Positions 1 through 64,000 of a DNA stretch of 64,000 bases are shown one piece after another. Position 1 is the first letter of the stretch, and every line of letters begins with the position of its first letter. The notes under the pieces were generated by a model. It searched no databases. It saw only the letters and a program-made list of their open reading frames with translations, and was not told the origin of the DNA. Both the position numbers and the translations under genes were made by a program. The stretch comes from a virus. Lineage: Duplodnaviria > Heunggongvirae > Uroviricota > Caudoviricetes. The DNA is taken from the IMG/VR virus record IMGVR_UViG_3300032307_000691. The stretch is one strand, 5' to 3'.

Positions 1-165
1 AAGATTATTGGAATCTCATGGGACGGTAACATTATGAGTGAAGATATGGAAGGTAAGGAGATATACCTGAGATATCGGGATGTATCCTTAGAGAACTTAG
101 ATATGATGTTAGTATACCTTCGACGGGGAGAATTTTCAAAATCAGGGCTAACACTGTCAATTTAG
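1..165 (+). CDS. hypothetical protein, C-terminal fragment (gene begins upstream of window)
   Basis: Open frame from window edge to TAG at 163-165; the stop lies inside the first TTAGTTTGGCAA motif. Confidence 0.35.
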   Translation, partial: KIIGISWDGNIMSEDMEGKEIYLRYRDVSLENLDMMLVYLRRGEFSKSGLTLSI

Positions 166-173
166 TTTGGCAA
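162..173 (+). promoter_or_regulatory. TTAGTTTGGCAA junction motif, copy 1
   Basis: Exact 12-mer; contains TAnnTTTG (TAGTTTGG); 27 nt upstream of ATG at 200. Confidence 0.5.
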
Positions 174-199
174 TTTTATAAACAGTTAATTTTTAAATC

Positions 200-391
200 A
201 TGAAAAGAAATCAAATTTTAATTACGGTAATTGCTTGGGCAATGCAAGTGTTCTTATTCTGTCAAATCCCTGCGGATTTCACAACCAACACACTCTTGGC
301 ATTCATATGTATGGGGTTATTTTTCCTCGGGTGGTTACCATACTACATCTACTTCACGAAACAGAACCTGAAGGAAACAGGGGAGAATTAG
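200..391 (+). CDS. small membrane protein (63 aa, two hydrophobic segments)
   Basis: ORF track; ATG start; hydrophobic stretches; preceded by motif copy 1. Confidence 0.5.
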   Translation: MKRNQILITVIAWAMQVFLFCQIPADFTTNTLLAFICMGLFFLGWLPYYIYFTKQNLKETGEN

Positions 392-399
392 TTTGGCAA
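388..399 (+). promoter_or_regulatory. TTAGTTTGGCAA junction motif, copy 2
   Basis: Exact 12-mer overlapping stop TAG of 200..391. Confidence 0.5.
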
Positions 400-414
400 A
401 AAAATATTCTAGTA

Positions 415-433
415 TTTGTTTGGATATTCCAAA
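415..433 (+). promoter_or_regulatory. TTTGGATATTCCAAA box (plus-strand copy of the GAATATTC-type motif)
   Basis: tttgtttggatattccaaa; same core as the boxes upstream of minus-strand genes; 38 nt before ATG 472. Confidence 0.4.
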
Positions 434-471
434 TCAAATGAGTAATTTCGAACAACTAAACTTTTATAACT

Positions 472-1068
472 ATGACAAAATTTAAATTAGGTACTCAGGT
501 CGTTGTATCTGACCCTTGTTACACCATCCCTACTTGGTGTCAAATCATTGTAGAGAATGTTCTACCCGGTTACTATGAACCCCATGTCAAGAAAACTGAT
601 TTGGGAGATTGGGGTAATCGTATCGGAGCTCTACTGGCAATCCACGAGGATTACATAGGTAAGGAAGATGAATTGAATTTAACTTGGGTTGACCACGCTG
701 GTGAAGTTGGTGTGGATTCAGGTCAAGCTGGTATCTTCTCAAGAGAATCTTATCGAAACGATTCCATCACGGACCGTATTGGTTTGGGAGAAGGTGATAT
801 ATCTTTCTTCAAGGATTTCCCAAATGATGAGGAGGGACAGAAATGGTATACCCATATGGCGTCCCGTACACTTGGTGTATCACATTGGGGGATGTATGAC
901 GAGGGTGTAGTTTCATCATCAGGTATTGGGGACGGAGGATATGACCTCTATGTTCTTACCACAGAAGATGGGGTGGTAGTTGGTTTTTGTATCGATTACC
1001 TCATCGATGATGAAGGATTTATGTTCGATTTTTATATGGACCCATTAATTGTAACAGAACAGAAATGA
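472..1068 (+). CDS. hypothetical protein (198 aa)
   Basis: ORF track; ATG start; ATGA overlap with next gene. Confidence 0.6.
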   Translation: MTKFKLGTQVVVSDPCYTIPTWCQIIVENVLPGYYEPHVKKTDLGDWGNRIGALLAIHEDYIGKEDELNLTWVDHAGEVGVDSGQAGIFSRESYRNDSITDRIGLGEGDISFFKDFPNDEEGQKWYTHMASRTLGVSHWGMYDEGVVSSSGIGDGGYDLYVLTTEDGVVVGFCIDYLIDDEGFMFDFYMDPLIVTEQK

Positions 1069-1358
1069 GAAAAATAGTTTTCCCCCTAAGTGTGATGGTG
1101 ATGGGATTGATGTCATGTCAGTCCCACACATCCTTAGTTCAGGTTTCAGATTACACTGTAATGAAACAGGACTCAACAACATTATTCATTAAGGATTGTG
1201 AATTCGGTCGAACCATTTATAATTCTTGGCAATCAGGTGGTCCATATGTCCCCACGAAAACCAAAGTAGTTTTGGTGGATACCACTGAGTTCAAGAATTT
1301 GTGTGGCAAAGCGGAACCTCACAAGAGTTACCTCCCTCAGGTGACGACGAATCCGTAA
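1065..1358 (+). CDS. putative lipoprotein (97 aa)
   Basis: N-terminal signal with lipobox-like LMSC; ORF track. Confidence 0.5.
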   Translation: MRKIVFPLSVMVMGLMSCQSHTSLVQVSDYTVMKQDSTTLFIKDCEFGRTIYNSWQSGGPYVPTKTKVVLVDTTEFKNLCGKAEPHKSYLPQVTTNP

Positions 1359-1359
1359 A

Positions 1360-1371
1360 TTAGTTTGGCAA
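1360..1371 (+). promoter_or_regulatory. TTAGTTTGGCAA junction motif, copy 3
   Basis: Exact 12-mer directly after stop TAA of 1065..1358 and abutting ATG at 1371. Confidence 0.5.
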
Positions 1372-1814
1372 TGGAAACAAATGAACATGTAGTAACTCTT
1401 CAACCATCTCAGTGGATTAATGCCGGATGGTTCATCCTCCCTGTAGTTGCGGGTTACGTATACCTACCACTTGGTGGAGTCGCAGCTGTGGTAGCTCTAT
1501 ACAAATATTTGGAGGTGGCCACATGGAAGTACAACTTAAACATGAGGACCATAGAAGAAAAGAAAGGAGTCTTCAGTGTCTCTACTGAAGAGATTCAATA
1601 TTATCGAATCAAATCCATCATGGTAGATGAACCGTTATGGATGAGAATCTTTGGATTATCTATTGTACGTGTTGTGTCATCAGAACAGTACAAACCAAAT
1701 CTAGTTCTTTATGCAATCTCCAACGGGGAGTATGTTAAGAATCTACTTAGTGAACATGCATATGAGTGGAGGAAAGAACTTGGTATCCGTGATTACGACA
1801 TCTTTAATTCTTAA
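1371..1814 (+). CDS. hypothetical membrane protein
   Basis: ORF track 1365..1814 begins at TTG inside the motif; first ATG is at 1371; hydrophobic N-terminus. Confidence 0.55.
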   Translation: METNEHVVTLQPSQWINAGWFILPVVAGYVYLPLGGVAAVVALYKYLEVATWKYNLNMRTIEEKKGVFSVSTEEIQYYRIKSIMVDEPLWMRIFGLSIVRVVSSEQYKPNLVLYAISNGEYVKNLLSEHAYEWRKELGIRDYDIFNS

Positions 1815-1817
1815 GCA

Positions 1818-1991
1818 ATGGCAAGTTTCGAAAAAGTAGGTATTGACAAAAGTATCCTCCATGGATGGGTGAAAGCTCAGATGGAGAAGGTAACTTCAGA
1901 AGACGCAAAGGAAGTACTTGACGCTCTCTTTGAAGATTTCTATCTTGAGGAGGTCGATGAAACTCAGGACGGAGTCCCACTGTTCATTTAG
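1818..1991 (+). CDS. small acidic protein (57 aa), not in ORF track
   Basis: ATG at 1818 (MASFEKVGID...); stop TAG 1989-1991 falls inside motif copy 4. Confidence 0.35.
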   Translation: MASFEKVGIDKSILHGWVKAQMEKVTSEDAKEVLDALFEDFYLEEVDETQDGVPLFI

Positions 1992-1999
1992 TTTGGCAA
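1988..1999 (+). promoter_or_regulatory. TTAGTTTGGCAA junction motif, copy 4
   Basis: Exact 12-mer. Confidence 0.5.
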
Positions 2000-2039
2000 A
2001 TTAAGGGTTTACCTTCAGGTGACCCCGGTCATCCCGATT

Positions 2040-2050
2040 TTGCTTGGCAA
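2040..2050 (+). promoter_or_regulatory. TTGCTTGGCAA degenerate motif copy
   Basis: Variant lacking the TA; upstream of 2131 gene. Confidence 0.3.
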
Positions 2051-2110
2051 ATCGTTCTTTGAAATATTTCTCACAGATATTTGGAATTGTGGGTATTTCT
2101 TGTTATATTT

Positions 2111-2127
2111 TATATATAAATATATAT
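2111..2127 (+). promoter_or_regulatory. TATATATAAATATATAT box (T4-late-like TATAAATA core)
   Basis: AT box 4 nt upstream of ATG 2131. Confidence 0.35.
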
Positions 2128-2130
2128 TAT

Positions 2131-2331
2131 ATGGCAACTAAGAAAACAACCACAAGCAAAGTGACCCGTACTCCGGTTACCACCTATGTACCGGTGTCAC
2201 ATCACATTTACCATGACGGTACCTCGTACCGTGTACGTGTAAGTGTTAACGGAACTCGCTACAGCCAGAACTTCTCTAGTAAGAAGAAAGCAATGGCGTT
2301 CCGTAAGAGTTTGTTGTCCCCGACGGTATAA
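2131..2331 (+). CDS. small DNA-binding protein, AP2/Arm-type-like (66 aa)
   Basis: YRVRVSVNGTRYSQNFSSKKKAMAFRK resembles AP2/integrase-arm DNA-binding fold; internal ATG (MATKK) of ORF 2044..2331. Confidence 0.45.
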   Translation: MATKKTTTSKVTRTPVTTYVPVSHHIYHDGTSYRVRVSVNGTRYSQNFSSKKKAMAFRKSLLSPTV

Positions 2332-2355
2332 TATACCGAACAACTAATTCACCCA

Positions 2356-2394
2356 AGGACCTGTGAGAAATACTCATGGGTCCTTTTTATTTTC
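2356..2394 (+). terminator. rho-independent terminator
   Basis: aaggacctgtgag...ctcatgggtcctt hairpin followed by TTTTTATTTT. Confidence 0.55.
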
Positions 2395-2440
2395 GGGGGT
2401 TCACCTCCGACGGGACCTGAGATGGTAGAATTAGTTTGGC

Positions 2441-2452
2441 AAAATCGATGTT
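2441..2452 (+). promoter_or_regulatory. TTAGTTTGGCAA junction motif, copy 5
   Basis: Exact 12-mer. Confidence 0.5.
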
Positions 2453-2488
2453 CAACCATCGTTGTTCCAACAACCTTCGGGGGGAGAT

Positions 2489-2500
2489 TTAGTTTGGCAA
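2489..2500 (+). promoter_or_regulatory. TTAGTTTGGCAA junction motif, copy 6
   Basis: Exact 12-mer, 16 nt upstream of ATG 2516. Confidence 0.5.
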
Positions 2501-2515
2501 AAAGTATTTATCTAT

Positions 2516-3316
2516 ATGAAGCACAAAATGTATGACATAGTATCCGAAGCGGTTAAGGGGGAAGATAACATCAAGAAACTTAAAGAGATGATATCTTATC
2601 TAGTGGATTACAAAAGAAAACAAACCGACACATATAGATTAAGAACCTCAGTACTTGCTGAAAGAAGTGAAGGTTCGGATAATGGTGAACCATTCAAGGA
2701 AGGACCGTTGGTCCTGATGGGTATAGATTTATTCCAACCTGATTTGAACCTCATCAATGGGGTGTTAAAAGATTTGGGTCAAGATATCCAATCCAAAGGT
2801 TACGGGGATATGGAATGTGCGTTCTCCATACATGAAATCATGGTAGAGGTCGGAGGGGTTAAAGTAGATGTGATGACCCTTCTTCCAGCAAACATTAAGA
2901 ATGACCTTAAATATGAACACCCCACACTTCAGGAGGTTCTGTTAGGGGATAATATATTCGAACTAAATAACGATGTATTACCTAAGGTTTCAGAATCACT
3001 CTCCGAGTGGATTGTTAAAATCAAAAAGAAAGGGGTCATCGGTTACGAAGCGTTAAAGAGGGGTACAATTAATGGGGTGTCATACACCCTGTCCCCGAGA
3101 AGGGGTGAAACAGAAGTGACCCCTGAAATTCATGTTACCTTCGGTAAATTAAATCCGGGTCAACAAATCACCCCTAAGATGGTGTACCCCATAATTCATG
3201 TTCGTATTACGTCGGTATCCGACAGAGATAAGTTGTACGAAACCATGGATAAAATCACCGACAAGTACTATAAGATTACCGGTGGTAAAATGGAAATCAG
3301 TACCGGTTTAAGTTAA
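2516..3316 (+). CDS. hypothetical protein (266 aa)
   Basis: ORF 2462..3316 trimmed to first ATG after motif copy 6 (MKHKMYD...). Confidence 0.55.
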   Translation: MKHKMYDIVSEAVKGEDNIKKLKEMISYLVDYKRKQTDTYRLRTSVLAERSEGSDNGEPFKEGPLVLMGIDLFQPDLNLINGVLKDLGQDIQSKGYGDMECAFSIHEIMVEVGGVKVDVMTLLPANIKNDLKYEHPTLQEVLLGDNIFELNNDVLPKVSESLSEWIVKIKKKGVIGYEALKRGTINGVSYTLSPRRGETEVTPEIHVTFGKLNPGQQITPKMVYPIIHVRITSVSDRDKLYETMDKITDKYYKITGGKMEISTGLS

Positions 3317-3344
3317 GAATATAACATATATATTTATATATACA

Positions 3345-3372
3345 CCCTGTCATACGACGGGGTTTTTTTATT
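3345..3372 (+). terminator. rho-independent terminator
   Basis: ccctgtcatacgacgggg hairpin followed by TTTTTTTATTTT. Confidence 0.55.
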
Positions 3373-3611
3373 TTATAACGTTATAAACCTGATACATTTC
3401 CAAAAAAAATAAAATAGTGTTCGTGATTCACACACAGGACAATTCCCGTGGTAGTGTCACAAAGTGGGGAATAGTGGGAGAATCTGGTTTTGTAATACGC
3501 CCAGCTGGAAATATAAAGAAAATATCCGTATATTAGTATATATTTTTCACTACGACAAAAAATGTTCAGATAGTGGGGTTAAAATCGGGGGTTTTTTACC
3601 ATTAATTTGTA

Positions 3612-3806
3612 TTACATATCGGTCGGGGGTTCTTCGAACCCAACCGACGAGTAACTCATAACGGAGGGTAAACCGCTGTACTGACAAATTTCTTCTTCCC
3701 TCTTTTTAACCAGTAGTTCCTTTATATGGGGGTCAAAGTAAACACCATTATCTTCCATATCGGATAGAGGTCGGTGGAGCATGTATTTTGGATTTTCCAT
3801 GACCAT
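3612..3806 (-). CDS. hypothetical protein (64 aa)
   Basis: ORF track; first gene of the long minus-strand block. Confidence 0.35.
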   Translation of the reverse strand: MVMENPKYMLHRPLSDMEDNGVYFDPHIKELLVKKREEEICQYSGLPSVMSYSSVGFEEPPTDM

Positions 3807-3814
3807 ATAACAAA

Positions 3815-4141
3815 TTAAACTACAAAAGGTTCATCACAGTTCGGACATTCTGTAAGGGTGAGTAACTTATTCTTTCTAAACGACCATCCTTCCACCATGG
3901 GTAGTTCCTGTGGGGAGAGTTTTGAATATCCATCCATACATAATACTTCTCCATCTATATCATAGAACCTTCCCTTATATCTGGTTACTATATGGTTTTT
4001 CTCTTTGGAGATATATGGGGTACATCCTTTATACATCTTCTTTAATAAGAGGTGGAATCTATAGCAACCTCCTTCTGTATAGATGTATCTTATGTACCCA
4101 TCTGTATTTCTCAATTCTTCTATGAATGATTCTATATCCAT
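3815..4141 (-). CDS. hypothetical protein (108 aa)
   Basis: ORF track. Confidence 0.5.
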   Translation of the reverse strand: MDIESFIEELRNTDGYIRYIYTEGGCYRFHLLLKKMYKGCTPYISKEKNHIVTRYKGRFYDIDGEVLCMDGYSKLSPQELPMVEGWSFRKNKLLTLTECPNCDEPFVV

Positions 4142-4162
4142 CTTATACTTTATGGTATTATA

Positions 4163-4375
4163 CTATATGGTATTATTCTCTATAGTATCTTCATTATTAT
4201 TTAATCCTCTTACTCTTATATAATCCATTGGAATTTCTCTTCTTAATGACTGTCTTAATCTATTTGTGAACCATTCAACATCATTGGGATTTATTTCTCC
4301 TAAATTGATATTATATGCATTACCTTCTACAGTATCATCATTGATATATCCCCTGCCGAATTTGATATGTTTCAT
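4163..4375 (-). CDS. hypothetical protein (70 aa)
   Basis: ORF track. Confidence 0.4.
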   Translation of the reverse strand: MKHIKFGRGYINDDTVEGNAYNINLGEINPNDVEWFTNRLRQSLRREIPMDYIRVRGLNNNEDTIENNTI

Positions 4376-4387
4376 ATATGGGTTATT

Positions 4388-5776
4388 TTATATTAATTCA
4401 AGTTGTATTTGCATTGTTTCTTGTTTCCACCCGTTTTTTATTAATCTTTTTCTTACCAACCAAACCACATTCGTGGATACACCCGTTATTTTACGAATAT
4501 CCTTATTTTGTACATTTTTTTTCAATAATTTAATTACTTCGGGGTACTTTTCTTCATAATACTCCATAGTTTTCATATATTCTTTATATCTTAGTAATGG
4601 AGATAATAATTCCTCCCATTTTTCATTTTTTATTCTACAATAATATCCATTTGCATTTTCGTAAAAATCTTTTAATGTTTTATATTCGGATACCTTGTTT
4701 TTACATTGTTCATATGTGTATTTATTCTTTCCCCCACCCAACGAACCACCTTTATTACCGTTTAATATCTTCCAACCATTTTCTTTATATTGACGAATAT
4801 AACGACGTTCTTCATGAGATGCATCCAACATTACCAATTTATCGGTTAAAATCTTAAAATCGAATGATAACCCGGTACTCTCATGATATTCCCTAACTTT
4901 GGATGTTGAACCTTCACACAGGTGGTCGGTTTTTCTTTTCTCAGGATTGTAACTCAAACCAACATAAACAGAACCATCAGGGAATTCAAAAGAGTAAACG
5001 TATCTATAACCCAATGTTGGTAATTTTACCATATGGTCAAGCAACTCATACCACCCATTTCTATAAATGGTCGTTTTAGGTACGTGTGGTAATTCCTTCC
5101 TATTATTATATTTTAACGCACATTCTTTGCATCTCTCATATGTCCAATAACCCGATTTATTCTGTCTCCGTTCAAGAGTATCTAATAAATCTTTCCACCC
5201 ATGTCTGCGAATGTTATCATATAAACTGTAATCCTTCTCCCTTAACTCATAAAGAGATTTATATTTGGTAATCAATTCTTTACATTCATCATATGTTCTT
5301 GATGGAGTTGGTTTTTTATAGTTTGGAAAAAATTCCTCCAACCACCCATTTTGATTACAAACATTATACACGGGTCGATTATTTTCAAAAAGTTCACCGG
5401 GGGATTTGTACATCCCTGAAATACTCTGACATTTTTCATATGTAAATGATTCGTAATCCGCCCTTTCTTTAGGGGTTTTCCGATTCGGATAAAAATCATT
5501 TAACCAACCATATTTCCTAATTGCCTTAGATGCCCCCGGATAATCTCTACTTAGATATGTTATATTTTTATATTTTTTAGATATCTCACTACATTTATCA
5601 TATGACCAAATATCGGGCTCATCGTGATTTGGGTATTTAACAGGGAATAGGTCATCTAAAAGATTATTCTTTTTCGCAAACTTAAATGCTCCACTCCATT
5701 TATTCTGGAGTTCACTACGATGTTTACAGGTTTTCGAAACCTTTAACAACTCCTCGTATGTCCACGTTATCGGCAT
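4388..5776 (-). CDS. GIY-YIG nuclease-domain protein with tandem ~45-aa repeats
   Basis: YVYSFEFPDGSVYVGLS...KRKTDH...NGWKILN matches GIY-YIG; five N-terminal and one C-terminal repeat of the type W/Y-x-Y-E-x-C...KYK...NGW(L/Y)E(E/L)(F/L). Confidence 0.6.
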   Translation of the reverse strand: MPITWTYEELLKVSKTCKHRSELQNKWSGAFKFAKKNNLLDDLFPVKYPNHDEPDIWSYDKCSEISKKYKNITYLSRDYPGASKAIRKYGWLNDFYPNRKTPKERADYESFTYEKCQSISGMYKSPGELFENNRPVYNVCNQNGWLEEFFPNYKKPTPSRTYDECKELITKYKSLYELREKDYSLYDNIRRHGWKDLLDTLERRQNKSGYWTYERCKECALKYNNRKELPHVPKTTIYRNGWYELLDHMVKLPTLGYRYVYSFEFPDGSVYVGLSYNPEKRKTDHLCEGSTSKVREYHESTGLSFDFKILTDKLVMLDASHEERRYIRQYKENGWKILNGNKGGSLGGGKNKYTYEQCKNKVSEYKTLKDFYENANGYYCRIKNEKWEELLSPLLRYKEYMKTMEYYEEKYPEVIKLLKKNVQNKDIRKITGVSTNVVWLVRKRLIKNGWKQETMQIQLELI

Positions 5777-6141
5777 TAGAAGTGATAGTTGAATATCTTA
5801 CAGTATGGATTAAGGTTAGATAAATCAGGGAAGGTTACATCTCCAATACTATTATCATTTATATGGGATATATGGAGTTCAGTGAAATGTTCACAATACT
5901 TCTCATATGTTTTCTTCCCCCCGATGCACCAATCCACGTTTAGATTGATATTATCCCTTATATCAACAATTAGTTCCCTGTCCTTTAGTGTGGGTAGAGA
6001 TTGATATGTCCTATATCCCACCAGAAGTTTGGAATTCAAGGTTAATTTCCTGAAATGTATCAAATCATCAGGGTTCCTCCATAAAAGGTCCTCCCCGATT
6101 CCAATAAACCCGAGATTGTTTGTTGCGATGATTGCTTTCAT
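5776..6141 (-). CDS. folA: dihydrofolate reductase (compact, 121 aa)
   Basis: IIATNNLGFIGIGEDLLWRNPDDLIHFRKLTLNSKLLVGYRTYQSLP...CIGGKKTYEKY aligns with the DHFR N-terminal and GGxxxY motifs. Confidence 0.8.
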   Translation of the reverse strand: MKAIIATNNLGFIGIGEDLLWRNPDDLIHFRKLTLNSKLLVGYRTYQSLPTLKDRELIVDIRDNINLNVDWCIGGKKTYEKYCEHFTELHISHINDNSIGDVTFPDLSNLNPYCKIFNYHF

Positions 6142-6518
6142 TTCTTTTTGGATAGTTCCACCTTAATTCCTTTTATAAGGTATGAAGCGGTCATATAGTT
6201 TGTTGCCAATGGAATATTATATACATTACAGATACGTAATAACATATTCACATCCACCTGATGGGGATGAACATCCAATGGGTCAATAAAGAATAGAACG
6301 GCAGAGATTTCCCCGTCAGCAATCATTGAAGCAATCTGAGCATCACCACCCAACGGACCGGATTTTAAACAGTTTACATCCAATCCCGCATGTTCAATGT
6401 GTTTACCGGTAGTTCCCGTGGCAATTACATCCACCGTTTTGAAGAACTCCAACCTCTTCATGATGAACGCAACCATGTCCGCCTTCTTCCCATCATGAGC
6501 AATTACCGCAATTTTCAT
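6138..6518 (-). CDS. mgsA: methylglyoxal synthase
   Basis: MKIAVIAHDGKK...ATGTTG...SGPLGGDAQIASMIADGEISAVLFFIDPLDVHPHQVD...YNIPLATN aligns along the whole length with E. coli MgsA; catalytic His/Asp/His/Asp positions conserved; start trimmed to the internal ATG of ORF 6138..6566. Confidence 0.8.
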   Translation of the reverse strand: MKIAVIAHDGKKADMVAFIMKRLEFFKTVDVIATGTTGKHIEHAGLDVNCLKSGPLGGDAQIASMIADGEISAVLFFIDPLDVHPHQVDVNMLLRICNVYNIPLATNYMTASYLIKGIKVELSKKK

Positions 6519-6519
6519 A

Positions 6520-6741
6520 TTATTTATTTTTCCTCCATCCCCACGGTTCAGGTGCATTACTAGCAAGTGACGCTACATCGACATCTAATGTTTTATCATA
6601 AACAGCAACGTAAGAGTTTCCTCTTTGGGTATCAAGAGTTCTCTCAACTTCCTTTTCGGTATAGAGGGGTTCCAACTCAACCTCACCGTTCTTCCAAGAT
6701 TTCCATACATCGAAATCTTTTAGTTCTTCTAATGTAATCAT
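6520..6741 (-). CDS. hypothetical protein (73 aa)
   Basis: ORF track. Confidence 0.4.
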   Translation of the reverse strand: MITLEELKDFDVWKSWKNGEVELEPLYTEKEVERTLDTQRGNSYVAVYDKTLDVDVASLASNAPEPWGWRKNK

Positions 6742-7085
6742 ATTTCAATGTATGGATTGTCCTTTACAATCTCTTTAACATAGTTGTTTAGTTCTTCCTC
6801 AGTTTTAAAATAAACCGTTGATGAATAAGTTCTATCGTTCATATAGATGTCCACATGTGGTTGATAATAAACCTTATCATCTTCTATGTATTGATTTGGT
6901 TCATTGAAATCCTCGATGAAACATCTGAATTCACCCCAATGATATAGTGCGGGTTTCTTCTCGTATACCGGAATAAAACCATATTTGAATCCAACACGCT
7001 TTCGTTTCGTACCAATTCTGCTATTACGAACCTCGTGTTTGGGTTGTACCGATAATCGTGTGATGTTGTTCTTAAATAAAATCAT
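6738..7085 (-). CDS. hypothetical protein (115 aa)
   Basis: ORF track; ATGA overlap. Confidence 0.5.
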   Translation of the reverse strand: MILFKNNITRLSVQPKHEVRNSRIGTKRKRVGFKYGFIPVYEKKPALYHWGEFRCFIEDFNEPNQYIEDDKVYYQPHVDIYMNDRTYSSTVYFKTEEELNNYVKEIVKDNPYIEI

Positions 7086-7215
7086 TTCTTCTTTTTGGTG
7101 TTAAAGGTTTTCATGTTCTGTTTTATTCGCTCTCTACTTTCTGCAACCTTTTCAGGTGGTATTATCTCGTACTTTCCCTTGTTTATGATTTCAAAATTTA
7201 TTTTAACTCGTTTAC

Positions 7216-7434
7216 TCATAATCGTTGGTTCAGTTGTAAAGAATTACTTACAACTCTCATTTGTCGCACAATAAACACCATTAATGCCGCAATAAGGATA
7301 AACCCTGTTAAGGGCCACAGTAACGCAATTCCTCTTTGAGCAGGGTCATCCTCAATACCATCATGTGTCGGACCTACAACCCAATGGGTTACAAAGAACC
7401 CTATGATGTAGATTAGTAAAATAATTAGTATCAT
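7216..7434 (-). CDS. small membrane protein (72 aa)
   Basis: Two hydrophobic helices; ORF track. Confidence 0.45.
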   Translation of the reverse strand: MILIILLIYIIGFFVTHWVVGPTHDGIEDDPAQRGIALLWPLTGFILIAALMVFIVRQMRVVSNSLQLNQRL

Positions 7435-7440
7435 ACCTTC

Positions 7441-7719
7441 TTATTCTTCTAAATCTTCAACATCAATTTCATCCCCGACATTCACAAATAAATCTGCTTT
7501 ACATGAGTAAGCAATTTTATCTGCCAGTTCAACCAATTCGGCGTCCTCAACCTCATATGATTTCAAAAGTTCTCCGTCGTTAATACGGATATATGTTTCT
7601 GAACCTTCCCATCCTTCGTAGTAACGGACGGTGATGTCTCTTTCTCCGTCATTGACGGTAACTTCTATGGTCTCTGCCGACCAAATAACCCTTTGGGATT
7701 CTTTAACTGTTAGTTTCAT
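7441..7719 (-). CDS. hypothetical protein
   Basis: ORF 7441..7806 trimmed to an internal ATG to avoid overlap with 7733..8275. Confidence 0.4.
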   Translation of the reverse strand: MKLTVKESQRVIWSAETIEVTVNDGERDITVRYYEGWEGSETYIRINDGELLKSYEVEDAELVELADKIAYSCKADLFVNVGDEIDVEDLEE

Positions 7720-7732
7720 TTTGTTTTTGTTT

Positions 7733-8275
7733 TTAAAAAAGATAAAAGAAACATCCTTTGGACCAATAATCTCCGTATTCATCCAACTCCAAAGATTGTC
7801 CGTCATATTTTAAATCAGTAATGACTTCAACGTACTCATGAACATCAACACGCTTGAATGAAAGTTTCTCAGGGTCAAACTCATCTTCGATATTCAATTC
7901 ATATTCCTTGAAGGTACCTTTCACGTAATGTTCAATCACAAGAATGTTTTCCTTCTCAATGAATGTGTAATCACCTTCATCTTCTCCCTCGTTCATATAG
8001 AAATCATTATCTGACTTCCACACAACTTCCTCATTCTCATCCAAAACTTGGATGTGGTAACTCTCAGGAGAACAGTACGAACCTGTGTAGGTTTCATCCG
8101 CGTAATCCCAACTGTCAACCTCCAACAAATCTGTTAAATCGTCGAGGTCAATATCCGATTCGGGAGAATCGTTATCAACTCCCCATTCCTGAAGTTGTTG
8201 TTTTTGTTCTTCATTGACCGGATGGATATAGATATCCGCGCCACGTCCACTGAAAATAAGTTTATATTTTTTCAT
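7733..8275 (-). CDS. acidic hypothetical protein (180 aa)
   Basis: ORF track; D/E-rich. Confidence 0.5.
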   Translation of the reverse strand: MKKYKLIFSGRGADIYIHPVNEEQKQQLQEWGVDNDSPESDIDLDDLTDLLEVDSWDYADETYTGSYCSPESYHIQVLDENEEVVWKSDNDFYMNEGEDEGDYTFIEKENILVIEHYVKGTFKEYELNIEDEFDPEKLSFKRVDVHEYVEVITDLKYDGQSLELDEYGDYWSKGCFFYLF

Positions 8276-8277
8276 GA

Positions 8278-8451
8278 TTAGTTTTCTTTAAAGAGTGAAA
8301 GGTACATTAAGTATAGTGCCAGTATTCCCATACCAACAAACATACTCATAACAACAAGGGTGTATAATTCGAACCATAGTAAGATTGGTCCGACCATTAA
8401 CCCCAACGATAATGCCCCAATAGCATTAATTCTTGATTCCCACTTTTCCAT
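8278..8451 (-). CDS. small membrane protein
   Basis: ORF track start is TTG; first ATG gives MEKWESRI...; two TM helices. Confidence 0.4.
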   Translation of the reverse strand: MEKWESRINAIGALSLGLMVGPILLWFELYTLVVMSMFVGMGILALYLMYLSLFKEN

Positions 8452-8475
8452 GATGTTGAACAAATATACGAAATG

Positions 8476-8497
8476 TTTTTGAATATTCCAAAAAATT
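8476..8497 (-). promoter_or_regulatory. GAATATTC-type promoter-like box (minus strand reads AATTTTTTGGAATATTCAAAAA)
   Basis: Followed on the minus strand by TATATTTG (TAnnTTTG) just before the start of 8278..8463. Confidence 0.5.
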
Positions 8498-8849
8498 ATG
8501 AATCCAAATATACAACTGATGCTCTAATAAACATTCCTGATTGGTCCATCGGCATTTGTTCTATGTTTCCATTATCCGATGAATATATTGTCCCGTCTTG
8601 GGTTGAGATTGCTTGATAAAAGAAAACTCGGTTACCAATGTTTGAACTAAAAAAATCTGCAATTGTTGATTGTAACCTAAACAACTCAACCGGAACCCTT
8701 CGTTCAACTATTTGTCCCATATATTCGTTACATGTGTAATAACAAACAATCGGTCGATTGACGAGGGTAATCCCTGACGCTAATCGACCGGTAACATCCC
8801 CAAATACGGGACCATTATCATAACCTCTACCAAATTTAAATTCTCTCAC
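8496..8849 (-). CDS. hypothetical protein (117 aa)
   Basis: ORF track. Confidence 0.5.
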   Translation of the reverse strand: MREFKFGRGYDNGPVFGDVTGRLASGITLVNRPIVCYYTCNEYMGQIVERRVPVELFRLQSTIADFFSSNIGNRVFFYQAISTQDGTIYSSDNGNIEQMPMDQSGMFIRASVVYLDS

Positions 8850-8852
8850 AAA

Positions 8853-9500
8853 TTAGTTAACTGCCTGATATTGTGAAGTACTAATAAAATTTTTATTTTC
8901 TATTTCTAAATCAAAAGAGTGGACATCACCAAATTCCTTTGTTATGAAGTAATTTTTATATAACATTCGTGGTAGTAATGCCCCAATTGCCTTATTATAT
9001 TCTCCACCTTTAGTGATTCTAAAATTAGAATGGGTAATTAAGTTACGTAAAATTGGTGATTCGCCAATCCAAATTTCTCGTTTAAAGAAGAGAATTGTTA
9101 TGTAATAATCTGAAGTAGTGGCAATAATACCTGACTTGTGTCCTTTATGTTCAATTTCCATAAAAAGATTACCAGTTTCGTTACCGGGAGAAATAAGTAA
9201 GTCGGTTTTTACCTCAAATCTTTTTTCTATACCATTCTTAGTTGCCCTTATATCGAATTTTATATATTCTGTTTTGTCAATATGTGTCATTTCAGAAGAT
9301 ACCACTTTCCATCCTCTTTGTTTAAGGAATTGGGTGATTATGTTCTCACCAATCTTACCCACTTTATTATCTAATTTGTGGAAATCGTAATCCTCTTTAG
9401 TATCTCTTTTTCTTTTTACTTCTAAAATGAAGAAATAATCTTTTTGACTTATCTTAAAACTATATTTTTTCATATAAATAAGTACCCATTTATTAATCAA
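8853..9500 (-). CDS. hypothetical protein (215 aa)
   Basis: ORF track; possible PD-(D/E)xK-like D...EVK segment, not verifiable by eye. Confidence 0.5.
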   Translation of the reverse strand: MINKWVLIYMKKYSFKISQKDYFFILEVKRKRDTKEDYDFHKLDNKVGKIGENIITQFLKQRGWKVVSSEMTHIDKTEYIKFDIRATKNGIEKRFEVKTDLLISPGNETGNLFMEIEHKGHKSGIIATTSDYYITILFFKREIWIGESPILRNLITHSNFRITKGGEYNKAIGALLPRMLYKNYFITKEFGDVHSFDLEIENKNFISTSQYQAVN

Positions 9501-9501
9501 G

Positions 9502-9699
9502 TTATTTAGTTTTCTCTTCGATGTATGCTAAAGCTTCGTCTCTATCATTTGCTGGAAATGGGTAAACCACTTGGGCAACAAAAGGACTTTCTTCTGCTTC
9601 ATCGGTATCTCTTTTATCCCAATACCTTTTAGCTTGTAAGGTTCCTGATACATGTCGATAACCCCACCATAGATTTTTAACTTCTTCTGTTTGTGTCAT
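9502..9699 (-). CDS. hypothetical protein (65 aa)
   Basis: ORF track. Confidence 0.4.
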   Translation of the reverse strand: MTQTEEVKNLWWGYRHVSGTLQAKRYWDKRDTDEAEESPFVAQVVYPFPANDRDEALAYIEEKTK

Positions 9700-10031
9700 A
9701 ACACTTCAGTTAAAACTCTCCACTCTTTTAATAGGTTGCCGTCGAATATTACTTCAACAGGAATACCCTTTAGTTTATCAACACTATCAACTTTTGCATC
9801 TTTTAAAAGTTTTGATAAAAAACGAACCGTTTCACCAATGTTATTGGTTCTATCTTCCTCGGTCCACTTAGTGTGTTCAGAGCATTTAATCATTTCAGGG
9901 TCCCATGTACCCTTGAAGTCACCAACACCCCAACTACCGTTGCCAAGTGTAACCGATAAACCAATACAAGCGTCTTGGTATCCGCCGTGTCCGAATCTTA
10001 CTGATTCGATTTTTCCTAATTTCTTTTCCAT
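9696..10031 (-). CDS. hypothetical protein (111 aa)
   Basis: ORF track. Confidence 0.5.
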   Translation of the reverse strand: MEKKLGKIESVRFGHGGYQDACIGLSVTLGNGSWGVGDFKGTWDPEMIKCSEHTKWTEEDRTNNIGETVRFLSKLLKDAKVDSVDKLKGIPVEVIFDGNLLKEWRVLTEVL

Positions 10032-10037
10032 ATTTTT

Positions 10038-10259
10038 TTATTGAGGACTAATACCACATTTATGTTTATGTTCAACATACCACATGATTCTAAATGTACC
10101 TAACACAAAGAAGTATGTGTCGAATTCATTAATATCATCGGTTGATTTACAAATACCTGTGTGATATGCAGGTACTTTGGTTTGTACCGTCTTTGCACTC
10201 TTCGGGAATTTGTTAAATGCAATACTATGTCGTTTAGTTAATTTGAATGATTTATACAT
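10038..10259 (-). CDS. hypothetical protein (73 aa)
   Basis: ORF track. Confidence 0.4.
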   Translation of the reverse strand: MYKSFKLTKRHSIAFNKFPKSAKTVQTKVPAYHTGICKSTDDINEFDTYFFVLGTFRIMWYVEHKHKCGISPQ

Positions 10260-10491
10260 AATTTATCTTGTTATTAAAAGTGCGGCAATTATTATGATGA
10301 TGGCAACGATTGACCAAAACGCAACAGTTTCACTGAATTGTACTTGGTCCTTTCTTCGTCCTTGTCTGTCTTTTCTGCTCATAGGTCGTCAATTTTATCC
10401 ATTATTACGGTTATCAACCAGAGGATTACAAGAATAATTCCTCCGAAAATCATGAATCCCCAAAACACATTTCCCATCTCACAATTGATTT

Positions 10492-11190
10492 TTAGTTGTT
10501 AATCTTTACATCGAACTTTTCCACCTCATTTGCATTAACCATGTTACCCATGATTAGAATAAACATTTTTTCATTTGGAATGCCAAAGAATGTTTTAATA
10601 TCAGAATCAGTAGAATAAACATCCAATTCTTCGACACCAACATGTTTTAGGTTGTCAACCACTTCTCTCATTTCACCAAGAGATAGATGGTTACCATGAA
10701 TTTTTATGTAATGATTTTCAGGATAACGGTATTCACCTGTTTCTTCTTCACCACACTCGATTTTACCTTCACCATCACATTCATCACATTCGTTAATGTG
10801 ACCACAGCAATTACATTCTACTTCACCTTCACCATCACATTCATCACAATCCCTGTACTTTTTATCATACTCGGGCATCATCTTGATGTCATCAAAAATC
10901 TTTTCGACATCGGAAATCAAAATTTTACCAAATCGACCCATACCTTTTTCGTAAATCCTTTCGTATTCCTCCATGATTTTTAGTGCATTGGCACCGTCAC
11001 CTTTTGAGAAATCATGAACATTTTCACGATTAATAAACTCGGGGTCATAAACCCACAATAATTTGTGGGAGTTGGTTGATGCTAACCAACCGTTGGGATA
11101 ACAAATAGGTTTGAAGATTGGGTCTCTCCAATCATTATCTGAAGCCCACGACCTAACAAAGGCTTCGTATTTTGGATTATCCTTTATCAT
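10492..11190 (-). CDS. protein with DnaJ-type CxxCxGxG zinc-finger repeats
   Basis: CDECDGEGEVECNCCGHINECDECDGEGKIECGEEETGE: two CxxCxGxG units. Confidence 0.55.
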   Translation of the reverse strand: MIKDNPKYEAFVRSWASDNDWRDPIFKPICYPNGWLASTNSHKLLWVYDPEFINRENVHDFSKGDGANALKIMEEYERIYEKGMGRFGKILISDVEKIFDDIKMMPEYDKKYRDCDECDGEGEVECNCCGHINECDECDGEGKIECGEEETGEYRYPENHYIKIHGNHLSLGEMREVVDNLKHVGVEELDVYSTDSDIKTFFGIPNEKMFILIMGNMVNANEVEKFDVKINN

Positions 11191-11749
11191 CTACTTTCTG
11201 ACTAATTTGTTCAACAATATTTTTCATAAACGACATTACTTGTTCGTTTGGTTCTTTACCATTTTCCATATCTTGGATTTCTTTTTGGAACTTCTCACTA
11301 ACAGTTTCCAACTTACCGGTCTTAACTCCGTCAAAGAAATCAATTACAATTTGTGGTGCTTTAAATTCAATGTAAGCATATGTTGAATCAAAGTCATCAT
11401 CATAGTTTTGAATGTACAATGGATGTTCTGATAGTAATTCGAAAACATAAGAATACCAATCACGATTACCTCCACCATTTCTTGTATACAAAACGATTTT
11501 AGGTTCACTACCCTCTTCATTTTGAAAAAAGATATCACGGAATCTACCGGTTGGGTAGTATCTATTCTTCTTACAGTCATTCATCAGAGCAATACCATCT
11601 TCGCAATCCCAATTTGGTTCACCCCAAGTGTCAGTGATTTTTTCATAACGTTCCTCCCAATTCTCAGGAACATTCTTATCCAATTCCAATGCGCCGATTA
11701 GAAGTGGTGTTGCCGGATTTACTCCGAACAATGTATTGTACAAACTCAT
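11177..11749 (-). CDS. hypothetical protein (190 aa)
   Basis: ORF track. Confidence 0.5.
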   Translation of the reverse strand: MSLYNTLFGVNPATPLLIGALELDKNVPENWEERYEKITDTWGEPNWDCEDGIALMNDCKKNRYYPTGRFRDIFFQNEEGSEPKIVLYTRNGGGNRDWYSYVFELLSEHPLYIQNYDDDFDSTYAYIEFKAPQIVIDFFDGVKTGKLETVSEKFQKEIQDMENGKEPNEQVMSFMKNIVEQISQKVDDKG

Positions 11750-12009
11750 TTTAGTTCTTTTAACTTATTGGTCAGTTCTTCAGCCAAAATATCTTTTCGG
11801 GTGAGGGTTGGTTTCTCGACAACATTAACTGTACTTCCACACCACGTGTTAATATATTCGTGTGGTAAGAATGTTGAGCCCGAGAAGTAAACTTCTTGTG
11901 GTGTTTCTTCGATTGGTTCCATATTTTCTAATAGTTTTTTAGTTGCTCCCATGTTTCTTATTGTTTTGTAAAGTTGGTACGGTGCGAATGATTCGAATAA
12001 CTTTTTCAT
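11746..12009 (-). CDS. hypothetical protein (87 aa)
   Basis: ORF track. Confidence 0.45.
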   Translation of the reverse strand: MKKLFESFAPYQLYKTIRNMGATKKLLENMEPIEETPQEVYFSGSTFLPHEYINTWCGSTVNVVEKPTLTRKDILAEELTNKLKELK

Positions 12010-12335
12010 ATGTTGGTTACTTTATCAGTTACCCAAAGTTCTCTCGGCATACCAACATTACTCATCATCACCACATAAAAATAAATGCATTGGCGATTAA
12101 CACTGTCGGCGTTGGCAAATGAACCGTACAAATCATTTTTAACCAATGATTGAACGAAGGAACCACCGGGGTAACCGACGTTCCATTTGGTACATAGTAT
12201 ACTAACGGCAATGGATTTAACGTGGTCCATTGATTCAGTGTCTCCCAATATGTTTAATGGGAGTAGTTGACGATTCTCAAAAAGGAACTTCGTAACAGCT
12301 CCTTCGACAGCGGTGATTTGTTCATCTATGTTCAT
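12006..12335 (-). CDS. hypothetical protein (109 aa)
   Basis: ORF track; ATG confirmed at 12333-12335. Confidence 0.5.
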   Translation of the reverse strand: MNIDEQITAVEGAVTKFLFENRQLLPLNILGDTESMDHVKSIAVSILCTKWNVGYPGGSFVQSLVKNDLYGSFANADSVNRQCIYFYVVMMSNVGMPRELWVTDKVTNI

Positions 12336-12351
12336 GATACAATAATAAGAA

Positions 12352-12380
12352 TTTTTTTGAATATACCAAAAATTTTTTTT
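12352..12380 (-). promoter_or_regulatory. GAATATTC-type promoter-like box (variant GGTATATTC)
   Basis: tttttttgaatataccaaaaatttttttt, 17 nt upstream of start 12335. Confidence 0.45.
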
Positions 12381-12599
12381 CTAATCACATAATCTCTTGT
12401 GTGTCAGGTTCATACATTTGAGTGAACAGTACTTCATACTACCATTTTTTACCTGATACACATTACCACAACAAATACAAATTCTTTTTGTGTTATAACG
12501 TTTCATTTCCTCCGAATTAGGTTTTTCGGTTTCAAATAGATTACTAAAGAAAGTTTTAATTCGTTTCCACATATTAAAAAGGAAGTTCTTCTCTATCAT
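12381..12599 (-). CDS. small zinc-ribbon protein (72 aa)
   Basis: CICCGN...CSLKC pairs of cysteines. Confidence 0.45.
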   Translation of the reverse strand: MIEKNFLFNMWKRIKTFFSNLFETEKPNSEEMKRYNTKRICICCGNVYQVKNGSMKYCSLKCMNLTHKRLCD

Positions 12600-13473
12600 C
12601 TATCGAACCTGTTCGGAGAGAGTTAGTTATTACTTGATTTATATCCACACCCAAAACCCCCATCAATTGATTTAAATCTAATGAAGTGTTACCAGCCATT
12701 GTTGCTATACTCGCCCCGTTGTTTGATGAAATTGCTTGGGCATATTCTCCCACCGTCAGGTCTTTCTTTTTTATAACCCCTTCAATCTCTTTGTTTTTAC
12801 TAAGGTCATCAACTGTTTCGGATTTCTGAACCTCTTCCGCAAGGATACCGAAGATGTCTGGTGGTAGTGGGAAATTAAACGGACTTGATTCTTTATCATT
12901 TGCTAACCAACCCTGAACGGCACCGCCATGTGAATCACATGAAACCGCCCACTTTCCATTGGTTCTTTTATTGATAATATAAATTAATTTATATCTACTA
13001 CGGTAGTTGTTCCAATGTTGTTGTTGGGTGGTGCACCATTTTGTATTTGAACCATACACTTTTGATGCCTCGTATGAAAGAGGAATCAATACCAACCACG
13101 TATCGGTTTCATATAGTTTCTTAACTTGTTTCTCAACTTCTTTTAATCGAACAATATCATCTGCTTTCTTAACCGCTGTGGTGATGTCCTCAAAGTTTCT
13201 ATATGTTCCAATGTCTGGTTTCTCAATACGATTTGCTCTTGAGTGCTTTTCAAAATCGACAAGTGCGGATAGATTATCATAACCAAAGAGAGTGATGCAA
13301 ATTCCTTTATAAAATGCATCGTAGTTACCCTTCTTCAGGTATTCATCCTTGAGAACCTTGACAAGAAATTGTACATACTTGTAACTGTCAGTTGGTTCAA
13401 CCGATGTAATGATATCCAGTAGTGAAACATTCAACTCAGGATTCTGCTCTTTGATTTTATCTAACCTACTCAT
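12574..13473 (-). CDS. conserved phage protein, paralog of 27881..28861 (family A)
   Basis: Shared block WLVLIPLSYEASKVYGSNTKWCTT vs WVVLRPLTYLASRKYGSSTKWCTA. Confidence 0.55.
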   Translation of the reverse strand: MSRLDKIKEQNPELNVSLLDIITSVEPTDSYKYVQFLVKVLKDEYLKKGNYDAFYKGICITLFGYDNLSALVDFEKHSRANRIEKPDIGTYRNFEDITTAVKKADDIVRLKEVEKQVKKLYETDTWLVLIPLSYEASKVYGSNTKWCTTQQQHWNNYRSRYKLIYIINKRTNGKWAVSCDSHGGAVQGWLANDKESSPFNFPLPPDIFGILAEEVQKSETVDDLSKNKEIEGVIKKKDLTVGEYAQAISSNNGASIATMAGNTSLDLNQLMGVLGVDINQVITNSLRTGSIDDREELPF

Positions 13474-13655
13474 CTTATATAATGTAAATAATTTTTTCTA
13501 AAATTCAAAATATTATCCAATCAAAGAACAGATTTGCTCATTCATCTTTCTTTTATTGTTGATAACCAATAACTTTTTCTTACAAGTGGGACCACAGGTT
13601 TTCTTATTAGAATAACCGGTAATTTCCTTTTTACAGATTTGGCAATTCTTTACCA

Positions 13656-13874
13656 TCACTTCTTCTTTTTCTTTTTGAACTTGTTCTTGAATTTGGTAAC
13701 CTTTGATTTGAGCTTTGAAACTTTGTTCCCTAACTCCTTTTCCCTTTCAATGAAAATACCTTCGTTCTCTAAGAATTCAAAGTGACGTTTTTTCATCATT
13801 GGGATTGACAACAGGAACCCTCCCGCAAGAAGTGTAATAGAGAGAGTAATCAGCGCAATGACTTCGTTGTTCAT
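13656..13874 (-). CDS. small membrane protein with K-rich tail (72 aa)
   Basis: Single TM helix; ORF track. Confidence 0.45.
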   Translation of the reverse strand: MNNEVIALITLSITLLAGGFLLSIPMMKKRHFEFLENEGIFIEREKELGNKVSKLKSKVTKFKNKFKKKKKK

Positions 13875-13916
13875 TTGATACGTTATTAAAAATTCAACGC
13901 ATCAAATCTAAAAAAA

Positions 13917-13941
13917 TATTTTCGAATATCCAAACTATTTT
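13917..13941 (-). promoter_or_regulatory. GAATATTC-type promoter-like box (minus strand reads AAAATAGTTTGGATATTCGAAAA)
   Basis: Contains TAGTTTGG, the same core as the plus-strand TTAGTTTGGCAA motif. Confidence 0.45.
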
Positions 13942-14396
13942 CCGATGGCATCCTTTTCCGATATTGTGATGGGGTGATGACCAACATAACCTTTCACAAT
14001 ATCAAACACTTCCTTGTTTTGAGACCAAACTATTGAGTGTTCAGATGATGGATTATATTCACCATGAACTAAGTAAACAACAATCGTATTGGGTGTTAGT
14101 GTAAGGAACCCGTGAGCTTTATCATCGGGAATGTAAACCGCATAACCTGAAGTAACATGTTCGTGGTCGACTTCTCCGGTGTTTAAATCCACAGCAAAAT
14201 CTATAATCTCACCTTGGATTACTTTGATGTACTTTCTTTGTGGTGGGTCAGTTTGATAATGTAAACCACGAAAGGTGAAAGGTTTATCGTTGACACTAAT
14301 GGAACATTGTGTCCAGTCCATATCCATAGCTCTTAACCCCACTGGCGTATAAGAACCTCTTTCATCAAAGAATGTTGGGTGTATAATCTTTTCCAT
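13935..14396 (-). CDS. dTDP-4-dehydrorhamnose 3,5-epimerase-like cupin (RmlC family)
   Basis: DERG...RGLHYQ...KYIKVIQGEIIDFAVDL...AHGFLTL...YNPSSEHSIVW match the RmlC His/Lys/Tyr catalytic motifs. Confidence 0.7.
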   Translation of the reverse strand: MEKIIHPTFFDERGSYTPVGLRAMDMDWTQCSISVNDKPFTFRGLHYQTDPPQRKYIKVIQGEIIDFAVDLNTGEVDHEHVTSGYAVYIPDDKAHGFLTLTPNTIVVYLVHGEYNPSSEHSIVWSQNKEVFDIVKGYVGHHPITISEKDAIGK

Positions 14397-14397
14397 A

Positions 14398-14601
14398 TTA
14401 CCAAGAATCTGTATCTGTTAAATCTAATTCCAATTTAAGGTCATGACTGTAAACCTTAATCTCGGGACCAATACCGAAATTGGTAATTTTCCATGTTAAT
14501 ATCCCGATTTCGCCTCGGAGTGCTTTTATATGACCACACCACTCCTCAAACCTGAGTTGTTGTTTGTCATTTAATTCAATATGAATTACTTTATTTCCCA
14601 T
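14398..14601 (-). CDS. hypothetical protein
   Basis: ORF 14398..14673 trimmed to an internal ATG (MGNKVIH) adjacent to the upstream gene. Confidence 0.4.
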   Translation of the reverse strand: MGNKVIHIELNDKQQLRFEEWCGHIKALRGEIGILTWKITNFGIGPEIKVYSHDLKLELDLTDTDSW

Positions 14602-14602
14602 A

Positions 14603-15328
14603 TTAAAATAGTTTTCCTTGTATATATTCTTTCTTTTTATTGACGATGGTTGGTACTGAGTTAACACTACCATCCAAGTATCTCTCTAATATTATATTCA
14701 CATTGTTTTCTGTTGGGTCATATATTGAATTGGCAATATTATTCCCATCAATTATATGAGGTCGAGCATAATAAGTTAGTTTCTGAAACGCCTCACCGTA
14801 CTTGTGGAACTGCTTTTTAAATTCTTCTGCAGCAAGCTCCTTAATCCGTTCTTTAAATCTATAATACTCATCACCAATCTCCTTTGTCCATCCGTACTCC
14901 AAACTTGTGAAAAGATAAATCTTCTTCTCAGTTTTGTGGAAGAAGGTTATAATTTTATCCTCACCGGGTGAACCAGTGTTCCATTCAATCTTCTCTTGGT
15001 TATTGGATTTATCTTCGACACCAAAGATTCCGTTTGGTGTGATGAAAAGATAATCAGGTGAACATTTAGAACCGAAGGGTTCGTGGATAACAAAGTAACC
15101 TCCACCTAATCTCTCTGAGGTAAAATCACCGTGTTCACATCTGAAATAGATACCTTTTAATTCGTCCCTATTTTTCTTATTTTCAACATAGAAGGAACCA
15201 TCATTCAACCATGATAATTCTAAGAACTTCTCCATGGTGTGGGTTTCTCGTTCCTTACTATTCCAATCGTTTTCTATTTCGGTAACGATACCCTTCAGAA
15301 TCGATTTAACCTCCTCGCTTTTATTCAT
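14603..15328 (-). CDS. hypothetical protein (241 aa)
   Basis: ORF track. Confidence 0.55.
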   Translation of the reverse strand: MNKSEEVKSILKGIVTEIENDWNSKERETHTMEKFLELSWLNDGSFYVENKKNRDELKGIYFRCEHGDFTSERLGGGYFVIHEPFGSKCSPDYLFITPNGIFGVEDKSNNQEKIEWNTGSPGEDKIITFFHKTEKKIYLFTSLEYGWTKEIGDEYYRFKERIKELAAEEFKKQFHKYGEAFQKLTYYARPHIIDGNNIANSIYDPTENNVNIILERYLDGSVNSVPTIVNKKKEYIQGKLF

Positions 15329-15409
15329 ATATAAAGTATAAGAAATATTTTTCTTTATGTCAAATTATTTCTCAAAACCGAATATATATGAAATGTAAAA
15401 TTTACTACA

Positions 15410-15814
15410 TTGGAATTAAGAGAAGAATTTAAACCGTACCATCAACACTTATTGATGAAGGTTTGGGTCGAGAATCCGCCCAAGGACGCAAGTGTCCTAA
15501 ACGAATGGTTCATTAACTTGGTTCACGCTGTTGGCATGGAAGTCGTAGGGGGACCTACCAGTGTCTATGTCGATTACCCGGGTAATGAGGGATTAACAGG
15601 TACTGTAACCTTAGCAACATCCCATTCATCAATCCACATTTGGGACCATTATGAACTACCAATGGCTCAGTTTGACATCTACAGTTGTAAATGTTTCACT
15701 TTGGAACAAGTCATGGAATGTTTTAAACCATGGGGACTTGTAAAAGCCGAATGGGTAATGATTGATAGAAACGAATTCCCACAGATTACCGAAACCGGTA
15801 CGTGGGGTGTTTAA
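15410..15814 (+). CDS. speH: pyruvoyl-dependent decarboxylase of the SpeH/AdoMetDC class-1 family
   Basis: VDYPGNEGLTGTVTLATSHSSIHIWDHYELPMAQFDIYSC aligns with B. subtilis SpeH ...[29 protein letters not shown]; lone plus-strand gene in a minus block. Confidence 0.7.
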   Translation: MELREEFKPYHQHLLMKVWVENPPKDASVLNEWFINLVHAVGMEVVGGPTSVYVDYPGNEGLTGTVTLATSHSSIHIWDHYELPMAQFDIYSCKCFTLEQVMECFKPWGLVKAEWVMIDRNEFPQITETGTWGV

Positions 15815-16818
15815 ATCCCATATGGAGTTACACTGAACTTAACTCCCATCACCGAGGGACAGTTCTGTAGTATGTGCATTTCAACCAACTCTTGGAAGTA
15901 TTTGACATCTAATGCATCTCTAAGGACACCGTCGTGATAGTATTTTAATGCTCCCGCATCCTCAAGAATATCTAACTTATTAATGATTAATTCAGTAACA
16001 CCATTGATGTTACACGCTTTAATTAAATCATTAACATTTAACCAATCTATTTGTCTCTTTCTACCGGTGGTTGCGCCGTATTCCTGTCCCAGCTCCCTGA
16101 TGGTTTCAAACACCGGGTCATCACCTTCAAAGTCCTTTGCCCCGACATACGTTCTATATGCCTTGGCAATACCATATACGTTTCTAATACTTTGAGGAGG
16201 AACCCCATTAAGAACCGCACTACCAACGGTACAATGTGATGACGTTACATATGGATAATCACCCCAATCAATATCGAGTTCAAACCCTTGAGCTCCCTCA
16301 AATAGAATGGTACACCACTCTTTACCGTGGAACTCTTCGTAAACATCTATCACCATAGAATTAAGGAACGGAGCGTCAATCGCTCTGATACCTTTACGAT
16401 AGTACTTATCTCGGTAGCAAGGACCATTACCTGTTTTAGTTGTACCAATCTGAGTATCCTTTGAATCCTCTTCAATATGTGAATTGGTAATGATATGTGC
16501 ACGTTTATCGATGAAAAGATAATCCTTTACATTTACCCCATTGTCTTGGAGTTCATTTATCTCTTTTACCAATTTATCGATGTTGATAACACAACCTAAT
16601 CCAATGATTGATTTGATTCCATAGAACACACCAACCGGAACCAAATGGGTTACGAATTTCTTATCGTTATGGTAAACAGTGTGTCCCGCATTACCACCAC
16701 CATTGTATCGAACAACGTGTGTGTATCGATTGGGTTCTTTGGCAAGTGCGTGGGCAACTTTACCCTTACCCGTGTCACCGGCTTGGAGGTCGACAATAAC
16801 GTCTGAATATGAAATCAT
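15811..16818 (-). CDS. purA: adenylosuccinate synthetase (shortened)
   Basis: QAGDTGKGKV...GGNAGHT...IGTTKTGNGPCY...FEGAQG...YPYVTSS...GATTGRKR match the PurA GDEGKGK, GHT, GTTxxGIGP and TTGRxRR motifs. Confidence 0.85.
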   Translation of the reverse strand: MISYSDVIVDLQAGDTGKGKVAHALAKEPNRYTHVVRYNGGGNAGHTVYHNDKKFVTHLVPVGVFYGIKSIIGLGCVINIDKLVKEINELQDNGVNVKDYLFIDKRAHIITNSHIEEDSKDTQIGTTKTGNGPCYRDKYYRKGIRAIDAPFLNSMVIDVYEEFHGKEWCTILFEGAQGFELDIDWGDYPYVTSSHCTVGSAVLNGVPPQSIRNVYGIAKAYRTYVGAKDFEGDDPVFETIRELGQEYGATTGRKRQIDWLNVNDLIKACNINGVTELIINKLDILEDAGALKYYHDGVLRDALDVKYFQELVEMHILQNCPSVMGVKFSVTPYGI

Positions 16819-16888
16819 TTCTTATTGGATAGTTTTTTGTTAATCGATAATAGAACGATTAAGATAACGACAAGTAGTAATCCAATCA

Positions 16889-17062
16889 TTATTGGAGAAA
16901 TTGATAGATTGTTGCCAAAATAAAACACGCAAGCCCAAAACCATTTAGGGTCCCTGAAACATATGCGTGTACTCTTTCATTGTTTTTAATAAGTTTAGGT
17001 ATGGTCCACGAACCAACAAGTCCGAACCAACCAATAATCATCGCTATTGTGTGAAATTCCAT
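16889..17062 (-). CDS. small membrane protein (57 aa), not in ORF track
   Basis: ATG at 17060-17062 (MEFHTIAMIIGWFGLVGSW...), stop TAA 16889-16891; fills a gap in the operon. Confidence 0.3.
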   Translation of the reverse strand: MEFHTIAMIIGWFGLVGSWTIPKLIKNNERVHAYVSGTLNGFGLACFILATIYQFLQ

Positions 17063-17078
17063 TTTGTTTAATCTTTTT

Positions 17079-17816
17079 TTATTTTACTTCAACAAAATCA
17101 TCGGTATCATCGAGAGTAATTTCTTGAATCACCTTTTCTTTTGGTGAATATGTTTTGATTATAGTTATTTTTTCCTCACCATCAGAAGGTAAATGATGGT
17201 AAATGCTGTTTGGGTTTGGTAATCCGCTTGGGTAATTGTTATTGACAACAATTGCCTCACCCTTTATTGATTTGAATTTCATATCAACCTTCGGAAATTC
17301 AATCTCACCTCCTTCAATAATACTATTTAAAAATATAATGGCCGTCCAAGTACCGGAGATAGTACTGTAAACGTCTTCATCATTGTGTTTCTGAACTTCA
17401 ATGATGTCCTGTTCTCCCGATTCAATTCCGGTTAAAACATTGATTCTCTTTTCGATGATGTCAAGGAATTCTTGATTCATTTCAATGACACTATCGCACT
17501 CGGCATATGTTAGAAACTCAGGTACTCGATAAATTTCGAGAGATGTGTTTTCAATTAGATATGCATTAGGATTATCACATAATGTTCGATTTAACGGTAC
17601 CAATGTGACTTCAGGAGTTTTTTGTAACTCCGTTTGTGTATACTGTCGTCTCCATATCATAGGATTCACAGGTTCAATATCTAATTCATTTTTCACAAGT
17701 TCATAACTAAAACCGTGATTTAAAAGAATGTTGAAGATGGATTCTTTATTAAAACCATTAACCACATTGGTCCAAATCCATAGTTTCCACTCGGGAGAAA
17801 ATTTTGTAATGTACAT
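17079..17816 (-). CDS. 2OG-Fe(II) oxygenase, prolyl-4-hydroxylase-like
   Basis: HND...IIEGGEIEFP...YHHLP...K matches HxD...GGxxxFP...H...K/R. Confidence 0.5.
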   Translation of the reverse strand: MYITKFSPEWKLWIWTNVVNGFNKESIFNILLNHGFSYELVKNELDIEPVNPMIWRRQYTQTELQKTPEVTLVPLNRTLCDNPNAYLIENTSLEIYRVPEFLTYAECDSVIEMNQEFLDIIEKRINVLTGIESGEQDIIEVQKHNDEDVYSTISGTWTAIIFLNSIIEGGEIEFPKVDMKFKSIKGEAIVVNNNYPSGLPNPNSIYHHLPSDGEEKITIIKTYSPKEKVIQEITLDDTDDFVEVK

Positions 17817-17827
17817 TATAATATCAA

Positions 17828-18316
17828 TTAATTATCAAACCAAAAAACAACTCTGAAAGCATTCTCTTTTACAGTATATCTTTTTTCATCGTCATTTGTA
17901 ATCCAAAACTCATCTCTAAATCTATTTTCCATCAGTTCAACGAATCCTCTTAACGTTTCCGTCACTTCCTCGTCTTCCGAATTATTATAGAGGTAATCTT
18001 TGAGTTCTTTTAATGTATAATAAGATGGTGTGTGAGCATCTATACCCCATCTTTCAAACTCTTTTCGTGTGGCATCTGTCACATCCTCTGGTAATCCACG
18101 AGGGTCATCAATTGGGTCATAAGAACCTCTAACCTCAGCGAGAATACTGAACAAATCATAGTTCCTTCCCCAATAGAATGGTATTAAATCATATTCTCGT
18201 TCATTCTCATGTGAACTGAAGTCCGGATTTAATTGCCAATGGTCAACATTGACCCATTTGTATTCACCATTTACTGAGGTGTACTTCTCTAAATAAACAT
18301 GTATATCGCATCCCAT
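17828..18316 (-). CDS. hypothetical protein (162 aa)
   Basis: ORF track. Confidence 0.5.
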   Translation of the reverse strand: MGCDIHVYLEKYTSVNGEYKWVNVDHWQLNPDFSSHENEREYDLIPFYWGRNYDLFSILAEVRGSYDPIDDPRGLPEDVTDATRKEFERWGIDAHTPSYYTLKELKDYLYNNSEDEEVTETLRGFVELMENRFRDEFWITNDDEKRYTVKENAFRVVFWFDN

Positions 18317-18352
18317 ATCTAAAAGATAATAAATAAAATTTGAAAAACCAAA

Positions 18353-19324
18353 TTAGAATACGTTTAATTGTTTAACTAATGAATGAATGGTTTTGTGTCT
18401 TGAGAACGTATCTACAATGGTTCCGTCTTGGATATCTTTTACACTATTCGTACAGTAGATACCATCAAAGTATTGTACTAAGAAGTCAAACCCCACACTA
18501 AAAATACCATGGGTAACCACTAAGTAGTTCTTACCATAATGTTGTGGTTGAACTGAACTTGATAACTTTCTTTTCTCTTCGATTGCCTTAGCAATTTCAA
18601 TAAAGGTTCTACCACCATCACAAATGTCATCAAAGATGAAGAAGTCCTTATCGGCATCATGTACTGACATTGGTACATCGGTGTAATCAATTGCACCTGT
18701 TTCAATATTACGATGTTTTGATGAGATGATAACGTTGTGTTTGTATTTTACATTCTCAGCAACATGGAATACTTTTTTCAATGCACCAGCGTCAGGAGAA
18801 ACAAACCGAACCTTTTCAAAATTATCGGTACTCCATGTTTCAAATCCTTTTGAAATGAAATAATCACGTAACGCAAAATCGGCAAGGTCTATGTTATCAA
18901 TTTTCTTGAAGTTGCCAATACACGCCTCAAGTACATCACTATGTGGGTCTATGACGGTAACACTATTATAGCCCTGTGAGTTAATAATTGGTGCAATAAC
19001 ATGTTTGATGTAATTAATACCACCATCCATGAATTTTCTATCACTTCTACCACCAATACAATATGGAATGTAGAGGTCAATGTTTTTAACACCAACTTCT
19101 TTCAATGCTTGTGTTGCACAGATGATAAGTTCAAGGTCACTGAATGTATTCAATCTTGATTTGATTTCGATGCCATGGGTCTTATCTGAATCTCTAAGAG
19201 ATTCAAATGTATTGTACCCGTCTTCAATCAATCTTACCGATTGTTGACCATCAGGAAAACGACTAATTTCATATTTGAATGAGAATCTGTCGTTTGGATT
19301 TACGAGATTTAAAGTTTCTGCCAT
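18353..19324 (-). CDS. prs: ribose-phosphate pyrophosphokinase (PRPP synthetase)
   Basis: VRFVSPDAGALKKV and DDICDGGRTF match the Prs VSPDxGGxxRA and DDxxDTGGT PRPP-binding motifs. Confidence 0.75.
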   Translation of the reverse strand: MAETLNLVNPNDRFSFKYEISRFPDGQQSVRLIEDGYNTFESLRDSDKTHGIEIKSRLNTFSDLELIICATQALKEVGVKNIDLYIPYCIGGRSDRKFMDGGINYIKHVIAPIINSQGYNSVTVIDPHSDVLEACIGNFKKIDNIDLADFALRDYFISKGFETWSTDNFEKVRFVSPDAGALKKVFHVAENVKYKHNVIISSKHRNIETGAIDYTDVPMSVHDADKDFFIFDDICDGGRTFIEIAKAIEEKRKLSSSVQPQHYGKNYLVVTHGIFSVGFDFLVQYFDGIYCTNSVKDIQDGTIVDTFSRHKTIHSLVKQLNVF

Positions 19325-19336
19325 TTTGATTTTGTT

Positions 19337-20128
19337 TTAACTTGACCAATGAAGGTAATATTGTTCTTTATTTTCTTTTGATAGCACGTACTTAATTGTG
19401 TCACGAACAATTTCAAGTGCTTGGATGTACCAAGTATTATCACTTTCAGTTACTACATATACACATGGTTGTTCGTTGAAAATCTTGTAGGTACCGGGAA
19501 TCATCGCCAAAACCTTTAGTGGTTCCGCCATATTAAATTCTCCACGTGAGCTTGAATAGTTGTACTTTTCTCTATCATGGTTACGTTCTTTATCCAACTC
19601 TTCCAAGAAGATATCTAACGCATCTTTTTCAGAGTGTACATCAGGTTCTTTAAACATATTTCCTGATACCTGATGGACACGGTATGCCCCTTTCTTTTTG
19701 AATTCTTCAATGGTTTCTTCACAACGAACCAAACAATCTTCCCATTTTGGTTTAAATACGTAATCCTCTTCTTCCTTGTTGAAAATGTCATAGAGGGTTG
19801 GTAAATCTAAATTTCTAAGAATCCTTTCAATACCACTTTCATTGTATGAACTCCTGAAGTAACCAATTTTAAAGTGGTGGTCAGGATAATCGGGATGAGA
19901 CTCTTCAATTTGTTCTTTGTTTGTGTCATCGTCTCCCCATTCATCTAAACCAAGTGATTCGGCGTATTCTTTACACTTTGTTCTAATCTCATCTTTTGTT
20001 TGTTGAGATAGTGTATCGTATTCACCAACTTCACCCCACAATTTATCACTATACTCTTGGTATTTGGTTTGAAGTTCCTGTGTCTTGTTGATATCGTCAT
20101 AACGATATAAATAAATGTCAAGTCCCAT
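19337..20128 (-). CDS. hypothetical protein (263 aa)
   Basis: ORF track; no NMNAT (H/T)xGH motif seen. Confidence 0.5.
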   Translation of the reverse strand: MGLDIYLYRYDDINKTQELQTKYQEYSDKLWGEVGEYDTLSQQTKDEIRTKCKEYAESLGLDEWGDDDTNKEQIEESHPDYPDHHFKIGYFRSSYNESGIERILRNLDLPTLYDIFNKEEEDYVFKPKWEDCLVRCEETIEEFKKKGAYRVHQVSGNMFKEPDVHSEKDALDIFLEELDKERNHDREKYNYSSSRGEFNMAEPLKVLAMIPGTYKIFNEQPCVYVVTESDNTWYIQALEIVRDTIKYVLSKENKEQYYLHWSS

Positions 20129-20129
20129 G

Positions 20130-21650
20130 TTACAATCTATTTAAACGTTTACGAATTTCTGTTAAAGTTATTTGATTATGGAACTGTCCATTCTCATAAA
20201 TCGTTTGGAGAATACCCTGTGATTCTTGCTCCCAAGTACATTGTGTTAATACTTCATGTTCTTCAGTTACACAAATCAAACCCTTCAGGGATTTCTTGGT
20301 ACCATCATCAGTAACTGGGTCCTTATAGATGTCGTAAGAATGATATGTTTCTATCCCCACCTCATCTATTGTTTTTACCTCAAACCAAGCACCTTTAGCT
20401 GCGAAACCTAATGTGTCACGGGTATTCATTTGGTAAGTGAATGAACCAACACCTAATACGATGTTTGTTGCCGCAAATCCTTTAGCTTCTAATCTTCTAT
20501 AGATTTCCAATTGACGTTCTAACGTGATTGAATCACCGTAGATTGCTCCGATGTGTGGGTCAAGAACTTTGTAACCTTTATCATTGATTGTTCCACCAAA
20601 GATGTCCCAAAGTAATTCGATAACACCCTTAGCAGCAGGGTCCGTGACATTCTTATTTTCAGTGTACTGTAGTTCGTCATCGATAGAATAACTAAATCCA
20701 TAATCACCACAAATAATATCCACCGGATTACCTGAGTCAGGACGGATAACCAACTTACCGTCACGAGCCATGATAGCTTCTTTGTTTGCTGGTAAGTATT
20801 CGGTAATCAACTTCCACAAGTCAAATGTGTCAGATACGATTGAAAGGATTCCTTTAGGAAAATCAACCAACCAATCGGCAATCATTTGTTGTTCACCAAC
20901 CGTAAAGATTTTAGTTGTTGATACTGAGTGTTCAGATGCGTTTACTGAGTACACACATACTTGGTCTTCAGGTTCGTTGTAGAAGTAACGAGCACCGGGG
21001 ATGCAAATGATTGTATCAGAACCAAGGAATGAAGATGCGTGTCCTAATCCACTTGATAACATATCCCAAGGACTTAATCCACGTGCGGAGAAGTCATGAC
21101 AAAGGAAAGGAATCAAGAAAGCATTTGACGGGTCTGTCTTCATAACCCACTCAACAACATTACGTCTGTATTGTAGGGCAATTGTTGCTGATGTTGAAGG
21201 TTTCCATGACAATGAACTGATGATTGTTTCCAAGTACAAAGTCAACCATGCAAATCCATCAACAGTATTGATGAAAGTCATGTGAGGTACGTTTGGATTC
21301 GTTTCAATACCTTCGGGTAATGACTTAACACGGATAGGTAGGTACCCTAACTTGTGTAACTCAACGAAGTGTGTTGCATCGTAATCCATTCCAAGATACA
21401 TCGACATATCCTTTCCGAATCTTTCTGCAACCTCAATTGGTTGGTTGAAGAAGTTCTCTTGGAACTCGTCATGTAACCATTTAACAACAAGTTGTTGTCC
21501 GAATGATACAATTTTACTTACACCTCTTGGTGCATACTTAACACTACGTGGAATCCATGTTCCGTACAAACGTGTTGTGTCTTTTGCTAACATTCTTTTG
21601 TGGCCAATCTTATAGCCATCAGTGTAGAATAATGAATTTGGTTTAAACAT
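20130..21650 (-). CDS. nadV: nicotinamide phosphoribosyltransferase
   Basis: TDGYKIGH, KSLPEG, HDFSARG, IRPDSGNP, KDPVTDDGTKKSLKG align with NAMPT. Confidence 0.85.
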   Translation of the reverse strand: MFKPNSLFYTDGYKIGHKRMLAKDTTRLYGTWIPRSVKYAPRGVSKIVSFGQQLVVKWLHDEFQENFFNQPIEVAERFGKDMSMYLGMDYDATHFVELHKLGYLPIRVKSLPEGIETNPNVPHMTFINTVDGFAWLTLYLETIISSLSWKPSTSATIALQYRRNVVEWVMKTDPSNAFLIPFLCHDFSARGLSPWDMLSSGLGHASSFLGSDTIICIPGARYFYNEPEDQVCVYSVNASEHSVSTTKIFTVGEQQMIADWLVDFPKGILSIVSDTFDLWKLITEYLPANKEAIMARDGKLVIRPDSGNPVDIICGDYGFSYSIDDELQYTENKNVTDPAAKGVIELLWDIFGGTINDKGYKVLDPHIGAIYGDSITLERQLEIYRRLEAKGFAATNIVLGVGSFTYQMNTRDTLGFAAKGAWFEVKTIDEVGIETYHSYDIYKDPVTDDGTKKSLKGLICVTEEHEVLTQCTWEQESQGILQTIYENGQFHNQITLTEIRKRLNRL

Positions 21651-21686
21651 ATTTTTTATTTTTGGTTAAAGAATTTACAATCTATA

Positions 21687-22214
21687 TTATGTGTGCATTG
21701 GGTTACCAACTAAACCACAAAGAAACTCTGAAACTAAATCTGCCTCAGAATTTCTCCAAGAATGATTTAAATAAACATCGGCGTTTTTGTGGTAATGATA
21801 ATAGTTTGAATCGAGGTGTTCTTGTGCCGCTTTGGCGGTCAAGAATGAATTAACATAAACCGGTTCTAAAGAATAAGAATGTCGTTCTAAATCCTTACAA
21901 TTCTCTTCAATCCAATCAGGTAAACCGAAGTCACAATCATTAACCCACATGTCCCTAATTTCATCTTCATTGAATTCAATCTCAGAATCTTTAAGGTAAT
22001 CGATTAATTGTTCGACGGTTTCAATTTCAATACCATAACCTCTATCCAAATAAATGTGTGTGTCACCATTTAAATCAGCATCGTATACTTTTTTCCAATC
22101 TCTAATTTGAAATAGGTGTGGCATACGAGTACCTCTTGGGTCCTGTGTTGTCATCTCTGTTGCGAGTTTAATCAACTTCGCATACATTTCATCAGATACT
22201 TCTATTGTTTTCAT
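21687..22214 (-). CDS. hypothetical protein (175 aa)
   Basis: ORF track. Confidence 0.5.
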   Translation of the reverse strand: MKTIEVSDEMYAKLIKLATEMTTQDPRGTRMPHLFQIRDWKKVYDADLNGDTHIYLDRGYGIEIETVEQLIDYLKDSEIEFNEDEIRDMWVNDCDFGLPDWIEENCKDLERHSYSLEPVYVNSFLTAKAAQEHLDSNYYHYHKNADVYLNHSWRNSEADLVSEFLCGLVGNPMHT

Positions 22215-22813
22215 TATGATAAAGAATTTGGTAAGTACAATAATGTGGGATTCTTCTTTTGAATATCAACGTCAGGATACACATTCTTAAACTGCAACAC
22301 ATCAAACCTTGAGGTAATAAAATGATAACCGTTCTTTGTTGGAATGATACATTCAATTTTATCTCCTTCGGGTCTGGTTGCGTTAATAACTTTCGTCATT
22401 CTCACAACTTCATTTTCATCTGTTGTATCCAAATCAACAATCCATCTTTTCTCTTGAGTTTTTATCTGACCAACAACAGAATCAAACAATCCTTTCTGAT
22501 TGTGTTGTCCATTCTGAATACGTTGTGCTAAGTCAACCATCATACTCAATGAAACATTAAAATGATTTTGTTTCTGAACATGGATGTATGCTCTTGCCTT
22601 AAACATCTCACATAGTTGTTTAATCTCGTCGTATCTCCTGTCAAGATGTTCGATACTTTCAATACAGTAAGTTTTAATTGTTCTTACTGATTGGTGATTA
22701 TCTCTTTCATCTTCGGGCTGGTCTTTCTTTCTTTTGAATACATAAAGCATGTAGAAGTCTCCTTTCTCTGAGAAGTTCAAAAGACCTTTTACTAATTCAA
22801 TATTATCAATCAT
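22214..22813 (-). CDS. hypothetical protein (199 aa)
   Basis: ORF track. Confidence 0.5.
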   Translation of the reverse strand: MIDNIELVKGLLNFSEKGDFYMLYVFKRKKDQPEDERDNHQSVRTIKTYCIESIEHLDRRYDEIKQLCEMFKARAYIHVQKQNHFNVSLSMMVDLAQRIQNGQHNQKGLFDSVVGQIKTQEKRWIVDLDTTDENEVVRMTKVINATRPEGDKIECIIPTKNGYHFITSRFDVLQFKNVYPDVDIQKKNPTLLYLPNSLS

Positions 22814-22814
22814 A

Positions 22815-23546
22815 TTACTGTTCTAATGTTGGTTTAAGCCACAAAATATTTTCCTTGAAAATGTAATTTCTAAGTGCAGGATAATCGTTGAGAATTTTTA
22901 ATGTTTTAATCGTATCGTGTTTGAAACATTTAAATAACTCTTCCCTAATCCTTTCAATTGAAACTACTTTCATTTTTGTTTCGTAATCATAATCTTGGAT
23001 TACCCCGTCCATGAATGGTCCAATCCAAAATCCTTTGGTTACACAAAAACGAATTGCTCTGAGTATCCTCAATGGGTCATCATCAAAGGTTACTTTACAA
23101 TCCAACGGTGTTCTCAAGTAACCTCGTTTTAAATCTTCGATTCCGTTGAAGTAATCGATTAGGTTACCATCGGTATCTTTAGCAATCGCATTTAAAGTGA
23201 AGTCCCTACGAATCAAATCATCGTATAAAGTGCCAGGTTCAATTATTGGTTGTCTTGTGCCGGGAATGTAACCAACCTCTTTACGAGCCATTACAAAATC
23301 GGCAACACCCTGATGTTTATGTCCCACCGGAAACTTTGCTCGTATGGTAAAACAATCAGGTGTAACCAAAAATAATTCAAACCCTTCCTGTTTAAGATAT
23401 TCTTCAAGAATGCCAAACATGGTATGAGCAGAACTAACGTCTTTTAATAAATCATCTGATGGTACTGCAACGTAATCGACATCCTTAGATTCTAATTCAA
23501 GAATCTCGTCTCTAACCTTACCACCCACTTCATAAAATGTAAACAT
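22815..23546 (-). CDS. minimal nucleotidyltransferase (CCA-adding / polyA-polymerase head domain)
   Basis: N-terminal YEVGGKVRDEIL...DVDYV matches the GGxVRD...DxD head-domain motif. Confidence 0.6.
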   Translation of the reverse strand: MFTFYEVGGKVRDEILELESKDVDYVAVPSDDLLKDVSSAHTMFGILEEYLKQEGFELFLVTPDCFTIRAKFPVGHKHQGVADFVMARKEVGYIPGTRQPIIEPGTLYDDLIRRDFTLNAIAKDTDGNLIDYFNGIEDLKRGYLRTPLDCKVTFDDDPLRILRAIRFCVTKGFWIGPFMDGVIQDYDYETKMKVVSIERIREELFKCFKHDTIKTLKILNDYPALRNYIFKENILWLKPTLEQ

Positions 23547-23567
23547 AGTACAAAAATAAAAAATTAT

Positions 23568-23588
23568 TTAGAATATCCAAAAAAAATA
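23568..23588 (-). promoter_or_regulatory. GAATATTC-type promoter-like box (GGATATTCTAAA)
   Basis: 22 nt upstream of start 23546. Confidence 0.45.
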
Positions 23589-23609
23589 AAACCCCTTTCG
23601 GGGTTTTTT
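23588..23609. terminator. bidirectional rho-independent terminator
   Basis: AAAACCCCTTTCGGGGTTTTTT. Confidence 0.7.
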
Positions 23610-23644
23610 ATTCATCGTAGAAATCTACGTAATCAATATGTTCC

Positions 23645-23935
23645 TCATCCATGGTATTCGTATATGTCCCATTCGGGTTTGTTGAAACCGTACATTCTGT
23701 GAATGTGAGAATTCTCAGACCAATCCGCCTTTGCTTGACGTTTGATTTCAGTTAGGAATCGTTTAGCGTCCTTCATATTATCAAACAACTTAGGTCGGTA
23801 ATCCCCATCCTTTTCTTTTTTCTTTGGCCACATCGTAGTCCAAATGTTTTCCAAATCATTAGTGTCTTCATTAATGAATTGGATTGTGTCTTTACTGTGG
23901 TAAAGGTCTTGGATGATATATTTCTTATCAGACAT
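23645..23935 (-). CDS. hypothetical protein (96 aa)
   Basis: ORF track. Confidence 0.5.
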   Translation of the reverse strand: MSDKKYIIQDLYHSKDTIQFINEDTNDLENIWTTMWPKKKEKDGDYRPKLFDNMKDAKRFLTEIKRQAKADWSENSHIHRMYGFNKPEWDIYEYHG

Positions 23936-23984
23936 TTTGTTTTGAATTAATGTTTTACTAAATGTAAGAAAAAAATTTTAATAA

Positions 23985-24551
23985 TTAAAATAACGATTTG
24001 AGGTCTTCTCTCTCAACCGCTTTCTTCACTGCTTCGACGTATCCATCACCGGCTTCAGCATATACCGAAGAAAGGTATTGATAGTATTCACGTTCATTCC
24101 TGATATCAGAAAGATATCTACACTGATAAAAAGCATAATCATAAAGTGACTCATACCAGTTATCATAGTATGCGTGCCCATGTTGAGTGCCCTTTGCGGT
24201 GTTGATTCTAACTGTTGCTTGTTTCATTCCAAAGAGATTATGGTTCTCTTTGAATATTCTACTATTGAAGTTACCTGTCTCAATAATAGATTGTGCCATC
24301 ACGATGTGGGGGAATCTAACGTTCAATCGTTTCAATTCATCAACCATCTTTTCTTTACTGAATTTATTCTTTTCGGCTTCTAAACTAATGACCAGTAATT
24401 CTTTTTCGTAATGGTCAAGAGTACTGAACCTTTGGAATCTTCCAAGTAAGAAGGAGCCAATCATTAAAATCGCTATCGAAGAGAAAAACCATTTTGTCTT
24501 CTTTGTGTCTTTTTTCCAACGTAGGGACTTTTCATCAAATCTATAAAACAT
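23985..24551 (-). CDS. membrane-anchored peptidoglycan hydrolase, glucosaminidase (FlgJ-type) domain
   Basis: N-terminal TM helix; AQSIIETGNFNSRIFKENHNLFGMK matches the AQAxxESGWGxS...NNLFGIK glucosaminidase signature. Confidence 0.6.
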   Translation of the reverse strand: MFYRFDEKSLRWKKDTKKTKWFFSSIAILMIGSFLLGRFQRFSTLDHYEKELLVISLEAEKNKFSKEKMVDELKRLNVRFPHIVMAQSIIETGNFNSRIFKENHNLFGMKQATVRINTAKGTQHGHAYYDNWYESLYDYAFYQCRYLSDIRNEREYYQYLSSVYAEAGDGYVEAVKKAVEREDLKSLF

Positions 24552-24591
24552 AATATTAGTTTTTAAAGTTAAACAAAAAATAAGCCAAAAG

Positions 24592-24753
24592 TTACAATGT
24601 CACATAATGTGAATCGTAATATGTTTTAGTCATTAAATGACCTCTAGTAACTTGTGAGAATGAGAGAGCTTCTTGGAATGTGTCAAAGTAGTATACCGTT
24701 TTACCGGTAACAATAACCCATCCTTTCTCTTTTCTTAAATCGGGACGTTCCAT
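24592..24753 (-). CDS. small hypothetical protein (53 aa), not in ORF track
   Basis: ATG at 24751-24753 (MERPDLRKEKGWVIVTGK...), stop 24592-24594. Confidence 0.25.
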   Translation of the reverse strand: MERPDLRKEKGWVIVTGKTVYYFDTFQEALSFSQVTRGHLMTKTYYDSHYVTL

Positions 24754-24754
24754 A

Positions 24755-24937
24755 TCATACTTTATTTGGATGAGAAAATGGGTAATCCTTAATATTCTTT
24801 ACCCGAGCACTCCATGAATATTTTCGAATCCAAGTGACAGCATCACGAGGGTCCTCGAAAACAACATTACGACGTTCCCAAGCTCTTACCTTGGGGTCAT
24901 CATTGAAGAAATCATAAAAAATGTGAACCTTGTTCAT
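24755..24937 (-). CDS. hypothetical protein (60 aa)
   Basis: ORF track. Confidence 0.4.
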   Translation of the reverse strand: MNKVHIFYDFFNDDPKVRAWERRNVVFEDPRDAVTWIRKYSWSARVKNIKDYPFSHPNKV

Positions 24938-24976
24938 TGTTTGTTAGATTTAATTTCATAACAAACATAAAACATA

Positions 24977-25002
24977 TTTTTGGAATATCCAAAAAAATAT
25001 TC
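24977..25002 (-). promoter_or_regulatory. GAATATTC-type promoter-like box (minus strand reads GAATATTTTTTTGGATATTCCAAAAA)
   Basis: 40 nt upstream of start 24937; abuts the stop of 25002..25307. Confidence 0.45.
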
Positions 25003-25307
25003 TAAAAACTTTTATAGGGAACGTCGACTTCTATTTCCCAACTTGGGTGACGTAATCTGAAATACTTGATTAAACCAAGTACATGTTCGTTGTGTTCATC
25101 ATTTACCAAACGGTAGGTAACTTCCTTTACGATTTTACCATCGTCATAAGCGAACTCGACATTCGACATGATAGCCATTAGTTTTCCATCATAATAGATA
25201 TCAGTTCCTATGAAACTGAATTTAGCGGTGCTAATGTTACGCAGGGGGTTAGAAGCACAACCTAAAACAATTAAGGTTGTGACAAAAAGGAGTGTGAATT
25301 TTTTCAC
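25002..25307 (-). CDS. lipoprotein (101 aa)
   Basis: Signal peptide with lipobox VLGC. Confidence 0.55.
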   Translation of the reverse strand: MKKFTLLFVTTLIVLGCASNPLRNISTAKFSFIGTDIYYDGKLMAIMSNVEFAYDDGKIVKEVTYRLVNDEHNEHVLGLIKYFRLRHPSWEIEVDVPYKSF

Positions 25308-25717
25308 GGTCTTGAGTTCAGTTGTTGGGTTAGTCGTTCACGAACTTTATCACTGATTGGAATGGAGTTTCCATCCTCATCAATACGTACAAATGTAATA
25401 TTGGTGGACAACAATACATCCTCTTCATGTGTATACACATTAAAGGAACGAGCTTCTAAGTATAGTGTGATTGAGGTGCTACCAATCTTGGCTACCTCAC
25501 CATAGATTTTAAGTAGAGAACCTTCTTTTGCTGGTTTCTTAAACACGCACTTATCTATACAGATGGTAACCATTCGTCTGTTATGACAAACCTCCATAGC
25601 ATATGCTGCAGCCGACGCGTCAATCCACGCCATTAATTTCCCCCCGAAGAGATTACCGTGAAACCCTAAGTCGGATTTCTTAATCGGGTGCATGTTAATT
25701 AAATTCAATTTCTTCAA
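25304..25717 (-). CDS. acyl-CoA thioesterase, hotdog fold (YciA-like)
   Basis: HPIKKSDLGFHGNLFGGKLMAWIDASAAAYAMEV matches the 4HBT/YciA N-terminal region. Confidence 0.65.
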   Translation of the reverse strand: MKKLNLINMHPIKKSDLGFHGNLFGGKLMAWIDASAAAYAMEVCHNRRMVTICIDKCVFKKPAKEGSLLKIYGEVAKIGSTSITLYLEARSFNVYTHEEDVLLSTNITFVRIDEDGNSIPISDKVRERLTQQLNSRP

Positions 25718-25719
25718 AA

Positions 25720-25914
25720 TTATAAATTACCGAGATTAAAACGCTTTACTAAGATGTCGTAAAGTGATTTTAATTTGAACGATTTAAACGAATCGTTTTT
25801 GTCAATCACATTTAAGATTACAACATCGTTTTCAACTTCTTTTCTCTTTTCGAATTCGTTAAAAGATTTCTCAAGAGTTTCATCAATCCAATTTTTCATG
25901 TCTTTAGTTTTCAA
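25720..25914 (-). CDS. hypothetical protein (64 aa)
   Basis: ORF track. Confidence 0.4.
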   Translation of the reverse strand: MKTKDMKNWIDETLEKSFNEFEKRKEVENDVVILNVIDKNDSFKSFKLKSLYDILVKRFNLGNL

Positions 25915-26396
25915 AACAAATAAATTTTTGCCCCAAGTGTGAGATTAGTATTTCCATCTCGATACATTTCCTGAAAGGTGTGCAAAGATAGGTATATTGG
26001 ATTTACAATTCTAAAATCAATACCAACCTTACCGACCATCCCATTGTATGTTTTATAGATAGAAGGACCAATCCCGCCACTAATAAACAATCTTTTCGTC
26101 TTTTTGTTCTGATAAACATAGTTTATTAAATAATAAAAGTTTACCGGTTGACTGTTTAGTACAAATGGTTCATTCTGAACAATGTACATGCCCAAAGAAA
26201 TTGGTCTATGACCTAATTCAATTGATGATATGGAATTCTTAGAATTGAATCCATACCCAATGGAATAGAATGTGTTATAGTTTCTCGGTCCATATGATAG
26301 TGAATGGTTAAACAAACGAGAACCAATACCCGGATTTAATTGTGCGGATACTTGAACGCTTGTCAATACCAATAAAACTATAACTAATCTTTTCAT
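25911..26396 (-). CDS. small outer-membrane beta-barrel-like protein
   Basis: Signal peptide ending VSAQ; Y/G/N-rich alternating pattern; C-terminal ...KIYLF aromatic terminus. Confidence 0.5.
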   Translation of the reverse strand: MKRLVIVLLVLTSVQVSAQLNPGIGSRLFNHSLSYGPRNYNTFYSIGYGFNSKNSISSIELGHRPISLGMYIVQNEPFVLNSQPVNFYYLINYVYQNKKTKRLFISGGIGPSIYKTYNGMVGKVGIDFRIVNPIYLSLHTFQEMYRDGNTNLTLGAKIYLF

Positions 26397-26830
26397 TTCA
26401 TTAATGGTTCTAAACCTACTTTATCAAATACAATATTAGACAGTTTCCTGAATGAAACATCGGTTTCATAAACGTCCTCAAACTTTCTTACGTTATGAAT
26501 CGCGGTGGTGTGGTCCCTGTTACCAATCTTATGACCGATATGGGTATATGTTAACCTACATTTTTTTCTTAAAATGTATGCAACTATAAGACGAGCATCT
26601 ACAAACTCACGATTCCTATTTTTAGAAACCATTTGTTCATGAGTAATCCCAAACCTCTCAAGAATAATCTTAATTATTACGTCTTCATTCATTCGGTCTT
26701 TTAATTTGTACAAATATGGATGTTTACTCACATCCAACATTTCAACTTTAAGACCGGGATATATGTAAGGACTAATTTTATTACTCATTAGGTAGTTCTT
26801 GAATTTGAGCCAGATAATCGGTAACCTCAT
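26393..26830 (-). CDS. DnaA domain-IV-like helix-turn-helix protein
   Basis: [13 protein letters not shown]...[23 protein letters not shown] matches the DnaA C-terminal DNA-binding motif (GRDHTTVLHAxRKI). Confidence 0.6.
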
Positions 26831-27050
26831 CTTCTGTTAGATACCCAATCACATCGTTGGTAATTGGTGTATCATAAGTTAAGTTACCATTAGAATCCAA
26901 AACCGCCATCTCGTACTGACCATTACTACCACCATAGGTATATGGTCCTTTAACCACGGATGCTCCGTATCCGTTATCAAATTGAATGCGAGCAGCTATT
27001 CCCATGTTGTGGGGTTTATCTTCAAAAACTAAATCCTTAAAGGTTTTCAT
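26781..27050 (-). CDS. hypothetical protein (89 aa)
   Basis: ORF track; overlaps the start region of 26393..26830, so one of the two starts is probably downstream. Confidence 0.4.
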
Positions 27051-27256
27051 TAATCTACAATTTTACGTACAAAATAAGAGTGTCCCGAATCAGTGTTTGC
27101 GTTAAGTATTTCTACCATTTTGTTTACCTCATCTTCATTTTCGAATTCCTCAACTTCTCCTTGTGAGTCATTCATGATTACGTGGACATAGTGAGGTTCC
27201 CCATCAGCGTGGAGTTTGTCCGTAACCATTTTCTTTACGATAATGTATCTTGCCAT
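27050..27256 (-). CDS. hypothetical protein
   Basis: ORF 27050..27316 trimmed to an internal ATG (MARYIIV). Confidence 0.4.
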
Positions 27257-27257
27257 T

Positions 27258-27806
27258 TTAGAGTGATAAATAAAGTCGGTTATGATTATACAAGGCGACG
27301 GGATTAGAATCGGCAATCAGACCGTACTTATCCATTACGTGCTCGTAAGCTTTCTCTTGTGGTTCATTAATAACCTCAGATAAGATGTTACAGAAACCAA
27401 AATTGGATTCGTCAACAACATCTTGTTTTGTACCAGGTAAACCACAGTAGTAAGCTTCTCCAACCTCGGAGATAAACATCCCGGAGTAGAATCCTTTAAG
27501 TCCGTGGAGGTCCACAAACCTGTCGGCATTACACCAAATAAAAACTGAGTTGTCTTTTTCCTTTAACAAAGGAACCATAGTTTGGTCGATGATGTAACCA
27601 CCGGCTCCACCAAATCTTCCAATACTAAACAATCCACCGGGTGAACCGTGACCCATCATCATAACGCGGTCATGTTCCTTTATTAACTTTTTTATGTCTT
27701 CTTTACTAACCCCACCAGTAACTACTGTCTTGTTAGGAATTGGGTTGTAGACGATATCCAAGAAAGACGTTGATGAGTCTTCAGGATGTATAATTAATGT
27801 TTTCAT
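27258..27806 (-). CDS. hypothetical protein (182 aa)
   Basis: ORF track. Confidence 0.5.
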   Translation of the reverse strand: MKTLIIHPEDSSTSFLDIVYNPIPNKTVVTGGVSKEDIKKLIKEHDRVMMMGHGSPGGLFSIGRFGGAGGYIIDQTMVPLLKEKDNSVFIWCNADRFVDLHGLKGFYSGMFISEVGEAYYCGLPGTKQDVVDESNFGFCNILSEVINEPQEKAYEHVMDKYGLIADSNPVALYNHNRLYLSL

Positions 27807-27827
27807 ACCACAAAGATATTAACAACA

Positions 27828-27851
27828 TTTGAATATTCCAAAAAATATTTC
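27828..27851 (-). promoter_or_regulatory. GAATATTC-type promoter-like box (GGAATATTCAAA)
   Basis: 22 nt upstream of start 27806. Confidence 0.5.
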
Positions 27852-27880
27852 AAATATTTTTATATAAATCTATTTTTGTT

Positions 27881-28861
27881 TTATCCTCTACCCAAGTTGA
27901 TTTCAGGCATTGCTTCTGACATTACCTCACGAATTGTTCGAACTTCGTTCCCCACCAGTCTTTCCTCCATTGGTGCTTCATTCATTTCCATCATTGGTTC
28001 TTGTTCAGTAACCGCCATTTCCATATCCATAGGTTCAGGTTCAATCATACGTGACTTTTCATAAACTTGGGCGAAACTCTCTTCGATTTTTCTATCTTCT
28101 TCACTCAAGAATTGCATGTTTGGTACCGCAAGAACATTTTGAAATTCCTTTCTGATGATTTCCAAAATGAATGTTGGTAATGTTGTTTCCATTGAATCAA
28201 TTCGGTTATCGGTTTGATTCCAAAATGAAAGTTCGGGGTCATCGGCTCTTAACGATTTAAATGCGGCAACTTTTAATCCGGTAAGTTTGTTAATCACATA
28301 AACCAAGATACCTTTCTTTGAATAACGAAGGAAGTATTCAGGATTGCTCTCAGATGCAGTACACCATTTTGTTGATGAACCATATTTGCGAGATGCCAAG
28401 TATGTTAATGGTCTCAATACCACCCACTCATTGTCATTGTGTAATTTAATAACCTGTTTTTCCAAATCCTTCTCCATGGTTTTGATTTCCGCCAAACTAT
28501 TGGCACTCATTACCATTTCGAAATTGGTATACTTTGAAAGGTCATTGTCGGCAATCAAGCCTCTCTCATTGTACTCACAGAATTTTTGAAAAGCTTTGAT
28601 ATCTGATTGGTTGAACATCGTGTCAATCATACGATAGAAGAATATCATTTGGAAGTCGGATATCTCATCTAATTTATTCGGTGAAACATCGAAAGTGTTT
28701 GTGAATTCTCTTTTTATATCTCTAATGTAACTATCGGAATTACGGGTCTTCCTCATTATTCGAAGAAGTGTTTCAACATACTTTGGTTTACCCTCAGGTA
28801 CAAAGATTTTTAAAAGTTCAGCGACGTTGATAACGTTTTCAGAGTTATTTCTTAGATTCAT
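27881..28861 (-). CDS. conserved phage protein, paralog of 12574..13473 (family A)
   Basis: Shared YGSSTKWCTA block. Confidence 0.55.
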   Translation of the reverse strand: MNLRNNSENVINVAELLKIFVPEGKPKYVETLLRIMRKTRNSDSYIRDIKREFTNTFDVSPNKLDEISDFQMIFFYRMIDTMFNQSDIKAFQKFCEYNERGLIADNDLSKYTNFEMVMSANSLAEIKTMEKDLEKQVIKLHNDNEWVVLRPLTYLASRKYGSSTKWCTASESNPEYFLRYSKKGILVYVINKLTGLKVAAFKSLRADDPELSFWNQTDNRIDSMETTLPTFILEIIRKEFQNVLAVPNMQFLSEEDRKIEESFAQVYEKSRMIEPEPMDMEMAVTEQEPMMEMNEAPMEERLVGNEVRTIREVMSEAMPEINLGRG

Positions 28862-28878
28862 GTTATTTTGGTTTTTAA

Positions 28879-29544
28879 TTAGTATTGTGTTCTTAAAATT
28901 TCAATTACATCCCAAGCATCTTCAAGTGCATTATGTGTAACAATACCGTTGATGTTTGCTCGTTCTTTACAGGTTGTTAATGATGGAAGTGATTTATCTT
29001 CTTTCCAATCAACAAATAAAATTGCCGGGTCAAGGACTCTTTGTCGAGTTCTAATTAGTTTCTTCCACCATGGAAGGTCTTCAAGGAATAACTTATCAAA
29101 TGTTCCGAAGTTTTTACCTGCAACATTGATAGTGATTGACGGTGTGTTACTACCGAATACGGGAAATGGAACACCATCAACGATTCTAACGGTCTTTAAT
29201 GATTCAACATGCATCATGTAACCATTTGCCCACAAGAAATCGTAGAACTTCTGTACAACTTCATCTTCAGTACAAAAAATGTAATCACCCTGATTGTTCA
29301 TGTTTGCCTTAGTTTCATCATCACCTTCCAAGTAATCACCAATCATCCCAATGATTTCTTTATTCATTGTAATTGCTCTTGGTGAACCCTGAATATTGTG
29401 TTGTAGAACTATGGTATTAAACTTTGGTAGTTCCTCGTATGGTAACTTCTTTTCGGTGTCTTCAATTATGGCACCAATTGATAAGATATTGTTCATATCA
29501 GGATTCAAACCTGACGTTTCAATATCGATACTTACATATTTCAT
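28879..29544 (-). CDS. DEDDh 3'-5' exonuclease (DnaQ-like)
   Basis: VSIDIETSGLNP (Exo I DxE) and HNALEDAWDV (Exo III HxxxxD). Confidence 0.65.
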   Translation of the reverse strand: MKYVSIDIETSGLNPDMNNILSIGAIIEDTEKKLPYEELPKFNTIVLQHNIQGSPRAITMNKEIIGMIGDYLEGDDETKANMNNQGDYIFCTEDEVVQKFYDFLWANGYMMHVESLKTVRIVDGVPFPVFGSNTPSITINVAGKNFGTFDKLFLEDLPWWKKLIRTRQRVLDPAILFVDWKEDKSLPSLTTCKERANINGIVTHNALEDAWDVIEILRTQY

Positions 29545-29735
29545 TAATCAAACATTTTAATAAATGCAACAATCATAACAAATAAAAAGATAAGAGCAAA
29601 TCCACCCCACAAAGGTGCGGTTACCCACCACCATGACCAATCAATATAATTGGTGAGTTTTAAGGTCATAAAAATTAAAAACATCAGACCGAAGAATCCC
29701 ACTCCTCCTGATGAACTTGAGTTGTTGTTCGACAT
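29544..29735 (-). CDS. small membrane protein (63 aa)
   Basis: Two TM helices. Confidence 0.45.
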   Translation of the reverse strand: MSNNNSSSSGGVGFFGLMFLIFMTLKLTNYIDWSWWWVTAPLWGGFALIFLFVMIVAFIKMFD

Positions 29736-29736
29736 A

Positions 29737-30210
29737 TTAAACTATATTATATTTCTCTCTTAATGTTCTAATTGTATCTGCAGCAGATACATGAAGGATT
29801 CCTTCACCACCATCTTCAATCCAACCTTGGATATTATCTGAACGGTCATCAATAAGGATGTGATTGGGTGCCGCAAATTCTCTTTTGCGGGATGCACTTC
29901 TTAGAATCAATTCAACACCGGGTAATTCTCTTTGAACCCAATCAAATTTACCAACTCGTGAATCGTTATTTCTTGATGGTGCAGATAAAAGTATTGGACT
30001 GTATTTTGATATGACTTTCCACAAATCATTTCCGTCGGGCATCCATTCCATGTTTACCCAAAAGTCATATCCCGCATCATTAATGGGGTCCCAAAAATTC
30101 TTATCGTTGAAGTGTTGTCCGGTAATGTCAACACCAGTAAGGTCAAAGTATGCCTTATTGAAGTTCGTTAGAACCCCATCCATATCACAGTATATCTTGT
30201 AATCCCCCAT
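29737..30210 (-). CDS. HAD-family 5'(3')-deoxyribonucleotidase-like phosphatase
   Basis: IYCDMDGVLTNF DxDGV motif; start trimmed to MGDYKIY. Confidence 0.55.
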   Translation of the reverse strand: MGDYKIYCDMDGVLTNFNKAYFDLTGVDITGQHFNDKNFWDPINDAGYDFWVNMEWMPDGNDLWKVISKYSPILLSAPSRNNDSRVGKFDWVQRELPGVELILRSASRKREFAAPNHILIDDRSDNIQGWIEDGGEGILHVSAADTIRTLREKYNIV

Positions 30211-30277
30211 TATCTTAAAAAGGTTTTTACAAATATACAAATAAATCTTTAAAATAAAAAAATATTAGAAATGTTTT

Positions 30278-30616
30278 TTACCAATTTTCATCTTGGTCAT
30301 CGTCAAAGTCGTCATCCTCGTCTTCGTAATCATCATCTTCGTCCTCCCATAACGCATCTTCTTCTAATTCTTCAATAAGTGCATCGTAAATCAAATCTTC
30401 ATTTACCCATTCAGGTAAATCTTCGTCGTCATTGGATTCGAAATGTTTGATATCAACGTCTTCTCGACTTATGTATGGTGAATCACCGAATGAATCATCC
30501 ATATCTTCTTCTTCATTAAAGAATGTATACGTAACGTACACATCAAATTCATCATCCCCGTTTGGGTTGTAAACGGTAACGACTTTGTTGTTTAAACCTT
30601 TTTTAGATTTTCCCAT
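30278..30616 (-). CDS. highly acidic protein (112 aa)
   Basis: D/E-rich tail DEDDDYEDEDDDFDDDQDENW. Confidence 0.5.
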   Translation of the reverse strand: MGKSKKGLNNKVVTVYNPNGDDEFDVYVTYTFFNEEEDMDDSFGDSPYISREDVDIKHFESNDDEDLPEWVNEDLIYDALIEELEEDALWEDEDDDYEDEDDDFDDDQDENW

Positions 30617-30621
30617 ATCAA

Positions 30622-31173
30622 TTGTTAGTGATATTTATTACTAGAATGTTCAAATATATATCTGAAATATTATCAAAATTCACTCAGGGTCAAAGAATTA
30701 TGGCTCTTTTATTGTTATTGTTTTCAATAACATTAATATCTGTGGGTCCAAAAATCGTGGAATCTTTCACTTCAAGTAGTGAAGAACTGGAATTGAGAGT
30801 GCAATCACAAAACACACAAATCATTCAACTAAATAAAAGGGTAAATGAATTAACCACTCAAATTATTGACAATCAAAGAGAGTGTACCAATTCAATTGTG
30901 GTTAGGGAAGCAGAGATTTTGATGGAGATTGCCGAACTTGAACGTAGAATTAAGAACGAAATGAAGAACCAAAATGGTTTGGTTAAAGAAGAAGAGATTT
31001 TCGTTAATAGAATGGAGAAATATGACGGTGAATATCCGAGAGTTGCTATGTCACCTCCACCACCGGCACCTGTAAAAATAGAAACCCCCCAAACAAATCA
31101 AATGATGCTTGAGGGGTTATCCAAAATCAAATCAAATATCAAAAAGGACATCAAGTCCAAAAGTGGTAATTAA
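30622..31173 (+). CDS. membrane-anchored coiled-coil protein
   Basis: TM helix followed by heptad-rich segment; lone plus-strand gene. Confidence 0.5.
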   Translation: MLVIFITRMFKYISEILSKFTQGQRIMALLLLLFSITLISVGPKIVESFTSSSEELELRVQSQNTQIIQLNKRVNELTTQIIDNQRECTNSIVVREAEILMEIAELERRIKNEMKNQNGLVKEEEIFVNRMEKYDGEYPRVAMSPPPPAPVKIETPQTNQMMLEGLSKIKSNIKKDIKSKSGN

Positions 31174-31443
31174 TTATTTCTGACCAAGAATATTACCTGA
31201 GTTGGTATCAACAACTACAATGTTACCTTCTTTGTCCTTACCAATAACTACGTCACTGGTATCTTGAGGTTGTTCCTCATTACCCATTTCTTTTTCCAAT
31301 TCTTTCTCGGCTTCGTAATCTTCATAACCCGGTAATTCCTCAGGTTGGATTTTTGTGTCGAAATCATCGAATTGAGCTTCGCTAATCGTTTTCTTAACGA
31401 TATTTTCAATATCAGAGAGTTTTAATTTAATAACCTTAGCCAT
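31174..31443 (-). CDS. hypothetical protein (89 aa)
   Basis: ORF track. Confidence 0.5.
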   Translation of the reverse strand: MAKVIKLKLSDIENIVKKTISEAQFDDFDTKIQPEELPGYEDYEAEKELEKEMGNEEQPQDTSDVVIGKDKEGNIVVVDTNSGNILGQK

Positions 31444-31450
31444 ACTATAT

Positions 31451-31469
31451 TTTTATATATAAATATCAT
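31451..31469 (-). promoter_or_regulatory. TATTTATATATA AT-box (T4-late-like)
   Basis: Immediately upstream of start 31443. Confidence 0.35.
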
Positions 31470-31478
31470 TAGACAATA

Positions 31479-31503
31479 AAAAACCCCTCCGAAGAGGGGT
31501 TTA
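31479..31503. terminator. rho-independent terminator
   Basis: AAAAACCCCTCCGAAGAGGGGTTT. Confidence 0.65.
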
Positions 31504-31505
31504 TA

Positions 31506-32456
31506 TTACTTAATACCTAACATTATGTTCTGTCCGTTCCCTAACATGGTTTCGGGTAGTTTTCCGTTCCACTTATCAATCCATTGTTGTTGTAACAACA
31601 TCTGAGTAAGGGTTTTCTGTTTCAAAGAGTTGGCTTCCGCCTCCGCCTTAGCCGATGTCAACATTGCCTTAGCGTTACCCTCGGCGGTTGCGATTTTAAT
31701 CTTGGCTTGTGCTTCTGCGGTTTTAACCTCATTTTCTGCTCGAAGTGCCGCTTGAACCGCATTGTTCTTAGCTTCAATCGCTTTCTTAAATGTTTCAGGG
31801 TAAACCAAGTTAGAAGTAAACTGAGCAATGGTGAAACCTTCCTTCAGTAATTGAGATTCTAAGATTCTCCTAACCTCAATCTCATATTGCTGTCGGTTAC
31901 CAATCAACTCATCGGCGGTGTATTTGTTTGTTGCCAAACGGAACGCATCGAATACTGCGGTTTTAAGGAACCCTTCTTCAATACTACTTAACTCTCTACG
32001 GTACTTAGAGAAGATTGAAGGAACTTTCTCACGTTGTACTGAGTAGTTAATGATAGGGCTCACATGGAACTCACTACCGTCCTTAGAATTGACAATAAAT
32101 GAATTATCACCAACGTACTCTTTGTGTTGAACAAAGGTTGGGAACTCGTAGATACTGTGAGTAAATGGATTGTAAAATACCATACCAGTTACTTCAGTAA
32201 CATTATCCACTCCTTTATTGTCACCATAAAGGTTTACTTTGACACCAACGTGTCCTGCATCAATTCTCTCACAAGAGAAGAATAATACCATTAGTAGGAA
32301 GAAACCTACCACTCCGAAAATAATTTTTCTTACCATTTTTTTTATTTTAATTGATTGTTCTTGATTAAATTCTTCTTCTAATCTGTTTAATTCTTCCTCC
32401 GTTCTGCGATTACCATAACGGTCATATCTTTCACTGTATCTGTTAAACTTTGACAT
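31506..32456 (-). CDS. SPFH/band-7 (prohibitin-like) membrane protein
   Basis: N-terminal TM helix; SPFH-like core followed by an A/E/K-rich coiled coil. Confidence 0.6.
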   Translation of the reverse strand: MSKFNRYSERYDRYGNRRTEEELNRLEEEFNQEQSIKIKKMVRKIIFGVVGFFLLMVLFFSCERIDAGHVGVKVNLYGDNKGVDNVTEVTGMVFYNPFTHSIYEFPTFVQHKEYVGDNSFIVNSKDGSEFHVSPIINYSVQREKVPSIFSKYRRELSSIEEGFLKTAVFDAFRLATNKYTADELIGNRQQYEIEVRRILESQLLKEGFTIAQFTSNLVYPETFKKAIEAKNNAVQAALRAENEVKTAEAQAKIKIATAEGNAKAMLTSAKAEAEANSLKQKTLTQMLLQQQWIDKWNGKLPETMLGNGQNIMLGIK

Positions 32457-32826
32457 TGTTTTTTGGTTTTTTTGCTTTTGGTTTTGGTTTCTTTACCGCC
32501 TTAATTGGTGGTGTCTTCTTAGTTGGGTGTTGACCTTTGGTTACTGTTGGGTCGTAATCCAATTCCGTTTCGGGTTCTTTATCTTCGTCTATGTTTAAAG
32601 AGATAATCATTTCGGGGTCCTTAACATCAAACCAAGTATTCTTTACAAAGTAGAATACAAAGCCGAGAGTTAAGACTCCTGAAACACCACTGACGATATT
32701 TGCCATTGTATTAGCCACGGTTAAACCTGGCCAGATGACAAATTCAAATAAACCAATGACACCAACCGATACAAAGAAGGTTAGTAAAAAGGGTGATTTA
32801 CACAAATCGATAAATGATTTTTTCAT
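32443..32826 (-). CDS. membrane protein with lysine-rich tail (possible NfeD-like partner of the SPFH protein)
   Basis: Two TM helices; K/P-rich C-terminus; translationally coupled upstream of the SPFH gene. Confidence 0.45.
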   Translation of the reverse strand: MKKSFIDLCKSPFLLTFFVSVGVIGLFEFVIWPGLTVANTMANIVSGVSGVLTLGFVFYFVKNTWFDVKDPEMIISLNIDEDKEPETELDYDPTVTKGQHPTKKTPPIKAVKKPKPKAKKPKNNVKV

Positions 32827-33037
32827 AGTTTGGTTTTTAAAGGAGGATTGGGTTCAAATTCAAATTAAAAGATTAGAATGAGTGTTAAAGTTTGACGTGG
32901 GAGTTTTGAGTGTTTTGAAATCTGAGTGTTGAGTTCCAATCAAAATCATCTTATCATTTACCACTAATTGCTGAATATTTGTAGGTACGTCGGATACGAC
33001 GAATCAATTAATTATCCTTCTCCCCCAATCCAAGTTC
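32827..33037. other. 211-nt non-coding region with GAGTGTT repeats and a cgtcg-gata-cgacg hairpin
   Basis: No ORF; four GAGTGTT copies within about 50 nt. Confidence 0.4.
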
Positions 33038-33469
33038 TTATATTTCAGTGTATGTGTTGAACTTATCCAACTCATCCTGAATCAATTCGATTCTTGCCTC
33101 CATGTCTTTTACCATGGTATCTCTTTCCACAGTATTGATTTCGGCATGACGAATGATTGGTTCGTTTTCGTTCCAACGATTTCTTTCCTTACCCTGAGAA
33201 CAGTTTAAACCCCTCAAGTGTTTAATCTGACTTTTAAGTTCTGACATCATAAAAATCTTATCGTACACCGGAGCGTTTGCTCTGTGAATTCGAGTTTTCA
33301 ATGCCACCAACTCATCCGAGTATTCTTGCCATTTCTGAATTGCTTCAGTGGCGGAGTATGGACGAGCGTTACCCTCTTCAATACTATTGTATGAAGATGC
33401 TTTAGAGAACTCCTCGGAAATCAACGTTACCAATTTGTTCTTTCTTTTTAATGCTTGTTTAATATTCAT
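33038..33469 (-). CDS. hypothetical protein (143 aa)
   Basis: ORF track. Confidence 0.5.
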   Translation of the reverse strand: MNIKQALKRKNKLVTLISEEFSKASSYNSIEEGNARPYSATEAIQKWQEYSDELVALKTRIHRANAPVYDKIFMMSELKSQIKHLRGLNCSQGKERNRWNENEPIIRHAEINTVERDTMVKDMEARIELIQDELDKFNTYTEI

Positions 33470-33515
33470 CTGACTTCTTTTTTAAAATATAAAAAATTAA
33501 TTTTGATTTTCCAAA

Positions 33516-34169
33516 TTATCCAACAACATTTTGCATGTCATCCAAATGATGGTCGAGTGGACCCATCTCGGAACCAATTTCTCGTTTCTTCAACATCTTG
33601 ATTACTTCATGTAAATCATATGGTTCAAATTCAGGATTACCATCCATACCAACATCCATTCGACGACCATTACTAATCTTTTGGTTATGTGGTAAATGGC
33701 AATGTCCATGAAGATGAACACGACCTTTACGAAGGTTGTTCCAACTTGATATTGGGTAATGACAACATTCAATTGTTTCACCCATATATTCAAATTGTTC
33801 AAACCAAGACACACTCAAGAATAACTTTCGAATATCTCCACGATTCCTATCAATGTGGTGGTCATGATTACCCAAAATCAAATGGATGTTTTGACAAATA
33901 ATTCTATTTCTGAACTCCTCAATCTTTTCAAACCCACCGAATGACCAATCACCCAAGTGAATTAAAATATCATCTTGACCAACAAGTGAATTGATGTTGT
34001 TCACAATTGCGGCGTTCATCTTTTCAATGGTTGGGAAATCCCTTGTTTGATTAACAGGAACATCTCCATTGGGTAACCTCCAATTTGTCACACCACGACA
34101 TATGTTCGTATGTCCGTAATGTGTATCGGATGTAATCCAAACTTTCTTTTCTTTTTCTAACTTAATCAT
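33516..34169 (-). CDS. calcineurin-like metallophosphoesterase
   Basis: SDTHYGH, LGDW and LGNHDHH motifs (DxH...GD...GNHD/E). Confidence 0.7.
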   Translation of the reverse strand: MIKLEKEKKVWITSDTHYGHTNICRGVTNWRLPNGDVPVNQTRDFPTIEKMNAAIVNNINSLVGQDDILIHLGDWSFGGFEKIEEFRNRIICQNIHLILGNHDHHIDRNRGDIRKLFLSVSWFEQFEYMGETIECCHYPISSWNNLRKGRVHLHGHCHLPHNQKISNGRRMDVGMDGNPEFEPYDLHEVIKMLKKREIGSEMGPLDHHLDDMQNVVG

Positions 34170-34170
34170 A

Positions 34171-34671
34171 TCAACTAAAATCTGTGGATGAACTTACTCG
34201 AAGTCCATCGATTATTAAATCATCATATTTCTCATCGTCCAACCAAAAGGACCCATGTCCTCTCGCCCTTTCCGCTTTACGATATTCTTCGTTAACAACC
34301 CAACCATCTGGTTGACCCCATTCAAGAGCCATGGCAATAAACTCCTCAACGTTCCATTCTTCACCGTATTCATCAACAACTCTACCTGAACGAATGAATG
34401 AGAGTAATTCCTCTTTATTTGAATAATGTTTGTTCTTGTGGAAATTCCAACAAAACTTCCACCCGCCACTTCGTTTACCTAAATGAATGTTAGTTCCGTC
34501 AATAAAAATACCCCACGGACTTTCTCTACCCCATTGGTCATCAATGGGTTCGTTAAAACCGCACTCAATGTTAATTGGAGTTAAATCCAAATCCATAACT
34601 CGTTGAACTAGAACCTTTTTTCGTTCTTCCATTTCTTCCGCCCGTGGAATTCTATAATAGTTCGTACCCAT
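34171..34671 (-). CDS. hypothetical protein (166 aa)
   Basis: ORF track. Confidence 0.5.
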   Translation of the reverse strand: MGTNYYRIPRAEEMEERKKVLVQRVMDLDLTPINIECGFNEPIDDQWGRESPWGIFIDGTNIHLGKRSGGWKFCWNFHKNKHYSNKEELLSFIRSGRVVDEYGEEWNVEEFIAMALEWGQPDGWVVNEEYRKAERARGHGSFWLDDEKYDDLIIDGLRVSSSTDFS

Positions 34672-34701
34672 TTTTTATGATTATTGTACAAAGATATAAA
34701 A

Positions 34702-34725
34702 TTTTTTAGAATATACAAAAAAATT
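34702..34725 (-). promoter_or_regulatory. GAATATTC-type promoter-like box (variant GTATATTCTAAAAAA)
   Basis: 31 nt upstream of start 34671. Confidence 0.45.
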
Positions 34726-34727
34726 AA

Positions 34728-34758
34728 CAAAAAAAAAATCCCCGATTTCTCGGGGATT
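34728..34758 (-). terminator. rho-independent terminator
   Basis: ATCCCCGATTTCTCGGGGAT hairpin followed by a U-run on the minus strand. Confidence 0.65.
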
Positions 34759-34784
34759 CTTCTAACTAATTGAAAATCAGTTTA

Positions 34785-35129
34785 TTATTCTGAAACGTAT
34801 TCTGCAAATGTTAAATCAGGATTCTCAGTTGTGAATTTTTCAATTAAAAAATCTTGAACCGATGCTAACAACTGTTCGTATGGGTCTGTTAATGAAACGT
34901 CAAAACTTAATTCTGTTCTATCGATGTTACTCACGGTAAATTGTGAAACATTCATTAATTGTAATGATGTAACATTACCGGGATTAGTGATTTCTTTCTC
35001 CACACATAATTGACATTCAACATCCAATCTACCCATAGGTACTTGTTTAACATTCAATGTTATTACGGCATCTTTGATATAACTGTCGTTGTTTGGATTT
35101 GGGAAGAATCCAGTTACTTGTATTGCCAT
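34785..35129 (-). CDS. hypothetical protein (114 aa)
   Basis: ORF track. Confidence 0.5.
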   Translation of the reverse strand: MAIQVTGFFPNPNNDSYIKDAVITLNVKQVPMGRLDVECQLCVEKEITNPGNVTSLQLMNVSQFTVSNIDRTELSFDVSLTDPYEQLLASVQDFLIEKFTTENPDLTFAEYVSE

Positions 35130-35130
35130 T

Positions 35131-36318
35131 TTACTTATTTAATTTATTTACAATTCTCTTTATTAACTTTTCAGTTAGTGATTCATTAACCGGTCTCTTA
35201 ATTTGATACTGTTTAACTGTCGCAACTTTTAAAGTTTCTTTAGGGTCAATTGCTTCGATTTGTGATTTCAAATCCTCAATTGCTTGGAGTAATGCGTTTA
35301 CTACGTTGATGTCATCCATCACAGTATATTCATCACTAAATTGTTTTGTTGGGTCAAGTTGTGCTGTTGTGGTTGCTTGGAATAACTTATCATCTAAGAA
35401 TCCACCTCTCAATCCACTCTCATCACTTAACTTTTTACCAATCTTATTCGTCATTCTAACATTCCAAGAAAAACTCTCACCCATTTTCTCACCTGAGATT
35501 TGGAAATCCATACGGATTGAAACGTCAAGGTTTTTCTCTTCTAAACCATAAGCATCTAATTTATATACATCGGTTTTACCGGCATATTGCTTTTGATTCT
35601 TCTTATCTGCTGCCCAATTACGATAATTGTTATTGTATTGTCTTGCTAAGTGATAAGTTTTCATTTCAGGTGTGTCTCCACCCTTAACACGAGCAATTGC
35701 CGCTTTCAAGAAATCCTGAACGGTTTCGTAGGCATTGTAGTTGTGAGTTTCGTAAACGATTTTTTCGTTATCAAATCTTGTATAAAGATTGATGTGTTTA
35801 CGGTCTCTCGCAACAATGGTTGGGATACTTCTCTTGTTCAATACTTCAGAGAATTCTTCGTTAGTGAACTCACTATCGATAACTGAGAATAACTTTCTTT
35901 TAATCCTTTCCTGAGCCGACATCTTTTCACCCGAAGCATAATAAGGTGTACCTGTTTTATAACTTCTTGGTTGGTCTTTGGTTCTTTTACAAGCAACCAA
36001 TTCAGGTTCGATTTTGTGTAGAGCACCTAAACTATCTAACCACTCCTTATTCTTTTCAATGAATTCATTTAATTCATCACAATCCAAAGGAACGATTAGT
36101 TTTTCTTTACCCGCTTCTAATGTTGGGTTTAGAATCCACGCATCGGGAACTCCGTGTTCACCTGGAGGTGTTGGGTTATCCTCTCTCCACACTGGTTGGA
36201 ACTTCTTCGGTTTACCCTCGTCTCTCATTCCCTTTTGTCTTAATGCCATTTCATCGACATCGACACCATGGGATTCTCTAATGAGACTTTTCAAATATTT
36301 TTCGGTATTCTTATCCAT
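35131..36318 (-). CDS. hypothetical protein (395 aa)
   Basis: ORF track. Confidence 0.55.
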   Translation of the reverse strand: MDKNTEKYLKSLIRESHGVDVDEMALRQKGMRDEGKPKKFQPVWREDNPTPPGEHGVPDAWILNPTLEAGKEKLIVPLDCDELNEFIEKNKEWLDSLGALHKIEPELVACKRTKDQPRSYKTGTPYYASGEKMSAQERIKRKLFSVIDSEFTNEEFSEVLNKRSIPTIVARDRKHINLYTRFDNEKIVYETHNYNAYETVQDFLKAAIARVKGGDTPEMKTYHLARQYNNNYRNWAADKKNQKQYAGKTDVYKLDAYGLEEKNLDVSIRMDFQISGEKMGESFSWNVRMTNKIGKKLSDESGLRGGFLDDKLFQATTTAQLDPTKQFSDEYTVMDDINVVNALLQAIEDLKSQIEAIDPKETLKVATVKQYQIKRPVNESLTEKLIKRIVNKLNK

Positions 36319-36330
36319 CTAACGATATAA

Positions 36331-36350
36331 TTTTACTATATATAAATACC
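36331..36350 (-). promoter_or_regulatory. TATTTATATATAGTA AT-box
   Basis: Same family as the boxes at 49681 and 62243. Confidence 0.35.
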
Positions 36351-36367
36351 AACGAAAAGAGTATTTA

Positions 36368-36595
36368 TCACATTCTATTGAATATGTCTCTTACTTTTTT
36401 ACCCAATTCCATATCGTTAGGTGTTTCCCTAATTAATTCGATTGGAATGGTGATTACATCTACATTAGGGGTTTTATCAAAACAAGTTTTACATAACTGT
36501 CCCAATCCTTCAATGTAACCATGTCTTTGGTCAATGTGTGTGTCGATTTCGTATGGGGTAACTTTCCCACATGATACGCAAATTTCTTTATCCAT
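36368..36595 (-). CDS. small zinc-ribbon protein
   Basis: CVSCGKV...CKTCFDK; ORF 36368..36784 trimmed to MDKEIC. Confidence 0.4.
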   Translation of the reverse strand: MDKEICVSCGKVTPYEIDTHIDQRHGYIEGLGQLCKTCFDKTPNVDVITIPIELIRETPNDMELGKKVRDIFNRM

Positions 36596-36647
36596 GTTGT
36601 TCGTTTTAACTAAAGATAAGAAATATTTTAATAAAAAAAAATATTTT

Positions 36648-38102
36648 TTAAGCCATTGTTTCAGACCCCGATGGTTTCTTAGATACAAGTTTTGCCATAA
36701 CAGGTGCCGATATTCTATGGGCTTGTGCTGCCAATGTATTAAGGTGTTTCTCGTAATCAGGTGCCGAAGCGTATCTATTACCACTCTTGTTTACGAAATT
36801 GGTAATTAAATCTTTAGCGGTTCTTCCCTTACCTAAGTAATTCTTAGCCACCAAGTTATAGTATGCATTAATACCTGACTGAACCTCACTATGTTCAATG
36901 TTGGCACCAGAATCGGTGTTTCCTACGTTGAATGGGTTCTTAGTACGAATAGGTCTACTTTCTAACTTACCGTTACGGATACCACCTTCCAATACTAATT
37001 GACTGAGTGCCAACTCAGGTGGTACATATCTTTGGTATCTCATAAATGCATTTTTAGCCCCCTTTGCCATCATATCTCCTGTGATTCCCAATGGGTTAGG
37101 ACCATTTGCACTTATGAATTTTTGACAGATTTCGGCATATGCGTTGAAACCTTCGTTGGTATTTAAATCTAAATCGGTGAACTCGGCACTACCACCGGTA
37201 AGAACCGCGTCGATAAATACCTTTAATTCTTCTGATTTGACACCTCTCTCCTTGAGTAACTCAACCATCTTATTCAACATTTCAGGAGTTGCTTGGGTGT
37301 TGCCCGAACCTTTTGCCGTTCCGACACCGTATTGTAGATGGAAATGACCTCCTGTTGCTGCTCCCGATGGATTAGTGTACTCGTCGATATATGAGAACTT
37401 CGCGTCTTTTGATTTGTATTTGTTTAAGATATTAATAAAGGACTTAGCATTCGCTGAATTATATGGTTTTAAAACCAAATCAATTGCTTTACCTTCAACG
37501 TGCTTACTCTTATATCCTAAGTTCTTATGGAAATTATCATTACCCGCAGTAACGATAACCTTAACGTCTGGATTTGTTTGTTTGTAATCTTTTAGAACGT
37601 CACTAACTATTTTACTGATTTCATCTGTGATATTTCCTCCACTTGAGATTTCACTACCCTTTTCGTCATAACCTAAAGAATCTAAAGTACTTCTTAAATC
37701 AGACGCATCTTCTTTAAGTTCACCAACCTTTTCACTGGTGAATTTTCTAACCGCCTGTGCTGTCTCAGGTCCAAATAACCCATCAACACCGTGTTTTGGT
37801 AATTCATATCCCAAAAGGATTAAACCAATTTGCATTGATTCTACCGCCTTTTGCCAAGACATTCCACCTGAAGATTGTTGGGATAATCCACCAGTTGCTG
37901 ACGCATCTTCCAATGTTTTAAAGAATTCTGCAACATCTGTGGTAACTAAATCAGCTTTCTTTGGCTCATCTAATTTCTTATCTCCGTCAGTTTTTATACC
38001 GACTTTTTGAAGAATACTATCGATAAAACCCTCGTTGATTACATTGTTTCCATATGTAATCCCGTGGATTCTTTCTAATTCTTCCTGTAAGCTCTTCTTC
38101 AT
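36648..38102 (-). CDS. multidomain peptidoglycan hydrolase (PG-binding + M15 peptidase + glucosaminidase-like)
   Basis: LILLGYELPKHGVDGLFGPETAQAVRKF (PG_binding_1); SKHVEGKAIDL (M15/VanY SxHxxGxAxD); C-terminal ALSQLVLEGG...NPFNVGN. Confidence 0.6.
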   Translation of the reverse strand: MKKSLQEELERIHGITYGNNVINEGFIDSILQKVGIKTDGDKKLDEPKKADLVTTDVAEFFKTLEDASATGGLSQQSSGGMSWQKAVESMQIGLILLGYELPKHGVDGLFGPETAQAVRKFTSEKVGELKEDASDLRSTLDSLGYDEKGSEISSGGNITDEISKIVSDVLKDYKQTNPDVKVIVTAGNDNFHKNLGYKSKHVEGKAIDLVLKPYNSANAKSFINILNKYKSKDAKFSYIDEYTNPSGAATGGHFHLQYGVGTAKGSGNTQATPEMLNKMVELLKERGVKSEELKVFIDAVLTGGSAEFTDLDLNTNEGFNAYAEICQKFISANGPNPLGITGDMMAKGAKNAFMRYQRYVPPELALSQLVLEGGIRNGKLESRPIRTKNPFNVGNTDSGANIEHSEVQSGINAYYNLVAKNYLGKGRTAKDLITNFVNKSGNRYASAPDYEKHLNTLAAQAHRISAPVMAKLVSKKPSGSETMA

Positions 38103-38130
38103 ATCTAAATAAATATCACTAATAAATATT

Positions 38131-38153
38131 AAAAAACCCCTTTTCAGGGGTTT
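38131..38153 (-). terminator. rho-independent terminator
   Basis: AACCCCTGAAAAGGGGTT followed by a U-run on the minus strand; overlaps the stop of 38144..38719. Confidence 0.55.
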
Positions 38154-38719
38154 AAAAATTGAATTATTTTGTCTTTTATTCCTGACTGTTTTATGCCTTC
38201 ATTACCCTTGGGTGTGAGGACAAAGTTATCTAATCCCCAATCTTTCCAATCCTCACCGTTTTTACCCATATCCAAATCATCGATGGAAACCCAATGAGTA
38301 ACTTCAGGGTGGTCATGTAAGAATTGTCTTATCTCAATAACACGAGTCATCTCTAAATCCCAACGTGGGGACCAAATCCAAACCTTATCATTGTACCAAT
38401 TACATTGACCTAAGTTAGTGGTTACCGCAATTGGTTTTTTGATGATACCTTGAAGTTCATAGTATTCACCCAATTCATCCAAGTTTGCATGGTGTTTCCA
38501 ATCAGAACTTATAACGATTTCTGCACCGGTTTCTTCTAAGATTTGATTAAGTACTTCGACCGCTTTCTTGTTAAAGTTGTCAAATCGATACTGTAATGGA
38601 ATTTCTCTACTTGACATGGATAGTTTACGTCCACCCCATTTGTCTTGTTTCTTGTAACGACCCCCCCACTCTGAGGATAAACAGATTACTCCGTCATGGT
38701 CTAAAAATATAACTTTCAT
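38144..38719 (-). CDS. HAD-superfamily phosphatase (PNK 3'-phosphatase-like)
   Basis: MKVIFLDHDGVI DxDGV motif; tandem paralog of 38722..39294. Confidence 0.55.
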   Translation of the reverse strand: MKVIFLDHDGVICLSSEWGGRYKKQDKWGGRKLSMSSREIPLQYRFDNFNKKAVEVLNQILEETGAEIVISSDWKHHANLDELGEYYELQGIIKKPIAVTTNLGQCNWYNDKVWIWSPRWDLEMTRVIEIRQFLHDHPEVTHWVSIDDLDMGKNGEDWKDWGLDNFVLTPKGNEGIKQSGIKDKIIQFLNP

Positions 38720-38721
38720 AA

Positions 38722-39294
38722 TTAATAGTTCATTTCTATGACGGTTTTATCCAACATTGCCTTGGCTATTTCGTAATAGTGTTGGTTAAAACCATCTTTG
38801 TTTCTCGGTGAAGGTAACACATGGACAAAATGATTTCTTTGTCCATATAACATATCGGAATCATCATCTATGATAATGTAGTTCTCTACACCAGATTCAT
38901 CCATTATTTTTTGTTGTTCCTCTTCTGACCAATTTATATGGTGAAATTTTAAATCATTCTCTAAGTAGTACTGAATCTCTAAACCTCTTGGTATGTGTAG
39001 TTTTGATGTCCTCAATGATGGTGTGATTCCAATAATCTCACCACTCATGTTTTCGTACTCCCACACCTTTTTCATAAACTCAATTCCACTCATTCTCCAA
39101 GTGGATGAAATCACAATCTTTGCCCCCGTTTCCTCGATGAGTTTGTTTAATAGGTCTTTACTATTAACACAAAATCTTTGGTAATGGTCCTTACGACCAT
39201 CTTCCCATACCCATTCTTGGTATTGACATTCACCAGCTCGGTAAGCATTTTCACAATTCAATACACCATCAATATCTAAAAAGATTATCTTCAT
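38722..39294 (-). CDS. HAD-superfamily phosphatase, tandem paralog
   Basis: MKIIFLDIDGVLNC; ...ISSTWR / ...ISSDWK shared. Confidence 0.55.
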   Translation of the reverse strand: MKIIFLDIDGVLNCENAYRAGECQYQEWVWEDGRKDHYQRFCVNSKDLLNKLIEETGAKIVISSTWRMSGIEFMKKVWEYENMSGEIIGITPSLRTSKLHIPRGLEIQYYLENDLKFHHINWSEEEQQKIMDESGVENYIIIDDDSDMLYGQRNHFVHVLPSPRNKDGFNQHYYEIAKAMLDKTVIEMNY

Positions 39295-39296
39295 GG

Positions 39297-39644
39297 TTAT
39301 TTGAAATAAATTTTTTTAGGAAACTCACCAAACACAAATTTAGTCACGTCACAGAGCCACATCTTTAAATTGTAATCTAAACCCATATAACTCCTTAATC
39401 CATACCATGCCCCCTCACCGATTTCGGGACCTTCGAATCTACCTAAATGTAAAAACTCAAGAGTTTCTGAACCTTCGAATTCCTCGGTCGACATTCTTAT
39501 GAATACTTCATTTTCACTTTGAGATAATAAATCAAGAAATATGTCGGCACCCATTACCATTTGGAGTTCCCATTGTTCTCCTTCCCATTCAGGTAAATCA
39601 ACGAACCAACCTAATTCATTTCTATAAAATTTATATAATCTCAT
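39297..39644 (-). CDS. hypothetical protein (115 aa)
   Basis: ORF track. Confidence 0.5.
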   Translation of the reverse strand: MRLYKFYRNELGWFVDLPEWEGEQWELQMVMGADIFLDLLSQSENEVFIRMSTEEFEGSETLEFLHLGRFEGPEIGEGAWYGLRSYMGLDYNLKMWLCDVTKFVFGEFPKKIYFK

Positions 39645-39743
39645 TTTTTGGGTTTAGTTAGTAAACACTCATAACATACAATGGATAATCCACTAAGGAT
39701 TGGTATGGGTTTACCGCATTTTTTACAATTGTTAATACTACTA

Positions 39744-40427
39744 TTACTCATAAAACTTTTTAAATACCTTTTTAAATTCTTTATAATATAGTTTATATGT
39801 TATATCACTCCACATATGTAATTTACCGGTGGACATGAAAGCTTGAATCTCGTCGTCAATTATTTTTTTATCATCAACATAACCAACCTTTATCAAATGT
39901 CTTTTCAAATGATTATAATGGATTGGTTTGATATGTGATATTAAATAATCCATCTCAACTTTATAATTCAGATTGGTATAATATAAACCATGAGCAATCT
40001 CATGATTCATTGTTGAAGATTTGAGGGTGTCCGCACCAATCAAATACCACGGGTGTGGTGTGCCGTCATTCCGTATTTGCGATTCCCTATCGCAATAATT
40101 GATGATTTCATTCATTACCTCATCATAATTGGTTTCGGTTTTTCTAAACAACTTCTTCGCTTCAAATAAAATATTTGATGGGATGTTGTAACCACTCCAA
40201 TCTGCGGGATAGGTGAAAACATTCTTCTTGTTTGTTTTCGTGTAGAGTCTCATGTACTGCTCTAACGTGAAGAACTGTCTTCTTATTTCAGGGAATGGGG
40301 ATTCGTAGAACTCTTGGTATCTACAAAACAACATTGACCTGTCGTAATTATCTTTAATTACTGTTGCGAATATAAATGGTCTGATTTCTTCAACGTGTCC
40401 TTTAACTAATGGATTGTCTATTGTCAT
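39744..40427 (-). CDS. putative zinc metallopeptidase (HExxH)
   Basis: MNHEIAHGLYY HExxH motif. Confidence 0.4.
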   Translation of the reverse strand: MTIDNPLVKGHVEEIRPFIFATVIKDNYDRSMLFCRYQEFYESPFPEIRRQFFTLEQYMRLYTKTNKKNVFTYPADWSGYNIPSNILFEAKKLFRKTETNYDEVMNEIINYCDRESQIRNDGTPHPWYLIGADTLKSSTMNHEIAHGLYYTNLNYKVEMDYLISHIKPIHYNHLKRHLIKVGYVDDKKIIDDEIQAFMSTGKLHMWSDITYKLYYKEFKKVFKKFYE

Positions 40428-40750
40428 TATTTACCATTAAGAAATTCATTAGATAGAGAATCTGTTTTAATTTCATCGATGTTTTGCATCTCAATCTTTT
40501 TGTTCTCGTTTCTCAGTTTATTAATTTCTCTTCTTTGAAAATAACAAAGTAATAAAAGAGCCAGTGCTCCTGCCATTGTTAGATTTTTCTGGTTTTTCTT
40601 TAAAAAATCAATCATATTAAAAATCTCCTTCAGTGTGTGTTTTATTTTCTTCGTCCTCGTCCCACCATAAAAAATCCTCACCCTTATAATTGGGGTGATT
40701 CCTATGCATGTAATCAATTCCCCGTACCCAAAAGTACGAAACCACCCCAA
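40427..40750 (-). CDS. membrane protein (107 aa)
   Basis: ORF track; hydrophobic segments. Confidence 0.4.
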   Translation of the reverse strand: MGWFRTFGYGELITCIGITPIIRVRIFYGGTRTKKIKHTLKEIFNMIDFLKKNQKNLTMAGALALLLLCYFQRREINKLRNENKKIEMQNIDEIKTDSLSNEFLNGK

Positions 40751-40798
40751 CGAATGGTAACATCATAAGAAAAATCCAAAAATTGCCCATACTAATAA

Positions 40799-41014
40799 TT
40801 ATTTGTTTCTTTCCATTGCCTTCTTTAATTCTTCGGCATATTCTTTTTTAATCTCTTCTATTGACTTGATGATTCTACCGTGGTCGTCCACGATGTTACC
40901 TTCTTTATCAATAAGGTTACCTTTTTCATCCATCATGGGTGCTGTTAACATCCCATAAACAAAAATGACTGATGCCAATAAAACTGCGGCAATTATGTAA
41001 TATAAAATTGTCAT
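40799..41014 (-). CDS. small membrane protein
   Basis: ORF 40799..41074 trimmed to MTILYYIIAAV to avoid overlap. Confidence 0.4.
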   Translation of the reverse strand: MTILYYIIAAVLLASVIFVYGMLTAPMMDEKGNLIDKEGNIVDDHGRIIKSIEEIKKEYAEELKKAMERNK

Positions 41015-41445
41015 GGCGTAAAATATTTTGACTTCCAGAATTGATACCATTTTCTCTTCTGTACTGGTCGACATTGAGAGAATGGATTATCCCCAAAATT
41101 CACTTTACCTAAATATTTTGATGATAAAACATTCAAGAAAATTTCATGATAATCTTGGGGGATTGTATTAAAATCGGCGGTAATATCTACCTTTAAAACT
41201 ATTGGACCGTTATTGTGTTGGACTATTAATGTTTCTTGTAATTTAACAACGGTTGATGCCTTTATATCAATCCATTCACCGCCGTATCCTATTTCTAAAT
41301 GATTCTTGTTGTCCGGGTTTACTACTGTCATATCGTCTTCTTTTATGTTCGGTGTTACTTTCTTCCTTGCTCTACTCGGTTTCTTCGGAGATGATTGTTC
41401 CATATTGTTCTGCTGCTTTGGGGTTCCTTTCCATAAAAATATCAT
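41011..41445 (-). CDS. hypothetical basic protein
   Basis: ORF track; true start may be an internal ATG. Confidence 0.4.
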   Translation of the reverse strand: MIFLWKGTPKQQNNMEQSSPKKPSRARKKVTPNIKEDDMTVVNPDNKNHLEIGYGGEWIDIKASTVVKLQETLIVQHNNGPIVLKVDITADFNTIPQDYHEIFLNVLSSKYLGKVNFGDNPFSQCRPVQKRKWYQFWKSKYFTP

Positions 41446-41665
41446 AAGCCACTTGGTATCTACCTAACTCTACTTGAGCAGGAAAAACCTCCCAATAAAG
41501 AGAATCTTTTTGTGACTCTAATTTTTTAATAGTTTCATTTAATAATCCAACTTCTTTTTTTAAATCATCTATCTCTTTGGTTCTAATTATGGTTTGATTG
41601 ATTGCCCAAATTAAACTCAATAAAGTAATGACGATATAAAATCTAATGTCATTAAGAATTTTCAT
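41372..41665 (-). CDS. membrane-anchored coiled-coil protein (97 aa)
   Basis: ORF track. Confidence 0.45.
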   Translation of the reverse strand: MKILNDIRFYIVITLLSLIWAINQTIIRTKEIDDLKKEVGLLNETIKKLESQKDSLYWEVFPAQVELGRYQVAYDIFMERNPKAAEQYGTIISEETE

Positions 41666-41914
41666 ATAATGTTTTTAAAATACCTCCTCCGCTATACCAA
41701 GTATTTCAGCAATACAAAGTAGTGCTGCGGCACCAGTAAAATTTAATGTAAAGAGACAATAACATGCCCCAATTCGTATTCCTGACTTCACGATACTAAT
41801 TCGGAAGTGGACATTGGTTTTTGATTCTTTTTCCTGCATATTAAAAGTATAAATAATTTTTTTCAGTTTTCCAAATTGGTGACAAAACTAAACACTAGAA
41901 TTTAAATTAACAAA

Positions 41915-41940
41915 TATTTTTTAGAATATCTTAAATAAAA
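41915..41940 (-). promoter_or_regulatory. GAATATTC-type promoter-like box (AGATATTCTAAAAAA)
   Basis: Overlaps the stop of 41931..43319; upstream of a small unlisted ORF (~41683..41838). Confidence 0.35.
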
Positions 41941-43319
41941 TCGAATTTTTCTTTCTTTATTTCTAAATTCGAGAAGTTTTCCATCCTTTTGTTTAAGATT
42001 TCTATGGATTTGCTAAACAATTTATCTACCGGAGTATTAGCTTTACCATATGATTGTGATAGCTTACCCTTACGATATTGTAAGTTTATCGTCTTTTTAT
42101 TATGTGTCATTGAGAGATAAACATATGAGAGTGCCGTAACAAATTGTTTACCCATACAATTTTTCATATTATATCCTTCAGTTATGAAATCATCTTCAGT
42201 TTTTAAAACTCTAATCTCAAATTTTTCATCATCAATTATGATTGGTATTTCAATCTGATTAACGAAATCACCTGAGTGACTCACCCTAACTCTATAACCT
42301 TTTTTAAAGTGGTTTTTTAAACTCTCCCATTTTTTAAACATTAATTCAAAACTGTCATCATCTTTAGCAATGAATTTAACTTCCATATTTTTATTTGAAA
42401 GGAATTCTCTAATGGTGAGAACTTCATTTAATGAGTGTACCAATGAACTGGTTTGTAATCCTGACTTCTCCCAATTATTAAACAACTGCACTAAGTATTT
42501 TTTCTCGGATTCGTTTTTTAATGTGTGGTAACGGTTGTTCGCAACATTAATTCCACAACTATGTTCCATCCAATTAATTTGTTTTATATAATCAATATAA
42601 TTCTCACCAAACAATCTACAGATGTAACTCAATGTTCTAATGTTCACATCTCTTTCTTGTGCTTTGTTTATTTCACCAATTAGATATTTGTTTTTGATTC
42701 CATACGAATCAAGAACTGACGGTATGAATTTATATTCATTCTCCTTTAACCATTTTGATTTGGGGTAGTCATGTAGAAGGGAGTAGTAAACACCATCATG
42801 GCCTTTTATTTTCTTCCTATCCAAATGAAAGTCAACAATCAAATCATAGAAACTATTGAGGTTTGTTTTGTTAACGTAATCTTTATCCTTGAGGTGTTCA
42901 CTCTCAATTAATGGGGTTAATCTTGACACGAGATATCTAACAACATCATCACATGCTCGTTTATATTTTACTCCCCAATAATTGGTTCTCTTCTCACCTT
43001 TCAAACAACCATTTTCAGTTAGGTCCAATAGATAATCAAATCTATTATCGCCTCTCTTACTTTTATTCTTTATCATTTCTTCACCCAAACTTTCATTTAC
43101 CAATTGATAGTAAACGTTGAAGTTCCCACTCTTTAATTTCAAACTAAATCCATGGGAGATTAAAATCTTTTTGAGCTTGCCGAATCTTTTATAATCAAAT
43201 GAGAACTCGGAATAGAAATGTATATCTTCTGAGGTTTCATATAACCTCATCTCACAAACATATTCGAGATTTGTTTTGCGTTCTTTTTTAACTTGTCGGT
43301 GATTAACCAATAAATCCAT
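41931..43319 (-). CDS. large conserved phage protein, paralog of 43365..45245 (family B)
   Basis: Shared blocks IPSVLDSYGIKNKY / LLSVLDSYGIKSKF and EGYNMKNCMGKQF / EGSFMHHCVASYANK. Confidence 0.55.
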   Translation of the reverse strand: MDLLVNHRQVKKERKTNLEYVCEMRLYETSEDIHFYSEFSFDYKRFGKLKKILISHGFSLKLKSGNFNVYYQLVNESLGEEMIKNKSKRGDNRFDYLLDLTENGCLKGEKRTNYWGVKYKRACDDVVRYLVSRLTPLIESEHLKDKDYVNKTNLNSFYDLIVDFHLDRKKIKGHDGVYYSLLHDYPKSKWLKENEYKFIPSVLDSYGIKNKYLIGEINKAQERDVNIRTLSYICRLFGENYIDYIKQINWMEHSCGINVANNRYHTLKNESEKKYLVQLFNNWEKSGLQTSSLVHSLNEVLTIREFLSNKNMEVKFIAKDDDSFELMFKKWESLKNHFKKGYRVRVSHSGDFVNQIEIPIIIDDEKFEIRVLKTEDDFITEGYNMKNCMGKQFVTALSYVYLSMTHNKKTINLQYRKGKLSQSYGKANTPVDKLFSKSIEILNKRMENFSNLEIKKEKFDFI

Positions 43320-43364
43320 ATATAAAATATATATGGACTCACGGTCATTATGTAGTGTTAATTT

Positions 43365-45245
43365 CTAAAAACCAAATGGGTCGTGTTCTAAAAACCCGGC
43401 ACCTCCACCCGCTTGTGGGATTGGTACTTCTTTACCGTTAATTTTAACCCTAACTTTTTTAACATCAATGTGGTCGAGTAATCTCGAATACCTCAATGAT
43501 TTGATTCTATCTGACACAACACTAAGTGCTTTATTGAAATGTTCAGGTGGTATACGATTACAGAAATGACGTTCTTGTACAACGTGACCTGTTTTCTTAT
43601 CGTACTCACAGGTTACCCTATCCATTCCATTATTTAAACGAATAGATACTATCATTGACGTTTCTTTATTTGCATATGATGCAACGCAGTGATGCATAAA
43701 TGAACCTTCCTCAGCGTACTCCTCCTCCCTCTTTAATATCGTGGGATGAAATTCATAGATTTCATCATTGAATTCATAGATGATAGGGGTTTCAATCTTC
43801 CTTACCGTTCTGTTATCGTAAACATATTCTTTGGACCAACCTTTACGAATAGTTGATATTAGTTTGGTTAGCTCCAAGTGTTCAGTGTGAAACTCATCGT
43901 AGGTTGTTGACCTCAATTTATATGAAGGGTCGTACTCCTTTAATTTTTTAATCATATCAACGTGGTCCCTAAACAAACTGTATAATCCACTGACCGCTCT
44001 TAGTGGTGATTCGTTACCCGCTTTGACAAGTGAGTTGATGATTTTAATTATGTTCTCCTTTTCTGATTGTTCCAAATCATGTTGTTCAGTCAACCTTCGA
44101 GCATTAATTGGTACTGGTGACTGGTAAACATTCTTTTCTTTTTTATCAAAAAACTTTAAAACCTTTTCATCCAAATTACCCATGTACTTACTGTACTCAC
44201 TACCAAAGAAACTTGCGAAATTTCTTATCTCAAAGATGTCCATGTTGGTATTGGTATGGAATAACTTGTTTGTGAATTTTGATTTGATTCCATAACTATC
44301 CAACACCGATAATAAAAGTTTATTATCATTCCGTTTTAGGTATTTCTGACCCGGATAGTGGAATCGAATTAAGGACATGTAATCATTTGGTACCTTAATC
44401 TTCTTTGTTTTAACGAAGAAATCGATAAACCTTTTTAATAGGTCATTCCTACCCTCGTTCTCCCTGATGTTAGGTAACCACGAATTTAATTGACCCATCT
44501 CCTCCAAGATTGCTTGTATGAATTCGGTATCGTTGATTGTTTTACAAAACTCAGGATAGATTTTATGATTCCCATTTACTACACTAATGAAATTAAAGAA
44601 ACCATTTGATGTGATGAGACGCTCAACAAATGCAAAGGAGTTTTTTCTAAAACGTGTACTCCTACTATTACCAATAACATTTGTTTCACCTATTGTGAAG
44701 TTACCGGTTGATAGGTCGAATGTTAAACTCTCGGAATGAAATTTCCTTTTAAAGTATATTCTATTTACTCCTCTGTATTTTGTAAATTTCTTTGCCTTAA
44801 TAACAAGTTTTCCTTCATCGATAACAATTGTTCTTTCTATTGTTACTATAATAATAGATGATGAGGGTCTACCGTAATGTCTTTTGATGTGTTTGTCTTC
44901 GGTGGTGTAGAAATTCTCCCCACCATCAGTACCATAAAAGCTTATGAATGGAACTTTACTATGTTCCTTTGGTTCATCATTATCTAAATGATAATGATTG
45001 GTTTTCCTATTATTCTTTTTTTTGAAGAAGGTGATATCGGTAACAACTTTCCTAAATGGAGTTGGGCGTTTTTTAAGCTCATCAATTAAACGAACTGTGT
45101 TCTCACCAAATATGTCATCGAAATCGTAATTCTTGGTCTCATGTTTATTCATTCGTTTTAACATGATACCCCTATCCTGAATGTTACAATAATCCTTACA
45201 GACCTTGATTATCGCGTATTGGAATCTCTGATTTAATATTTCCAT
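43365..45245 (-). CDS. large conserved phage protein (626 aa, family B)
   Basis: Tandem paralog; HHCVASY Cys motif. Confidence 0.55.
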   Translation of the reverse strand: MEILNQRFQYAIIKVCKDYCNIQDRGIMLKRMNKHETKNYDFDDIFGENTVRLIDELKKRPTPFRKVVTDITFFKKKNNRKTNHYHLDNDEPKEHSKVPFISFYGTDGGENFYTTEDKHIKRHYGRPSSSIIIVTIERTIVIDEGKLVIKAKKFTKYRGVNRIYFKRKFHSESLTFDLSTGNFTIGETNVIGNSRSTRFRKNSFAFVERLITSNGFFNFISVVNGNHKIYPEFCKTINDTEFIQAILEEMGQLNSWLPNIRENEGRNDLLKRFIDFFVKTKKIKVPNDYMSLIRFHYPGQKYLKRNDNKLLLSVLDSYGIKSKFTNKLFHTNTNMDIFEIRNFASFFGSEYSKYMGNLDEKVLKFFDKKEKNVYQSPVPINARRLTEQHDLEQSEKENIIKIINSLVKAGNESPLRAVSGLYSLFRDHVDMIKKLKEYDPSYKLRSTTYDEFHTEHLELTKLISTIRKGWSKEYVYDNRTVRKIETPIIYEFNDEIYEFHPTILKREEEYAEEGSFMHHCVASYANKETSMIVSIRLNNGMDRVTCEYDKKTGHVVQERHFCNRIPPEHFNKALSVVSDRIKSLRYSRLLDHIDVKKVRVKINGKEVPIPQAGGGAGFLEHDPFGF

Positions 45246-45263
45246 AAAATTTGTGTTCGGTGG

Positions 45264-45284
45264 TCAAATATACAAAATTTTTTT
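45264..45284 (-). promoter_or_regulatory. weak GAATATTC-type box (GTATATTTGACC)
   Basis: Between the divergent genes 43365..45245 and 45318..45467. Confidence 0.3.
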
Positions 45285-45317
45285 GTGAAATCACTATTTA
45301 TATAAAAAATTTATAAT

Positions 45318-45467
45318 ATGGCAGCTAAAGGTTCAAAAGGCGGAAGTAAATCCAATGTTTCAATGAAAGTTAGTTTCGGTAAGAAAGGTACCGGAAAGGC
45401 TAAAAAATCATTCAACAAGCACGACCGTAAAGAGAAGAACTATAGAGGACAAGGTGGTCGTCGTTGA
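45318..45467 (+). CDS. small highly basic protein (49 aa), not in ORF track
   Basis: MAAKGSKGGSKSNVSMKVSFGKKGTGKAKKSFNKHDRKEKNYRGQGGRR; ATG at 45318-45320, TGA at 45465-45467; preceded by a TATTTATATA box. Confidence 0.4.
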   Translation: MAAKGSKGGSKSNVSMKVSFGKKGTGKAKKSFNKHDRKEKNYRGQGGRR

Positions 45468-45468
45468 C

Positions 45469-45798
45469 TCACTGAAACATCTGTAGAAGGTAGTAAGATA
45501 ACTTATATCCTGTAAATGCACCTAATGCCGACGGTATTGGGAACACTATCATTTTACCCAAATCAGTCACATATTTCGGTCGATTCACGATACGACCCAT
45601 GAAATAATAATAGATTACATAACCAATAAGAACAGCGATATCAGTTCGGGTGGCAATGAAAACAACCAACGTTGCACCAATAAACCCAAATGTGAAGTTG
45701 TCCCGTATACCCTCCCAAATTTCGTATATACTAGCATTTTTATATTCCTTTACAATCTTATTAAACTGAACCTTTTGTTTTCTTATAACTTTCTCCAT
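45469..45798 (-). CDS. membrane protein (109 aa)
   Basis: ORF track; three hydrophobic segments. Confidence 0.5.
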   Translation of the reverse strand: MEKVIRKQKVQFNKIVKEYKNASIYEIWEGIRDNFTFGFIGATLVVFIATRTDIAVLIGYVIYYYFMGRIVNRPKYVTDLGKMIVFPIPSALGAFTGYKLSYYLLQMFQ

Positions 45799-46046
45799 TA
45801 CTTATTTTTAGTTGACCTTATATTAATTGTAATCCCCGCAGGTCCGGCGGTGATATCATATGTGTTGAATCTATTGTCGGTCACATATCCAAAATCATTA
45901 AATCTGAAAATGATAATATCTTCCCCTTCGAAGTTTGCATGAATGGCATTCGTATAGTAATCGATGCTCGGGTGTTTAATCCAACCCAACTTCCAAGAGT
46001 TCCTATATTCTTCTACCAGTTCTTCAGGGGAAATAAAAAGTATCAT
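45798..46046 (-). CDS. hypothetical protein (82 aa)
   Basis: ORF track. Confidence 0.45.
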   Translation of the reverse strand: MILFISPEELVEEYRNSWKLGWIKHPSIDYYTNAIHANFEGEDIIIFRFNDFGYVTDNRFNTYDITAGPAGITINIRSTKNK

Positions 46047-46309
46047 TCGTCAATATTGAAATCATCATTCAAGTACTCTTGGTACTTTACTTGAATCATG
46101 TGTGTGTAATGTTGTTCTCTTGTGTGTCTTTGGATAGTTTCAACAACCGCATCCGCGTGTCCCTGTCCAAACTTTTCTACCATCTCGGTATACTCATCAG
46201 TATTTTCGAAGTCCAATAAATGGTCAACCACCTCATATACTTTAGTGGATGCTAATGGTTCGAAATCATCAAAGGTTAGTTTTAAATTTTCCATAACAAT
46301 AAATATCAA
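46043..46309 (-). CDS. hypothetical protein (88 aa)
   Basis: ORF track. Confidence 0.45.
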   Translation of the reverse strand: MIFIVMENLKLTFDDFEPLASTKVYEVVDHLLDFENTDEYTEMVEKFGQGHADAVVETIQRHTREQHYTHMIQVKYQEYLNDDFNIDE

Positions 46310-47508
46310 TTACTTAAAGGTGCCTTAATTGATGGGTGAGATTGGTAATTCAACAATTCAAAATTATGAATACTGTAATAATCCAAATCTAACTTATTTG
46401 GGTCCGGTTTCCCAAATTCAAATAAGGTAGGACTTATTTTTAATATGGGTAACTTAAATGGTTCTCTAGTATGTCTTGGTATTTCATATTCATCGTATGC
46501 CCAACTTAAACCTCCACCAAATGGTACCAAATCTTTTACCGCGGAATTATAATTCTTCTCACCCATTGCATTTTTTAATAACGTAATTCTCTCTTCATGA
46601 GAATACTTTCTACCAATTTGTTCTTTAGCTTGTTCAATATGATTTAGATATAAGTGTGTGTCACCCAAGTTTCCAATCAATTCATCTGGAATCATATTTA
46701 CTTCTTTTGCGATAATTTCGAGTAACAAAGCATAACTCGCTATATTGAATGGTAATCCTAAAAAAGTATCAACTGAACGTTGATTCCACATTAATGAGAT
46801 TGCTCGTTTTGGAACTCTCAAACTATCCATATGGACGTGATGATAATCCGAACTTCTACCCAACGGGTCTTTTGTTTTGTTGTAATAATCGATTCGTTCA
46901 TCCAAGTTCAACTCTCTTGTATAAACTTGAAACCCATAATGACAAGGTGGAAGTACCATTCGGTTTAATTCACCTACATTCCAAGCATTAACCATTAATC
47001 GTCTTGAGTCAGGATTTGTTTTAAGGTCGTTGATTAGGTTTACGATTTGGTCTGTGTTAGAATTTAATCCTTCCCAACTTCTCCATTGTTCACCATAGAT
47101 TGGACCTAATTCACCCCACTTTTTAGCAAACTCATCATCGGTTTTGATTTTGTTGATGAAGTCTTCTTTAGAAATTAAAATTCGAGTTTCGTGAAAATCT
47201 TTATCATTCTCATTAGGTCGACTATTGTTTAAATAATTCATATACGCATCACCATCCCAAATATGACAACCATTATCAACAAGGAACTTGATATTTGTAT
47301 CACCACGAAGGAACCATAATAACTCGGTCACCATAGTTTTCCAAGCCATCTTCTTAGTAGTTAGAAGAGGAAACCCTTCACTCATCTTATGACGGATTTG
47401 TCTACCGAATACTGAAATAGTGCCGGTACCTGTTCTGTCTTTCTTCTCCACACCATTATCTATGATGTCCTGAAGAAGTTTCTGATATTGCTTATCAATG
47501 TTATTCAT
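46306..47508 (-). CDS. thyA: thymidylate synthase family protein with large insertions (ThyA; a dNMP hydroxymethylase cannot be excluded)
   Basis: GFPLLTTKK...LLWFLRGDTN, GPIYGEQWRSW, LPPCHYGFQVYT, DTFLGLPFNIASYALLLEIIA...GDTHLY; about 400 aa versus roughly 264-316 typical. Confidence 0.75.
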   Translation of the reverse strand: MNNIDKQYQKLLQDIIDNGVEKKDRTGTGTISVFGRQIRHKMSEGFPLLTTKKMAWKTMVTELLWFLRGDTNIKFLVDNGCHIWDGDAYMNYLNNSRPNENDKDFHETRILISKEDFINKIKTDDEFAKKWGELGPIYGEQWRSWEGLNSNTDQIVNLINDLKTNPDSRRLMVNAWNVGELNRMVLPPCHYGFQVYTRELNLDERIDYYNKTKDPLGRSSDYHHVHMDSLRVPKRAISLMWNQRSVDTFLGLPFNIASYALLLEIIAKEVNMIPDELIGNLGDTHLYLNHIEQAKEQIGRKYSHEERITLLKNAMGEKNYNSAVKDLVPFGGGLSWAYDEYEIPRHTREPFKLPILKISPTLFEFGKPDPNKLDLDYYSIHNFELLNYQSHPSIKAPLSN

Positions 47509-47870
47509 TATTCAAATGTTTGAATTTTGGCGTCAACCTCTTTTAATTCTGACCATGTTCCAAGATATGTGATTGCTCTAACCTTTCGGTTATCAATCCA
47601 TACATATTCTTGACCATCTTTTATTCTTGGTTTATCCATAACTAAACCATGGTATCTAAATCCTTTTTCTTTTAACCATGTCTCAGTTACTTCTCTGTCT
47701 TTACTTTCCCTTGCGGTAAAGAAAGTAATGATATGACCTTCATCATACCATTTGTTAATTATTTCTAATGCTCTTGGGAAATGATTCGCCGTCGGGTAAA
47801 GATGTGAATCTTCATTTTTGATGTCATCACAGACCGTACCATCAATGTCAATTAAAAATACCTTATTCAT
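47508..47870 (-). CDS. HAD-like phosphatase
   Basis: VFLIDIDGTVCD DxDGT motif. Confidence 0.55.
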   Translation of the reverse strand: MNKVFLIDIDGTVCDDIKNEDSHLYPTANHFPRALEIINKWYDEGHIITFFTARESKDREVTETWLKEKGFRYHGLVMDKPRIKDGQEYVWIDNRKVRAITYLGTWSELKEVDAKIQTFE

Positions 47871-48096
47871 TTTCTTTTATAATCTCATAACCTTTTTGTG
47901 ATTGGAATCCAATCATTATAGTTAACCACCTGAAAGCAAATCCCCAAGCAGGTGTGTAGACACCGGTTTCAAGAAATGTATCTTTCCTGTAAAAAAATAC
48001 GACAGTTGGAATAATAAACCAATGGTATCTCTTATTATAGATAAAGAAATCTTTATCCCAAGTTGTCCTCATTTTCATTTTGTTCTCGCTTTTCAT
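47863..48096 (-). CDS. hypothetical protein (77 aa)
   Basis: ORF track. Confidence 0.4.
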   Translation of the reverse strand: MKSENKMKMRTTWDKDFFIYNKRYHWFIIPTVVFFYRKDTFLETGVYTPAWGFAFRWLTIMIGFQSQKGYEIIKENE

Positions 48097-48283
48097 CTTT
48101 CAATTTTGTTATGCATTTGAAAATACAATACGATTCATCTATGGTAAACGCACCTTGAATGTTGGCATGTGATAACGCTAAATCAATAATGGTAAGTGCT
48201 TGATTTGGTTCAATCTCTTCTAACCAATCAATCAAATCTTTTTTATTATCGTATTCAAATGATTCCCCAAATAAATTTGGCAT
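48053..48283 (-). CDS. hypothetical protein (76 aa)
   Basis: ORF track. Confidence 0.4.
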   Translation of the reverse strand: MPNLFGESFEYDNKKDLIDWLEEIEPNQALTIIDLALSHANIQGAFTIDESYCIFKCITKLKDEKREQNENEDNLG

Positions 48284-48294
48284 ATGTTTAAGTT

Positions 48295-48615
48295 TTAATC
48301 GTCGTAATCTCCGGTGGTTCTTCTTAGAAGTTTATCCACTTCGTCTTCTCTTTCCTTTAATTCAATGATTCTTATGTAATAAGCATTGTCATCAGATTCG
48401 GGGGCTTCCGCTTTAATGTTTTTATCAAACCACTTCGCGAACCATTTCCCCTTGTACATCAAAACTTGGCATCTTTCACCAAATTCATCAGCATCTACTT
48501 TGTCCAGTAAACCTTCATCAACAAGTTTATTCAATACGATTTCTTTAACCTTGTTAAAGTTTGACATTTCTGAAGTTAAGTCCATATCTATCGTCTTTTT
48601 TAAAATATAACACAA
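48295..48615 (-). CDS. hypothetical protein (106 aa)
   Basis: ORF track. Confidence 0.5.
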   Translation of the reverse strand: MCYILKKTIDMDLTSEMSNFNKVKEIVLNKLVDEGLLDKVDADEFGERCQVLMYKGKWFAKWFDKNIKAEAPESDDNAYYIRIIELKEREDEVDKLLRRTTGDYDD

Positions 48616-48646
48616 ATATACGAGAAATCCAAATAATTATAGAAAT

Positions 48647-49012
48647 ATGTTAGCAATAGTAAACGGAAAACAATTCCAAGGAGAATACCTAACCCAACCC
48701 CATGAGATTCAAAAAGGAATGATGGGTAGAGATTCTCTTGATGGTTGTATGGTTTTTAAAATGGGAATGGGGCATCACACGTTTTGGATGAAAAACTGTG
48801 TTATCCCATTAGATATTGTATTTGTAAACAAGAATAGAATTTCCCATATACATCAGAATTGTCCTCCCGCAGATTCACACGATATGAATCCACCGAGGTA
48901 TACTGGTATCGGTGACCACGTAATAGAATTCCCTGCAGGTACCTGTCAAGGTTGGAAGGTTGGGGATAAGGTTAACCTCTATCTTGGTACTCCACAGAAC
49001 CCTGTGGGATAA
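48647..49012 (+). CDS. DUF192-family protein
   Basis: HTFWMKNCVIPLDIVFVNKNRI matches the DUF192/COG1430 core. Confidence 0.5.
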   Translation: MLAIVNGKQFQGEYLTQPHEIQKGMMGRDSLDGCMVFKMGMGHHTFWMKNCVIPLDIVFVNKNRISHIHQNCPPADSHDMNPPRYTGIGDHVIEFPAGTCQGWKVGDKVNLYLGTPQNPVG

Positions 49013-49672
49013 AATCGTAAGTAACCTTCGGTTTCACTTTCTCGAATACCCAAAAATAACTGTGGTACTTTCTTGCGTGGTGTTGTTTTGACCACTTGGT
49101 TCCGTTAAATGCATTCACTCTGATGTTGGAAGTTAAGACAAACATATCTCTTGGATAGAATCCAAGTGAGTATGCCATGTTCATAACCATAACGTGACTG
49201 AAATATTGTTTACCACCTGACACTGTGTCCTGACATTTCATCACCACAAATCCACCATCTTCACACAACCTGTAAAGTTCTTTGAGTGTGTTGTAGTAAT
49301 TTGATTTTAAATCATCGTAGGTTCCATAACCCTCAAATCTTTTAGCGATGATAGAACTTCCTTCTCTATTGTTTCTGTAACGAGCTCCACTACCAACAAT
49401 AACGAATGGTGGGTCGTACATGATATTTTTCATTGAACCTGATTCAAACGGTAAGTCCTCTGAGTTTGCCTCAATGACATGGTCGTAATGGGGATAAAGG
49501 TCGGTCTTATGTACCGGGTCGGGTAATCCCTTCCAAAAGTTTCCTTTTGAATAGGTACAATCCAAATCGAATCGTTCAATACCGTACAAATGCATGATAT
49601 TAGTAATTGCTTCGTGGTTAGAGGTATACACACTCTTTACCATCTTAAAATCTTTATCCATAGTTATCATAT
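48972..49672 (-). CDS. DNA N6-adenine/N4-cytosine methyltransferase-like protein
   Basis: IMYDPPF motif-IV-like DPPF; start trimmed to MITMDKDF. Confidence 0.45.
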
Positions 49673-49680
49673 CGTTGAAT

Positions 49681-49713
49681 TTACTAAAATATAAATAAAA
49701 ATTTTCAAATAAC
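49681..49713 (-). promoter_or_regulatory. 33-nt conserved AT-box (copy 1 of 2)
   Basis: tactaaaatataaataaaaattttcaaataacc; 29/33 identical to 62243..62275; 9 nt upstream of start 49672. Confidence 0.5.
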
Positions 49714-49805
49714 CAAACAACCCTACACATTGTCTCAAAAACCTCGTATACTTAGATAGAAACTTTTAAGAAGTAACATAATTATAAGAAAAAGAAATCA
49801 ATATT

Positions 49806-49982
49806 ATGGGATGTGGATGTAAAAAAAGAAACCAAACTCCGGTTCAACCTTCGAACACGGTAGTGATGACTGAAGGTCAATCAACGACTCAAGAAATCAA
49901 TCTTGTTGACCAACAACAAGTGGAATTATTGGTGAAGAAAATCGAAGAAATTAACGATTCCTTAGAAGAATCTGAACAATAA
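49806..49982 (+). CDS. small protein (58 aa) with MGCGCKK N-terminus, not in ORF track
   Basis: ATG at 49806-49808, TAA at 49980-49982; followed by a terminator. Confidence 0.35.
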   Translation: MGCGCKKRNQTPVQPSNTVVMTEGQSTTQEINLVDQQQVELLVKKIEEINDSLEESEQ

Positions 49983-49992
49983 TCACAACACT

Positions 49993-50020
49993 AATCGCGA
50001 CATCATGTCGTGATTTTTTT
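49993..50020 (+). terminator. rho-independent terminator
   Basis: aatcgcgacatcatgtcgtgatt hairpin followed by TTTTTTT. Confidence 0.55.
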
Positions 50021-50078
50021 ATCTAACCTATATATATTTATTATATACAGATATAATTTTTATATAAAATATTAAACA

Positions 50079-50282
50079 ATGAGTAAAGAATCTAACACTA
50101 AGCTAACTAGCGTAAAAATCATCGACAAGAACTACTACGAATTCAAAAGAGTTACTCTCGGTTCCGATTTGACATTACAAAAATTTGTCAATAGAGCAAT
50201 TGATTTATACCTGAGAGAACACGACTTTAAGAATAAGATTGATATCCACGAAACAGGTGGAGTTAAAAATTCCAAGTACTAA
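50079..50282 (+). CDS. small putative DNA-binding regulator (ribbon-helix-helix-like)
   Basis: 67 aa; first gene of the plus-strand glycosyltransferase island; the RHH assignment is tentative. Confidence 0.35.
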   Translation: MSKESNTKLTSVKIIDKNYYEFKRVTLGSDLTLQKFVNRAIDLYLREHDFKNKIDIHETGGVKNSKY

Positions 50283-50285
50283 TTC

Positions 50286-51644
50286 ATGAAGAAAAAGATT
50301 TTATTATTATCCGATGATTTGAGAATGACATCGGGAGTCGCAACCATGTCCAAAGAAATTGTACTTGGGACCATACACAAATATGATTGGGTACAATTGG
50401 GCGGTGCATTAAACCATCCTGAAGCCGGTAAGATTGTCGACATTAATGAAGATGTGAGAAAAAGAACAGGTGTTAAGGATGCCAATTTAAAAGTGATTCC
50501 AAACAATGGTTATGGAAATATTTTCACTTTAAGAATGTTAATGGAGGTTGAGAAACCTGATGCCATTTTACATTTCACCGACCCACATTATTGGCAATGG
50601 TTGTACGATGCGGAACATGAGATAAGACAACAAATTCCTATTCTATATTATCATGTTTGGGATAACCTACCCGACCCAACCTATAACAGAAACATCTATG
50701 AGAGTTGTGATTGGATTGGTTGTATCTCTAAACAAACATATGGTTTAGTTAAACGAGTTAGTTCAATTGATACTGAGGAAACATTCCAACCATTAAAGGA
50801 TTGGCAAGTTAGTTACGTTCCTCACGGTATTAATCCTGATGTGTTTAAACCGGTGGATACGTTGTCAGATGATTTACGTAAACATATCTTCGGTGAGAAA
50901 GATTACGAATTCATTTTATTCTTCAATAACAGAAACATTAAAAGGAAACAACCAGCTGATGTGATTCTATCATATAAACTATTCTGCGATTCTTTAACGA
51001 AAGAACAATCAGAGAAATGTTTATTGTTGATGCACACAACACCAATTGATGAGAACGGGACCGACTTAACTGTCGTATCTAAATCATTGTGTCCCGATTA
51101 TGATATTAAGTTTATTGATTTAAAATTAGAACAAGATAAATTAAATGAACTTTATAATATTGTTGATTGCACCATTAACATTTCAAACAATGAAGGTTTT
51201 GGTTTAGGTACCGCAGAGAGTATCATGGCGGGAACTCCAATCATTGTAAATGTTACCGGTGGATTACAAGACCAATGTGGTTTTAATTATACCGCGGAGA
51301 ACTATGTAACATTTGGTTCATTACACAATAAGAAGGTACATGGGTCAACAAAACACGGCGAGTGGGTTGTTCCGGTATGGTCGGATGTGAACAACCTAAA
51401 TGGTTCTATCCCCACACCATTCATTTATGAAGACCGAGTTAACAATAATATTGTTGCAGGTGCAATTGGTGAAGTATATGGTTGGGGTAGAGAAGAAAGA
51501 AAACGTAGAGGTTTAGTTGGTAGGGAATGGGCAATCGAAAACCTATCAAGTAAAGTAATGTGTGATGGAATTATAGATGGAATTGAAACCACTTTAAAAA
51601 AATATAAACCCCGTAAACGATTTGATTTATATAAGATAGTATGA
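50286..51644 (+). CDS. glycosyltransferase (GT4/GT1-like)
   Basis: C-terminal EGFGLGTAESIMAGTPII matches the GT4 E(G)FG...G.P(I/V)I signature. Confidence 0.65.
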   Translation: MKKKILLLSDDLRMTSGVATMSKEIVLGTIHKYDWVQLGGALNHPEAGKIVDINEDVRKRTGVKDANLKVIPNNGYGNIFTLRMLMEVEKPDAILHFTDPHYWQWLYDAEHEIRQQIPILYYHVWDNLPDPTYNRNIYESCDWIGCISKQTYGLVKRVSSIDTEETFQPLKDWQVSYVPHGINPDVFKPVDTLSDDLRKHIFGEKDYEFILFFNNRNIKRKQPADVILSYKLFCDSLTKEQSEKCLLLMHTTPIDENGTDLTVVSKSLCPDYDIKFIDLKLEQDKLNELYNIVDCTINISNNEGFGLGTAESIMAGTPIIVNVTGGLQDQCGFNYTAENYVTFGSLHNKKVHGSTKHGEWVVPVWSDVNNLNGSIPTPFIYEDRVNNNIVAGAIGEVYGWGREERKRRGLVGREWAIENLSSKVMCDGIIDGIETTLKKYKPRKRFDLYKIV

Positions 51645-52888
51645 GTAAACCATTTTTACTTTTTAGAGGACCAGTAGAAACCGTTAGTGGTTATGGTGCA
51701 CATTCGAGAGATTTATTAAGAGCACTACGTGATATGGATTTATTTGATATTCGTATTGATTCTTGTCATTGGGGTGCAACACCAAGAACCGCGTTAAATA
51801 AGAATGATGAATTCAGTAAATGGATTTATGCAAACAAAATAACAACCTTATCTGCCACACCTGACATCTATGTTCAAGTGACGGTACCGAATGAGTTTCA
51901 AAGAGTTGGTAAGTTTAATATAGGAATCACAGCAGGTATTGAAACTACCGCAGCACCAAAGGAATGGGTTGATGGGTGTAATAGAATGGATTTGATTATA
52001 ACAACTTCTAATTTTAGTAGGGATGTTCTTCTTCAAACCGTCTTCAATGAAACCGATAAGTTAACAGGCAAACTTGTTAAACAATATAAAATCGAAAGAC
52101 CGATTGAGGTTCTCTTCGAGGGTGTCGATACCGACGTGTACAATAATAAATTCACAAGTCTCGATGTTGATATTAAGGAAGATTTTTGTTATCTTTTTGT
52201 TGGTCACTGGTTGAAAGGTGACATTGGTCAGGATAGAAAGGATGTTGGTATGTTAATTAAATCATTTGTTGAGTCGTTCAAGGATACTGAGGACCAACCA
52301 GCATTAGTTTTAAAAACATCATCAGCAGGATTTTCTGTGAAGGAAAGAGAAACCTTCAAAAAGAAAATTAAAGACTTGGTGAAGGGTATTGAGAATCCTC
52401 CATCGATTTACCTTCTGTTCGGACAACTAACCGATAACGAAATGAACGAATTATATAATCACCCAAGAATTAAAAGCATGATTACTCTTACTAAGGGTGA
52501 AGGATTCGGTCGACCACTACTTGAATTTTCAATGACAGGTAAACCAATCATCGCATCCAATTGGTCAGGACATAGAGATTTCTTACCTATGGATAAAGCA
52601 ATTATGATTGGTGGAGCATTAACAGATGTTCATTCAAGTGCGGTTGACAATTTCATTGTTAAGGATTCTAAATGGTTCACTGCAAATTATTCGGAAGCAA
52701 TAGAAGTAATGAAGATTGTAAAGAGAGATTATGATGAGTTCTATGAGAAATCTCAAATTTTGATGGAAGAAAATAAAGAGAAGTTCTCAATGGAAAGAAT
52801 GAAAGAAGTGTTTCAATCAATCATCACACCGTATGTTGTTAAACCAAAAGAAGTTAAAATAAATTTACCTCAATTAACTAAATTATAA
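51641..52888 (+). CDS. glycosyltransferase (GT4/GT1-like)
   Basis: GEGFGRPLLEFSMTGKPIIASNWSGH. Confidence 0.6.
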   Translation: MSKPFLLFRGPVETVSGYGAHSRDLLRALRDMDLFDIRIDSCHWGATPRTALNKNDEFSKWIYANKITTLSATPDIYVQVTVPNEFQRVGKFNIGITAGIETTAAPKEWVDGCNRMDLIITTSNFSRDVLLQTVFNETDKLTGKLVKQYKIERPIEVLFEGVDTDVYNNKFTSLDVDIKEDFCYLFVGHWLKGDIGQDRKDVGMLIKSFVESFKDTEDQPALVLKTSSAGFSVKERETFKKKIKDLVKGIENPPSIYLLFGQLTDNEMNELYNHPRIKSMITLTKGEGFGRPLLEFSMTGKPIIASNWSGHRDFLPMDKAIMIGGALTDVHSSAVDNFIVKDSKWFTANYSEAIEVMKIVKRDYDEFYEKSQILMEENKEKFSMERMKEVFQSIITPYVVKPKEVKINLPQLTKL

Positions 52889-53163
52889 TGGGATTAAGTA
52901 GTTTTAAATTTGGTAGAGATAACTATACAAAGGAATTTACACTAACCAATGATTATCTACCTTTATTAAGAATTGCTCCGGCAATAACATTTCAACAAAC
53001 AGAGTGGGTGTTTCAGTTTGATGATGAACAGCCGGTGGTATTTGCTTCACAACAAGAAGAACCCAACCTAACCATCACACTCAACAACACAAATCACGCA
53101 TCAATAGAATTCACAGACAATAACAGAAGATTTAAAATATTCGCAAGGGAGAGACAACAATGA
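52888..53163 (+). CDS. hypothetical protein (91 aa)
   Basis: ORF track; translationally coupled. Confidence 0.45.
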   Translation: MGLSSFKFGRDNYTKEFTLTNDYLPLLRIAPAITFQQTEWVFQFDDEQPVVFASQQEEPNLTITLNNTNHASIEFTDNNRRFKIFARERQQ

Positions 53164-53786
53164 AAATCAGCTATGGAATCACGGTATGTAATGAGTTAGA
53201 GGAAATCAAACGATTGGTACCTCTATTAATTGAGAACAAAAGAATTGAGGATGAAATCATAATTCTTTTTGATGACAAAAATGGAAGTCAAGAAGTTTTA
53301 GATTTCTTATTACCATTTAATAAATTACCAAATGTTCAAACGTGGAGAGGTTTGGTATTTGTAAATGATTTTGCGATATGGAAAAATAAACTGAATGGTT
53401 ATTGTTCAGGAGATTATATTTTCCAACTTGATGCAGATGAATTAATTACAAAAGAACTAATATTGAATTTACCGGAAGTAATCGAATCTAATCCTGAGGT
53501 GGACTTGTTTGTATTCCCACGAATTAATACCGTGAAAGGAATCACAGACGAACACATTAAAATGTGGGGATGGAGAATGGACGATAAAGGTAGAATCAAT
53601 TTCCCCGATTGGCAAGGAAGATTATATAAGAAGGGTTTAAATTGGCACGGAAAGGTTCATGAAAAGATTGTGGGTGCTAAAACCTATTCTCTCATGCCCG
53701 AAGATGAGGGGTACTGTCTTATCCACGAGAAAACAATTGAAAGACAAGAAAGACAAAATAATTTTTATTCTAAAATAACTAAGTAA
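53160..53786 (+). CDS. glycosyltransferase family 2
   Basis: YGITVCNELEEIKRL...FDDKNG...QLDADE (DxD). Confidence 0.6.
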   Translation: MKISYGITVCNELEEIKRLVPLLIENKRIEDEIIILFDDKNGSQEVLDFLLPFNKLPNVQTWRGLVFVNDFAIWKNKLNGYCSGDYIFQLDADELITKELILNLPEVIESNPEVDLFVFPRINTVKGITDEHIKMWGWRMDDKGRINFPDWQGRLYKKGLNWHGKVHEKIVGAKTYSLMPEDEGYCLIHEKTIERQERQNNFYSKITK

Positions 53787-54580
53787 TGGTTAAAATCATA
53801 TCCAATTATTCTGGTTTAGGTGGGTCCACCATAATCTTAATTAACTTAACAAATCTATTCAACAGTAAAGGTATCAAAACAACATTCTATGGTCCACACG
53901 ATTACCACATGGATAAGTGTGACGGTAAAAAACTAACAGATTTAAAATTAGATAAAGATGATATCTTACTGACCCATTTTTTTAAATTTGATAAGAGACC
54001 GAATGTGAAACGTGTGGTATTGGCATCACATGAAAAATGGTGGTTTGAGATTGCAGATTGTCCGAGATATTTTGATACAGTTGTTTTCAATCATGAGGAA
54101 CAACGAAACTATCATAGTAGATATGACGGACCATATGTTCTAATACCCAATCCAAAAGATGTTACATCACCACTTTACGCAATTGACAAACCTGAAAAGG
54201 AAATGATTGCTGGTGTTATTGGTAGTATTGAGACAAGGAAACAAACTCACCTATCAATAGAAAGAGCTCTTGAGGATGGGTGTGAGAAAGTATTGGTGTA
54301 CGGTAAGATAATGGATGATGCATATTTTAAAAAATATTGTAGAAAATATGAATACCATCCAAACGTAAAATTCATGTGGCAAACTGACAATAAACAAGAA
54401 ATGTATAATAGTATTGGTCGAGTTTATCACATGTCAAAGGGTGAAGTTTCATGTTTAGTAAAAGATGAATGTCATTACACAAATACCAAATTCTTTGGTA
54501 ATGAACAAACTGAACACGTGGTATCAGATTTAACCAATGATGATATTTTCTTATTGTGGAAAGATGTTTTAAAATTTTAA
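53786..54580 (+). CDS. hypothetical protein, possible glycosyltransferase accessory (264 aa)
   Basis: ORF track; in-operon position. Confidence 0.45.
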   Translation: MVKIISNYSGLGGSTIILINLTNLFNSKGIKTTFYGPHDYHMDKCDGKKLTDLKLDKDDILLTHFFKFDKRPNVKRVVLASHEKWWFEIADCPRYFDTVVFNHEEQRNYHSRYDGPYVLIPNPKDVTSPLYAIDKPEKEMIAGVIGSIETRKQTHLSIERALEDGCEKVLVYGKIMDDAYFKKYCRKYEYHPNVKFMWQTDNKQEMYNSIGRVYHMSKGEVSCLVKDECHYTNTKFFGNEQTEHVVSDLTNDDIFLLWKDVLKF

Positions 54581-54583
54581 TGG

Positions 54584-55687
54584 ATGGACATTAGTTTAGT
54601 ACTTGCAGTATTCAATAAATTAGATTTAACTAAGGATTGTTATAAAAGAATCCGTGAAATTTATCCCGACGCACCACTTGTTATCAGTAGTGGTGGTTCT
54701 ACAGATGGAACTAAGGAATGGTTAGAGTCACTAGCCGATGATAACCTATCTTACATTCATGACGATGATAAGTTAGTTTTTTCAGAGAACTACAATGCTG
54801 CAATCAAGTTAGTGGATACTGAAAAGTTAGTGTTGATTCACAACGATATGGTCATTGGGAGACACTTTCTTGAGAATTTGGATAGATTACTCACGCCAGA
54901 CACTTTGTTGTCTTATACGACCTTAGAACCACCGATTTTTAAGGGACATAACAGACCCGGTAAGGTAATTGTAGATATGGGTTATGGTTTCCACGATTTC
55001 AAATGGTTAGAGTTTGACAAATATGTTGAAGAGAATAAATCAGATTGTAGAATATACGATGGTGCAGTATTCTTCATGAGTGGATACAAGAAGATGTTTG
55101 AGGATGTTGGGTTCTTTGATGGGTTTAGTTTCGTACCGGCATTTGCTGAGGACGATGATTTCTTAATCAGGGCCAAACTCAAAGGTTACAAATTAAAAAC
55201 AACCACTTGTGCAATCACCTATCACTTTGTTTCTCAAACATCAAGGTTTAGTGATGACTTTAAGAATGATAGAATGAAGTATGAGATTAACTCAAATAGA
55301 AACTTTGTTCGTAAGTGGGGCATACCCATCCCCGCATTTAATGAATTGAGGTATTGGGAGGATTCTTTGTTTACTTATAAAACATTTACCATGGGCTTAA
55401 CTACCCGAAATCGTTCAAGGTTATATGAGATTGAACCATTCTTCGATAAGATTGATTTAGGGATAATTCCTGAGGATTATTTGGAGAATGAACAGAAGAA
55501 CACCCGTTATGATTTAAGGTCAAAATTTGTCCTTACTGACGTTGTGGATGTAATGGTATATGAACTAAGTCCTTTGACCGATGAGGACATTTACACCCTA
55601 CAAAAATTGCGTTTATCGATACCACATTACCCCATTGGGGAATACAAGATTGGTTCGATGAAAATAGAAATAAAAAAGGGGGTATAA
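54584..55687 (+). CDS. glycosyltransferase family 2
   Basis: ISLVLAVFNKLDLTKDCYKRI...SSGGSTDGT...IHNDMVI. Confidence 0.6.
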   Translation: MDISLVLAVFNKLDLTKDCYKRIREIYPDAPLVISSGGSTDGTKEWLESLADDNLSYIHDDDKLVFSENYNAAIKLVDTEKLVLIHNDMVIGRHFLENLDRLLTPDTLLSYTTLEPPIFKGHNRPGKVIVDMGYGFHDFKWLEFDKYVEENKSDCRIYDGAVFFMSGYKKMFEDVGFFDGFSFVPAFAEDDDFLIRAKLKGYKLKTTTCAITYHFVSQTSRFSDDFKNDRMKYEINSNRNFVRKWGIPIPAFNELRYWEDSLFTYKTFTMGLTTRNRSRLYEIEPFFDKIDLGIIPEDYLENEQKNTRYDLRSKFVLTDVVDVMVYELSPLTDEDIYTLQKLRLSIPHYPIGEYKIGSMKIEIKKGV

Positions 55688-55698
55688 ACCCCCTTTAA
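55673..55698. terminator. bidirectional rho-independent terminator
   Basis: AAAAAGGGGGTATAAACCCCCTTTAA between convergent genes. Confidence 0.65.
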
Positions 55699-55717
55699 CC
55701 ACTCTAACTACTCGAAC

Positions 55718-56182
55718 TTATTCATTTGGTTTTTGTACCAACATGAACAATAAGTTATAATCGTCCGTTGTTTCTCCGACCTTTTCCAAATCTTCCATTG
55801 TTAGTGGCGTGTATTCAATCTCCTTGTCTTCGCCTAACAAAGCATTGAATTCGTTTTGGAATTCCACATATTGTGGGTTGAGTTCTCGTGAGATGACTTT
55901 ATCGTTTTCATCTTTTTGCTCGATGAATACGCCAATTTGAATTCCACCTTTACCATCATCCTCACCATGTTTTTGAATGATTTCATCACGAAGTGTTTCG
56001 ATTGCTTTGCGTTCAGCGGCCAATCTATCACCCAACTCGCTCAACCAATATTTTGTCTTTAGAGGTAGTTTATGTTTTCTAAAACCCACGAACACTTCTT
56101 TTCCGTTCTGTGGATTTACAAACCCATTAATCTCACTTTCTAATTGTAGGACCTGTCCTAATTTTAATGTTAGTTTTGCCAT
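55718..56182 (-). CDS. hypothetical protein (154 aa)
   Basis: ORF track. Confidence 0.5.
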   Translation of the reverse strand: MAKLTLKLGQVLQLESEINGFVNPQNGKEVFVGFRKHKLPLKTKYWLSELGDRLAAERKAIETLRDEIIQKHGEDDGKGGIQIGVFIEQKDENDKVISRELNPQYVEFQNEFNALLGEDKEIEYTPLTMEDLEKVGETTDDYNLLFMLVQKPNE

Positions 56183-56234
56183 TTTAATATTTTATTTTTT
56201 CTTTATTATACGAATTATTTTTTGATTTGTCAAG

Positions 56235-56795
56235 TCAATACCACCAACCTTTACCACTAAATTCGGCGAAATCAAATAATAAATTGATTCTATCGATTGA
56301 ACCTCGATTGTTGACCTCATGTTGACGCATGTTATTCAATTCAAACATTTGTCCAATCTCAAAGAATTTACTCTCTTCTTCAACAACATATTCTACTTTA
56401 TCCCATTCACAAATTAATGGTACGTGAATACGGTGTGATAGATTGTAAGAACCCCCAACATCTTTATGAGATTTAATACTTTGTCCTGCCGGTAATCTTA
56501 CCAGAACCGCCCGAACAACATAACCCCAATTATACTCTTGTTCAAGTTTCTTTAATAATGGGTCAATTAGTTTATCAAAATCTAATCTATGGTACAACTC
56601 ATGTTTGGTTCCGTTGAAATGTCGGAAATCGTTGTCATAGATTATTGCTAAGGTCTTCGATGCTCCGTGCATTGGATTAGCATCTTGTCTCCATGTATAT
56701 CTATCCCACTCTTCGGTTGGGATTTGAGATACCTTATCCAACCATGGTTGAATATCCACCTTACCGTAATCTTTGAAGTTTTCTTTTATATTCAT
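56235..56795 (-). CDS. aspartyl/asparaginyl beta-hydroxylase-family 2OG oxygenase
   Basis: SHKDVGGSYNLSHRIHVPL...NNMRQHEVNNRGSIDR resembles the AspH H...H(L/V)GL...fDDsfeHev.N...R pattern; start trimmed to MNIKENF (ATGA overlap). Confidence 0.5.
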   Translation of the reverse strand: MNIKENFKDYGKVDIQPWLDKVSQIPTEEWDRYTWRQDANPMHGASKTLAIIYDNDFRHFNGTKHELYHRLDFDKLIDPLLKKLEQEYNWGYVVRAVLVRLPAGQSIKSHKDVGGSYNLSHRIHVPLICEWDKVEYVVEEESKFFEIGQMFELNNMRQHEVNNRGSIDRINLLFDFAEFSGKGWWY

Positions 56796-57796
56796 AAAAT
56801 TGTAAACAGTGCGTAGGTTAACATTATTGAAATCCAAATGATAAGTGCCTTTAAATAAACCATAAATCCTGTGTGGAAATATTTCTGACCTATTGGTAAA
56901 CACTTATGTGTTGGTGATATTAAATATGCGGAGTATTCCAATGTGAAGAACAATACAAAGTATTCCATGCCAAATGCCGCTGTTAATAAACTAACGATAC
57001 CAGCATACTTTGCGGATGAACCGAGTAAGAAAGATGCAAGGAAACCAAAAATAGAAACCAAAACAATATTCTTACTCAAAGCAAATTGTTTGATGAATGC
57101 TTCGATGTATGTGTAATAAGAATTAATTAAGTTTCCGAGGACAATTACAATGGCAACAATCACAACTAACTCCCAATTAATATAATCCAATAGTTTGAAC
57201 CATGACTTGGAATAACTAACCAAGTAGTATGTGAATACAATGAAAGCTAAAAAGTAATAATCAGTTACACAACTAATTAAAATGGTGGTGAGGAATGGAA
57301 CCACAACCAACCACATGTTCTTCCAATTAATTGGTTCATCATGTACCTCTATGTCAATCTCATCATCGTTTAGTGACATGATGTAAAATGAAATGTATAC
57401 CCCTGTTATCAATAACAATGGCCATATATAAGACATAAAAGTCATATATGATAAACCAAGTACCGCCATCGGAATGATAACAGTTTTCTCGAGAGGTGAC
57501 CATAGATAATAATGGTGAGTTGCCAAGTAATCAATGATACCGAACTTCTTTCTTTTCTTATTATCCACAGGCGCAATACTATTCAACATACTAGCTGATA
57601 AAGCAACTCTACCGGGTATTGGAAGTACTCCACCAAACAATGAAACAAGAAAGACGACTGCTTTCTTTGATTTGATTTTCTGTGTTAGTAATCGAAATAA
57701 GTCCGTAAGGTATCCTCTTTCTTTGAGGATACCCGTTACGAACATTATTGAAATTAAATAGATTAGGAACTCTTGTCCCTTAATTAAAATCTCCAT
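56792..57796 (-). CDS. polytopic membrane protein (about 9-10 TM), putative transporter
   Basis: 334 aa, very hydrophobic. Confidence 0.5.
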   Translation of the reverse strand: MEILIKGQEFLIYLISIMFVTGILKERGYLTDLFRLLTQKIKSKKAVVFLVSLFGGVLPIPGRVALSASMLNSIAPVDNKKRKKFGIIDYLATHHYYLWSPLEKTVIIPMAVLGLSYMTFMSYIWPLLLITGVYISFYIMSLNDDEIDIEVHDEPINWKNMWLVVVPFLTTILISCVTDYYFLAFIVFTYYLVSYSKSWFKLLDYINWELVVIVAIVIVLGNLINSYYTYIEAFIKQFALSKNIVLVSIFGFLASFLLGSSAKYAGIVSLLTAAFGMEYFVLFFTLEYSAYLISPTHKCLPIGQKYFHTGFMVYLKALIIWISIMLTYALFTIL

Positions 57797-58746
57797 GCGA
57801 ATATGATTGTGCTTCGTGATGCTTTAGAATCTTGAGTTAACCCCGGCATCACTTCCACGGTTAAATAAGCATGACCATTAAATCGATATTGAAGAAGTGG
57901 TCCGAGATAATACTCATTACTACCACCACTATAATCATTGTGACGATACATACCACTAACACCTAAAGTTAAATCGTTGTTGACGATGTGACCATACGAT
58001 GCTGTTGATGCATACTCAGGTTCTCTTTCCTCTTTAGTATTGGCTAAATTACCTTCATAGATAAGGTTCAAACCCCAAATACCATTGTTACCGATTCTAT
58101 CACCAAGTAATAGTTTTGGTTCAATACCCCAATACCCATCTAACATTTTCATTTCATAATAGATGGTTGGGTTACCCCAAATCTTACCCCAATCGGCAAG
58201 TGCATACCTTAATTCCCATGAGAAGCCCCTCCAACTGAAGGTCTTGTTGCCATTTTCACCATCATAAACGGTATGAGAGTACAGGTCTAATTGTAATCTC
58301 TTTCCTAAACCGAAGGTGAATTCATCCCTCATTCTAATTTGGGCCGGACCGTCCCTGCGGTCACGAATGTCAAACCATTTCTCATACATGACTGAACCTG
58401 GTGGGTTCATCACGTAGACCCTAGTTGAAGGGAACATCCTCATTGTACTCCACAAGGGTTGGTTGTATGGACCTACCTTTGTTTGGAGGGGATATTTCTT
58501 TGCGGTTACAATAACAGCTTCCATTTCCATCGGACCCATAATGGTATCTTTTACCTTAGTTGAATCCTTGGTTCTTGCCTGTTCTGAACCTCTACTTATA
58601 GCAGAATTGCTGTATTGTGCATTTACAGATGTTGCACCCATCAAAAGAAGGAGAAATGTCAACTTCCCCGTTTTGTTTCCCACAAACCCAATGATTGTTG
58701 AAACGACATTGACCAACCAAAATGATGGTCTTTTTTTTACATTCAT
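57784..58746 (-). CDS. outer-membrane beta-barrel-like protein
   Basis: Signal peptide ending VNAQ; Y/W/G-rich; C-terminal ...IIFAWRF aromatic terminus typical of OMPs. Confidence 0.5.
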   Translation of the reverse strand: MNVKKRPSFWLVNVVSTIIGFVGNKTGKLTFLLLLMGATSVNAQYSNSAISRGSEQARTKDSTKVKDTIMGPMEMEAVIVTAKKYPLQTKVGPYNQPLWSTMRMFPSTRVYVMNPPGSVMYEKWFDIRDRRDGPAQIRMRDEFTFGLGKRLQLDLYSHTVYDGENGNKTFSWRGFSWELRYALADWGKIWGNPTIYYEMKMLDGYWGIEPKLLLGDRIGNNGIWGLNLIYEGNLANTKEEREPEYASTASYGHIVNNDLTLGVSGMYRHNDYSGGSNEYYLGPLLQYRFNGHAYLTVEVMPGLTQDSKASRSTIIFAWRF

Positions 58747-58810
58747 TCTTTTGTTATTAATGTAATTTATGTGTCAAAGCACCTTACAATAATAACAAAA
58801 AATATTCGAA

Positions 58811-59143
58811 TTATAAAATGTTTCTAAGGATAATTGTTAGAGAAATCATTATCCACAATGTATTGAAAACGATGAGTGTGGGTAGTGATTTTTTCATACT
58901 TGCCCAAATCAATAGAGAAGATGTAAGAAGCGTAAAGAAGTGTAACCACCAAACCTCTTTTCCAAAAATTAAACCGGGTATGATAATTGCGGCTTTAGCC
59001 ATCCAAGCTGCGAATTCAATTACATTGTAATCAGTCCAATACGATTTGTATTTGTACATCAAAATCTTATCCTTTATTCTACTGTAACCAATAAAGTAAA
59101 AGAGTAATCCGATAAAAATTGTATAGCTAAGAATGTTAATCAT
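58811..59143 (-). CDS. small membrane protein (110 aa, 3-4 TM)
   Basis: ORF track. Confidence 0.5.
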   Translation of the reverse strand: MINILSYTIFIGLLFYFIGYSRIKDKILMYKYKSYWTDYNVIEFAAWMAKAAIIIPGLIFGKEVWWLHFFTLLTSSLLIWASMKKSLPTLIVFNTLWIMISLTIILRNIL

Positions 59144-59309
59144 TGATTCGGTTTAAAAGGTTTTCTTTAATCTCATTCTCATCTTTGAATAAATGAAAAT
59201 GAACGGGTTTATTACACATACAAGTGAAGTCCATATATTCGTTCACTAGTTCTTTATACTTCGTTTCTAAAAATTCAATTCGTTCTTTTAATTCTTTAAT
59301 CTCGTCCAT
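59137..59309 (-). CDS. possible small coiled-coil protein (about 57 aa) bridging the halogenase and membrane genes; coordinates approximate
   Basis: MDEIKELKERIEFLETKYKELVNEYMDFTCMCNKPVHFHLF...; overlaps the halogenase 3' end in another frame. Confidence 0.2.
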
Positions 59310-60831
59310 ATTTCTCCCTTAATTGTTCATAAAGGTTTGGTAATAACTCAGTCAAGAGTTTTGTTTCATATTTAATTAAATCTATTTTCTTTTCCATGTA
59401 AGGAAGATACTTTTCTTTGATTTCAATCCTTGGTCTTCTTCCAAATGGATTGTTGTAAAAGAATCCCGTGCCCCATAACCATTGGAACCAGTTTACTGAA
59501 CCGAAGATTCTACCTCTGAATAATTCCTCAGCAGGTCTCACGGCCATAATCTGTAACTTCTGCATCAATGTGTCAGGAATAAATGATTTGGTTTTACAAT
59601 CTCTCCAAAAAGGAGTATCGTTTCTTTGACAAGTCAGGTAGTGTGCGTGAATGAAATCACGAATATCAATCATCATATCAATATTATCCTTGTTGATAAT
59701 ATCAATTGTTTGTGAAGTGTAGTTCAAATCGTTTCTTTCAAGTTCAGTTGCCAATGTTGACATAATTCCTTGGAAGGTAGAAATGCCGGTTGATTCCATT
59801 GGTTCGGCAAATCCTCCTGCCAATCCACAAGCAACAACATTTTTAACCGCAACTCTTTCACGAGTACCAACTCTCATGTTGATTTTTAAAACATCACCTT
59901 CATAACCACCATGGAATTCTCTAAACTCCTTCTCAGCTTCTTCATCAGTAATATACTTTGATGAGTAAACATAACCGGAACCGATTCTATCATAAATTGG
60001 TGTTTTCCATAACCAACCACTATTCATCGTATACAATCTACTGTAAGGTTCCATTTCTGTTGACTTATCCTTGTATTGAATAGGTGCAGCAATCGCCTTA
60101 TCACAGAATAATGAATCTTCAAATGAGATGAATGGTTCACCCATTACCGATTCAATCAACGCACCTTTGAAACCTGAACAATCTATATAAAGGTCCGCTT
60201 TGAACTTTTGTTGGTCCCATAATTTAATATCTTGGATGAATCCAAAATCATCAAGTTTAACTTGTTTAAGGTCACCCTCAACAAACTTTACTCCATTAGG
60301 GATACAAACTTTATTTTTGATTACCTCTGCGAATTTGATTGCATCGAAATTGTAACTATAAACACTTTCAATATCGTTAAACGTTGGGATGTAACTTAAT
60401 TCATCATCAACAGTTGGTGATAGGTTTTGAAGTGCTAAGGTTGGTGAGAGAAATAACTCATTTATTTTGTGTGGGTCATTCTCATGATATTTTAAAAGAT
60501 ATTGTAAGAGATTTGTTTTTTGATTGATGTACAATGTTTGTTCGTTCTCCACCAAAACAAAATGGTCGCCCTTTTCTGACCAATTCATAAATCTCCCACC
60601 GTATTTGTAAACTGCTGAAGATTCTTCCATCCAATCTTTTTCTTCCAATCCAATGAACTTCATAAAGGAATGAAGACTTGCGGTGGAGCTTTCACCCACA
60701 CCAATTGTTCCAATTTTTTTGGAATGAATTAATGTAATATCAAGTTTATCTTTAAAAACTTTTGATAATAATGCCGCGGTCATGATACCTGCGGTACCGC
60801 CACCGACGATTAATATTTTTTTTACTTCCAT
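59296..60831 (-). CDS. flavin-dependent halogenase (tryptophan-halogenase family)
   Basis: N-terminal ILIVGGGTAG FAD fold; GWLWKTPIYDRIG matches the halogenase WxWxIP motif. Confidence 0.7.
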   Translation of the reverse strand: MEVKKILIVGGGTAGIMTAALLSKVFKDKLDITLIHSKKIGTIGVGESSTASLHSFMKFIGLEEKDWMEESSAVYKYGGRFMNWSEKGDHFVLVENEQTLYINQKTNLLQYLLKYHENDPHKINELFLSPTLALQNLSPTVDDELSYIPTFNDIESVYSYNFDAIKFAEVIKNKVCIPNGVKFVEGDLKQVKLDDFGFIQDIKLWDQQKFKADLYIDCSGFKGALIESVMGEPFISFEDSLFCDKAIAAPIQYKDKSTEMEPYSRLYTMNSGWLWKTPIYDRIGSGYVYSSKYITDEEAEKEFREFHGGYEGDVLKINMRVGTRERVAVKNVVACGLAGGFAEPMESTGISTFQGIMSTLATELERNDLNYTSQTIDIINKDNIDMMIDIRDFIHAHYLTCQRNDTPFWRDCKTKSFIPDTLMQKLQIMAVRPAEELFRGRIFGSVNWFQWLWGTGFFYNNPFGRRPRIEIKEKYLPYMEKKIDLIKYETKLLTELLPNLYEQLREKYGRD

Positions 60832-60840
60832 AAAATGTTT

Positions 60841-61572
60841 TTATCCGTTTGAAGGTGTAACCGCATCGAAACGTGAGTCACCCGGAATGATTGTTCTTTC
60901 TACTGGTAAAACCACATTGATGATTTCATCTCCTTCTGCGGTTTTTAACTGATTAACGTATGTTTCTTCGTCAACAAATAACTGAGTAACTTGGGCATTG
61001 TAATTGTCAACTGCATTGAGTACTAATGGTACTAAATCTGCAACGGTTGTATTCTTAACGGTCGCTAATGCGGATAATGTCGGTGTGTCAACAGTGTTGT
61101 CTGCAAGATACATTCTCGCTTCATCCTCTTGTAACTTCCAAGTTGCCCTTTCTTGAGGAGTTTTATTTGCCGATAAGGTTTCAAATTTATTTTTAAAATA
61201 GTTCTTAACCATTCTAATTCTCAACCATCTAATTGCTTCATATCTATCGACAACTTCTTCATCAGTCATTGGTCTTTTGATTCTGATACCTTTTAATTTA
61301 TCAAAATCTTCATCAAAGAATTCTTCCTCTTGTCCGCTAGAATAACCTTTATATAATTTAGCAGAATCTTTAGTTGCTACATAAAAAGCCAATCCATCAA
61401 TTACTTGTTGTGGACATAATTGAATGCTGTACTTATTAAGTGTTGCCAACGATATTAAATTAATATCGGGTATTGAAGCGAAGAAGGTATTGTCAGCATA
61501 TCTTACAATTTCTATTCCGCTTAAATTTGGTTGTGGTTCTCCTTGAGGGACGTTAAATGCGATGTAATCCAT
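60841..61572 (-). CDS. hypothetical protein (243 aa), possible virion protein
   Basis: ORF track; adjacent to the tail-fibre-like genes. Confidence 0.5.
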   Translation of the reverse strand: MDYIAFNVPQGEPQPNLSGIEIVRYADNTFFASIPDINLISLATLNKYSIQLCPQQVIDGLAFYVATKDSAKLYKGYSSGQEEEFFDEDFDKLKGIRIKRPMTDEEVVDRYEAIRWLRIRMVKNYFKNKFETLSANKTPQERATWKLQEDEARMYLADNTVDTPTLSALATVKNTTVADLVPLVLNAVDNYNAQVTQLFVDEETYVNQLKTAEGDEIINVVLPVERTIIPGDSRFDAVTPSNG

Positions 61573-62228
61573 TATTGTTGTTGTTTAAAATCAATTTCTT
61601 TTATTTGACCAGATTGTAATTGTTCTTGGTCGCCCACCATATCTAAATATTTTACTTGACCCTTTACTTCATTCGCAATCTTAGTAGTTTCAACCAAAGC
61701 AGCTCTAAAATTTTCAGGTCCCATCTGCATCAATGCTTCAAGGTTACCGACCCCAATACGTCCAACGGTTAAAATCTCAAGAGCCGATTGTGTTGCCAAT
61801 CGTTTAATCCAATAATCATGTTCATGCGCTTCTTGATTACTCATCATTTCATTAACATCATATTGTGCCCTGAACTCACTTTCAATCTTTTGTAGATTTT
61901 CTATTTCAGAAATAATTCTTGTTCTATTTCTTAAAATGTTTTCATATGTGATATCATTTTTCTTGATATCAAATTCATATAATTTCTTTTGTGCTGGAGA
62001 TGTTTCATTCTCCATTTTTTCAATCAATAAATCTTTTTCTAATCTATTTTTTTCAACTTCCAAATTGATTTGCTCGGCATTCGTGTAACGAACTTCTAAT
62101 TCCAATAAAATTTGTTTAAACTGTCGGTATGGATTGTGTTGGGAATTAACAACAAAATGTTTGATTTGAAACTCCGACATGGAGAAAACCATATCCTTAT
62201 ACTCTTTTGGTAACAACTCTTCTTTCAT
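61572..62228 (-). CDS. coiled-coil protein (218 aa)
   Basis: ORF track; preceded by the conserved AT-box. Confidence 0.5.
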   Translation of the reverse strand: MKEELLPKEYKDMVFSMSEFQIKHFVVNSQHNPYRQFKQILLELEVRYTNAEQINLEVEKNRLEKDLLIEKMENETSPAQKKLYEFDIKKNDITYENILRNRTRIISEIENLQKIESEFRAQYDVNEMMSNQEAHEHDYWIKRLATQSALEILTVGRIGVGNLEALMQMGPENFRAALVETTKIANEVKGQVKYLDMVGDQEQLQSGQIKEIDFKQQQ

Positions 62229-62242
62229 AATATTACTTTTGT

Positions 62243-62275
62243 ACTAAAATATAAATAAAAGTTTTCAAAAAAACA
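62243..62275 (-). promoter_or_regulatory. 33-nt conserved AT-box (copy 2 of 2)
   Basis: tactaaaatataaataaaagttttcaaaaaaac; 15 nt upstream of start 62228. Confidence 0.5.
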
Positions 62276-62277
62276 AG

Positions 62278-63864
62278 TTAATATGAACTCCACATTGGGG
62301 AAGCTGAACTAATTTGTCTCGGAGCGTCGGCAATATTAACTATTGTCTCGACATTATAGTTAATCTTATCGGTATGAGCATTTTGACCTGAGTTACAGTT
62401 ATAACCACCAGCAAAGTACCCCCAATTCATTCCCATAACTCCCGAATGTTCGTTGTTGTATAATGTTTGAGATGCAGTACTACTTAATGTCCATGTTGAG
62501 GTCACCATATCGAATTTAAAAATTGCGTTTCCTGCTGTCGTCGTACAATAGGAACCACCCCAGTTACCCGCCAAGAAAAATTTCTCGTGTTTACTATTAA
62601 CACCTTTCTCGGCACCCCCACCCGGCATCCCTAATGAACCCGGACTGTTTGTTGTTGTAATTACTGCCCACGTATCGGTTGCATGAGGCATTCTATTTGT
62701 TACGGTGTTAGAACCACCATATGAAGATGCAAATTGAAAACTATAATCTTTGTTAAACCAACCAACACCATATTGACCAAGAGGAGCACCTCCTGAACTT
62801 GACCATGTTTCTGTACTAAATCTCAGAATATCCATTTGGTCATTACCCTTACCATGTTCGAATGCTCTTGTACCATATGTTGCCACGGTATTGTAAAGGT
62901 CACCTTGGTAACTTGGTAACGATGACGGCATAAATCCAACCCCTTCTTGTGAAGATGATGGTGAGCCACCGGCACCATTTGGTCTGTTGGCAATTGATTG
63001 TACAGAATCTGTTGGGAAGTTTACCCTATCATTTGTTACATCTCCATTCTGTACGTTATGATATACATAACCATTAACCAATGAACTTGCCCATCCACCA
63101 TACTTAATTGCCTTATTTAAGTTATTTGACATTGTGGACCAAGCATCAGTGGCAAATGAAAGTTTAGTTACTTGATTATATATGGTACTACCGATGTATC
63201 CCCCACCAATAAATCCTCTAATTAGGTTTAGTGAGAAACGATATAAATCTCTATCAAATCCAAATACTTCTCTACCATTATGTCTTAAACTTGCATAGTT
63301 ATCGACGATTGTTAATGGATTACCATTTGAACCCGCTTCACCACAAATAACACAAACAGCATCTGTTGATGCAATTGTTGTACTTGATGAATTTGTGAAG
63401 TTTGTCCATGGACCGTCCGCACTAATTGTTGAGTATTGTAATGTTAATGTGTTTCCTGAACGTTGCCATTTTAACCAATAACCAGGTGCGGATGAACCAC
63501 TACTTTGTATTGGTGCGTGATATTGACCAAAGAATGTTGCAGAATAACCATTTGGGAATCCTGAGGTGTTTAATGCACCGGCATATGGTCCTGCACCATC
63601 CGCAGAGTATCCATTAAAATCAAAGTGGTGTACGTTGGGGCCGTAAACAAACCCCGCACCGATATAATCATGTGCCCAATATGCTACAATTCTAAAATCT
63701 TCACCTGCCGCAAATGTTCTGTTGTATACAACAGTGGTATAACCGCCTGATGGAGGTGTAAATGTTTTGTTACTATTTGACAAAGTACCACCTGTGTGAT
63801 AGGTCGATGCCTTTCTCCATCCAGGACTTCCATCTAATATTTCTATGTCGCCGTTTACTATCAT
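62278..63864 (-). CDS. tail-fibre-like / receptor-binding-like Gly-rich structural protein
   Basis: 528 aa, G/S/T/N-rich; C-terminus ...CNSGQNAHTDKINYNVETIVNIADAPRQ paralogous to the next gene. Confidence 0.45.
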   Translation of the reverse strand: MIVNGDIEILDGSPGWRKASTYHTGGTLSNSNKTFTPPSGGYTTVVYNRTFAAGEDFRIVAYWAHDYIGAGFVYGPNVHHFDFNGYSADGAGPYAGALNTSGFPNGYSATFFGQYHAPIQSSGSSAPGYWLKWQRSGNTLTLQYSTISADGPWTNFTNSSSTTIASTDAVCVICGEAGSNGNPLTIVDNYASLRHNGREVFGFDRDLYRFSLNLIRGFIGGGYIGSTIYNQVTKLSFATDAWSTMSNNLNKAIKYGGWASSLVNGYVYHNVQNGDVTNDRVNFPTDSVQSIANRPNGAGGSPSSSQEGVGFMPSSLPSYQGDLYNTVATYGTRAFEHGKGNDQMDILRFSTETWSSSGGAPLGQYGVGWFNKDYSFQFASSYGGSNTVTNRMPHATDTWAVITTTNSPGSLGMPGGGAEKGVNSKHEKFFLAGNWGGSYCTTTAGNAIFKFDMVTSTWTLSSTASQTLYNNEHSGVMGMNWGYFAGGYNCNSGQNAHTDKINYNVETIVNIADAPRQISSASPMWSSY

Positions 63865-64000
63865 GCCATTTGTCCGCTATACATTGGGCACCCTGCGGAT
63901 AATGCTCGAGGTGCGTCGAAAACTTTTATTACTGTGTCTGTATTATATTCCACTCTATCTGTGTGTGCGTTTTGAACACCATTATAACCACCAGCAAAAT
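63861..64000 (-). CDS. tail-fibre-like paralog, C-terminal fragment (gene continues beyond the window)
   Basis: ...GGYNGVQNAHTDRVEYNTDTVIKVFDAPRALSAGCPMYSGQMA*; stop overlaps ATG 63864. Confidence 0.4.
   Translation of the reverse strand, partial: FAGGYNGVQNAHTDRVEYNTDTVIKVFDAPRALSAGCPMYSGQMA

Follow-up and report, generated by a model that had tools for sequence, protein, structure and literature searches.

Cyanophages carry homologues of tryptophan halogenases, among them VirX1 from Syn10, as viral cargo without a classical biosynthetic gene cluster around them. Described large cyanomyoviruses encode LPS/EPS genes, including the outer-membrane exporter pgaA, together with a PrnA-type halogenase (in S-SCSM2R, pgaA, kdsA/B, and PrnA), and the envelope and accessory islands of these large T4-like phages combine accessory enzymes with envelope-directed genes (PMC12801897). 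In P-SSM4, S-RIM2, and Syn19, a gene here termed p218 precedes the gene for a Cys-rich protein (c3); the two genes lie side by side in one and the same set of 126 phage records. A DUF401 gene follows c3 in Synechococcus phage S-H25.

We analyzed a 64,000-nucleotide stretch of a Caudoviricetes genome (IMG/VR record IMGVR_UViG_3300032307_000691; hereafter, the window) that carries a homologue of this p218 and an island of the cyanomyovirus kind. In contrast to the cyanomyovirus islands, it has a halogenase and an AspH-like enzyme replacing c3, the methyltransferase, and the radical-SAM protein. The genome has genes in common with T4-like cyanomyoviruses, and related contigs reach 250–324 kb; the source is an uncultured large myovirus-like phage with a diderm host.

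Gene arrangement of the cluster

The window ORF list confirmed all five back-to-back minus-strand genes described in an earlier sequence-only reading (Table 1). A sixth ORF (s57), missing from that reading, lies between the halogenase and 110-aa genes and overlaps both, and the co-directional run exceeds five genes, extending upstream through p243, p218, and a fibre-like gene and ending downstream with p154, which is followed by a strong terminator-like hairpin. This hairpin lies where p154 meets the last gene of the convergent glycosyltransferase cluster. The junctions are −14 nt (halogenase/s57), −8 nt (s57/tm110), +64 nt (tm110/OMP), −13 nt (OMP/DUF401, the DUF401 start overlapping the OMP stop), −4 nt (DUF401/AspH, where the reported ATGA overlap was verified), and +52 nt (AspH/next gene).

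Table 1. Features of the cluster and its flanks, in window coordinates
Feature	Position	Strand	Remarks
Five glycosyltransferase-like genes and a 91-aa ORF	50286–55687	+	Convergent; Pfam GT4/GT1 and GT2 matches
Intrinsic-terminator-like hairpin	55675–55696	−	9-bp stem, T-tract; ends minus-strand run
p154, conserved acidic protein, 154 aa	55718–56182	−	Closes co-directional run; weak phrog_1401 match only
Sigma-70-like promoter match, TTGACA-17-TATAAT	56205–56233	−	12/12, a consensus match only (promoter-like sites of the region not above shuffles in total); between AspH and 154-aa gene
AspH/LpxO-family 2OG-Fe(II) oxygenase, 186 aa from ATG	56235–56795	−	Pfam PF05118, E = 6e-11
DUF401 inner-membrane protein, 334 aa	56792–57796	−	DUF401, E = 9e-7, above gathering score
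OMP, 12-stranded beta-barrel, 320 aa	57784–58746	−	COG4313/Phenol_MetA_deg–FapF fold, by structure model
tm110 membrane protein, 110 aa	58811–59143	−	~3 hydrophobic segments (hydropathy)
s57, hydrophilic, 57 aa	59136–59309	−	CxC motif; overlaps halogenase by 14 nt, next gene by 8 nt
Flavin-dependent halogenase, Trp-halogenase family, 511 aa	59296–60831	−	Pfam PF04820, E = 1.5e-108; phrog_2928
p243	60841–61572	−	Conserved upstream gene; p243/p218 matches: phrog_1604 and phrog_1409
p218	61572–62228	−	Conserved upstream gene; member of p218–c3(–DUF401) neighbourhood
Fibre-like Gly/Ser/Asn-rich protein, 528 aa	62278–63864	−	Weak Kelch_4 and phrog_1417 matches

Compared with the nearest relative (L011), dN/dS was 0.03–0.16 for the halogenase (0.04), OMP, DUF401, and AspH (0.03), rough values given a dS of ~0.5 for OMP and, for the other three, one that is around 1 or higher and so nearly saturated. 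Such values indicate purifying selection and thus real, constrained genes and not chance ORFs.

Predicted proteins and their described relatives

The earlier protein assignments proved right, three of them through Pfam matches (Trp_halogenase, DUF401, and Asp_Arg_Hydrox) and that of OMP through its signal peptide, C-terminus, and modelled barrel. Full-length alignments of the halogenase were obtained with Th-Hal (5lv9, E = 7.9e-84), where the C-terminal module is covered too, and with VirX1 (6qgm, E = 3e-71); the enzyme is nearer to the bacterial Trp 5-/6-halogenases, to which Th-Hal belongs, than to VirX1. Like the cyanophage genes, it is viral cargo with no classical biosynthetic gene cluster around it. 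It has 29–36% identity to the cyanophage homologues, with which it has the Pfam family, fold, GxGxxG motif, catalytic Lys, Glu, and F..P..S.G tunnel motif in common. The motifs GGGTAG (10–15), Lys76, WLWKTP (273–278), and FAEPMESTG (341–349) were invariant across the six relatives aligned. An intact WxWxIP motif had been reported; the sequence is W273-L-W-K-T-P278, with Thr for Ile, a variant also found in all six relatives and one difference from the VirX1 group. Both the catalytic Lys and the Glu are kept, and the enzyme looks catalytically intact. It also differs from the VirX1 group in being flanked by small membrane proteins and an outer-/inner-membrane pair and in having a strict AspH-like oxygenase partner. 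Homologues occurred in 64 phage records, including that of Syn10, and 2OG oxygenases are known in phages, so the enzymes are not the unusual phage cargo they had been taken for.

The founding activity of the AspH family is protein Asp/Asn hydroxylation, and PF05118 includes lipid hydroxylases as well. Like AspH, LpxO, and OlsC, the window protein has this domain with the conserved H-x-D...H...R iron and 2OG ligands (H110-x-D112...H159 and R169, invariant in 14 homologues), but it is only 186 aa long, covers only the C-terminal half of the domain model, and lacks a membrane anchor, hydropathy showing no membrane segment; its mechanical ORF reaches upstream to a GTG at 56903. Its clade is also narrow, the homologues amounting to only 32 clusters in 5.8 billion proteins, all within this phage group, with identical gene order around every homologue examined (6 of the 32 clusters). 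A sequence search matched no solved structure, and the only NCBIfam match was a weak one to OlsC (E = 0.04).

OMP begins like a signal peptide and ends in ...FAWRF; it also has a disordered linker and, ahead of strand 1, a conserved N-terminal segment. Unlike the COG4313/Phenol_MetA_deg channels (Pput2725, TcpY, and SphA), it reaches no Pfam threshold, is encoded by a phage, in translational coupling with an IT-type inner-membrane protein, and contains a ~35-residue linker and an 'L-x-E-V-I-V-T-A-K-K' segment not described for COG4313. Its identity to FapF, the Pseudomonas functional-amyloid secretion channel, is 13%; in contrast to FapF, it has no evident coiled-coil trimerisation domain, a different inner-membrane partner, and no fap operon partners or amyloid subunit genes at the locus. 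Export had been suggested, but among the outer-membrane relatives to which a function has been ascribed, the closest are uptake channels. The OMP family was found in 0 of 50,697 deposited phage records. Outer-membrane barrels occur in viral structure libraries too.

The DUF401 protein has a predicted IT-superfamily fold, that of elevator-type ion-coupled anion transporters, according to a structure model of low confidence (pLDDT 63). At 334 aa, it is shorter than characterised members (TRAP DctM, ArsB, VcINDY/DASS, and NaS1); it scores 44 bits against the TIGR00529/DUF401 equivalog cut-off of 378, and the phage proteins form a separate clade (phrog_14035). Our searches found no DUF401 member with a known substrate.

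Neither s57 (Pfam and PHROG profile searches) nor tm110 gave a family match. Homologues of s57 occupy the same position in L026/L027 and L100. tm110 is kept at 75–91% identity directly upstream of OMP in halogenase-type loci and also occurs in three radical-SAM-type loci (L049, L054, and L055).

A constant membrane pair and exchanged enzymes

Gene content was compared across about 100 related loci, with counts made on about 80 IMG/VR loci or on 87 loci. OMP and DUF401 were adjacent in 79 of 87 loci with a conserved ~13-nt overlap, and in radical-SAM-type loci they had 70–80% identity to the window proteins compared with 23–30% for the fibre-side p218 and p243. In these comparisons, the conserved unit is the translationally coupled OMP–DUF401 pair and not the five-gene set. 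Only about 4–6% of family members carried the halogenase and AspH, in place of which ~80% of relatives had a radical-SAM protein, the 345-aa c3, and a methyltransferase. In the 11 halogenase-type loci, the two enzymes were always found together on opposite flanks of the pair. The order halogenase, small TM protein(s), OMP, DUF401, AspH recurred on independent metagenomic contigs, persisting down to 47–57% identity for AspH and the halogenase.

Halogenase-type loci were polyphyletic in the OMP, DUF401, and GT367 trees, scattered among loci of the other type, and the OMPs of L027 (halogenase type) and L029 (radical-SAM type) were 97.2% identical, indicating that enzyme sets were exchanged on near-identical backbones with the pair staying. 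A 97% identical OMP with either enzyme set fits a shared scaffold and functional independence equally. The exchanged block comprises the entire left side (fibre-like gene, p218, p243, and enzymes), not the enzymes alone, so linkage to the fibre allele could account for the pattern. The identity of p218 was 68–84% in L011, L026, and L027, 54% in L001/L002, and ~29% in radical-SAM-type loci. p154 was present on the downstream side of DUF401/AspH in 56 of the 87 loci.

Ralstonia phage RP12 has the order p218–c3(–methyltransferase)–DUF401, and so do S-H25 (where a further 165-aa ORF precedes DUF401), a Leptospirales chromosome, and a Pseudomonadales MAG contig, the last two with a p243-like ORF between p218 and c3. 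This synteny shows an older link between DUF401 and the enzymes. The cyanophage and Ralstonia phage records carrying DUF401 had no OMP, and OMP without DUF401 adjoined thymidylate synthase in L015, L057, and L061.

Candidate functions

The reading we favour, tentatively and at a probability of roughly 40%, is that the phage encodes a conduit through two membranes for a small compound, hydrophobic or aromatic and probably anionic, and that interchangeable tailoring enzymes are coupled to this conduit. OMP and DUF401 together would span the host envelope and, during infection, form a dedicated route through both membranes, and the cytoplasmic halogenase and hydroxylase would modify the transported compound or its precursor. 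Import followed by modification and synthesis followed by export both fit the sequence. This reading draws on gene order, folds, catalytic motifs, co-conservation, cassette exchange, and purifying selection, from which we infer that enzymes and pair share one molecule and that it is small. Several observations count against it: each membrane protein is found in places without the other, the DUF401 fold comes from a low-confidence model, the halogenases of other phages have no adjoining dedicated transporter, and the locus ORFs include neither a core biosynthetic enzyme nor a convincing precursor peptide.

The cluster is a tail-fibre-proximal accessory island beside a glycosyltransferase cluster. 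The intact enzyme motifs and recurring order speak for the small-molecule or peptide modification module originally envisaged, but this location keeps virion-protein modification a live alternative, which we consider unlikely and yet the best of the competing accounts. The halogenase, AspH-like enzyme, and glycosyltransferases (elsewhere the radical-SAM protein, c3, and methyltransferase) would then decorate adjacent fibre-like virion proteins, with OMP–DUF401 serving a separate function in the island. The upstream 528-aa fibre-like protein holds the position of the Gly/Ser-rich 'sericin-like' protein of P-SSM4, where p218–c3/methyltransferase lie beside that gene, a few genes downstream of the tail-fibre gene; relatives have Laminin_G_3 or Peptidase_S74 fibre genes in the neighbourhood, with a tail sheath gene nearby in L059. 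Cassette type co-varies with the fibre-side allele, as the p218 identities indicate, and OMP is indifferent to which cassette is present. The founding AspH activity on proteins is also in keeping with such a role, and peptide-Trp halogenases exist. However, AspH lies on the far side of the pair, ATGA-coupled to DUF401 and not to the fibre gene, the linkage of DUF401 with c3/p218 recurs in phages that are only very distantly related, and the halogenase aligns full-length with free-Trp halogenases.

It is less probable again that the island and the glycosyltransferases remodel the host surface (its LPS, lipids, or glycans) during infection, with effects such as a block to superinfection or a more stable envelope. 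In this account, the AspH-like protein would be an LpxO/OlsC-type lipid hydroxylase and OMP a lipid-handling barrel or a glycan/lipid conduit. The glycosyltransferase cluster adjoins p154 in most loci (60–86% identity) and in relatives gains an epimerase/dehydratase, UDP-galactopyranose mutase, and methyltransferases; the lipid hydroxylases within PF05118, the weak OlsC match, and the LPS/EPS genes, pgaA, and PrnA-type halogenase of cyanomyoviruses (PMC12801897) point the same way. Against remodelling, no lipid or glycan is an obvious substrate for a flavin-dependent aromatic halogenase, the AspH-like protein lacks any membrane segment, the predicted DUF401 fold is that of a secondary transporter and not a flippase, and the best structural matches of the OMP model are channels, not outer-membrane enzymes. 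No PADLOC matches were found, and nothing supports a defence system or the exclusion system suggested earlier.

Similarly improbable is the absence of any functional unit, with unrelated 'morons' gathered in a recombination-prone fibre-side island and co-occurring through linkage and shared descent: mosaicism is pronounced in the region (three or more cassette types, insertions of a 2OG oxygenase in six loci, of small TM proteins, and of fibre genes, and varied right-hand neighbours), OMP and DUF401 are each found alone, and halogenases and 2OG oxygenases are scattered over the accessory regions of many marine phages, but start/stop overlaps join halogenase–s57–tm110 and OMP–DUF401–AspH, the halogenase and AspH co-occur without exception despite their separation by the pair and the polyphyly of their loci, and p218–c3–DUF401 synteny extends from cyanophages to a Ralstonia jumbo phage and to bacterial chromosomes.

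Halogenases and 2OG oxygenases have been described in phages before; of the conserved pair and its cassette swap we found no description. A constant membrane pair combined with swapped enzymes points to an undescribed, phage-run route of modification and transport.

Gene order and constraint in the halogenase region

Six-frame ORF analysis returned, with the same coordinates, the five back-to-back minus-strand genes that a sequence-only reading had likened to a modification and export module: a halogenase (Hal), a 110-aa membrane protein (tm110), an outer-membrane barrel (OMP), an inner-membrane transporter-like protein (DUF401), and a 2OG hydroxylase-like protein (AspH). It also revealed a sixth ORF missed by that reading, s57 (57 aa), and the co-directional run extends beyond these five genes, through p243 and p218 to a fibre-like gene on one side and to p154 on the other. 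The junctions are −14 nt (Hal/s57), −8 nt (s57/tm110), +64 nt (tm110/OMP), −13 nt (OMP/DUF401), −4 nt (DUF401/AspH, verifying the reported ATGA overlap), and +52 nt (AspH/p154). Judging from the sequence, p154 may be expressed separately from the rest of the run, perhaps early. The T4-type late promoter motif TATAAATA showed no enrichment in the window. Comparison with the nearest relative, locus L011, gave dN/dS values of 0.04 for Hal, 0.16 for OMP, 0.06 for DUF401, and 0.03 for AspH, which are rough because dS is approximately 0.5 for OMP and near or above 1 for the other three; despite this, all four genes are clearly constrained.

Coordinates of features in the halogenase region and of selected ORFs in related loci
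Feature	Coordinates	Strand	Remark
Fibre-like gene, 528 aa	62278-63864	-	Gly/Ser/Asn-rich; upstream part of run
p218	61572-62228	-	Upstream part of co-directional run
p243	60841-61572	-	Upstream of Hal, 9 nt away
Hal	59296-60831	-	Halogenase
s57	59136-59309	-	57-aa ORF
tm110	58811-59143	-	110-aa membrane protein
OMP	57784-58746	-	Outer-membrane barrel
DUF401	56792-57796	-	Inner-membrane transporter-like
AspH	56235-56795	-	2OG hydroxylase-like
TTGACA-17-TATAAT	56205-56233	-	Perfect sigma-70 consensus match (12/12), immediately upstream of p154
p154	55718-56182	-	154-aa conserved gene; downstream part of run
Terminator-like hairpin	55696-55675	-	Strongest of the region; 3' of p154
Five glycosyltransferase-like genes	50286-55687	+	Convergent cluster abutting the hairpin
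c3, examples	L004:6213-7280; L009:3965-5005; L008:2925-4508; L106 (P-SSM4 34591-36156)
Gp23-matching ORFs	L100:15362-15571; L102:15564-15821; third relative 19002-19430		Precomputed Pfam

DNA-level comparison with deposited phages yielded a single match, 170 bp at 68%, located within the DUF401 gene, and the phage is without a close cultured relative. The NAMPT gene is nearest to those of Leptolyngbya (68%) and Tenacibaculum (60%) phages, a hint of a cyanobacterial or Bacteroidota host that does not amount to evidence. Elsewhere in the window, a gene product partially matching the PurZ-type profile phrog_1211, '2-amino(oxy)adenylosuccinate synthetase' (E = 2e-70, over the N-terminal portion of that profile), lies close to genes for a ribose-phosphate pyrophosphokinase and a nicotinamide phosphoribosyltransferase (15811-16818, 18353-19324, 20130-21650); 2-aminoadenine DNA and NAD+ salvage may be among the functions encoded here. 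A thymidylate synthase and a nearby DNA N6/N4 methylase are located at 46306-47508 and 48972-49730; the synthase, at 400 aa, exceeds the span of its PHROG profile (protein 1-317 on profile 29-280), suggestive of an insertion.

Predicted enzymes and membrane proteins

Assignment of Hal to the Trp-halogenase family of flavoproteins was upheld by a full-domain match to Pfam Trp_halogenase (PF04820; E = 1.5e-108, 364 bits against a cut-off of 21, residues 5-457), a PHROG match annotated 'tryptophan halogenase', and, among solved structures, a full-length alignment with the Trp 6-halogenase Th-Hal (5lv9, E = 7.9e-84). Other solved-structure matches were PyrH, Thal, RebH, PrnA, and cyanophage VirX1 (6qgm, E = 3e-71); in these comparisons, the alignment was poor beyond residue ~430, in the C-terminal substrate module. 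Using motif definitions for flavin-dependent halogenases (PMC8407142), with K79 of PrnA/VirX1 as the reference catalytic Lys and the F..P..S.G / EPLESTG segment for the active-site Glu, we located both of the residues whose presence the sequence-only reading had proposed as a check on the halogenase: Lys76 (AVYKYGGRF) aligned to the catalytic-Lys segment ATYKLAVRF of Th-Hal, and the Glu segment reads FAEPMESTG (341-349). These, together with the flavin-binding GxGxxG motif (GGGTAG, residues 10-15), are invariant in six relatives. The WxWxIP motif, by contrast with its description as intact, reads WLWKTP, with Thr for Ile in all of the relatives aligned; variants of this motif are present in active halogenases (PMC8407142). 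By sequence, Hal is a new, rather bacterial-like member of the phage halogenases.

AspH matched Pfam Asp_Arg_Hydrox (PF05118) above the cut-off (E = 6e-11, 42.8 bits against 22.6) over model positions 75-155 of 157, the C-terminal half, and its iron triad (H110-x-D112...H159) and 2OG-binding R169 are invariant, in agreement with its description as an AspH-like 2OG oxygenase. In NCBIfam it matched only OlsC, a lipid hydroxylase, and that weakly (E = 0.04); no solved structures were related to it by sequence.

The window OMP gave no Pfam match at E ≤ 0.1, PF13557 included, and no PHROG match. An alignment of 29 homologues (mean identity 70%) revealed a signal-peptide-like N-terminus (...LLLLMGATSVNAQ|YSNS) with a conserved QYS motif after the predicted cleavage site, a variable disordered linker followed by the conserved segment L-x-E-V-I-V-T-A-K-K-x-P-L...VGPY-QPLW, and an aromatic C-terminus, FAWRF (consensus AWRF), kept throughout. 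The AlphaFold model contains exactly 12 strands (pLDDT 78.8, barrel >85), and the original description as a barrel with a signal peptide and an aromatic C-terminus is sustained by these data. Profile searching of 1.8 billion representatives extended the wider family to 479 clusters, and Phenol_MetA_deg (PF13557) matched 6 of 20 distant members tested (best E = 1.5e-5) as well as the close cluster P0101. Since only some relatives match PF13557, we regard OMP as a distant COG4313/Phenol_MetA_deg relative with the same fold, and not as a filed member. [quoted passage not shown] The amyloid secretion channel FapF shares the barrel fold with OMP and nothing else: no N-terminal coiled-coil trimerisation domain is evident in OMP, and the FapA-E operon context is missing, FapA-E-like neighbours being absent from all of the ~100 loci. 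No OMP was detected by tblastn in 50,697 deposited phage records; viral protein libraries do contain outer-membrane barrels, but none like OMP, and the BFVD fold search returned only small, unrelated ones (TM ≤ 0.44).

Residues ~67-90 of OMP, after the signal peptide and linker, carry a conserved D-T-x...L-x-E-V-I-V-T-A-K-K segment, a looser LP-x-V-x-V version of which is kept in distant family members. We take this segment to resemble the TonB box or plug start of TonB-dependent receptors; if OMP interacted with TonB, a 12-stranded barrel of that sort would be unusual.

DUF401, a domain to which no function has been assigned, occurs in archaea, bacteria, and phages. The window protein, with ~10 hydrophobic segments, matched PF04165 above the gathering score and phrog_14035 (E = 6e-82), with TIGR00529 far below its cut-off; its modelled fold is of the elevator type found in the IT superfamily, the structural model being of low confidence. 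No solved structures matched it by sequence, and a literature search for a characterised DUF401 member returned only prefix artefacts such as DUF4015.

Exchange of enzyme genes around a constant membrane pair

We compared ~100 related loci, 80 from IMG/VR and the remainder from exact-protein look-ups. The order p218, p243, Hal, small TM protein(s), OMP, DUF401, AspH, p154, and convergent glycosyltransferase cluster recurred in 11 loci, at identities down to 57% for Hal and 47-53% for AspH, demonstrating that the gene set is co-conserved, the check that the sequence-only reading had called for. It is nevertheless a minority form, and the constant element is the OMP-DUF401 pair, whose genes lie side by side, overlapping to the same small extent, in 79 of 87 loci; homologue clusters numbered 32 for AspH against 527 for OMP and 1432 for DUF401. 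In 68 loci, the gap between p243 and OMP was filled by a radical-SAM protein, c3 (a Cys-rich 345-aa protein, NEGCxGxCP...CxFxCWxCxxC), and a Methyltransf_24 protein, and AspH was absent. A few other loci had a c3-methyltransferase fusion together with additional fibre genes (Peptidase_S74, Laminin_G_3). AspH always accompanied Hal, though it lies on the opposite side of the pair.

OMP and DUF401 of the radical-SAM-type loci were 70-80% identical to those of the window, whereas p218 and p243 were only 23-30% identical. In simple neighbour-joining trees without support values, and in pairwise identities, halogenase-type loci were scattered among radical-SAM-type loci for OMP, DUF401, and one glycosyltransferase, and the OMPs of L027 (halogenase type) and L029 (radical-SAM type) shared 97.2% identity. 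This scatter and near-identity indicate that the left-hand, enzyme-containing block has been exchanged by recombination between near-identical backbones. Six radical-SAM-type loci also carry an extra 2OG-FeII_Oxy_5 oxygenase before the radical-SAM gene (e.g., L031:5148-5792), adding to the evidence that this site gains and loses oxygenases.

Within the glycosyltransferase clusters of relatives, small ORFs (69-142 aa) matched Gp23, the T4 major capsid protein; the equivalent 91-aa ORF of the window (52888-53163) had no Pfam match. Such a capsid-protein-like fragment is odd in this setting and might bear on virion glycosylation.

Each member of the pair also occurs alone. Three related viral contigs (L015, 9995-10846; L057; L061) carry OMP without DUF401, beside thymidylate synthase, 4HBT thioesterase, and HAD phosphatase genes, so the barrel can be kept on its own; DUF401 is found elsewhere in the S-CAM4 genome.

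DUF401 has an older association with the enzyme/fibre-side neighbourhood, as judged from the c3-DUF401 order in RP12, S-H25, and bacterial contigs. Among deposited phages, c3 and p218 share one and the same set of 126 genomes, in each of which they are neighbours; the set comprises T4-like cyanomyoviruses together with RP12 and RP31, two Ralstonia jumbo phages. In P-SSM4, both genes are situated downstream of the tail-fibre gene and adjoin a 'sericin-like' protein gene. c3 is followed directly by DUF401 in RP12, a Pseudomonadales MAG contig, and a Leptospirales chromosome, and in cyanophage S-H25 one extra 165-aa ORF separates them. Although p218 and DUF401 are present in the window, c3 was found nowhere in its 64 kb. 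A scan of 185,579 species genomes gave nine bacterial loci in total, mostly short MAG contigs with phage-like content, and none with OMP next to DUF401. One Leptospirales MAG (L095:756-10088, on a 6.4-Mb contig) encodes, in this order, a 1523-aa DUF6519/Laminin_G_3 protein, a p218 homologue, a 229-aa ORF, c3, DUF401, and a patatin-like phospholipase; the stretch may represent what is left of a prophage, or an element resembling a phage tail, that carries the same module.

c3 has seven invariant Cys residues and is often fused to a Methyltransf_24/YrrM-like domain. Its fused or adjacent YrrM-like O-methyltransferase and weak Pfam matches (Peptidase_U32, E = 0.013; xylose-isomerase-like TIM, E = 0.008) had led us to suspect a U32-type (UbiU/UbiV, TrhP-like) hydroxylase, but its profile matched neither UbiU nor UbiV of E. 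coli, and the suspicion was not supported.

Possible roles of the locus

The best fit, to which we assign a probability of about 0.4, is that OMP and DUF401 would form an invariable transport pair that spans the envelope and is served by tailoring enzymes of the cytoplasm that can be swapped, with a small anion, hydrophobic or aromatic, as the presumed substrate. Translational coupling of the genes, the strict Hal-AspH co-occurrence, cassette exchange, and the OMP and inner-membrane folds argue for it; by analogy, the fold type of OMP is associated with hydrophobic or aromatic compounds and that of DUF401 with ion-coupled anion transport. Its main weaknesses are that the pair is indifferent to the cassette present, that either member can stand alone, that halogenases of other phages have no transporter partner, and that the whole fibre-side block, not the enzymes alone, is exchanged.

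Modification of virion proteins by the enzymes, for which the fibre/tail gene context speaks, is a doubtful alternative. Envelope remodelling together with the glycosyltransferase cluster, which has a precedent in large cyanomyoviruses carrying pgaA, kdsA/B, and a PrnA-type halogenase (PMC12801897), we consider improbable, and there is only a small chance that the genes are linked without any function in common. The proposed small-molecule or peptide modification module does not qualify as a natural-product biosynthetic cluster (RiPP/NRPS/PKS), as neither a scaffold-forming core enzyme nor an evident precursor peptide was found, which also weighs against the transport-pair reading; NRPS, PKS, and cyclase domains were absent from the cluster and its flanks. 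The small ORFs between Hal and OMP, considered as RiPP precursors, were a CxC protein and a 3-TM protein, and yielded no candidate. In some relatives, a small membrane protein in this gap looks DUF2892/YgaP-like, an identity that Pfam did not confirm. Neither the proposed exclusion system nor a defence system found support, none of the 10 proteins of the region matching a PADLOC model at E ≤ 0.01.

The enzymes themselves are not the unusual phage cargo that had been suggested, since halogenases, 2OG oxygenases, and glycosyltransferase islands of phages are all familiar; our literature search found no description of the OMP-DUF401 pair, its coupling to alternative cassettes, or the function of DUF401, for which this locus offers a first contextual clue. 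For phage-borne halogenases, in vitro characterisation is available (VirX1), but we are not aware that any of them has been assigned a natural substrate or a role in biology. The locus links a phage halogenase with a hydroxylase that strictly accompanies it and with an outer/inner-membrane pair that looks dedicated, and near-identical phage backbones with different enzyme sets provide a natural comparison, making the question of what phage halogenases act on experimentally approachable. A channel of the COG4313 fold is, moreover, common cargo of uncultured large phages while being absent from deposited phage genomes.

A more specific form of the transport-pair reading, in which a COG4313-like channel and a DUF401 elevator transporter, encoded by a widespread group of uncultured large phages, serve interchangeable chemistry cassettes and infected cells either take up a small aromatic metabolite and derivatise it or make one and release it, is rather unlikely; it would be a secondary-metabolite-like pathway run by a phage and diversified by cassette swapping, with a halogenated product in the window lineage. 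If the coupling of transport pair and enzymes is real, phages would modularly manipulate small-molecule traffic across the host envelope.
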